This document shows, in pieces, positions 1-64,000 of a DNA stretch of 64,000 bases. The stretch spans positions 17,068 through 81,067 of the forward strand of contig NIVC01003162.1 in NCBI GenBank assembly GCA_002269645.1. The letters run 5' to 3'. Made by a program: the position numbers and the translations under genes. How positions within the stretch are numbered: the first letter of the stretch is position 1; every line of letters starts with the position of its first letter. The DNA comes from Macrostomum lignano (Eukaryota). The notes below the pieces were generated by a model, which was given only the letters and a program-made list of their open reading frames with translations, was not told the origin of the DNA and made no database searches.

Positions 1-525
1 TGATATGCAGAAAACCAGAGCTTAAAGCGTTCCCCATTCTTCAGTAACTCCTAAACGTGCATGCCCTGAATCATTCTCATGTGACTAACGTCAAGTTTTA
101 GTACGTTTCATAAATGGCCGTATACTAGAGGGTCATGAAAAAGCACAATCAAAACATATTAAACTCAAAATAACGCATGCAAGAAAGTTTCCGATCACAT
201 GAAACCCCCATTAATCCCATAGAGATCCCCAAATGCTAAAGTGGTCGGGTTTTCGGGATTACTGGAGCTATTTGGCTCCATTGGCGTAGAGAAATCGGGA
301 CCCAATGATTCAGGCTCCATTTTGACTCTTAGGTTCACATACCCTTTCGTATTAGTCCGGCTGTGGACGCAACGGCATTCGGCATCATCCCACAACGACC
401 CTTGACTCTCTAATCGCCAGGCGTGTACATTCTCTGTTCTTTGGGGGTTGGCCTTCATGGCTGTGATCCGCACGACAGCCACCCCCCGGCCAATTTTCGC
501 ACACAAGCCCCAAATTGAAACATTA

Positions 526-942
526 ACACACCCCACTCCGCATACATCCCACTCCTCACACACCCCACTCCGCATACATCCTACTCCGCACACACCCCAC
601 TCCGTACACACCCCACTCCGCACACACCCCACTCCGCATACACCCCACTCCGCACACACCCCACTCCGCATACACCCCACTCCGCATACACCCCACTCCG
701 CATACATCCCACTCCGCACACACCCCACTCCGCATACACCCCACTCCGCACACACCCCACTCCGCATACACCCCACTCCGCATACATCCCACTCCGCACA
801 CACCCCACTCCGCATGCATCCTACTCCGCACACACCCACTCCGCATACACCTCACTCCGCATACACCGCACTCCGCATACACCCCACTCCGCATACACCC
901 CACTCCGCACACACCCCACTCCGCATACACCCCACTCCGCAC
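526..942. repeat. ~19-bp minisatellite (cacaccccactccgcatac), 3' of the last resolved ADAM exon
   Basis: Visible tandem array; generates the spurious GVCGVGCMRS/HPTPHT ORFs. Confidence 0.95.
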
Positions 943-1000
943 AAACCCCGGTAGCGTTTTCCTCTGAGCCGCTCTGCTGCCTTCCCCTACCCTCTCTCAC

Positions 1001-6369
<5,369 letters not shown>

Positions 6370-7737
6370 AACTTCTGCAGAGAAAACACGCCCTAAGCAG
6401 GAAGCTCAGAAAAGCAAACACTGTTATTGAGAGAGCTGCATCAGTAGCTTTCTACTGTTTACGGGTCTTTTGTGTCCGACCGTGCGCACACCGACCATCT
6501 GTGCACTCTTGGCCCCGCAGCTGCCTTCTCGATGTCTATTCATTTTTTTGTTCAAGTGAGCGTGCTTGTGAGCTTTAGCCTGTGGAACGCAGAATACAGA
6601 GGTTTGTGTGTTTATTTTATTTTTTTAGCGCTTGCCCGGCCATAACCCACTTGCAGAAATTCTTACTGGTGCAACGCATGACTGCACGAGCTTCATTTAC
6701 AGTAGTTAGGGCACACTCTAAGTGCTCTACTTGTAGATTTAAAGCAAAATTATTAATTGCCTCGTAGGCACCCTGCTTTCTGGCTAAAAAGGCTAAATTA
6801 CAAGCTTAGTTGATTAGGCTTTTAGTTAGATTAAATGTTGACTCATCTCACGTGGGTTTAATATGTTAACCCATATATGTAAACAAACTTGCACTTAAAA
6901 TTAAGGAATTCTGTTCAGTTATAAACTATCAATATCAAATGACTCGCCTACCGAAGTATGACATTTAAAGGACGCTTCTGGTAAGCTTGACGAGAGCGAA
7001 AACGTATCCTTACATACACTAAACTAGAAGCGAAATAGCGAAATGTTTTTGCAGGAACTCACCTTTTTGGCACGACTAATTGCAAAGTAGGCAAAAATTG
7101 TAGCCAGAACTGGCACAGCTACTTAGAGTAAGAGTAATATGAGAGAAATATCCTACCTATTTTTTCATATTTTACCCTCCTCACTCTGCTACCTCTATAG
7201 AACTCAACTAGCAATCTGCAACAAAGATAGAAAAGATTTTTTAAAAACTGTATGCAATGTGCATTTAACCCATTGTACGAGTGCAGTCACTATTGTAAAC
7301 TTTTTTTACAGAAAATGATGTTTAAAGCGAAAAAGCAACCACCCTGAAAGCCAGCTATCTATAGTCTTATGATATCAGCATCCCCGATGAGCCTTGACAT
7401 CTCAACAATTTCCCACATGAGTCTTTTATGGCTGACAGTACAATCAACCATGAAACCAGACCTAGCCAGCTGCATCCATCAGTCTCGCATGCAATAGCGG
7501 TTTTGAAGCCAATTAAAAGCAAAATGCGGATTCCACGCCTTCCGAATCATCAAGCAACCTAAATTTAGCTTTCTTCCATTCCACTTGTAAGCAGCCTCCC
7601 TAAGACTCCAAAAAAGTCTTCATCTACTTGCTGGTGTACAAAGAATTCATTATTTTTAAGACACCGACTCCAGATTTCCAGATATGGCCATGTTCAACTA
7701 ATCCTAATCCTGTCGCATTTAAACTGAAGACTTTCAG

Positions 7738-8343
7738 GAACTCACAAAACTTCTTATTGCGAGCACTCACGAGAGATCTGCGCCTATGGCGGCTTCCGAT
7801 ACTTTGGAGTGCAGCATTACAGAGCCTGCCACAGCGACTCCAGCTACGGCTCCTGGGGTCCGGCGCCAGAGTCCGAGTGCAACCAGCACTGCCTTGGGAA
7901 TCCAGCGCAGGTGTGCGGCGGCGGTTGGCGAAACTCCATCTACGAGAATGCATACTCGATGGGTGAGTGCAGTGGGAACTGCTACAATTAGTTTCTTCTG
8001 CCCGATTTTGAATTTCTACATCTGGAGTTATTTGATGGTGCAAAATAGTGTCACAGCTGTCAAGGGATTTCAATTTCACCTGCTCCGCTTTCAAGATCTT
8101 AGAAATGTTCAATTTCGCAAGTTCGCCGCCTCTGCCGCTCCAAAGCTGGTCACCACTGCCGGATTCGCCGGCTCCCTGGGCTGGGACGTCAGGATGCAGA
8201 GCCTATCTGACTGCGCCGTCTTCTGCATCCAGTCTGCCAGCTGCTCCTCCTTTCGCTTCAACAGCAGCAGCGGCCTCTGCCGCCTCAGCAGGTTCGCCAC
8301 CGCCTTCGACAACGAGACTGGCGATGTGTGGATCATCGGCTGA
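7738..8343 (+). CDS. WSC-domain + PAN/Apple-domain extracellular protein (5' exon(s) not found)
   Basis: Exon 7738-7962 encodes YCEHSREICAYGGFRYFGVQ...APESECNQHCLGNPAQVCGGGWRNSIY (WSC pattern). Intron gtgagt 7963 to aag 8095. Exon 8096-8343 encodes SLSDCAVFCIQSASCSSFRFNSSSGLCRLS (PAN/Apple pattern) then TGA. Confidence 0.8.
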   Translation, partial: ELTKLLIASTHERSAPMAASDTLECSITEPATATPATAPGVRRQSPSATSTALGIQRRCAAAVGETPSTRMHTRWVSAVGTATISFFCPILNFYIWSYLMVQNSVTAVKGFQFHLLRFQDLRNVQFRKFAASAAPKLVTTAGFAGSLGWDVRMQSLSDCAVFCIQSASCSSFRFNSSSGLCRLSRFATAFDNETGDVWIIG

Positions 8344-8851
8344 CGCTACACTGAATCTGGGGCAGGTTGCCCAGAGTATCGATTTATAAGAAGATTTATA
8401 CAAACTGTAAGGAAAATGTTTGTTCCGCTGAACAATTCTGATCTTGTCGAAATTGGTTCAGTTTTTGACAAGGTCTAAATCAGATTTACTGAAACAAATT
8501 TTCGGAGTTTAACTTACGTTATTATCATTAAGGACGCTTAACAGGTCTGGAAAGTAGTATAGTTTAAGAAATTCTGCGTTTTTCTTGAAGCAGCCACAAA
8601 GGCAGAATTCATTGCCACTTAGGAAATAAACAAAAAATAGTGGACTATATAGATTAGTAGCGCTTTTCGTTTTTTTACTTAAAGATAACATAACGATAAT
8701 TCAAACACATCGATGCTACGAGCTAATGGTTCATACGTTATCTGATGCCCTGTTTCAGATCCCAAAGATGATTAAAGTGTAATGTATAAAAATATCTATT
8801 TTACACAAATGGTAATTGAAGAGGGCTTGTACTACTACAGCTCCGACCTAC

Positions 8852-10180
8852 GCTCGGTAGTTAGTTTCCACAACCTAGAACCCAACGGAGCTGATTCGAC
8901 TGAAAACTGCTCGGTAGTTAGTTTCCACAACCTAGAATCCAACGGAGCTAATTCGACTGAAAACTACTCGGTAGTTAGTTTCCACAACCTAGAATCCAAC
9001 GGAGCTGATTCGACTGAAAACTGCTCGGTAGTTAGTTTCCACAACCTAGAACCCAACGGAGCTGATTCGACTGAAAACTGCTCGGTAGTTAGTTTCCACA
9101 ACCTAGAACCCAACGGAGCTGATTCGACTGAAAACTGCTCGGTAGTTAGTTTCCACAACCTAGAATCCAACGGAGCTAATTCGACTGAAAACTGCTCGGT
9201 AGTTAGTTTCCACAACCTAGAACCCAACGGAGCTAATTCGACTGAAAACTGCTCGGTAGTTAGTTTCCACAACCTAGAATCCAACGGAGCTGATTCGACT
9301 GAAAACTGCTCGGTAGTTAGTTTCCACAACCTAGAACCCAACGGAGCTAATTCGACTGAAAACTACTCGGTAGTTAGTTTCCACAACCTAGAACCCAACG
9401 GAGCTGATTCGACTGAAAACTGCTCGGTAGTTAGTTTCCACAACCTAGAATCCAACGGAGCTGATTCGACTGAAAACTGCTCGGTAGTTAGTTTCCACAA
9501 CCTAGAACCCAACGGAGCTAATTCGACTGAAAACTACTCGGTAGTTAGTTTCCACAACCTAGAACCCAACGGAGCTGATTCGACTGAAAACTGCTCGGTA
9601 GTTAGTTTCCACAACCTAGAACCCAACGGAGCTGATTCGACTGAAAACTGCTCGGTAGTTAGTTTCCACAACCTAGAATCCAACGGAGCTGATTCGACTG
9701 AAAACTGCTCGGTAGTTAGTTTCCACAACCTAGAACCCAACGGAGCTAATTCGACTGAAAACTACTCGGTAGTTAGTTTCCACAACCTAGAACCCAACGG
9801 AGCTGATTCGACTGAAAACTGCTCGGTAGTTAGTTTCCACAACCTAGAATCCAACGGAGCTGATTCGACTGAAAACTACTCGGTAGTTAGTTTCCACAAC
9901 CTAGAACCCAACGGAGCTGATTCGACTGAAAACTGCTCGGTAGTTAGTTTCCACAACCTAGAACCCAACGGAGCTAATTCGACTGAAAACTACTCGGTAG
10001 TTAGTTTCCACAACCTAGAACCCAACGGAGCTGATTCGACTGAAAACTGCTCGGTAGTTAGTTTCCACAACCTAGAATCCAACGGAGCTAATTCGACTGA
10101 AAACTGCTCGGTAGTTAGTTTCCACAACCTAGAATCCAACGGAGCTAATTCGACTGAAAACTGCTCGGTAGTTAGTTTTC
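8852..10180. repeat. 57-bp minisatellite x ~23
   Basis: Unit gctcggtagttagtttccacaacctagaa(c/t)ccaacggagct(g/a)attcgactgaaaact; one frame is stop-free (ORF 8782-10242). Confidence 0.97.
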
Positions 10181-11094
10181 CAAGAACCACTAGAAGTCAC
10201 TGTTGTAACGGTACAACACAACGATACAACGGTTACTTCTAGCGGTCCTTGTGCTTTACTTTCAAGGGTCAGCAATGCAATGCGTTAATAAGCGTCGGGT
10301 TCACCAATTGTCATAATCGGAGGAGGGATCTGTTGAATCGACAGGGAGAGTGGAATGCCTGTCTTCTTGCAGAGCCTAATAGCCCTCTATCAGCGAGCCT
10401 GTATCAGCTCTGACATTGTTTAACTGAAGTCACAGTGACTAATGGCTTCATCATCTCGTAGACTCTGTTAATGTTCAGTTTATTGACACACACAGCTTCT
10501 GCCTAACACCCCACACATTTTTCATCAGCTTTAAAGAGACTGAGAAACGTCCAAAAAGTGCTTGGAAAGCAAATGAAAAATGACTGAAGTTGGCTTAAGT
10601 AACTGTTGAGTCGTCAGCAGTATTTATAAGTTATCAGATCATTTGCTTTTAGTGCCCCGGCACTTTTGTCGTTTCCCAGTCAATTCTAGATGCTTTTTGT
10701 CTCGGAGAAGCATTCAAGAAGACAAAATAGTGCCTTGTTTAATTAAAACAGGGATGTTTAGTGATTGGAATAGCAATTTTAACAAAATTCTATTCAAAAT
10801 AAAGAAGTTTCACTTTTGTTGTAGTGATAGAAGTATTATTTGTGCTGTGGTTATCTATGTGGATGAGAAAGCAGATTTGGTTAAAAGAAACTGGTCATCC
10901 AGCCCTTGAAATATTTCCAAAAAGTCAACTCTTGATTTTTGGGACTGGGAATTGGCTCTTGAACTCTTGATTAAAGGAGTTATTCTCAATGCTGTCAAAT
11001 TCATTCCTTCCTGACTAACAGATTTCACTCGCAGTATCATAGCACGCAGACTTCTAGATTTTGCACTCCTAAAATCTTCAAAAGCCTGAGTCAC

Positions 11095-11360
11095 GCTTCG
11101 GTCTCAAGTGTTAGGAGACTCTCTTGACTCTCGACTCCTGATCCTAGCTTCATAGCACGCACTTCGGTCTCAAGTGTTAGGAGACTCTCTTGACTCTCGA
11201 CTCCTGATCCTACTGGTAGCTTCATAGCACGCACTTCGGTCTCAAGTGTTAGGAGACTCTCTTGACTCTCGACTCCTGATCCTAGCCTCATAGCACGCAC
11301 TTCGGTCTCAAGTGTTCGGAGACTCTCTTGACTCTCGACTCCTAATCCTAGCTTCATAGC
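11095..11360. repeat. ~66-bp tandem repeat x4
   Basis: cttcggtctcaagtgttaggagactctcttgactctcgactcctgatcctagcttcatagcacgca repeated. Confidence 0.9.
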
Positions 11361-11818
11361 ACCGCGGGCTTCTGCCACGGACACAAAAGCATGCACAGAC
11401 AACAAAGATACTCAATGTCAAACATGTCAATGTCATCCTGCATACAAACACTCCGGTTAGCGCTCAGTTTTTATCTGCATCGCTGCTGAATTCAATAATT
11501 CTCCCCCCAGGACTATAGTAATCTATTTCAATTTTCAAAGCTCTAAACTGATGGTAGGAAGAGCCGATTCTCATGTACAGTACAGACCAGGGATGCGTAC
11601 TCTGTCATGATGGGAGAACAATGCGAACAATTCCTTTCCTGAGATGGAAAGGAAAGAGAGATAGACGTGGCATCCACAGCCCAGCCTGGGACTAGTGCTT
11701 CTACTGGTATATATTATTCTGAATAGGAAGGCTCCGGTTCTCACTCTGGCACGTGTGGAACAAGTGTGCTTCATCAACCGGTTCCGATCCAGTCTCAGAT
11801 TTTGTCCCAGCCGCCTCG

Positions 11819-13024
11819 ATGCGTCAATCAGCCCAGTGGAGCACTCTGCGCCATCTGACTATCATTCTCCTCCTTGCTGGCTCTTTACTGTATTGGTGGA
11901 ATAGTTATCCCAGCGAACTATTGACTGCTGGTGACTCTGGTGAGGCATTTGCCCCCAGTAGCAGGCAGGAAAGTCAGGTGCTGCAAAAACACCACAGCAA
12001 GATCGACTTGGACACCAGTGCAGCAGCTGTTGGTCCCGAGCAAAGTCTCAACCAGATTAAGAAGGCAGTTGCTGCAAAAGCGTTGAGCGAGAGCAATCAA
12101 AAAGCAATTAAAACTTTCTCTGCTCATCAAAACTCGACAACGATAAAAGTTGTATTGAATCAATCACAGGAAACTGCTCAGCCAGCTCCAGGAACTGAAG
12201 CCACCCTACAAACGCTTCATACTACAGACAAAAGCTCAATTAATAGCGTCACTAATAACTCATGGATCAACAATCTGTGCCGCAAGGGCGGTGTCAAATC
12301 TGGAGCGGTGTTTCTGGTGATGAGCGCCCTGTCTCGGGAGGCTGAAGCACAACGGGCAGCGATATTGTCCACCTGGGGCGCTGAGCTGCAGCACCAGCGT
12401 CGGCTTGTCTTCTACGCGCCGATTCTTCCATCCGATGCCGCGCAAGAATCGGTTCAGAGCGACCTGCTGACGATTCGGTCTCCGGCCGGAGAAAACCGCA
12501 TCCTCGCCGGCCTCGTCTGGCTGCGTGCCCGCTGTCCGATGGCTCGAGCTATTGTCCTGGCCTGCGATCGGTCCTTCTGGAGCCTGAGTCGACTAAATAC
12601 GTTTTTGAATTCACGCCGGTTCGATGCCACACTCAAGTCTGTTTACGGCTGGTGGCCAAAACCAGCCACTCAGTCACTTTTAGCCGCTCAGCCTGGCTTC
12701 ATTTTTACAGGCCCCGCTGTGGACGCCCTCAAGCTAGCGGCAGCGCAGTTGGTCAAAGATGATGCATCTGCAGGACAAATCCCTGTGACGAAACCGCTCA
12801 CAGAGCTCGCTGGGGTTGGTACCGTCCAGCTGAGCAGCGAGCTGGTGCAGGCGTCTTCGGATCGGCCGTTTCGAATTGCTACCCTGGCTTGCGGCTTCAA
12901 GAACGGTCGGTTAATGTCGGTCAACGGTCTCGGCGCTGGGCGCAAGATGAAGCTGTGGCGCATATTTCATTTTCCGGGACTCAAGTGCTTCAGAGATAGG
13001 CAAAGAAAACACCGGAAGCATTAG
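11819..13024 (+). CDS. Intronless type II membrane GT31 (galactosyltransferase/fringe-like) family protein, divergent
   Basis: 401-aa ORF from ATG 11819. N-terminal anchor LTIILLLAGSLLYWW, Ser/Thr-rich stem, then FLVMSA...QRAAILSTWG...RLVFY...GLVWLRARCPMARAIVLACDRSFWSLSRL, which follows the GT31 motif order. Confidence 0.72.
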   Translation: MRQSAQWSTLRHLTIILLLAGSLLYWWNSYPSELLTAGDSGEAFAPSSRQESQVLQKHHSKIDLDTSAAAVGPEQSLNQIKKAVAAKALSESNQKAIKTFSAHQNSTTIKVVLNQSQETAQPAPGTEATLQTLHTTDKSSINSVTNNSWINNLCRKGGVKSGAVFLVMSALSREAEAQRAAILSTWGAELQHQRRLVFYAPILPSDAAQESVQSDLLTIRSPAGENRILAGLVWLRARCPMARAIVLACDRSFWSLSRLNTFLNSRRFDATLKSVYGWWPKPATQSLLAAQPGFIFTGPAVDALKLAAAQLVKDDASAGQIPVTKPLTELAGVGTVQLSSELVQASSDRPFRIATLACGFKNGRLMSVNGLGAGRKMKLWRIFHFPGLKCFRDRQRKHRKH

Positions 13025-15686
13025 ACGAGAATCATTGAGAACAGTATCTACGTGTGTACCGAAATAATCTCAGCTTGGCTTGTTTTTATTAACTCCAAAA
13101 GCTTGATCAAGAGCGGCCGCCAATTATCGTTGTGCCTTTTTGTTCGCTTGCATCGCTCTGCACCTCTCTGTCCATATACATGTAATCTTCAGTACCTGTA
13201 TATTCTCTGATTATTTGCTAGAAGACATTATGAATCTCATATGCATCTTTAAATTATTTACGATATTCTCTACCTAAAAGCAATTGCTAAAATATGCTAA
13301 TTCATTTTACATTTAATCAATCTTTACAAGCTGCTTATAATAACAAAGTTTTTATCCTTGTTTCCCTCAATGACTATACCTCATAAACGCGATACTCAAC
13401 AAGTCATTCTTGGAGGCCCTCTCTTCATTCGTATTTATCGATCTGTATCAATGACTATGATTGATTGCAGCACATTTAATGATACATGTAGCTAAATATA
13501 GCTTTTAGCAACTGCATCTACGTCTTGCTTGTATCTTGCACTTGTGCTGCACAAGTCCAAAAGAAAAATTCACATATGCTTTATTTTAATAATACCAATA
13601 ATTCATTTAACCTTTGACTTACTTGACTTCATTTAATTATTTCATTAATTCATTTAACCTCATTACCTCATTGTAATTTTAGGTCACTTTAGAGTAACTA
13701 ATTACTCGACTCTGAACTCAATTGAGTTGTACTCTCAAGTTGACCGAAATTAAGGCTGGGAGTCTGTGACCAATGGTCCCAACAACACGAGTGCAGCACG
13801 TTACAACTCTACTCTAAGATCAACCATATGCTAACCCTAACTGTGACATCACTTAGCACCTTTGCTGAAGCAAAGGAATTGCATTTTTCTTACAAAAGTT
13901 GTTAAAGCTTCCTTTCCGAAATTTTTTTCATGCATGATGCATCTATTTTGTTAAAGTTTGCTTTTGATTTGTATACGAGCTCGTGGTTCAAAAATTAAAC
14001 TTTGTTGTTTCAGAGAAACGGAGTAAATACTTATAGCCCATAATTTTTACAGCACTAATGTAATTTTTTACCATAAAAGTTAATAAGATAGAAAGCACCC
14101 ATTTAACATAAAAAAATTAACTAGAGTGGCATTTCACTCGCTCTACCAAAACTTAAGTTTTAATGCCCATAGAAATAGGCCTAGTCAAAAGAAGGAAAAC
14201 ATTTTTCACATAAATTTCAGACGTTCAGGGAAGAAAATGGCAGCTGCAGCGGGGAAAAGGGAAGTTAAGGGCAGGGTTGTGCAAAAGAAGAGACATGACA
14301 AAGCTTGTTTGCTAGCATCATTAAAAATAAAAATATACAAAATCTAATTCATAGGGTAATAGCCAGATTAATTTTTACTATTGAACATTAACAACATGAC
14401 ATAAGTATTTTAAATATAAATTTGCACAATCTATTACTTAATGACCTATTTCATATCAAAACAAAAAGGCAAATTAGACCAAATTATTAAATATTAGGCT
14501 TATTTGATATAGGAAACTTCCTAATCCTAGCATTGTCTTTAATTAGACAGAAACTTTCTCTTTTAGTTTTAAGTAGTCTAATAGGCCTGCATAAAGCATG
14601 TAGCTATATAACTTTTAAAGGTAAAAATAAAATGAAATGAATTTTAGAAAGTTTACATAATATTAATGTTAGTATTAAATAAGATTTAGAGTCCAAATTT
14701 TGTCTTTATTTAAACTAAAAGAAAACAAAAAGTTAGCAGCCTATTTTATCTTCTATGGCCTATGGCCATGGGTCAAAAGTACTATAATGCTATGTTATTT
14801 TGGCAAAAATAAAATATATTGCTAGATGCTATTAAATGCTTTTATAATGTATTATGAATTTATAAGTAGTATAAAAAGTTGTCTATTTTATGCATTTATA
14901 AAATGAGTAAGTGAGTTTTTTTATTAGCTAATTTTAGTCTATATAGCCAAAAATATTACTAGGATTAATTGGAATAAATTATTACAATTATTTGGTTTTG
15001 TCACAACATTTTATATATTAATTCTATTAATATTATAAAAAATATTTTATTAAATTTTATCATAGTTAATAGATTGAATATTTTAGAAGTGCTTAGACTT
15101 ATAGATAAACATTTCTATGGAAATAGTACCTAGTTATCTATAAAGCCTAATGCCCTTGACCATGCTTGTATGTATGCTAGTATATGCTTTTATATATTTC
15201 TTTTGTATTTATCTAAGAGAAGAAATAAAATCTATATTATCTATCTACTGTAACTTTGGTAGGGTTAGTGGTAATGGAGTAAAGTAGAATCCTAGCAATT
15301 AGGATCACTGATGAATTAGACATTTCAATGTTTTTATTGCTAGGGCCTAATATATATTTAATTGAGAACAGAAACAATTATTTACTTTAACATAGATCAA
15401 TCTCTGTTGCTAACTAAAAGTCTTTCATTAAATTGCAACAGCACAAAAAAACCTGTTTAAGCTATCACAGCATGCCGCAGTAAGTCACAGTTGTCAATGA
15501 CAAATTATGGTTTGAAACAGAAACCCAGTCTGAACCATAAAACTCAGTTTAGCACCTTAGCTAATTTGCACTTATTGAATTCATGCTCTTGCTGCACATT
15601 AGTGCAAATGTGTGCACTCTTGGCAAGACCTGGCCCAGTGTGACTCACAACTCTGCATATTTGACACTTAAGTCGCTCAGCCCAAG

Positions 15687-28284
<12,598 letters not shown>

Positions 28285-28409
28285 CGGAATTCCTATTCAG
28301 ATTGTTATGCTAGTGCACCTGTTGGATGGTGATTATTAATTCTCTATTTAAGACAGCTGAGTTGTGTACTGCGGTTTTTTGATGCTATCGTGTCTTTTCG
28401 GCCGATGTA

Positions 28410-29195
28410 GTAGGTTGATAATGTATTAGGTTGCCCGTGTGGTAGGTTGCCTGCCTTTGGTGTAGGGTGCCTTTGTGATAGGTTGCTAGTGTGGTAGGTC
28501 GCCCATGTGATAGGTTGCCCCTGTAATAGGTTGCCCCTGTAATAGGTTGCCCCTGTAATAGGTTGCCCCTGTAATAGGTTGCCCCTGTAGTAGGTTGCCC
28601 CTGTAGTAGGTTGCCCATGTGATAGGTTGCCCCTGTAATAGGTTGCCCCTGTAATAGGTTGCCCCTGTAGTAGGTTGCCCATGTGATAGGTTGCCCCTGT
28701 GATAGGTTGCCCCTGTAATAGGTTGCCCCTGTAGTAGGTTGCCCATGTGATAGGTTGCCCCTGTAATAGGTTGCCCCTGTAGTAGGTTGCCCATGTGATA
28801 GGTTGCCCGTGTGGTGGGTTGCCCGTGTGGTGGGTTGCCCGTGTGGCGGTTTGCCCATGTGGTGGGTTGCCCGTGTGGTGGGTTGCCCATGTGGTGGGAT
28901 GCCCGTGTGGTGGGTTGCCTATGTGGTGGGTTGCCCGTGTGGTGGGTTGCCCATGTGGTGGGATGCCCGTGTGGTGGGTTGCCCGTGTGGTGGGTTGCCT
29001 ATGTGGTGGGTTGCCCATGTGGTGGGTTGCCTATGTGGTGGGTTGCCTATGTGGTGGGTTGCCTATGTGGTGGGTTGCTTATGTGGTGGGTTGCCCATGT
29101 GGTGGGTTGCCTATGTGGTGGGTTGCCCGTGTGATGGGTTGCCCATGTGGTGGGTTGCCCGTCTGATGGGTTGCCTATGTGGTGGGTTGCCCGTG
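28410..29195. repeat. Bipartite 16-bp minisatellite (ataggttgcccctgta, then gtggtgggttgcccat)
   Basis: Two related sub-arrays meeting near 28800. Confidence 0.93.
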
Positions 29196-29899
29196 CGATG
29201 GGTTGATAACCTAGTAGATGGGACTGGGACTGGATGGGCTGCCCACCAAACAGATTCAATCAGATTTTCTTTAGAAATTGATTGCACATTCTGTCATTAT
29301 CATTGAGCACACCTCGTGATTTCTTTCACATGTAAACAATGCTCATATTGCCGTATTGTAATTTGCAGTCTAATTATATTTAGCCTTTTTTCGTGTTTTT
29401 TGTCCTTCTCAGCTTGTTTCGTCTTCTGTTACACTTTGAATATCCCCAATGCGCTACTTGTAAGTAGAGTCTGGTGTTTTTATCGCAGCATATATTGCTG
29501 TTCCATATTTACACGCAAGCAATGTCCTCAATCAGATGGGATTCCTAATTCTATAATTTTATGCACCTTTTTTAGCTTGCCAGCTTTTCTAAGAATAATT
29601 TCACTTGGCACAAACTATTCTGCCCATGTCCGATGTGCACTACTGGGAATCTCTAAGTAGTCCGATGCAAGTTTCATACTTTTTGCACGGTAATAATGAC
29701 ACTGTTTGTATGCTAATTCGGTTAGATCTTCCAGCTGCCTGGTTCTATTCTCAGATTCATTTTATTTTCAATAAAACTTTCCAATTGAATTGGTATGAAT
29801 GGATGCTACTTTCATGTCATTTAGATTTGCGATGCTAATCCTTGTATTGACAATTCTTAGAGACAACTTTGCATTCACGTCTAGAGGTGCTTATTGATT

Positions 29900-31275
29900 C
29901 ACTCTTGATTTACTTTCAGAGTCACACTTTTTGATTCACTCTAAAAGGTATTCTGATTCACTCCTCGAGTCACTCTAGTAATCTCTCTTGGTTTCACTCT
30001 TTGGAGTCACCCTAATTCACTCTTAGAGTCATCTTGGATTCACTCGCGAGTCACTCTTTTGTTCAATGCCAGATTCACTATTAGTTATTTGAGTCACTCT
30101 TGATTCACTACTAGTTACTTGAGTCACTCCTTGATTCACTCCTAGAGTCACTCTCATTCCCTAGAGTCACTCTGATTCACTCCTAGAGTAACTCTGACTC
30201 ACTCCTAAAATCGACTCTGATTCACTCCTAAAGCCACTCTGATTCACTCCGAAAGTCACTATGATTCATCCCTAGAGTCACTCTGATTCATCCCTAGCGT
30301 CACTCTGATTCACTCTTAAAGTAACTCTGATTCACCCCTAGAGTCACTCTGATTCACTCCTAAAGTCACTCTGATTCACTCCTAAAGTCACTCTAATTCA
30401 CTTCTAAAGTCACTCTGATTCACTCCTAAAGTCGCTCTGATTCACTCCTAAAGTCACTCTGATTCACTCCTAAAGTCGCTCTGATTCACTCCTAAAGTCA
30501 CTCTGATTCACTCCTAAAGTCACTCTGATTCACTCTTAAAGTCACTCTGATTCACTCCTAAAGTCACTCTGATTCACTCCTAAAGTCACTCTGATTCACT
30601 CCTAAAGTCACTCTGATTCACTCCTAAAGTCACTCTGATTCACTCCTAAAGTCGCTCTGATTCACTCCTAAAGTCACTCTGATTCACTCCTAAAGTCACT
30701 CTGATTCACTCCTAAAGTCACTCTGATTCACTCCTAAAGTCGCTCTGATTCACTCCTAAAGTCACTCTGATTCACTCCTAAAGTCACTCTGATTCACTCC
30801 TAAAGTCACTCTGATTCATCCCTAGAGTCACTCTGATTCACTCTTAAAGTCACTCTGATTCACTCCTAAAGTCACTCTGATTCACTCCTAAAGTCACTCT
30901 GATTCATCCCTAGAGTCACTCTGATTCACTCTTAAAGTCACTCTGATTCACTCCTAAAGTCACTCTGATTCACTTCTAAAGTCACTCTGATTCACTTCTA
31001 AAGTCACTCTGATTCACTCCTAAAGTCACTCTGATTCATCCCTAGAGTCACTCTGATTCACTCTTAAAGTCACTCTGATTCACTCCTAAAGTCACTCTGA
31101 TTCACTCCTAAAGTCACTCTGATTCACTCCTAAAGTCACTCTGATTCGCTCGCGAGTCACTCTTTGATTCCAATCGCAAATTCAGTCCTAGAGCCACTGA
31201 TTCACTCCTGGAGTCACTCTTATGTTCAATCCTAGAGTCACTCTTATGTTCAATCCTAGAGTCACTCTATGATTC
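29900..31275. repeat. 22-bp minisatellite (taaagtcactctgattcactcc) directly upstream of the USP gene
   Basis: Homogeneous core with degenerate flanks. Confidence 0.95.
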
Positions 31276-31296
31276 ACTCGCGCCCGCAGCGAGCCC

Positions 31297-32173
31297 ATGG
31301 GTGCCTACCTAAGCAGCAGCGCAGCCGCCACGGCCGCTGCCTCATCTGCCGAGTCCGGCAACCCGCTAAACAGCGGCATTCCGCGCACGCATCGCCGAGT
31401 CCTGATCGCCATTGACGAATCGCTGGGCGCTCAAAAAGCCTTCGATTTCTGGAGCGGCGTGGCGCGCAGTCAGGATGACAGCATCCTGCTGGTGAACGCT
31501 GTGGAGGTGCCGAACGTGCCGACCGGACTGCTGCTGTCCCCCACCGGGTAGGCCGTGCAGACAGGGTTGAGCAGTGCTTGACGAATAACTTTTGAATTTT
31601 GAATTTGAAAACTATTAAAACAAATCTCTCATATACCCACAAAATACTAAGACAGTACAAGAGAATCTTCCTCAGTCAGCTTTGAGATCAGACATTATCC
31701 AGCTTTGAGAACAGCCATTAACCAGCTTTGAGAACAGCCATTAACCAGCTTTGAGAACAGCCATTAACCAGCTTTGAGAACAGCCATTAACCAGCTTTGA
31801 GAACAGCCATTAACCAGCTTTGAGAACAGCCATTAACCAACAATAAGAAGCTGTTAATGAACTCGAGTCTCCCAAATTCCGCAGCTCATTTGACTACTCG
31901 GAGTACCAGAAGCAGACTCAGCCGCTGCTGGAACGGGCCCAGCGACTCAAGGCCAACATGATGGCCAAATGCGAGCAGCGCAAGCTTCGCTGCAAGTTCA
32001 TCACGGAGGTTGGCAGCCCGGCAACTGCTGTGCTTGACGCGGCTAAGACCTTCTCAGCCTCGGTCATTGTAGTTGGCTGCTGCGGTCACAAGAACCACTT
32101 GTTGGGCTCGGTTAGCAACTATATTCTGCAGCACTCCTGCCGGCCTGTGGTCATTGTGCCCCGGTTCGACTGA
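31297..32173 (+). CDS. Universal stress protein (USP/UspA domain)
   Basis: Exon 31297-31547 (RRVLIAIDESLGAQKAFDF...ILLVNAVE), intron gt 31548 to cag 31884, exon 31885-32173 (GSPATAVLDAAKTFSASVIVVGCCGHKNHLLGSVSNYILQHSCRPVVIVP). In frame. Confidence 0.92.
31700..31840. repeat. 23-bp repeat (ccagctttgagaacagccattaa) x6, USP intron
   Basis: Tandem copies. Confidence 0.93.
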
Positions 32174-32349
32174 ACTGCAGCTGGGATAACCTTGAATTGA
32201 CTGATAGGTGGGTGCAGGCTGATTGCTTTGCACTTTGTTGCTTTGAGAAGGTCTGCTAATCTGTTGCCTAAATGTCATGTGATGTGATGTATATTCGCCT
32301 TACCAATGAGTTAGCGGAAAATTATGGTTAAGGTTTAAAGTTATATTCC

Positions 32350-32700
32350 AGCCAATCAGAGACGAGATCAGTCTAGCTTAGAGCAAGCATCCAGCCAATC
32401 AGAAACGAGATCAGTCTAGCTTAGAGCAAGCATCCAACCAATCAGAGACGAGATCAGTGTAGCTTAGCTAGCTTCCAGCCAATCTGAGACGAGATCAGTC
32501 TAGCCTAGCTAGTTTCCAGCCAATCAGAGACGAGATCAATCTAGCTTAGCTAGTTTCCAGCCAATCAGAGACGAGATCAGTCTAGCTTAGCTAGTTTCCA
32601 GCCAATCAGAGACGAGATCAGTCTAGCCTAGCTAGTTTCCAGCCAATCAGAGACGAGATCAGTCTAGCCTAGCTAGTTTCCAGCCAATCAGAGACGAGAT
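32350..32700. repeat. 41-bp repeat containing CCAAT x ~8
   Basis: ccagccaatcagagacgagatcagtctagcctagctagttt tandem copies. Confidence 0.92.
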
Positions 32701-33324
32701 CTGCCGTCTAGATTAGTTTTTCCAGCTAATCAGAACTTCCGTTTAAACTCCAATTAAAATTCCAATCATGTTTATTTTCAATAGCAGATTTTAAGAAAGT
32801 AGTTGACATTTCGTGTGTAGTTTATTTTTACTTGATCCATTTTTGTTATATACTATTCTGTAAAATACTTTCGATCTCAGAGTGTTGCGTTATTTATATT
32901 TATATTTAAGAGTAGTAAAATTTTCATCTTGTTTTAGTAATCGCTGTTTTAATTTTATACCATAGTTCCATGCTATAAAATGGAATAATAATTCCATACT
33001 ATACCCTGCAGCCTTTGCTTAAACCATTATACCGAGTAATTTTTAATACTATGCTTTTACCACTGTGATATGTAAATCTATTTATCATGGGAATACAAGT
33101 TATTAGTACACTAACAGGCTAATCCGTTCTGTTTGCTGTGCAGTTTTCTGGTTACCAGCCGCACTATATATCAAATTAATACGCACATTAAACTGACAGC
33201 TGATTTATTCTCTATCTCCGTCACTTTCTCTTGTTTTTGAAAGGAGGGTACGAGCAGCATTGTGGAGGTTTAGTGTGGAGGATGAGGATGAGATTAGGTC
33301 AGAAGAAAGTAGTGGAAGTGTAAA

Positions 33325-35875
33325 GAGGGGCAGGGTGGATACAGGGGCGATAGAGGGGCAGGGTGGATAGAGGGGCAGGGAAGATAGAGGGGCAGGGTGG
33401 ATAGAGGGGCAGGGAGATAGAGGGGCAGGGAGGATAGAGGGGCAGGGAAGATAGAGGGGCAGGGAAGATAGAGGGGCAGGGAGGATACAGGGGCGATAGA
33501 GGGGCAGGGAGGATAGAGGGGCAGGGTGGATAGAGGGGCAGGAAGATAGAGGGGCAGGGTGGATAGAGGGGCAGGAAGATAGAGGGGCAGGGTGGATAGA
33601 GGGGCAGGAAGATAGAGGGGCAGGGAGGATAGAGGGGCAGGGAAGATAGAGGGGCAGGGTGGATAGAGGGGCAGGGAGATAGAGGGGCAGGGAGGATAGA
33701 GGGGCAGGGAAGATAGAGGGGCAGGGAAGATAGAGGGGCAGGGAGGATACAGGGGCGATAGAAGGGCAGGGAGGATAGAGGGGCAGGGTGGATAGAGGGG
33801 CAGGAAGATAGAGGGGCAGGGTGGATAGAGGGGCAGGAAGATAGAGGGGCAGGGAGGATAGAGGGGCAGGGAAGATAGAGGGGCAGGGTGGATAGAGGGG
33901 CAGGGAGATAGAGGGGCAGGGAGGATAGAGGGGCAGGGAAGATAGAGGGGCAGGGTGGATAGAGGGGCAGGAAGATAGAGGGGCAGGGAAGATAGAGGGG
34001 CAGGAAGATAGAGGGGCAGGAAGGATAGAGGGGCAGGGAAGATAGAGGGGCAGGGTGGATAGAGGGGCAGGGAGATAGAGGGGCAGGGAAGATAGAGAGG
34101 CAGGGAAGATAGAGGGGCAGGGAGGATACAGGGGCGATAGAGGGGCAGGGAGGATAGAGGGGCAGGGTGGATAGAGGGGCAGGAAGATAGAGGGGCAGGA
34201 AGATAGAGGGGCAGGGTGGATAGAGGGGCAGGAAGATAGAGGGGCAGGGTGGATAGAGGGGCAGGAAGATAGAGGGGCAGGGAGGATAGAGGGGCAGGGA
34301 AGATAGAGGGGCAGGGTGGATAGAGGGGCAGGGAGATAGAGGGGCAGGGAGGATAGAGGGGCAGGGAAGATAGAGGGGCAGGGAGGATACAGGGGCGATA
34401 GAGGGACAGGGAGGATAGAGGGCAGGGTGGATAGAGGGGCAGGAAGATAGAGGGGCAGGGAGGATACAGGGGCGATAGAGGGACAGGGAGGATAGAGGGG
34501 CAGGGTGGATAGAGGGGCAGGGAAGATAGAGGGGCAGGGAAGATAGAGGGGCAGGGAGGATACAGGGGCGATAGAGGGGCAGGGAGGATAGAGGGGCAGG
34601 GTGGATAGAGGGGCAGGGTGGATAGAGGGGCAGGAAGATAGAGGGGCAGGGTGGATAGAGGGGCAGGAAGATAGAGGGGCAGGGAGGATAGAGGGGCAGG
34701 GAAGATAGAGGGCAGGGTGGATAGAGGGGCAGGGAGATAGAGGGGCAGGGAGGATAGAGGGGCAGGGAAGATAGAGGGGCAGGGTGGATAGAGGGGCAGG
34801 AAGATAGAGGGGCAGGGTGGATAGAGGGGCAGGAAGATAGAGGGGCAGGGAGGATATAGGGGCAGGGAAGATAGAGGGGCAGGGTGGATAGAGGGGCAGG
34901 GAGATAGAGGGGCAGGGAAGATAGAGAGGCAGGGAAGATAGAGGGGCAGGGAGGATACAGGGGCGATAGAGGGGCAGGGAGGATAGAGGGGCAGGGTGGA
35001 TAGAGGGGCAGGAAGATAGAGGGGCAGGGTGGATAGAGGGGCAGGAAGATAGAGGGGCAGGGTGGATAGAGGGGCAGGAAGATAGAGGGGCAGGGAGGAT
35101 AGAGGGGCAGGGAAGATAGAGGGGCAGGGTGGATAGAGGGGCAGGGAGATAGAGGGGCAGGGAGGATAGAGGGGCAGGGAAGATAGAGGGGCAGGGAGGA
35201 TACAGGGGCGATAGAGGGACAGGGAGGATAGAGGGGCAGGGTGGATAGAGGGGCAGGAAGATAGAGGGGCAGGGAGGATACAGGGGCGATAGAGGGACAG
35301 GGAGGATAGAGGGGCAGGGTGGATAGAGGGGCAGGAAGATAGAGGGGCAGGGAGGATAGAGGGGCAGGAAGATAGAGGGGCAGGGTGGATAGAGGGGCAG
35401 GGAAGATAGAGGGGCAGGGAGGATACAGGGGCGATAGAGGGGCAGGGAGGATAGAGGGCAGGGAAGATAGAGGGGCAGGGAGGATACAGGGGCGATAGAG
35501 GGCCAGGGAGGATAGAGGGGCAGGGTGGATAGAGGGGCAGGAAGATAGAGGGGCAGGGAGGATAGAGGGGCAGGGAAGATAGAGGGGCAGGGAGGATACA
35601 GGGGCGATAGAGGGGCAGGGAGGATAGAGGGGCAGGGAGGATACAGGGGCGATAGAGGGGCAGGGAGGATAGAGGGGCAGGGAAGATAGAGGGGCAGGGA
35701 GGATACAGGGGCGATAGAGGGCCAGGGAGGATAGAGGGGCAGGGTGGATAGAGGGGCAGGAAGATAGAGGGGCAGGGAGGATAGAGGGGCAGGGAAGATA
35801 GAGGGGCAGGGAGGATACAGGGGCGATAGAGGGGCAGGGAGGATACAGGGGCGATAGAGGGGCAGGGAAGATAGG
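33325..35875. repeat. Purine-rich 16-18-bp minisatellite (gatagaggggcaggg(a/t)g)
   Basis: ~2.5-kb array with very few pyrimidines on +; source of the 926-aa spurious ORF. Confidence 0.96.
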
Positions 35876-36444
35876 GGGGTAGGGAGGTTAGAGGGGTAGG
35901 GATGATAGAGGAAGTATAGAGGGAATGGGACTATTACAGAGGCTGGGAGAGTGGCAGGGGTATAAACAGGAGCATGACAAGTCAATCTGCTCTACAAGTG
36001 CATCAAGGGAGAGCGGTTATTCGCAGCTCAGCATCGCAGAGTGCCTCCCGGGAGTTGGCATGGAACTGGCCGGATAAATTCAAATGTTTTTGCTGAGCCT
36101 GCGCTTAAAAAGCGGAATTTTTCGAGCCGTCGTTTTTTCACTTCGCAGCGGAGAGTCGGGCAGCCATTTCCCAATTAGCATGGGAGCGGCAGGGCAGGGC
36201 TGGGAACATCAAAATGAAGCCGTTTTAGTCCGGCTGGCGATTTCGGGGACTGCGCTGTCCGTGTGCCGAGCTGATTGTGAATTCTGCTGCTGCGATTCGG
36301 GATTAGTCTAGACAGATGAAGTGCTGGGAGGCTGGCTGCACTGGCTCGGGTGCATTGCCGGTTCAGTGGACTCGCGTCTGAGGTGATTGGGGATGGCTCG
36401 AGAGGTGATCGGGATGGCTCGAGAGCTGCAAATTTAGAGGTCGG

Positions 36445-37210
36445 AGTGATTCTCAAGATGCTGTAGGAGTGATTCTCAAGATGCTGTAGGAGTGATTCTC
36501 AAGATGCTGTAGGAGTGATTCTCAAGATGCTGTAGGAGCGATTCTTAAGATGCTGTATGGGCGATTCTCATGATGTTGTAGGAGCGATTCTCATGATGCT
36601 GTAGCCTGTAGGAGTGATTCTCAAGATGCTGTAGGGGCGATTCTCAAGATGCTGTAGGGGCGATTCTCATGATGTTGTAGGGGCGATTCTCATGATGATG
36701 TAGGGGCGATTCTCATTTTGTTGTAGGGGCGATTCTCATGATGTTGTAGGAGTGATTCTCAAGATGCTGTAGAGGCGATTCTCATGATGCTGTAGGGGCG
36801 ATTCTCATGATGTTGTAGGGGCGATTCTCATGATGATGTAGGGGCGATTCTCATGATGATGTAGGGGCGATTCTCATGATGATGTAGGGGCGATTCTCAT
36901 TTTGTTGTAGGGGCGATTCTCATGATGTTGTAGGAGTGATTCTCATGATGCTGTAGGGGCGATTCTCATGATGTTGTAGGGGCGATTCTCATGATGTTGT
37001 AGGGGCGATTCTCATGATGATGTAGGGGCGATTCTCATGATGATGTAGGGGCGATTCTCATGATGATGTAGGGGCGATTCTCATTTTGTTGTAGGGGCGA
37101 TTCTCATGATGTTGTAGGAGTGATTCTCATGATGCTGTAGGGGCGATTCTCATGATGTTGTAGGGGCGATTCTCATGATGATGTAGGGGCGATTCTCATG
37201 ATGCTGTAGG
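36445..37210. repeat. 23-bp minisatellite (gattctcatgatgttgtaggggc)
   Basis: Tandem array. Confidence 0.94.
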
Positions 37211-37938
37211 GGCTGTTTTCAAGTTGCCGTACTGGCAACTCTCTAAGTGGTTTAGGGACATTCCGCAGTTTGGTTTAAGGGTGATTAAATATTAAGGCAA
37301 GGTTAGGGGTTTTGGCAAGTATATAAAAGCGATCTTATAGAAAAAATTAAAAATCAGAAAATAGTATTCCAAATTCAGAATGACTTCAACTGTGCTGTGT
37401 CACGTCCTTCAATCCTGTTATGTAATTATTAAAATATAAGCAGGTGCTGCCATGGGTTATCTTTAGCTTAAGATTTGGGCCAAAAATGAACCAGAAACAG
37501 CATATATTAGTTGGGGAGAAGTGGGAGTGGTTGTTAGAGATGAGAGCTGATGTGACTCATTTCAGCCGAAATCAAAAGGAAACAATGGCTTGGGAAACCG
37601 GCCACTTGTTCAAGCAGTTGGTGGGGTGGGGGGGGGTTGCCGCTGCAATCTGCAATTTTGCTTTGGCAAACGGATCGCTGCAGTCTGACAAATTTGCTTG
37701 CAGGGGGGGAGCTGATTGGTGTTTAATTTTAGCCATTGGCAAGCCCGATTTGGGCGTTGGCGCCGGCGGTCGCTGCATTTTGAATTGATGCCAGCTTTGC
37801 ACTTTAGGCGCTGATACAATGGGCTGACGGCACCACTGCCGGCCTGCGACAGTTGGACATTGGCTGCCTTCGGATTCCATTGTACATTGTCTTTTACATT
37901 GTACTCTTAAGTTCTATACCAAGCCCGATGGCGCTAAA

Positions 37939-38017
37939 CAAGTAGTATGAAGATGCACACGTCTTTTTGCCACCAGTGAACGGGCTTCTTTTTAGACGTG
38001 GGTCTTCATACTACTTG
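37939..38017. other. 79-nt hairpin (15-bp perfect + 7-bp stem)
   Basis: CAAGTAGTATGAAGA (37939-37953) pairs with TCTTCATACTACTTG (38003-38017); CACGTCT pairs with AGACGTG inside. Confidence 0.75.
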
Positions 38018-40131
38018 ACAAACCTAGTTTTGTACCGATGAAAAAAAACTTTGAGAAGCTCAAGAAAATGAAAATCGGTTTCTCTCCTCTCTAATCTCTC
38101 TCTCTAGTCTCCCCTCTCCTCTCGCTTCTCTCTTATCTCCTCTTTTCTCTTCTTCCTCTATTCTCTTTCGTTTCCTCTCTCATCTGGCCAGCAGCCATGA
38201 ACTGGAATCTTCTAGAATAGGCCCTCGATCTAAAAAATTGTCTAAGTCTCCAGAGCGTTGAAGGGTTATACCACCCCATTAAGCTGGTTGTTTCGGCGCA
38301 AGATCTTCTTAGCATCAGCTTAAGTGCTTGGAAAGTCAGGCCAGTTTTGTGGGACATATTATAATACTCGTACTCTCAATTAGATTGTACACTAAACTGG
38401 CATAGATACCCTAAGCCTCTTCCTCTTCTCCAACGGGGTTGCAAAGAAAGCTATAAATAAAGTCATTTCAAAACACTGTACATTGCTACTGTATAAGCCG
38501 TATCTCACCTTTTGGTCTGGGGAAGGGATTGTAAACGTAGTGACTTGGAACTTGCCACCCGCTAAACTTTGTCAATTTAAATGTGCAGTTAAAGAGCTAA
38601 ATTTTAATACAAAATTCTAATCACGTGACGCCTGTTTATCGATCTAATTTTCCTTGGTCTGTGCGCGAAGCAAATAAAGCTTTATTGACGCCCCTCCGGC
38701 CCAAGCCCTCACGTCGTCACTCGTCAGTCCCCCCCCCGCTTAGAAGGACGGAAGTGTACATTGTATGTACGATTATTCCTTCCCTTCCTTTCCTTTCTAA
38801 CCAGCTTAACTCGGCCCCACGCCAAAGCCATGCAAGCAATCGCATGCAAATGCAAATTATGCAATGCGGTATTTCATATGCAGCATAATCTGATGAATTT
38901 TGGTGCAAAAAAGGCATTTTTTACCTCAAAAGAACAACGAATGGTTATGAAACTCAAGAAATTTGCTAAATTAACTGTATAGAACACTGTGTATTGGTTT
39001 CAGTGCAAAATTCCTACCATTACCCGGTTAATTACGAGCGTAGCCCCGGAAGTAGCAAAAGTGTCACAAATCAAGTTTTCAGTTTTTTATCGATAATTTT
39101 TTACCCAATGAACCGAATCTCTAGAAATTGCACACAAATAGGCCTCGTTATGTGGGAAATCAGGCGTCATAAAAATATTGCCGTCCTATTGCGTTTTTTG
39201 CCTGATTTCAAGCCAAATATTAAAAAATCACTACTCTGATCGATTTCCAATCACTTTTGACACAAGAGCACTTGTTGCAGACACTCAAAAACTTGGTCAA
39301 TTAAAGCCCGACATTAGTACAACTAATTGCAGTGTCCGCATTTGATCTACCATTCTTTTAAAATATTAATCATCCATTTTTCGGGCACCGAATCAGCCAA
39401 AATTCACAAATTATCGATTTCTGATCGATTTTTCAACCCGAAAGCATCGAAATCAGACGGCGGCAATTTATAGTACAGCAACTTTGCTATAGAAATTTGA
39501 AATCGGCTTTATTCGCACCATGTTCTCAAAATTATAATGAGCAATAATGCGAAACTCATGTGATTTTTTGAAAAATCGATTCTTGTAGATTTTCTCAGCA
39601 CTGCAGAATCGTAGGAAAACAAAACTTTAGACACTTGTAGATATTTGCATTGCGCATCTAACTGCACTGCTTTGAAGCCGAAACTCAAAAAGCTTCGTAG
39701 GAAAAAGTGGGGAGATAATAAAATGAGGGTATTTTTTTACCCAAAAAAACCCACCAAAACTGAATAAAGATGTCGAAATAAATTAAAGCGCCATATACCA
39801 TTTTGTAGTAAATTTAGTTTTACAACTTTGATCCTCAGATGTCGAAGCCGTATCTCGTTAAGGTGTACCAGAATTTTGAGATCTCCCAGAAGCACTTTTG
39901 AAAAAATCGTCTTTCCACTTAATTTACGGCTTAGTAATAAAATCTCTGCACTTAAAAGTATATTCATTCGATAGATCTAAAAGTTTTCTATCGATCGACA
40001 CCTCACTCAACTCAATCGGTGCAGTGGTTGCAAAAAAGGAGCATTTTTTGGCGAAAAAACGTGAAATTTAAAAATGCATGGGAGTCTAACTTATTTACCG
40101 GCGGCGCCGGACTCGGCTCGTTCACTGGTGG

Positions 40132-40742
40132 AACTAGAGCTGGTATAGACATCACAACTAGAGCTGGTATAGGCATCACAACTAGAGCTGGTATAGGCAT
40201 CACAACTAGAGCTGGTATAGGCATCACAACTAGAGCTGGTATAGGCATCACAACTAGAGCTGGTATAGGCATCACAACTAGAGCTGGTATAGGCATCACA
40301 ACTAGAGCTGGTATAGGCATCACAACTAGAGCTGGTATAGGCATCACAACTAGAGCTGGTATAGGCATCACAACTAGAGCTGGTATAGGCATCACAACTA
40401 GAGCTGGTATAGGCATCACAACTAGAGCTGGTATAGACATCACAACTAGAGCTGGTATAGGCATCACAACTAGAGCTGGTATATATAGACATCACAACTA
40501 GAGCTGGTATAGGCATCACAACTAGAGCTGGTATAGGCATCACAACTAGAGCTGGTATATATAGACATCACAACTAGAGCTGGTATAGGCATCACAACTA
40601 GAGCTGGTATATATAGACATCACAACTAGAGCTGGTATAGGCATCACAACTAGAGCTGGTATATATAGACATCACAACTAGAGCTGGTATAGGCATCACA
40701 ACTAGAGCTGGTATAGACATCACAACTAGAGCTGGTATAGAC
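40132..40742. repeat. 24-bp minisatellite (aactagagctggtataggcatcac)
   Basis: Tandem array with occasional tata-insertion variants. Confidence 0.96.
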
Positions 40743-42005
40743 GCCAAACAGCCGGGGCCTCTGATATCGAATGTCAGACTGGCCCAGTTGAGTATAAATT
40801 AGCCATTGCCCGATGAAAATCGCAGGCAGGCTGTTGTGCGCAGCTTCCTGTTATTTCTGCTCGATGCTTTCAGGTGCAAATAATTGTAAGCCATAAAAGC
40901 GGAGGATTTACGCTGCTTTTAGCTGATGGGGACGGACCGGCATCCTTCATCATGCTTGCTTGGGATCGAGTGGAGTTGTGGGTGCCCGGGTTTGCAGATC
41001 AAACGAGTGGCAGCCCACATCTCCTTAATTGAGTTATCAACACGGCTGCCCCTGTGCTCAGATATCGCCGATTTGCAATAAATATCCCATATCCCCATTT
41101 TTTGCTTCTCCTCCCATGGGGTCCCGGCCGGTTTCAGACCCCCCCAGTAAAAGGCTTGTAGGGGAATGATGACGAGAGGCGTCAAATAAAGATGCTAACA
41201 AAATCGGCAGATCAGCAGACAGCTCAGAGCTAATTATTCGTTCCGGTCAAGCGCGGGTTGTTAAAGTGCGCCCAAATGCAGCAGAGGCTGAATCAATATT
41301 TCAAGTTTGCACTAATTTATTTTTGGCCCGCTTGCGTGTTTGCCATCGCCTGCCTGCTACAGTCAGCATTGCTATTATTACCATGATGACTCAAGCCCGA
41401 TTGCTGCGGAGTCCGGGCTTGAGCACGTGTGTGGGCGGCTGCTCTCGGTTGCTGGGAGACCGACAGTAGAGAAAGGAAACTAGCAACGTCGCTGACAATA
41501 CCATCCGGTTGCTACGAGAGTTTCAAACTCCTATGAAGAGACGAAGAGCCACTGTGTCTCGTAAAGTGGCGATCGATACCGGATCCGGAATGGTAAAGAT
41601 TCTATTTTAATCATAGATTCATAGACCAGGAAGTTCAACCATAGACAATCAATCCTGGCGCTGGAGAGGAGATTGCAACTGAAAGCTACGAGTATAATAG
41701 TTGCCACTATAAAAAAACAAAAAAATGAATTTCTTTCACCTTAGACCTAAAGGTGATTTTGCCATAGAAAAAATCAATTCTGTTCGCTTGATCGTGAAAG
41801 ACTGATCAATTGACGTATTCTCACCGATTGGGGCTACGTAAATTAAAATTGCTACTCAACTCCAACCTGAGCACCGCACTTACAAGGGGGGCTTCAGGAC
41901 GCACCCACACAAGGCTTCACCAGAGTCTGGACGCAGTGGTACAGCCTGGGGCTGGCACACATTGGCCGGTACGCCTCGGTAAGCTCTGGCGGGTCTTAAT
42001 TCGAT

Positions 42006-42044
42006 TGCTCTAGATTGAGTTAAGTAAGAGACCGTCTTTCCGGC
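42006..42044 (-). ncRNA. Spliced-leader (SL) RNA-like sequence lacking the ATG|GT donor (variant gene or pseudogene)
   Basis: Minus strand reads GCCGGAAAGACGGTCTCTTACTTAACTCAATCTAGAGCA. The first 22 nt differ at one position from the Macrostomum SL as I recall it (GCCGTAAAGACGGTCTCTTACTGCGAAGACTCAATTTATTGCATG), and ACTCAAT is also shared. The reference is from memory and needs checking. Confidence 0.55.
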
Positions 42045-42805
42045 TAGCAAGGAGAGAAAATCAAGACGTGAACACGACACCACACCCCAACACACGGCGT
42101 CAGTAATTAAATATCTACGGCCCGCGGAGGGGGGAGGCCAACAGCCCTCCAACCCACCACCCCATCGATCCCAACCCGCGCCAGCCAACCACACCGCCAG
42201 GGGGGGAGGAAACACCGATCCCCCCGCCGCTCGGCCCAGCCAATCAGAACGCAGTAAGCAACAAATAGTACAGAAGCTGAACGATAAGTCATAGTAAAAA
42301 AACGCCCGGCTTGAACCAATTGATGCATGTGGGGACAAACTGAGTCAACCTGGCACTGAAACAAAAGTGCATGCAGAAAACAACAGTAATAAAAGTATTG
42401 AGTGCAAGTTTCACTAATAGATCGATAAAATTGACTCTTAGTCACTCAGAAGTTAGCAATGGAAAATCTTTTTTAAAATGAACATTACTACGCCTTTACA
42501 CTTTCATTAAGCCTGGAGACGAAAAAAGCTTTAATGTTTCAAGCAATTTAGCCAGCCCATCTTGGTCTGGGGGATAGATTGGCATTGTACGTATTGAGGC
42601 AATGCTGCCAGTGTTTGTACTACAGCCGGGTAGGGACCGAGAGAGTTTCCAATTGGTGAAAAGGTGCCTTCGCAACCAACGCCCTTGAAGCTAATTTTTT
42701 GTTTGCTACGTCAATCAGGGCCAAAGCCAGTGGGAGCCGGGGCGGGCGGCCTCCTCACTCCGCCGCCCTCTCGTCCCCCCCCCCCCCCGGCGGGTCAGAT
42801 TGCGT

Positions 42806-42815
42806 GTATTTAAGC
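42806..42815 (+). promoter_or_regulatory. TATA-like box upstream of the small secreted-protein gene
   Basis: gTATTTAAgc ~100 nt before ATG 42907 in GC-rich context. Confidence 0.35.
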
Positions 42816-42906
42816 TGCGGCACGGGCCGCCCCAGCTGCCCTTACGCCACCAGCTCAGCCGGCACCAGCTCAGGCGCAACACTCGACAGCTACTCTCGAA
42901 CCCGAC

Positions 42907-43326
42907 ATGCCGACTGCCGCGCACTGCCGCCAGCCGCACCAGCCGCCGCCGCTGGCCCTGCTACTGGCTCTGCTATTAATTTGCCTGGGCGCCCAGCTGC
43001 CAAAAGCGGCGGCGCAGAACGCCGAGGTCGAACGAATCTGCGGCCAAAATCCGTTCGAAAGGCTGAAGCAGATCGCCGAAAATATTCTGCAGAGAACTCT
43101 AACAGGCCGTGAGTAGCTGCTCAGGTTGCTAACCGATAATATCAAACAGCTTAAACTTCGCGTTGCTAACCCCGGCAGCCACTCCCTTTATTCCGGTAAT
43201 TTTGCAGCCGAGTTCCACATCCTGTTCAACCGGGCGCTTAGCGATCCGGAGAAGGGCCCGCGGCTGAAGGCTGCGGTCACCCGCTACCAGGAGTGCAGCC
43301 TGGGCGTGGAGAACAGCCACTTCTGA
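42907..43326 (+). CDS. Small secreted protein of unknown family (~106 aa)
   Basis: Exon 42907-43108 (signal-like LALLLALLLICLGAQLPKAAA/Q), 99-nt intron gtgagt 43109 to ttttgcag 43207, exon 43208-43326 in frame (EFHILFNRALSDPEKGPRLKAAVTRYQECSLGVENSHF*). Confidence 0.7.
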
Positions 43327-44379
43327 ACTGGTGGCGCAATGCTAACTGACTGAAATAGACACACCCGCACCTGGCCTACTCACCGGGCAGTGTTTAATCA
43401 AGCACCTCTTATTCACTCACCTCTTCCGGCACCAGTTTTGTGTTATTCAATTCAATTTTAATCGGGTCGCAACAGCGAAATACAAATTTGAGCTAGACAA
43501 ATTCTAGGACATGAGTCAACCTCATCTCAACCGGGTATCTGATTATAAACTAACAGCTTTTGAGCAAGCAAAATAAAAACAATTGAGAGGATGCGTCTGT
43601 TACCGTGATGGCTTTTTGCAATTATTGTTATCAGCTTGTAGAAGAAATCAGATTAGTTGCGAAGAGAGTCAAGCAACCCCACAGGCCGAAGGGATTGTGA
43701 TTGATTCTATGGAAGGTCTAATCATTGTGGCAATCACAATTTGTATTAGGCTATTATTAATATAGATAATTGGGCGAATGTCTGGTGGAGTGAGCCTGTT
43801 CATAATTAGTGTTATTGTAATGCACTTATTTAAATAAATAAGCAGAGCAAATGTGATTGAAGTTGCCAGTGAGATACACAAATATGCGGCCACATATAAG
43901 AGGGTTTTAGAGAGAAAAAATATCGACAAAGGAGCGGTTGGCAACTACATGTATCTACTGTCTAAGTTAATTTGAAGCAAAGAAGACAGACAGAAGCAGA
44001 AAAAATGATCGGAATAGCGTAGACTTCAAGTGTTCAGTAAAAATAAAACTTCAACAAATTAAAAACTAAGGCCTTCAATAATAGAAAATATCGAATATAG
44101 ATTAATTGGCCCAGCTTCACTTCACGCAATCCAGAAACCCGATAGGCCAAGGTAATAAAATTTAATCGATAATTGAGGCATCTGACCTAATTTCATGGTG
44201 GATGTCCTCGGCAGACCTCGCAAAGTGCAAAGCTAAATTTAGCAACAGAAACACAGCAAGAAAAAGTCGGTGTAACTAGGATTCCTGGTTCTCCGAATAC
44301 ATAATATTGCAGCGGGAACCCCCCACGCCTCCGTGCGTGCTTTTAACGTCGATTTCACTGCCACTATTTGACTGCCGAC

Positions 44380-45090
44380 CAAACCCCAACCACAACCAAA
44401 ACCCCAACCACAACCCCAACCCCAACCACAACCCCAACCACAACCACAACCCCAACCCCAACCCCAACCACAACCCCAACCACAGCCCCAACCCCAACCT
44501 CAATCACAACACCAACCATAATCACAACACCAAATCAAACACAACCCCAACCCCAACCACAACCACAACCCCAAACCAAACTACAACCCCAAACCAAACC
44601 ACAACCCCAACCACAACCCCAACCCCAACCACAACCCCAACCACAACCACAACCCCAACCCCAACCCCAACCACAACCCCAACCACAGCCCCAACCCCAA
44701 CCTCAATCACAACACCAACCATAATCACAACACCAAATCAAACACAACCGCAACCCCAACCACAACCACAACCCCAAACCAAACTACAACCCCAAACCAA
44801 ACTACAACCCCAAACCAAACCACAACCCCAACCACAACCCCAATCACAACACCAAATCAACCACAATTCCAACCACAACTCCAACCCCAGTCACAACATC
44901 AACCACAACCACAACACGAAATCAACCACAATTCCAACCACAACCCCAACCCCAGTCACAACATCAACCACAACCACAACACGAAATCAACCACAATTCC
45001 AACCACAACCCCAACCCCAGTCACAACATCAACCACAACCACAACCCCAACCCCAGTCACAACCCCAACCCCAACCACAACCGCAACCCA
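44380..45090. repeat. A/C-rich 6-bp-based repeat (aacccc/aaccac) with internal duplications
   Basis: Source of the PQPQ/TTPT/NPNH low-complexity ORFs. Confidence 0.92.
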
Positions 45091-45312
45091 AAAATAATCG
45101 GCAGTCAAAAGCCGGGCTCCCGATTTAGACAGGCCTAGCATTCAGAATTCCCTACGGAGAACTAACTTGACGATATGTTTAGAAAACCAATTTATCCCAA
45201 AGGTAGGCGAAGACAGCACCAACTTGAAGATTAATTACGAGCGTATAATTGACAATATAATGTAAGGTAGGCCACAGAACATCATCCTCTCCATTAGAAT
45301 CTGCGCTGGAAT

Positions 45313-48156
45313 TCAAAAGAACTCGGAGTCCGAGCTCTGGCTGGTGTCGCCTCCGCCTCCGCTGCGACCGGCAGCTCCGCCGTCCCGATGCGTTACGCCG
45401 CCATCGTTGTCGACCTCGGCGCTAACAGCGGCAGTGGCGGCTGCTCCGCCAGATGCGTCGCAGTCGTCTTCGTTGGCCTGCAGCAGCGAGGAGCGAGACC
45501 GGAGCAGCAGGCGGGAGAAGCTGGGGAACATGGCGGCCAGGAGCAGCTGCAGGCACTCGGCTGTGCGGGCCGAGCTGGCGCAGGCCAGAGCGGGTACGCC
45601 GCCTTCGGCGTCGGCGCAGAATAGGTTGGCCTTCTTGCTGATCAGGTGCTCAACAACGCCGGGCAGGCCGTTGCCGGCTGCCAGGTGGATTGGCCCTCGA
45701 CCAGCGCTGTCCAGCTGCGGCAGGACCAAGGCGAGTCAAGGCGTGCGGTTAGCGCGGGTGGCAACCGCTTGCAGCAAGAATTGAAGGTTGCTTAGGGATT
45801 TTGGGTCACTTGAGGACTCTGGGTCACTTGGGGATTTTGGGTCATTTGGGGACTTTAAGCCACTTAGGGACTTTGGGTCACTTGGGGATTTTGGGTCACT
45901 TGGGGATTTTGGGTCAGTTAGGGATTTTAGGTCAGTTAGGGACTTTAAGTCACTTGGGGACTTTGGGTCAGTTAGGGATTTTGGGTCACTTGGGGACTCT
46001 GGTTCACTTGGGGACTTTGGGTCACTTGGGGACTTTGGGTCACTTGGGGACTTTAGGTCACTTAGGGACTCTGGGTCACTTGGGGACTCTGGGTCACTTG
46101 GGGACTTTGGGTCACTTGGGGACTTTGGGTCAGTTAGGGACTTTGGGTCAGTTAGGGACTTTGGGTCACTTGGGGACTTTGGGTCAGTTAGGGATTTTAG
46201 GTCAGTTAGGGACTTTAGGTCAGTTAGGGATTTTGGGTCAGTTAGGGACTTTAAGTCACTTGGGGACTTTGAGTCACTTGGGGACTTTGGGTCACTTGGG
46301 GACTTTGGGTCACTTGGGGATTTTGGGTCAGTTAGGGACTTTGGGTCAGTTAGGGATTTTGGGTCACTTGGGGACTCTGGGTCACTTGGGGACTTTGGGT
46401 CACTTGGGGACTTTGGGTCAGTTAGGGACTTTGGGTCACTTGGGGACTCTGGGTCACTTAGGGACTTTGGGTCACTTGGGGACTTTGGGTCAGTTAGGGA
46501 CTTTGGGTCAGTTAGGGACTTTGGGTCACTTAGGGACTTTGGGTCACTTGGGGATTTTGGGTCAGTTAGGGACTTTAGGTTAGTTAGGGAATTTGGGTCA
46601 GTTAGGGATTTTGGGTCACTTGGGGACTTTGGCCTGTTTAGAATAGAAAAAACCTGACTCAATAGAGGATAGAATTGAAAAACAATCACTCCGACACTCA
46701 TCACTCACAGCATTGATGAGATCAGGATCCACTATCCGCTCCAATAGGAGAAGAGCGGCTCCCTCGTCGCTAGTAGAGCAGGCGTGATGCAGACAGGTCC
46801 TGCCGTCGGCGTCAACCACCGACACGGAGGCGCCGGCATCAAGCAACAGGCTGGTGGCAGCGGCGCGCGCCTTGCCGGCTGCCAGCAGAAGCGGCGTAGC
46901 GCCTTCAGCGTCGGCGACGTCAACGGTGGCGCCGTAGCGAAGCAGCAGGCTGGCAGCTTCGCAGTGATCGCCGTGCGCGGCGGCGTGCAGCGGGGTTCGA
47001 CCACGCGAGTCGCGTCCGTCCACCTGGGCGCCGGCCTCTAGCAGGAGCTCAACGCAGGTGTCGTGGCCGCGGCCGGCGGCGCAGTGCAGCGGGCTGTAGG
47101 AGTTCCAGGCGCGCCAGACTGGCTTCTGCTCTCCGAGGCTGGCGGGGCCGGCGGTGTCGGCGGATGCCGCTGCAGCAGCAGCTCGACGCAGCGCGTGAAG
47201 CCATGGTAGGCGGCGTAGTGCAGCGCCGAGTAGCCTTTGGCATCGATGCTGGCCGCAGCTTCGGGGTTGTTGCCGATGGCCGTGAGCAGGCGGTCGGTGG
47301 TGGCCTCGTGGCCGCAGGCGGCCGTCATGTGCAGCGCGTGGCGCTTTCGAAAATCGCGCGCCAGCGGATTGGCGCCAACTTTGATGAGTAGCTCAGTGCA
47401 GTCGTCGTGACCGTTGGCGGCGGCACGGTGCAGGGCGGTCCTCTCGTAGACGTCGGGCATCTGCGAATCGGCGCCTACCTTCAACAGCAGGCGGGCGGCC
47501 TCCAGGTGGCCGTTCTGGGCGGCCAGCATCAGCGGCGTGCGGTCGTGCGCATCGGCGCTGTCGATCAGCGGCCGGCCTCCGCGGCTCCACAGCATCGCCT
47601 GGAGGACGCCGACGTGGCCAGCAGCGGCGGCGTAGTGAAGGCCGTTCCAGCCGAACAGGCCGTCCACCATCTCCAGTGCGCAGCCGCTGCTGTCCAGCAA
47701 GGTCTTAACTGCGCCCAGGTGGCCCTGGTGGGCGGCCAGGTGCAGCGGCGTGCGGCCCTGCGGATCGGCGGCCGAATTTGCGGGACTCTCCGGGGCCAGG
47801 TGCTTGGCCAGGAGGCTCAACACCTCATCGTGGCCGTGATAGGCGGCCAGGTGCTGCGGGCTCGGCGAAGAGTTCCAAGCGGCCCGGAGCACGGTGGCCC
47901 TGGTGGCGTCCAGCAGGCGGGCGACGGTGTGCCGGCTGCCAGCGCGGGCGGCGAAGTGCAGCGGCAGCAGCGGGCCGAGCTCGGGGAATTCAGCCGTCTG
48001 GCACGGATCGGCGCCGTGCAGCAGCAGCTGATCGGACAGCTGCGGGTCGCTGGCGGCGGCCAGGTGCAGCGGCGTGAGGCCCTGCCTGTCCGCCTGGCCC
48101 GGCAGGGAGCCGCCGTTCAACTGAGGGGCGAAGACGGAGAGGCATAGGATTAACGG

Positions 48157-48209
<53 letters not shown>

Positions 48210-48214
48210 CACAC

Positions 48215-48252
<38 letters not shown>

Positions 48253-51200
48253 GGACAGACAGACGGCAGCTCACCAGAGTCACAGCCGCATTCCGATGCC
48301 CCTTGGCGGCGGCATAGTGCAGCGGAGTCCGGCCCACCGAGTCCAGGGCATTGGGATCGGCGCCCTTGCCTAGCAGATATTCGACGCACTCAACGCGCCC
48401 ACCAACGGCGGCCGCATGCAGGCAAGTTCGGCCGAATGCGTCAAGCCGGCCGATGGCCAGCGGCTGGGCCAGCGTGAGCCGCTGGACGCAGTCAAAATAG
48501 CCGGACAGGCAGGCAAGATGCAGCGGCGTGAGCTGGCTGGGCCCGACTGGCCGGTCAGGCGAGGCGCCGGCCTTCATCATCACGTCAAGGAAGAGGTCGT
48601 GGCCTCGCATCGCGGCGACGCTGAGCGGAGTGTAGCCGGAGGCATCGACAGAGTCGGGCACGGCGCCGGCGGCCAGCAGCGACTGGGCGCGAGTGAACCG
48701 GCCGTGAACAGCGGCCATGTGAAGTGGAGTGCGGCCCTCCAGGCAGACCGCGTTCACGTTGGCATCCTCGTGAATTAGCCAGTCTAGGCACTGAGCGCTG
48801 TGCGTGCCTGCAATGTAATGATTTGAAATGAAGGTGAGAAGGTGCTTCTTCTCAGGGTTGAACATACACTTAAGGGGGGTGGTCGGTGTTGCATGTACTC
48901 TAGGGAGGCTGGGTGGTCGGTGTCGCATGTACTCTAGGGAGGCTGGGTGGTCGGTGTTGCATGTACTCTAGGGAGGCTGGGTGGTCGGTGTTGCATGTAC
49001 TCTAGGGAGAGGCTGAGGTGGTCGGTGTTGCATATACTCTAGGGAGAGGCTGGGTGGTCGGTGTCGCATGTACTCTAGGGGGAGGCTGAGGTGGTCGGTG
49101 TTGCATGTACTCTAGGGAGAGGCTGGGTGGTCGGTGTTGCATGTACTCTAGGGAGGCTGGGTGGTCGGTGTTGCATGTACTCTAGGGAGAGGCTGGGTGG
49201 TCGGTGTTGCATGTACTCTAGGGAGAGGCTGGGTGGTCGGTGTTGCATGTACTCTAGGGAGAGGCTGGGTGGTCGGTGTTGCCTGTACTCTAGGGAGAGG
49301 CTGGGTGGTCGGTGTTGCATGTACTCTAGGGAGAGGCTGGGTGGTCGGTGTTGCATGTACTCTAGGGAGAGGCTGAGGTGGTCGGTGTTGCATATACTCT
49401 AGGGAGAGGCTGGGTGGCGGGTGTCGAATGTACTCTAAGGGAGGCTGGGTGGCGGGTGTCGCATGTACTTTAAGGGAGGCTGGGCAAAGGCCGCAGCACG
49501 CACCCGCAGCGGCCAGATGAATGGCAGTCTGTCCCAGCTGGTTCTGAGCCTCCAGCTCCACCCCGGCCAGCTCGGAGCACAGCTGGTCGTTGCCATTGAG
49601 GCAGGCCACGTGCAGCGGCGTGTTGCCCTGCAGGGTGGCCGCGTTGACGTCGGCACCCAGGTCGACCAGCTTGCGCGCGGCGAAGATATTGCCGCAGGCG
49701 GCGGCCGTGTGCAGCGGAGTGAAGGCCTGCTTATCGCGAGCGTTGATCTCAGCGCCGTGGCGGACCAGCAGGTCGATGAGATCCACGCTGCCGTTGTAGG
49801 CGGCCCAGTGCAGGGCGCGCCGGTCGCGCTTGTCGAATGCGTTGACCATGTCCGGCGAGCGGGACAGCAGAAGCTCGGCCACTTCCGGGTGGCCGTTGAA
49901 TGCGGCATGGTGCAGCGCCGTGTGGCCAGCCCGATCGCTGACGTTCGGATTAGTCAGATGAGGCAATAGAAGCTGGGCGCACTCAACCGCATTGTTGGCG
50001 GCGGCCACGTGCAGCGGGGTCTGCCAGTTGCGATCGCGGCATTGGACCTCGGCCTGGGCATTGGGAAGGCATTGGGGCGGCTAAGAGGTTGTCTATGGGC
50101 TAAGCTGTGCGGCCTCGGCTGCGATCGATAGTTACTTGGACTCGCTTATGAGTGATTTATGATCCTTTTTAAAACACTTTTGCCTAAATTTATGAGCGTA
50201 ATTGTAGTTGTTTGGCATCATTTATAAGCGGTTTCCGAGTGGTTAAGCTATATTTATGAGCGATTCATAAGTTTCAGCATCATGTATGAGTGATTTTTAT
50301 TGTATTTTGCCTAGTTTATGGGCGCTTTCTAGCGGTTATTTCTCATTCGTTAGCGTTTATTAAATTTTTCATTGATGGTCTTATTGGCGAGCAATGAATG
50401 GCTCAACTGCTTCAGGTCTCATTGGTGAGCTATGGCTAAACTGCTTCAGGTCTCATTGTGATGAATGGCTCAACTGCTTCAGTTCTCATTGGTGAGCAAT
50501 GGCTCAACTGCTTCAGGTCTCATTGTGATGAATGGCTCAACTGCTTCAGGTCTCATTGGTGAGCAATGGCTCAACTGCTTCAGGTCTCATTGTGATGAAT
50601 GGCTCAACTGCTTCAGGTCTCATTGTGATGAATGGCTCAACTGCTTCAGGTCTCATTGGTGAGCAATGGCTCAACTGCTTCAGGTCTCATTGTGATGAAT
50701 GGCTCAACTGCTTCAGGTCTCATTGTGATGAATGCTCAACTGCTTCAGGTCTCATTGATGAGCAATGGCTCAACTGCTTCAGGTCTCATTGGTGAGCAAT
50801 GGCTCAACTGCTTCAGGTCTCATTGTGATGAATGGCTCAACTGCTTCAGGTCTCATTGTGATGAATGGCTCAACTGCTTCAGGTCTCATTGGTGAGCAAT
50901 GGCTCAACTGCTTCAGGTCTCATTGTGATGAATGGCTCAACTGCTTCAGGTCTCATTGTGATGAATGGCTCAACTGCTTCAGGTCTCATTGGTGAGCAAT
51001 GGCTCAACTGCTTCAGGTCTCATTGGTTGTTGCAATGTCAGTCTCATCGGTATATTTTAAAGATATTTTAGCCAAAGAACACTGATAAAATGTGTTTTCA
51101 TAACGGGCGGGAATAGGTCACAGCTCCACACCCAGTTGGAGAGAGTGAGTTCGCAGATTGACAGGTAGAGATGAGGATAGAAAGAATGAAGAGTATCAGC

Positions 51201-52788
51201 GATCCCGCATATTCAATATGCCAATACTGAGGCTGACGAATACACAACGGGTCAAGCAGTTTTACTGCAAGTTTTCAACCCCCTCAATCCATCTGTGTAT
51301 TCAGCCAGCATTTTGTGAGAGCGCCTAAATTTAATGGACACAGGGAGGCTGCAGGGACGAAAAGCCAATTAGCAGTCAGTTGGCGTAGGATCGCTGCAGA
51401 GGACCTAAGCTATCTATCCAGCCTTCGGATAGCTCATTAAATATTTATGATCTCGACGCGAACGGGAAACGCATCTCTTGGCTTGTTAAGTTTCTAGGAA
51501 AAATTGATTGGGGGTCTGTTTTGAATTTGATTTTTTTGCATTGCTATTCGTGTATGGCCGTGTACTTTTATTGAGCACTAAAGTTAATTTGTTTGATATA
51601 TTTGACAGGGCAAGCACCGGAGGGCAAACACCGGAGGGCAAACAAAGGAGGGAAAACACCGGAGGGTAAACACCAGAGGGCAAACACCGGAGGGCAAACA
51701 AAGGAGGGCAAACACCGGAGGGCAAGCACCGGAGGGCAAACACCAGAGGGCAAACACCGGAGGGCAAACACCGGAGGGTAAACACCGGAGGGCAAACACC
51801 GGAGGGTAAACACCAGAGGGTAAACACCGGAGGGTAAACACCAGAGGGTAAACACCGGAGGGCAAACACCAGAGGGTAAACACCGGAGGGCAAACACCGG
51901 AGGGTAAACACCAGAGGGCAAACACCGGAGGGCAAACACCAGAGGGTAAACACCGGAGGGCAAACACCAGAGGGTAAACACCGGAGGGCAAACACCGGAG
52001 GGTAAACACCAGAGGGTAAACACCGGAGGGCAAACACCAGAGGGCAAACACCGGAGGGTAAACACCAGAGGGCAAACACCAGAGGGCAAACACCGGAGGG
52101 CAAACACCAGTGGGCAAACACCGGAGGGCAAACACCAGTGGGCAAACACCCGAGGGCAAACAAATCCTGCTTAATATAAATAATAGGGCAAAACTGAACT
52201 TAATCTTTGATTCGATCTCTTTGGAATGCGATTCAATACCAGATTTTGCACCGCCACTGTCTCCATTGTCATTGTCCCAATGGGTTCGCGTTCACTCCAC
52301 AAACTCCAGATTTCACAAACGGTTTCTCTCATCGATTTCAGTTCGTTCGTGGCCAAATTAATAATTAAAGCAGGGAATGTTTATTTTTTTTGACGATATG
52401 AGAAGGCCATGGCCGCCAAATCTTCAATCCCACTAAAATACTCGCTGAAGTGTGCACAGACCTGATGATCAAGCAGCACCTGAACGCATCTGGCAGACTT
52501 GCTAGCGCAGGCTCGATGCAACGGCGTGTACCACTTGCTGTCCTTGCAGTTAACCCTGGCCCCGGCGCACAGCAGCAAGCTGGCAATCTCGGGCTCGTCC
52601 AGGTGCGCGGCCGCGTGCAGCGCTGTCCTCTTCTCGGCGTCCTGGGCGTTGATCTCCTCGCGCTGGGCGGACAGAACGCAGCGGACGCCGTCAGGATTGC
52701 TGGCGAACGCCTCCTGAATGAGCTCCGGCGCCGCGTCCAGCTTCAGCATGATCAATTGCGGTCGGTGGCGCTCGGCGGGGGATGACAT
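45313..52788 (-). CDS. ANKRD28/44/52: PP6 regulatory ankyrin-repeat subunit (ANKRD28/44/52 family), with one apparent frameshift in exon 4
   Basis: Exons 52788-52462 (EKRTALHAAAHL...DSKWYTPLHRACAS), 50053-49504 (RDRNWQTPLHVAAANNAVECA), 48807-48275, 48120-46709, 45714-45313 (PALACASSARTAECLQLLLAAM...SDSEFF*). Repeat order follows the family throughout. Exon 4 is 1412 nt (3n+2), with a frame switch near 47110-47175. Confidence 0.92.
45790..46630. repeat. 18-bp minisatellite (tgggtcacttggggactt / tgggtcagttagggactt), ANKRD intron 4
   Basis: Two interleaved unit variants carrying TTGGGG or TTAGGG. Confidence 0.96.
48157..48265. repeat. (GACA)n microsatellite, ANKRD intron 3
   Basis: Direct observation. 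Confidence 0.95.
48875..49480. repeat. 34-36-bp minisatellite (gggtggtcggtgttgcatgtactctagggagaggct), ANKRD intron 2
   Basis: Tandem array filling most of the intron. Confidence 0.95.
50390..51025. repeat. 33/34-bp minisatellite (atggctcaactgcttcaggtctcatt...), ANKRD intron 1
   Basis: Two unit types, partly arranged as 33+33+34 = 100-bp blocks. Confidence 0.94.
51610..52162. repeat. 14-bp minisatellite (aaacaccggagggc), ANKRD intron 1
   Basis: Tandem array. Confidence 0.95.
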
Positions 52789-53074
52789 GAAGCGTAAAGG
52801 GAACAAAGCTTAATAATACAATAAACAGACACAGCTATGCACCAGTTTACCTTCAAGTGTTATTAAACTAATTTGGGTTCAATTCAAACTACCTGAACTT
52901 CAATTGAGACACGAAAGAATGCATTTGGATGGTTATTGCGGAAATTCAATTCAGACTCAACTCTCTATTCTATAGGCTAAATTGTCGTATATATTCTGAC
53001 AGCTTATGGCTAAAACTGATTTTGAGCGACTGGATAGAAGTTTGAAACAAACAGACAACCGCTACACTTTTGAA

Positions 53075-53651
53075 AAGCTCATTCTTGTTGTTTTATCTTT
53101 GGCTGAGACTGCAAGACGTTTAATTAATTCCGACACTTCAGTCAGACTGGGGCTTGGCATGGCTGCACTTAAACTGGTGCACTTCGACACCCTACCTCTG
53201 CCGTGCCCAGTTTTCTCTCCCTACTATCACTGTGTACCCCATCCCTCGTCTCTTGTCTGCGATTGGCTGAGCCAGGGTAGTGTGAAAGTCTTACGCCTGA
53301 CCTTGGTCAGCCCTCTTGTCTTCTCCACCCCTCCCCAGCCTTTTCTTTACCCCACGCGTCGCGCTCAGCCCTAGCCCCGCAGGCGGCGTCCAGTGATTGG
53401 CTGTTGTCTCTGTCTCTCTCCCTTTCTCGCTCTACCTCCCCCTTATTTAAAAATTGCGGCTCAGCCAATCACAGACAGTGACGGGGGATGGGGTACACAG
53501 TGATATTAGGGAGAAAACTGGGCATGGCAGAGGGGGTGTCGAAGGGAACCAGTTTAAGTGAAGCTATGCCAAGCCTCAGTCTGACTGAAGTGTCGAAATT
53601 GATTAAACATCTTGTAGTCCCAGCCATAGATAAAGCAACAGGAATAAGCTT
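53075..53651. repeat. Long imperfect inverted repeat (~195-bp arms, ~185-bp spacer); fold-back/MITE-like
   Basis: 53075-53273 matches the reverse complement of 53458-53651 (e.g. cgacacttcagtcagactg, tatcactgtgtaccccatcc, gattggctgagcc) with scattered mismatches. Confidence 0.85.
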
Positions 53652-54309
53652 GCTTGGATTGACTAAGAATTCTCGATTTTTTGTGGAAGTTTGTGTGTTT
53701 TGTTTGAAACTAGTCTCTTTTGAAAGGCAATGTTTGTCGGAATCAAATGCACATCCTACCGACCGCTACCATAAACTATCTGAACTGAATCAAAGACAAA
53801 AAAGTTGATTTCCGTGTTTGATTGGACGTTGATTTTTAAAATGAGCCTTTAGCCGAGAGCAAGTGAAATTACGAGTATTGTGCTTTATGTAATAGGGCAA
53901 ACCGAAGCAAAACACGGTGTCTATGGATTGTCTTTAAGTTGTCACTTACACCCAGTCCTAAACCAACTTCGTGGCTGTAGAAAAGCTATGGCTAGAACTA
54001 ACGATGTTGATTTTGACATGCAATGTTAGTAAACGGACGTCTAGACTTTCAATAAATGACCCCAGTGTTTTGTTAGACTGAGAGAGCCAGCATGATTAAA
54101 AAAGCGACTTTGCAATTTTGCACGGAGATCAACTCGTTTAAAATGAAAATTACAGGTTTGGGTGTTCTCTGGTCCCGAGGGCCACATGCCGCCTGCGAAG
54201 CCTCTATCCGGCCCTTGGGTCCTTTGAAACTTCACAATAGCAGCCCGGCCAGATCAATGTTTGTGCTCTCTTATTTCCTCTCTCCTTTTTTATTCTCTCT
54301 CATTTCTCA

Positions 54310-55115
54310 TATCTACTCTCTAGCCTCTCCTCTCTCTGTCCATTCTAGCCTTCCCCTTTTCTCTCTAGCTTCTCCGCTCTCTATTCTGTCTTCTCTAGCC
54401 TCTCCCCTTTCCTCTCTAGCCTCTCCCTTTTTCTCTCTAGCCTCTCCCCTTTCCTCTCTAGCCTCTCCCCTTCTCTCTAGCATCTCCCCTTTTCTCCCTA
54501 GCCTCTCCCCTTTTCTCTCTAGCCCCTCCCCTCTCTCTTCTCTCTAGCCCCTCCCCTTTTCTCTCTAGCCTCTCCCCTTTTCTCTCTAGCCTCTCCCCTT
54601 TTCTCTCTAGCCTCTCCCCTTTTCTCTCTAGCCTCTCCCCTTTTCTCTCTAGCCCCTCCCCTCTCTCTTCTCTCTAGCCCCTCCTCTCTCCTCTCTAGCC
54701 CCTCCTCTCTCCTCTCTAGCCCCTCCTCTCTTTTCTCTAGCCCCTCTCCTTTTCTCTCTAGCCCCTCCCCTCTCTCTTCTCTCTAGCATCTCCCCTTTTC
54801 TCTCTAGCCCCTCCCCTCTCTCTTCTCTCTAGCCCCTCCTCTCTCCTCTCTAGCCCCTCCCCTTTTCTCTCTAGCCCCTCCCTCTCTCTTCTCTCTAGCC
54901 ACTCCTCTCTCTCCTCTCTAGCCCCTCCCCTTTTCTCTCTAGCGCCTCCCCTTTTCTCTCTAGCCTCTCCCCTTTTCTCTCTAGCCCCTCCCCTCTCTCT
55001 AGCCCCTCCCCTCTCTCTTCTCTCTAGCCCCTCCCCTCTCTCTTTTCTCTAGCCTCTCTCTCTTTCTCTCTAGCTTCTCCGCTATCTATTATCTGTCCTC
55101 TCTAGCCTCTTCCCT
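54310..55115. repeat. Pyrimidine-rich ~20-bp repeat (ctctctagcctctcccctttt)
   Basis: Tandem low-complexity array. Confidence 0.92.
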
Positions 55116-56224
55116 TCTTCTCTTTACTTGGCCCTTGAGGTAAAAAAGTTTGCCGATCACAGGATTACAGACTTGCTTCTCCAAGACGTATAGCAAAATA
55201 AAGCCTTTCCAGATAGTATTCGATGTAATAGATGGAATTCGGAGGGACTTCTACCCTATCAAATAATAAAATTTGATATTCATAATTAGACTAAAATTTT
55301 TCAGAAACAACAAAAACAAGAAAAAGCTTTCTAGTGATATCGGAATCTCACTAAATTGAAGCCTAATGCAAGCCAGATAGGTTATTTCTGTAATCGCAAC
55401 TACAAGAGATGGCGTCATCCATTTACTCTTTGAACTAATGGCATTCGATTGAAATGACAAACCCAGGAAGACAGTGAAGCATCAACCAAAGCAATCAGAA
55501 AGCTTTATTGCTTTTAGTATACAGCAACGCGGATTAGGAATGCTTCGTCAGTAATTAAGCATGAATTGCACAGGGAAAGATGTTAGTTAATCTCCATATA
55601 AATTTGACTGTAAAATATCATCAGAAAAAAGTTTCAATAAAATCGCATTGCACAGCCCTCAGATACAGAAAACGCGCAGGGACGGAACGAATACAATGTT
55701 AAAAAGCAGAATGTTTCACAACAGACCCGCTGGTGAACAATGGTAAACAAAAAATTGCACAATTGTATATCACTCAATGTAGACTCAAATTGTCCAGGAC
55801 GGAACAAAAATTCGACCAGACAGCTCGTAAATATCCGCCTACCCGCATCAAATAAATAAGTAGCAAGTTGCGGTAAATCAATTCTCCAGTCAACAGAAAT
55901 TAACCCAAAATGAAAACGGTACCCAGGACACAAGAAGCGTCTCTAAACGACTCAAAAACTACGAGATGACTCATCGTAAAAGACGCCAAAAAGTCGTCAA
56001 AGAGTCGCCTAAGAGTCAATTTCTATAGCGCATCTGCGTCACTGTTTACCAATTAGAATCGCATTTCGCATTTATAACAACTCTATTTAGTCTACTTGAG
56101 TTAGTAGTGAGTTTATCGCTAGCACAACAGCTCTCAGACGAATTTTTTTGCAACTCAACAGTCGGCCTCTCTGTCGCATTGCAGTCCAACGAGAAACCTA
56201 ATAGAAAATCGCGCAATAGCATAT

Positions 56225-59200
56225 TCAACGCCGATTGAGCGCCATCAAATTAAGCCGGATGGACAGCACGCCTTTGGGATATTTGTGCAGATAGACTACG
56301 CACGAGAACTGCACTTTGGGCACAGCGTCGCTGCTATCTACGTACATGCCGATCTCGTGCAGCTTCGTATTGCGCACCTCCTGCAGAATTTCGTCAGTGG
56401 ACATGTAGCCGACTCGCATTGAGTAACCAACAATCTACAAGTTTTGTCGTATATTAAAATAAGTTAATTAATCTGTTTTGTCTACTTTAAGTACAAAGTT
56501 GCGATAAATTTCTTACAATTTTGCTCGCAAATTGCTTGTTGTAGTTTTCTCTGGCTGCTAGTAGCTGACTGGCCTCAGGATTATAGTGATAAATCTCCAT
56601 GCTGCGGTGATGAAGATTTTGTTGTTGTAAGTAATAGACTGCAGATACTGTGTGACGGCTAAATGTACACCGGGGTCGGGTGGCTGTGGCTAGCAAATGT
56701 ACATTGGGGTGGGGTGGCTGTGACTAGCAAATGTACATTGGGTTGGGGTGGCTGTCACTAGTAAATGTACATTGGGGTGGGGTGATTGTAGGTAGTAAAT
56801 TTACATTGGAGCGGGGTGGTTGAGGCTAGCAAAAGTACATTTGGGTGGGGTGGTTGTGGCTAGCAAATGTACATTGGGGCTGGGTGGTTCTGGCTAGCAA
56901 ATGTACATTGGGGTGGGGTGGCTGTGACTAGCAAGTGTTACACTGAGGCTGGTAGGTTGTTGTATCATAGCAAAATTGACGCTATGATACGGTAGAAAAG
57001 AATTTGATTTTAACTCTCACTATTTGAGCAGGTCGCGAATCTCCCTGCTACCGGCATTGTACCACAGTGTGGGCACCCTGGGCCGCCACTCGCTGATAGC
57101 TTTGCGCAGGGTTATCTCGATCTCGTACTCGATGTTGGCAATATCTGAGTCGCCAACTGGTCCGCCCGAATAGTTAATCGGCTGCTGGATGCATTCGAAA
57201 GTTCGTTCGTTAGGCTTCTCAATGTGAAGCCAGTAGTTCTGATCAGTGACGCCATAGTTGAGCACGCGAACACCTTCGAATGGCTTCTTGTTGATGTACA
57301 CACCACCTGCAGATATGAGGCAGTCAATGCTGATCAGGGGGCAGCGATCGCCCATGGCGTTGAACCGGAGGCCTAGCGAAGGATTCCACACGTATTTGTC
57401 GTTGCCATCGACTTCTACCACATAAGCGGTGGAGCCTTCTGGTACCGCGTTGCCAAGTGCCAGGTAGATTTGAGTGCCAGTGCCCTGGCTGAGGTGGAGC
57501 AGATAATTAGCTAGCAGCACGGCGTGCTCCTCTTCATCTCCGGCTTGGTAGTCCATGAACTCCTGCGCGAAGGGCAATTGGCGATCGTTGTCTAATGGAC
57601 AGTGTCTGTGACACCCACCCCACTCTTGCGTACACCATCGATCTAGAAACCCACCCCACTAGCTCCTTTGCGATCGACCTAAACACCCAACTGACCCCTT
57701 ATGTACACTATCGATAGACACCCACCCCACTCCTATGTGCACTATCGATCTAAACACCCACCCTACTCCTATGTACACTATCGATCTAAACACCCACCCT
57801 ACTCCTATGTACACTATCGATCTAGACACCCACCCTACTCCTATGTACACTATCGATCTAAACACCCACCCTACTCCTATGTACACTATCGATCTAAACA
57901 CCCACCCTACTCCTATGTACTATCGATCTAACACCCACCCGACTCCCTATGTACACTATCGATCTAAACACTCACCCACCTCAATCTCATGTAGACTATC
58001 GATCTAGACACCCACCCCACTCCTTATGTACACTATCGATCTAGACACATTCCACATCAATCCATGAGTACAATGTTTGCGACACCAACCCAGCGGTAAA
58101 ACACATACGCACCCTCGATATAAAAGTTTGTCTTATTGCATTACCTCGCAAGTGTTCCAAATATCGATTAGGCCAGGAAAAGCTGAGGCATCGCTCACAA
58201 ACGGCACCAAGGAGACGTAGTTAGCGATGATTAACTGAAAAAATGATGAATGGATTGCATTGATATAGTGGCTTGACTGTGATAAACAACTTAACGAGAG
58301 GCTTAGAACTGACCTTCTTATGCTGGGGATCAGTAACTTCCTGGCCTCGCGAGAACAGCTCAGGTGGTGGTGCCAAACCAGTGGGACTCAGATAGCAGGA
58401 AACAAAGACCTCCTTGACCTCCATGCTAACAACGAAAGCTCGCGGGTGATAAAGAAACTCTTCAACTTGAGCTTCCGGATTTGATTGCATCTGGCGCATG
58501 ACGCCGGCAACTTCGTCGGCGAGGCGACTCAAGGTGTTCTTGGTGGCGCGAACCCACTGCCTGGCGGGCTCGTGCACCGTGTCGAATGCCTGCTGCAGCA
58601 GGCCAGGCCTGGCCAGGTGCGGCTGCAGAGTGATGAAGACTCGGAGCGCCGGGGCGCGCGGCCGCCTGCGAGCGGCGCCATCGCCGGCCCCGGAGCCACC
58701 GTAGCCGGTCACCAAATCCGGGACGCGAAGCTGCAGCCGGCCCTGCACTTTCTCGTTGATGTACACGGTTGAGAACGGAATGGACACGCTGCCAAGGAAG
58801 TGCTTCTCTTGAACAACAACAGAGCCAACGTCTGCGGCCTGCTGGCCCTCGGCTGGCCGACTGTAGGTTCTATCGTTGAACACCTTCAGCACCAGCGGGT
58901 CGGATATGGTCTCGGGCTTCTGGGTGGCATTGCGCAGACGGAACGGCAGCTCCAGACTGGCATTCCAGTCCGGATTCGTGCCAGACATGGTAGCCGTGCG
59001 CAGAGTGTTGCCCTGCGGCGGAGTGCGCAACGTTATTATATATTCTGCTATTATATTAGCACGGTTTCGCATAGCAACTAACAGCTTGACCTACTGCTGT
59101 GTGAACCTAATACTAATCTTTAATAGAAATAGTTCCTAGTGGGAAACTTCCATTGGGAATAGTTCCTAGTTGGAAACTTCCATTGGGAATAGTTCCTGTT

Positions 59201-62200
59201 TGGAAACTTCCATTGGGAATAGTTCCTGTTTGGAAACTTCCAGTGGGAATAGTTCCTGGTTGGAAACTTCCATTGGGAATAGTTCCTGTTTGGAAACTTC
59301 CATTGGGAATAGTTCCTGTTTGGAAACTTCCAGTGGGAATACTTCCTGATTGGAAACTTCCAGTGGGAATAGTTCCTAGTTGGAAACTTCCATTGGGAAT
59401 AGTTCCTGATTGGAAACTTCCAGTGGGAATACTTCCTGATTGGAAACTTCCATTGGGAATAGTTCCTGATTGGAAACTTCCAGTGGGAATACTTCCTGAT
59501 TGGAAACTTCCATTGGGAATAGTTCCTAGTTGGAAACTTCCATTGGGAATAGTTCCTGTTGGAAACTTCCATTGGGAATAGTTCCTGGTTGGAAACGTCA
59601 ATTGGATATGGTTACTTCAGCTACCTGAAAGGTGACTTCCACAAACGGCTTCAGAATCTGCTTCGAATCGTTGGGGCTGGGCAAGTCGATGGCGTCAATA
59701 ATATTAACGCTAAGCGTGATTGGCGCCATGGCCAGGCTGAGCAGTGGTGTCCGGGACACAATCTCCCTGGCCGGTTTCAGCGGCCGTTTCCGGCTGAACA
59801 GCGGGCGCAGCAGCGACAGAATGTCAACAACCACGGCTTTGGCTTCGTCGATCACCTCCTCGTAGGTTCGATAGCCTTTGGCGGCGTTGAACGCCTCCGT
59901 GACCTGTTCGCGTACGTAGCGCATTTTTGCTTCGTAGCGCATGCGCATCTTCTGCAAATCGCTGGCTCGGGTGCGCGATACGTCCGTCTCGCGCTTCGGC
60001 TCCTGGCAGATGGGAGTTCAGTGCGGTTATAGTGGGATTAATAGGTACTGCACTCACAGGCATTTTTGCCTCAATGATAATCGAATTCCCCAAGCTTCAG
60101 TGAGCATCAGCTTCTCACTTCCTCATGCTTACAGTGAGCATCAGCTACTCACTTCCCCATGCTTACAGTGAGCATCAGCTTCTCACTTCCCCATGCTTAC
60201 AGTGAGCATCAGCTTCTCACTTCCCCTCCCCATGCTTACAGTGAGCATCAGCTTCTCACTTCCCCATGCTTACAGTGAGCATCAGCTACTCACTTCCCCA
60301 TGCTTACAGTGAGCATCAGCTTCTCACTTCCCCATGCTTACAGTGAGCATCAGCTTCTCACTTCCCATGCTTACAGTGAGCATCAGCTTCTCACTTCCCC
60401 ATGCTTACAGTGAGCATCAGCTTCTCACTTCCCCTCCCCATGCTTACAGTGAGCATCAGCTTCTCACTTCCCCATGCTTACAGTGAGCATCAGCTTCTCA
60501 CTTCCCCATGCTTACAGTGAGCATCAGCTTCTCACTTCCCCATGCTTACAGTGAGCATCAGCTTCTCACTTCCCATGCTTACAGTGAGCATCAGCTTCTC
60601 ACTTCCCCATGCTTACAGTGAGCATCAGCTTCTCACTTCCCTCCCCATGCTTACAGTGAGCATCAGCTTCTCACTTCCCCATGCTTACAGTGAGCATCAG
60701 CTTCTCACTTCCCCATGCTTACAGTGAGCATCAGCTTCTCACTTCCCCATGCTTACAGTGAGCATCAGCTTCTCACTTCCCTCCCCATGCTTACAGTGAG
60801 CATCAGCTTCTCACTTCCCCATGCTTACAGTGAGCATCAGCTACTCACTTCCCATGCTTACAGTGAGCATCAGCTTCTCACTTCCCCATGCTTACAGTGA
60901 GCATCAGCTTCTCACTTCCCCTCCCATGCTTACAGTGAGCATCAGCTTCTCACTTCCCCATGCTTACAGTGAGCATCAGCTTCTCACTTCCCATGCTTAC
61001 AGTGAGCATCAGCTACTCACTTCCCCATGCTTACAGTGAGCATCAGCTACTCACTTCCCCATGCTTACAGTGAGCATCAGCTTCTCACTTCCCATGCTTA
61101 CAGTGAGCATCAGCTACTCACTTCCCATGCTTACAGTGAGCATCAGCTTCTCACTTCCCCATGCTTACAGTGAGCATCAGCTACTCACTTCCCCATGCTT
61201 ACAGTGAGCATCAGCTACTCACTTCCCATGCTTACAGTGAGCATCAGCTTCTCCCTTTCCCATGCTTACAGTGAGCATCAGCTACTCACTTCCCCATGCT
61301 TACAGTGAGCATCAGCTACTCACTTCCCCATGCTTACAGTGAGCATCAGCTACTCACTTCCCCATGCTTACAGTGAGCATCAGCTTCTCACTTCCCATGC
61401 TTACAGTGAGCATCAGCTTCTCACTTCCCCATGCTTACAGTGAGCATCAGCTTCTCCCTTTCCCATGCTTACAGTGAGCATCAGCTTCTCACTTCCCATG
61501 CTTACAGTGAGCATCAGCTACTCACTTCCCCATGCTTACAGTGAGCATCAGCTTCTCACTTCCCCATGCTTACAGTGAGCATCAGCTACTCACTTCCCCA
61601 TGCTTACAGTGAGCATCAGCTACTCACTTCCCCATGCTTACAGTGAGCATCAGCTTCTCCCGTTCCCATGCTTACAGTGAGCATCAGCTTCTCACTTCCC
61701 CATGCTTACAGTGAGCATCAGCTACTCACTTCCCCTCCCCATGCTTACAGTGAGCATCAGCTTCTCCCGTTCCCATGCTTACAGTGAGCATCAGCTTCTC
61801 ACTTCCCCATGCTTACAGTGAGCATGAGCTACTCACTTCCCCATGCTTACAGCGAATCAAGTGGAGTTTTTAATCAAACAGCTAATTAGTTAAAATCCAT
61901 GGGTCACAATAATAAATCAAACTATATTTAATAGGTCAAAATCAATGCTCTGAATAAATAAATACAATAACTGCGCTATACAAGTGGAATCAATTTTCCA
62001 GAGAAAACTCTTAATGGATCTGTTACCCGCGTGGTCGCTACTAAAAGCTTACCGTTCCAATAGCAAGATTCTGCAAGCAAGAGAGTTGAGCAACAACCAG
62101 TGCACCATTCAAAGACAATACTGAGGTCATTGCTAGCACCAACACAGCAGAGCAAATGTAGAAAAAAAAATAAATAGTCTGCAAGTTCAGAGTGAGTGAA

Positions 62201-63582
62201 CATACAACCAACGGTTCAATGTGTAAAAAAGCTCTAGTTAATAAACTGACCAAATGAATGAATATAAATATTAAGCAATAAGTTTTCGGTGACATTACCA
62301 ATTTGCGTGGCTGTAAATGATTAAAAGAGAATAGGAAAAAGATGACTAGTAAAACTGTGATCTTATCTAAACATGACAAGCTTGTGAACTATAGCAATTT
62401 AAAATAAAAGCCCATACTCGACTGGTCATTGTTGCGTCGCCAATATCCACTATTAATGACGGGGCCTGCGACAGCATAGGCGGCTCTAAATGTTAACACT
62501 GAGTATACTGTGCCTCACTTGTCTATTTAAATATTGGCTTCATGTATTCTGACTAGGAATTGGATTGAGATTTCGATCAGAGAAGGGCGGATTACCGCCG
62601 ACTGATGATGGAGGCAGGGGCGGAATACCAGACTGATGATGGAGGCAGGGGCGGAATACCAGACTGATGATTGAGGGAGGGGCGGAATACCAGACTGATG
62701 ATTGAGGGAGGGGCGGAATACCAGACTGATGATTGAGGGAGGGGCGGAATACCAGACTGATGATTGAGACGGTGGAATATTATCTACTGATGGCTGAAAG
62801 TTCGCAAAAGTGCCACAATAAAAACCCGGCAACAATATTAGAGGCAGACATGTCACTACGAGACTGGTAGACATAGGTACGCATTCTCACCTCGACCATC
62901 TCCTTGCTAATTAGGCTGGCAAAGGCTGGCATCGCGAGCACCCTTGAGCTGCTCACGCCAATGTCGCCTCGGTCCCGCATAATCAGCGCCCGGAATCTCA
63001 GATCAGTGTCCAGATCCTCGGCCGAGCAGAAGCCGAACTCCTCCTCGAAGAAGTTCAGTCGGCAATAGCCGCCTGTAAGCTGCTGCTGCTGCTGCTGCTG
63101 CGGATCCTGGCCCAGAGCCGCGTTGAGGTTGAGCCGCACAAATGCCGGATCGTTGGGGTCGCGCATCTCGGTCAGGCGTGGCAGCTTGGGAGCGCTCTGG
63201 CTCGGTCAACGTAGGTCTCAGTCTGCGGATCGTACACCTTGAGCATCGGCGCTAGAATGTTGCCTTCGGAGTCGGAACGCCAGCCGCACCTGGACCGAAT
63301 TAGGCCCTCGTATTCGGCTGGGCCAGCATCGGCTCCGGTCTGGCTGAATTGAACCTCCGAGAAGTTCAGCTGGGCCCGCGTGGTCTGCGAGTCCGGCCTG
63401 GGCAGCGAGGCGAAGCCGATGGTACGGACAGCGGAGCGAAAGCCGCCGCGGCGATGCTCGGTCAGCTGCAGCGAATGCGGCTGGGAGGCCACCACCTCCA
63501 CCAGGTAGATGCGGTTGAAGTGCAGAGCGAAGTTCGAACTCAGCGTCCTGGATGAAGCGAGGGAGCGGCCAGAATCAGGGAA
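56225..63582 (-). CDS. CC2D2A: Coiled-coil and C2 domain-containing protein 2A (ciliary transition zone, MKS6), 3' portion
   Basis: Exons 63582-62891 (DPNDP...EEEFGFCSAEDL; contains a frame change), 60002-59625, 59012-58314 (C2: PFVEVTFQ|GNTLRTATMSGTNPDWNASLELPF), 58234-58145 (YVSLVPFVSD), 57562-57021 (AGDEEEHAVLLANY...GNAVPEG), 56601-56517 and 56434-56225 (VYLHKYPKGVLSI). The 5' part lies beyond the window. Confidence 0.92.
56660..56935. repeat. 34-bp minisatellite (tagcaaatgtacattggggtggggtggctgtgac), CC2D2A intron
   Basis: About 8 diverged copies. Confidence 0.88.
57610..58045. repeat. 36-bp minisatellite (atcgatctaaacacccaccctactcctatgtacact), CC2D2A intron
   Basis: Tandem array. Confidence 0.92.
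59133..59597. repeat. 30-bp minisatellite (ggaaacttccattgggaatagttcctgttt), CC2D2A intron
   Basis: About 15 copies. Confidence 0.95.
60100..61855. repeat. 33-34-bp minisatellite (cccatgcttacagtgagcatcagcttctcactt) x ~51, CC2D2A intron
   Basis: Tandem array. Confidence 0.96.
62595..62775. repeat. 31-bp repeat (actgatgattgagggaggggcggaataccag) x5-6, CC2D2A intron
   Basis: Tandem copies. Confidence 0.9.
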
Positions 63583-63629
63583 CTGATACAATACGCATCA
63601 TAGATAGCTGGCCTGACCCCAACACCTGC

Positions 63630-64000
63630 CACTGACAAAAGCAAACCTGTCTCTGACAGAAGCACACTGTCTCTGACAGAAGCACACCTGTCTCTGACAG
63701 AAGCACACTCTTGTCTCTGACAGAAGCACACCTGTCTCTGACAGAAGCACACCTGCTCTCTGACAGAAGCACACCTGTCTCTGACAGAAGCACACTGTCT
63801 CTGACAGAAGCACACCTGTCTCTGACAGAAGCACACTGTCTCTGACAGAAGCACACCTGTCTCTGACAGAAGCACACCTGTCTCTGACAGAAGCACACTG
63901 CACTGACAGAAGCACACTGTCTCTGACAGAAGCACACCTGTCTCTGACAGAAGCACACTGTCTCTGACAGAAGAACACCTGTCTCTGACAGAAGCACACC
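63630..64000. repeat. 20-21-bp minisatellite (tgtctctgacagaagcacacc), CC2D2A intron, runs off the window
   Basis: Tandem array. Confidence 0.94.

Follow-up and report, generated by a model that had tools for sequence, protein, structure and literature searches.

The minus strand of a Macrostomum lignano contig carries a sequence that begins like the spliced leader (SL) RNA of the genus and lacks a splice donor, which raises the question of whether the locus is a working RNA of the SL family, the relic of an SL RNA gene, or the head of an SL-derived mobile element. An earlier sequence-only reading of the window, by which we mean the whole 64-kb stretch of contig NIVC01003162.1 analysed here, had offered all three. 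By its coordinates the window spans 17068-81067 of this contig (assembly GCA_002269645.1), and over the 1,401 nt compared around the locus the two were 100% identical. The analysis favored the SL pseudogene, with homology that reaches into the intron and with donor, AUG and Sm site all lost, and the mobile-element head found no support.

From 42044 the minus strand reads GCCGGAAAGACGGTCTCTTACTTAACTCAATCTAGAGCAATCG, and the variant leader at the locus is GCCGGAAAGACGGTCTCTTACTTAACTCAATC. The published Macrostomum leader is GCCGTAAAGACGGTCTCTTACTGCGAAGACTCAATTTATTGCATG (PMC5173321; PMC10468722 supplement file 2; PMC8629364), and it is identical in M. lignano, M. cliftonense and M. hystrix, except that 1-2 5'-terminal nucleotides are absent in some assembled leader sequences (PMC5173321, PMC10468722, PMC8629364). 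At the locus 21 of SL nt 1-22 are identical to it, the sole change being T5 to G, at a loop position of the GCCG/CGGU mini-hairpin at the 5' end, and ACTCAAT is also common to both. The sequence-only reading had given this match, and the published leader agrees with it. The remainder of the exon (nt 23-43) is eroded: GCGA(A)G is deleted or TA stands in its place, ACTCAAT is retained, and the exon end has changed from TTATTGCATG to CTAGAGCAATCG, with loss of the terminal ATG, which now reads ATCG.

The match is significant. When up to 3 mismatches were allowed, the 22-mer occurred once in the 64-kb window and in 0 of 100 shuffles. BLAST against a canonical SL RNA gene aligned nt 1-22 with E=2e-5 and nt 1-43 to 42044..42006 with 77% identity, a 4-nt gap and E=7e-4, and 42044..42006 was the single significant match to that gene in the window. 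The resemblance to the SL is far beyond chance. A functional SL RNA gene would be required to carry the leader as it is found on mRNAs; here the identity over nt 1-43 is the 77% just given. The minus-strand sequence, hairpin, U-rich run, AT-rich box and CCAAT that had been described earlier all lie where they had been placed (Table 1).

Table 1. Features of the SL-like locus and its surroundings, and the two comparator SL RNA genes. Positions are those of the window, except for the comparators, which are numbered on their own contigs.
Feature	Position	Strand	Remarks
SL-exon-like segment, 43 nt	42002..42044	minus	5' 22 nt near-perfect, remainder eroded
Former splice-donor region AATTAAGACCCG	41990..42001	minus	homologous to G/GTAAGACACCG (slash, exon end); GT to TT, one A deleted
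Possible SL RNA body remnant	41935..41989	minus	homology not statistically established
Hairpin CAGCC-CCA-GGCTG	41954..41942	minus	occupies the place of stem-loop III
GTAAGT, consensus 5' splice-site hexamer	41878..41883	minus	118 nt downstream of the lost donor
3' arm of predicted long-range helix (16+5 bp, several G-U)	41852..41873	minus	pairs with 42027..42006
U-rich AATTTTAATTTA	41839..41850	minus	candidate Sm-like motif (A-U4-A-A) or T4 run
AT-rich box ATATTTAATTAC	42114..42103	minus	-70 to -59 from the first G
CCAAT	42240-42244	plus	
BOX15_Mlig030769g3, divergent neighbor	42907..43326	plus	exons 42907-43109, 43208-43326
L006 canonical SL RNA gene	615-722		JGI metagenome contig Ga0302322_100095745
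L007 canonical SL RNA gene	1589-1693		JAGQZA010000190.1, 3.7 kb, deposited as part of a Flavobacteriaceae MAG

The M. lignano SL RNA gene (109 nt) has been published as a figure (PMC8629364), and comparators were therefore taken from environmental contigs. We scanned public contig collections for GCCGNAAAGACGGTCTCTTACT and obtained two contigs with canonical macrostomid SL RNA genes, L006 and L007, which are 95% identical over the gene; a scan of viral contigs returned zero matches. As intron comparators these genes represent environmental macrostomids and not M. lignano. Both carry the exact 45-nt leader and, in order after it, GTAAGACACCG, GATCCA...TGGATC as a stem-loop, AUUUUUAG as the Sm-type site and AGCCC...GGGCU as the terminal hairpin, and the L006 SL RNA folds as three stem-loops with z=-3.1.

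Compared with these genes, the similarity at the locus continues past the exon. In a position-constrained global alignment, canonical nt 23-56, comprising the rest of the exon and the donor region, matched the next 35 nt of the locus with p=0.004 against shuffles and p=0.0025 against real window segments. The intron start GTAAGACACCG is represented by TTAAGAC-CCG exactly at the expected place, and TAAGAC-CCG is expected by chance only 0.002-0.007 times in that 20-nt interval. Past nt 56 the alignment did not reach significance, with p=0.03 when shuffles served as the null and 0.11 when real segments of the window did. Homology of the kind that marks an SL RNA pseudogene, with intron sequence included, is thus present at p ~0.003. 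Because the similarity crosses the exon-intron boundary and runs ~10 nt into the intron, the source of the locus, as judged from its sequence, is an SL RNA gene or unspliced SL RNA and not a spliced mRNA.

A covariance model built from L006 and L007 aligned with the locus from end to end (42044..41935, model positions 1-108), with a score of 13.6 bits compared to 125-133 bits for the real genes; the E-value was 0.019 when 4 kb were searched and 0.72 for 148 kb. A score of 13.6 bits is what would be predicted for a heavily eroded copy. In this alignment CGGUCUCUUA still pairs with UAAGAC-CCG at the base of stem I, and the hairpin CAGCC-CCA-GGCUG is retained as a counterpart of stem III. That the base of stem I can still form, between the exon and the former donor region, counts against a plain pseudogene.

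Several parts of a canonical SL RNA gene are missing at the locus. In place of a GU donor directly after the leader (ATG/GTAAGAC, the slash marking the exon end) it has ATCGAATTAAGAC at the homologous position, and the earlier description of an SL-family sequence without a donor holds; the other GT dinucleotides stand in poor context until GTAAGT at 41883. Canonical genes carry the Sm site AUUUUUAG between stem-loops II and III, and the homologous position here reads AAUGUGUG (41963..41956, minus strand), which leaves no Sm site between them. Stem-loop II is unrecognisable. The predicted fold of the 107-nt unit is not more stable than those of shuffled sequences (z=-0.7, compared to -3.1 for L006), and of the three-stem-loop fold only the stem I base and the stem III-like hairpin align. 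The essential elements lost are the donor, the AUG, the Sm site and stem-loop II, and with their loss donation of the leader is impossible.

The upstream sequence had been proposed for comparison with SL promoters, and we recognised no upstream or 3'-box motif common to the locus and to L006 and L007; this comparison is weak evidence because L006 and L007 barely resemble each other upstream. An Rfam search of the whole window at gathering thresholds, and of the locus at E<=10, returned nothing relevant. Since Rfam misses even the canonical macrostomid SL RNA, the want of an Rfam match at the locus is also weak evidence.

Considered together, we regard the locus as probably an SL RNA pseudogene of ~110 nt (42044..41935, minus strand), that is, a decayed copy of an M. 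lignano SL RNA gene. Its source was such a gene or the unspliced RNA, and erosion has removed every trans-splicing element, turning the GU donor into UU and taking the terminal AUG, the U-run of the Sm site and stem-loop II. Most probably the locus does nothing; we infer that it is not expressed and that it has no function.

The divergence from the canonical gene is uneven (Poisson p ~0.012, Fisher p=0.036): nt 1-22 carry 1 change and nt 23-56 ~10 substitutions or indels, while the 3' half is close to random. Such a pattern is not predicted by uniform neutral decay. Functional SL genes may have converted part of the copy, the copy may be chimeric in origin, or its 5' end may be under constraint.

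The number of copies bears on the claim that the locus is the head of a mobile element. The locus is single copy in the 64-kb window, and one near-identical copy was found, on a second contig, NIVC01002166.1, where the same locus has 99.86% identity. Outside tandem repeats the two contigs differ by ~0.1%, and there is one 1-nt indel at 42129; they are alleles or a very recent duplicate. Because it is ~99.9% identical, the duplicate contig says nothing on selection. We also sought the SL-like head, allowing up to 4 edits, in 57 kb of other M. lignano DNA (L003-L005) and did not find it; these are paralogous orphan-gene loci, they contain no SL-like element, and their flanks could not be aligned. 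An SL-derived SINE or other mobile element finds no support in these counts, the locus being single copy in the window, absent from L003-L005 and present elsewhere solely in the duplicate contig, and no sign of a repeat family was seen.

Three further searches by way of proteins were also negative. An ORF at 41880-42338 on the minus strand overlaps the locus; its translation was sought among predicted proteins, where neither an exact record nor a homologue was found. Eleven contiguous ORFs of the window, sought as exact records, were likewise absent, since the M. lignano entries are spliced gene models. When the ankyrin-repeat neighbor gene was used to seek orthologous loci, generic ankyrin proteins swamped the result and no Macrostomum sequence was among them.

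The locus had been said to lie head to head with an orphan secreted gene, and this was borne out. The gene is BOX15_Mlig030769g3, which is divergent on the plus strand, starts 863 nt from the SL-like 5' end and has as its product an orphan protein of 106 aa, whose N-terminus resembles a signal peptide and which contains no Pfam domain; the translation from the window is 100% identical. It is context and lies outside the SL-like element.

Among the other explanations, the one that survives best is a transcribed, functional, SL-derived RNA of ~110-230 nt that does not donate a leader, in which the SL 5' end, serving perhaps as an intragenic promoter or to bind proteins near the cap, was kept and joined to a new body; we consider it unlikely. 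In Ascaris the 22-nt SL doubles as an intragenic promoter element for its own gene, which counts in favor of such an RNA, as do the significantly better preservation of the first 22 nt relative to the rest and the retained base of stem I. Its predicted fold also counts in its favor. The 200-nt version (42044..41845) folds with z=-2.1 and forms a G-U-rich 21-bp helix between the SL-like segment and the sequence just before AAUUUUAAUUUA. The half-vs-half duplex has a predicted energy of -59.5 kcal/mol (null -48 +/- 5.3, p ~0.02) and is much weaker on the opposite strand (-45 kcal/mol). Against this, the fold statistics are marginal, the duplex being equalled by 90 of 638 genomic tiles, and the significance of the predicted long-range helix is accordingly rated as marginal. 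We also considered whether the SL-like segment had been duplicated in inverted orientation in the DNA, and rejected this as not significant (p ~0.22).

In one variant, this RNA might be of Sm class through AAUUUUAAUUUA at 41850..41839, loosely by analogy with the SmY RNAs of nematodes. SmY RNAs have a conserved Sm site between two stem-loops, come from conserved multi-copy genes and contain no SL-like sequence. Both they and an RNA from this locus would be non-donor small RNAs tied to SL trans-splicing; unlike SmY RNAs, the locus shows neither a clear Sm site between two stem-loops nor, in the DNA compared, a multi-copy state. The Sm-site candidate AAUUUUAA at 41850 stands ~195 nt from the 5' end, its predicted flanking structure is of marginal significance, and the motif is a common AT-rich string, with ~0.19 such U-rich motifs expected per 250 nt. 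The homologous position has no Sm site, there is neither a 3'-box-like nor an upstream motif in common with canonical genes, Rfam gave no match (a weak point, as it misses the canonical macrostomid SL RNA too), and no independent copy or orthologue was found in which covariation might be seen. Of the SmY-like snRNA proposed by the sequence-only reading, membership of the SL family and the missing donor stand, and the snRNA itself gains no support and stays an unlikely candidate, with no Sm site at the SL position and no recognisable flanking signals in common with canonical genes.

A bolder form of the same idea is that the locus is a transcribed member of an unrecognised class of flatworm SL-family RNAs that are unable to donate a leader. 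Such an RNA would be of Sm class, with the SL 5' end and stem I as its base, or else an SL variant with a long exon (with GTAAGT at 41883 and the U-rich motif at 41850), and its first 22 nt would be selectively preserved as an intragenic promoter or as a platform for cap-proximal proteins. We hold this to be rather improbable.

Also improbable, in our judgment, is that the SL fragment, possibly with its promoter, now begins a conventional Pol II transcript that is spliced, whether of a lncRNA or of a gene missing from the annotation, with exon 1 at 42044..41884, a GTAAGT donor at 41883 and an orientation divergent from the orphan gene. The hexamer lies 161 nt from the putative start where 0.04 are expected per 250 nt, the sequence after it is AT-rich as in genuine M. 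lignano introns, e.g. at 3947(-), and the arrangement is head to head with Mlig030769g3, at a distance of 863 nt that includes G-rich and CCAAT-containing sequence. One splice-site hexamer is weak evidence, however, and in the 9 kb downstream there is no annotated minus-strand gene in either assembly copy and no long ORF. The GTAAGT at 41883 is probably incidental or the donor of such an ordinary first exon.

A decayed processed retrocopy of an SL-trans-spliced mRNA, with the leader joined to an mRNA body, is highly unlikely. SL sequence does occur at the 5' end of at least one genomic gene, Mlig013257.g1 (PMC8629364), and the similarity at the locus begins exactly at SL nt 1. The exon-like part is directly followed by the SL-intron sequence TAAGAC-CCG, which a spliced mRNA would not carry, and the presence of the intron start thus argues against a retrocopy, provided that the M. 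lignano SL intron is taken to contain TAAGACACCG. Downstream of the locus we noticed neither an ORF nor a poly(A) tract nor a target-site duplication.

The U-rich motif lies 34 nt after GTAAGT, near the canonical donor-to-Sm spacing of 32 nt, and an Sm-like motif 25-45 nt downstream was found at only 2 of the 99 GTAAG sites in the window. The other of these two is an ordinary intron, that at 3947(-), which follows a protein-coding exon and has the same GTAAG-plus-U-run pattern; we treat the pairing at the locus as a lead only. An active variant SL RNA with a 161-nt exon, the GTAAGT donor at 41883, that Sm-like site 34 nt on and a weak 3' hairpin is scarcely credible: although the short strings GTAAG, CGGTG, AGTA, TTTTA and AGCCC follow in canonical order, the sequence after GTAAGT aligns to canonical introns no better than at 27 of the 99 GTAAG sites in the window or than 50% of shuffles, the covariance model with filters off finds nothing there, the terminal hairpin does not form, and a single SL is reported for M. 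lignano (PMC8629364, PMC12582326). A second partial SL unit at 41939..41815 (ACTGCG..AGACTC, GTAAG, CGGTG, U-run, AGCCC) was likewise tried and rejected; its local alignment gave p ~0.25, it was no better than other GTAAG sites, and the covariance model was blank there.

The SL RNA pseudogene that we favor can be set beside several known systems. With the canonical Macrostomum SL RNA gene the locus shares 21/22 nt of the 5' end, ACTCAAT, the intron start TAAGAC.CCG, a stem I base that can pair, a 5-bp G+C-rich hairpin near the 3' end and a length of ~107-110 nt. Unlike that gene, it has no GU donor, AUG, AUUUUUAG Sm site or stem-loop II, and its flanks are not recognisably similar. Animal genomes also contain dispersed snRNA pseudogenes and variant snRNA genes. 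Like these, the locus is an isolated, diverged copy of a multi-copy Sm-class RNA gene that starts from the first nucleotide of the RNA, whereas it shows no A-rich tail or target-site duplication.

The closest parallels are in parasitic flatworms. In Schistosoma and Fasciola, SL RNA loci that have no donor and negligible evidence of trans-splicing are read as pseudogenes, among them Unique_SL-18 of S. bovis, Unique_SL-20 of S. haematobium and Unique_SL-37 of Fasciola hepatica (PMC12582326). Aberrant SL copies are also described in S. mansoni (PMC2770079) and in C. elegans and Hydra (PMC7346339). The parasite pseudogenes are similar to the locus in that they derive from SL RNA genes, do not conserve the donor and are isolated variants beside a multi-copy functional family. 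They differ in being neodermatan and only mildly diverged, whereas in the M. lignano locus erosion of the 3' two thirds has gone much further, with loss of AUG and Sm site as well. Read as a pseudogene, the locus is of an already known kind, here in a free-living macrostomorph.

The published M. lignano survey sought only 100% matches to a 35-nt SL, and diverged SL relics would escape it because full identity was required (PMC8629364). If the locus is a pseudogene, its value is mainly for annotation, in that the M. lignano genome contains diverged SL RNA relics, and reads could be wrongly assigned to it when SL-based trimming or the calling of SL sites allows relaxed matches. It would also add a free-living macrostomorph case to the SL RNA pseudogenes of parasitic flatworms. 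Were the locus instead to prove a working RNA of the SL family that has no donor, it would be the first in Platyhelminthes and would bear on the origin of accessory trans-splicing RNAs from SL genes.

Canonical macrostomid SL RNA genes were found on two environmental contigs and served as comparators for the probably decayed SL-like copy in the window. The SL RNA intron was approximately 95% conserved between these two macrostomids (contigs L006 and L007), and in both it was laid out as GTAAGACACCG, stem II, AUUUUUAG and stem III. Even at E≤1, the L006 gene had no match in Rfam 15. The record containing the L007 gene, JAGQZA010000190.1, is labelled "MAG: Flavobacteriaceae bacterium isolate HKST-UBA79", that is, a bacterial MAG, and only two ORFs of at least 80 aa were present across its 3.7 kb. 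L007 is almost certainly flatworm DNA that was mistakenly binned into a bacterial MAG.

Features located in the window and on the two environmental contigs
Feature	Location	Strand	Remarks
Canonical macrostomid SL RNA gene	L006 615-722		JGI metagenome contig Ga0302322_100095745
Perfect Macrostomum-type SL RNA gene	L007 1589-1693		JAGQZA010000190.1
CTTACTGCG	window 42258..42250	-	identical to SL nt 17-25
Direct repeat CCGC..GGGGGGAGG	window 42122-42137, 42194-42209	+	72 nt apart
Direct repeat CCAGCCAA..	window 42181-42197, 42236-42252		55 nt apart
Non-LTR retrotransposon	window 17981-22917	-	reading frames apparently intact
Exon with mucolipin extracytosolic domain	window 15687-16766	+	
Ankyrin-repeat gene, multi-exon	window 45313-52806	-	resembles protein phosphatase 6 regulatory ankyrin subunits
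Exon with CEP76 peptidase-like domain	window 57020-57577	-	
Minisatellite-type tandem repeats (1)	window 2170-3030; 8780-10240; 28340-29300; 33200-36000; 40000-40750		
Minisatellite-type tandem repeats (2)	window 44300-45130; 45740-46700; 51490-52160; 59110-59600		

Three recognizable genes or exons were present in the window (ankyrin-repeat, mucolipin-type and CEP76-type). In the retrotransposon, the 1272-aa ORF2 carries an endonuclease, a reverse transcriptase and an RNase H domain; upstream of it lies an ORF1-like frame of 372 aa, for which a comparison with Pfam gave no match. Minisatellite-type tandem repeats are dense throughout the window and create spurious long ORFs in several frames, and the array at 40.0-40.75 kb, immediately downstream of the SL-like locus, has a 24-nt unit.

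Tandem repeats also accounted for nearly all differences between the window and the duplicate contig L002. A single C/T difference was observed at window position 43209 (+), where it falls on base 2 of exon 2 in the divergently oriented orphan gene, and it coincides with a changed gene model in L002: Mlig030769g1 on the duplicate contig is 77 aa in length, versus 106 aa for Mlig030769g3. An annotation artefact or a damaged allele may explain the 77-aa model.

The sequence CTTACTGCG lies upstream of the SL-like head, at a distance of approximately 210 nt, and contains the GCG that is absent from the head itself. Its match to the SL is probably due to chance (BLAST E=5.5), though it could be an additional SL fragment. 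The DNA that separates the SL-like locus from the orphan gene is rich in G/C runs and also contains the two pairs of short direct repeats, CCGC..GGGGGGAGG and CCAGCCAA.., which may belong to a shared divergent promoter region.
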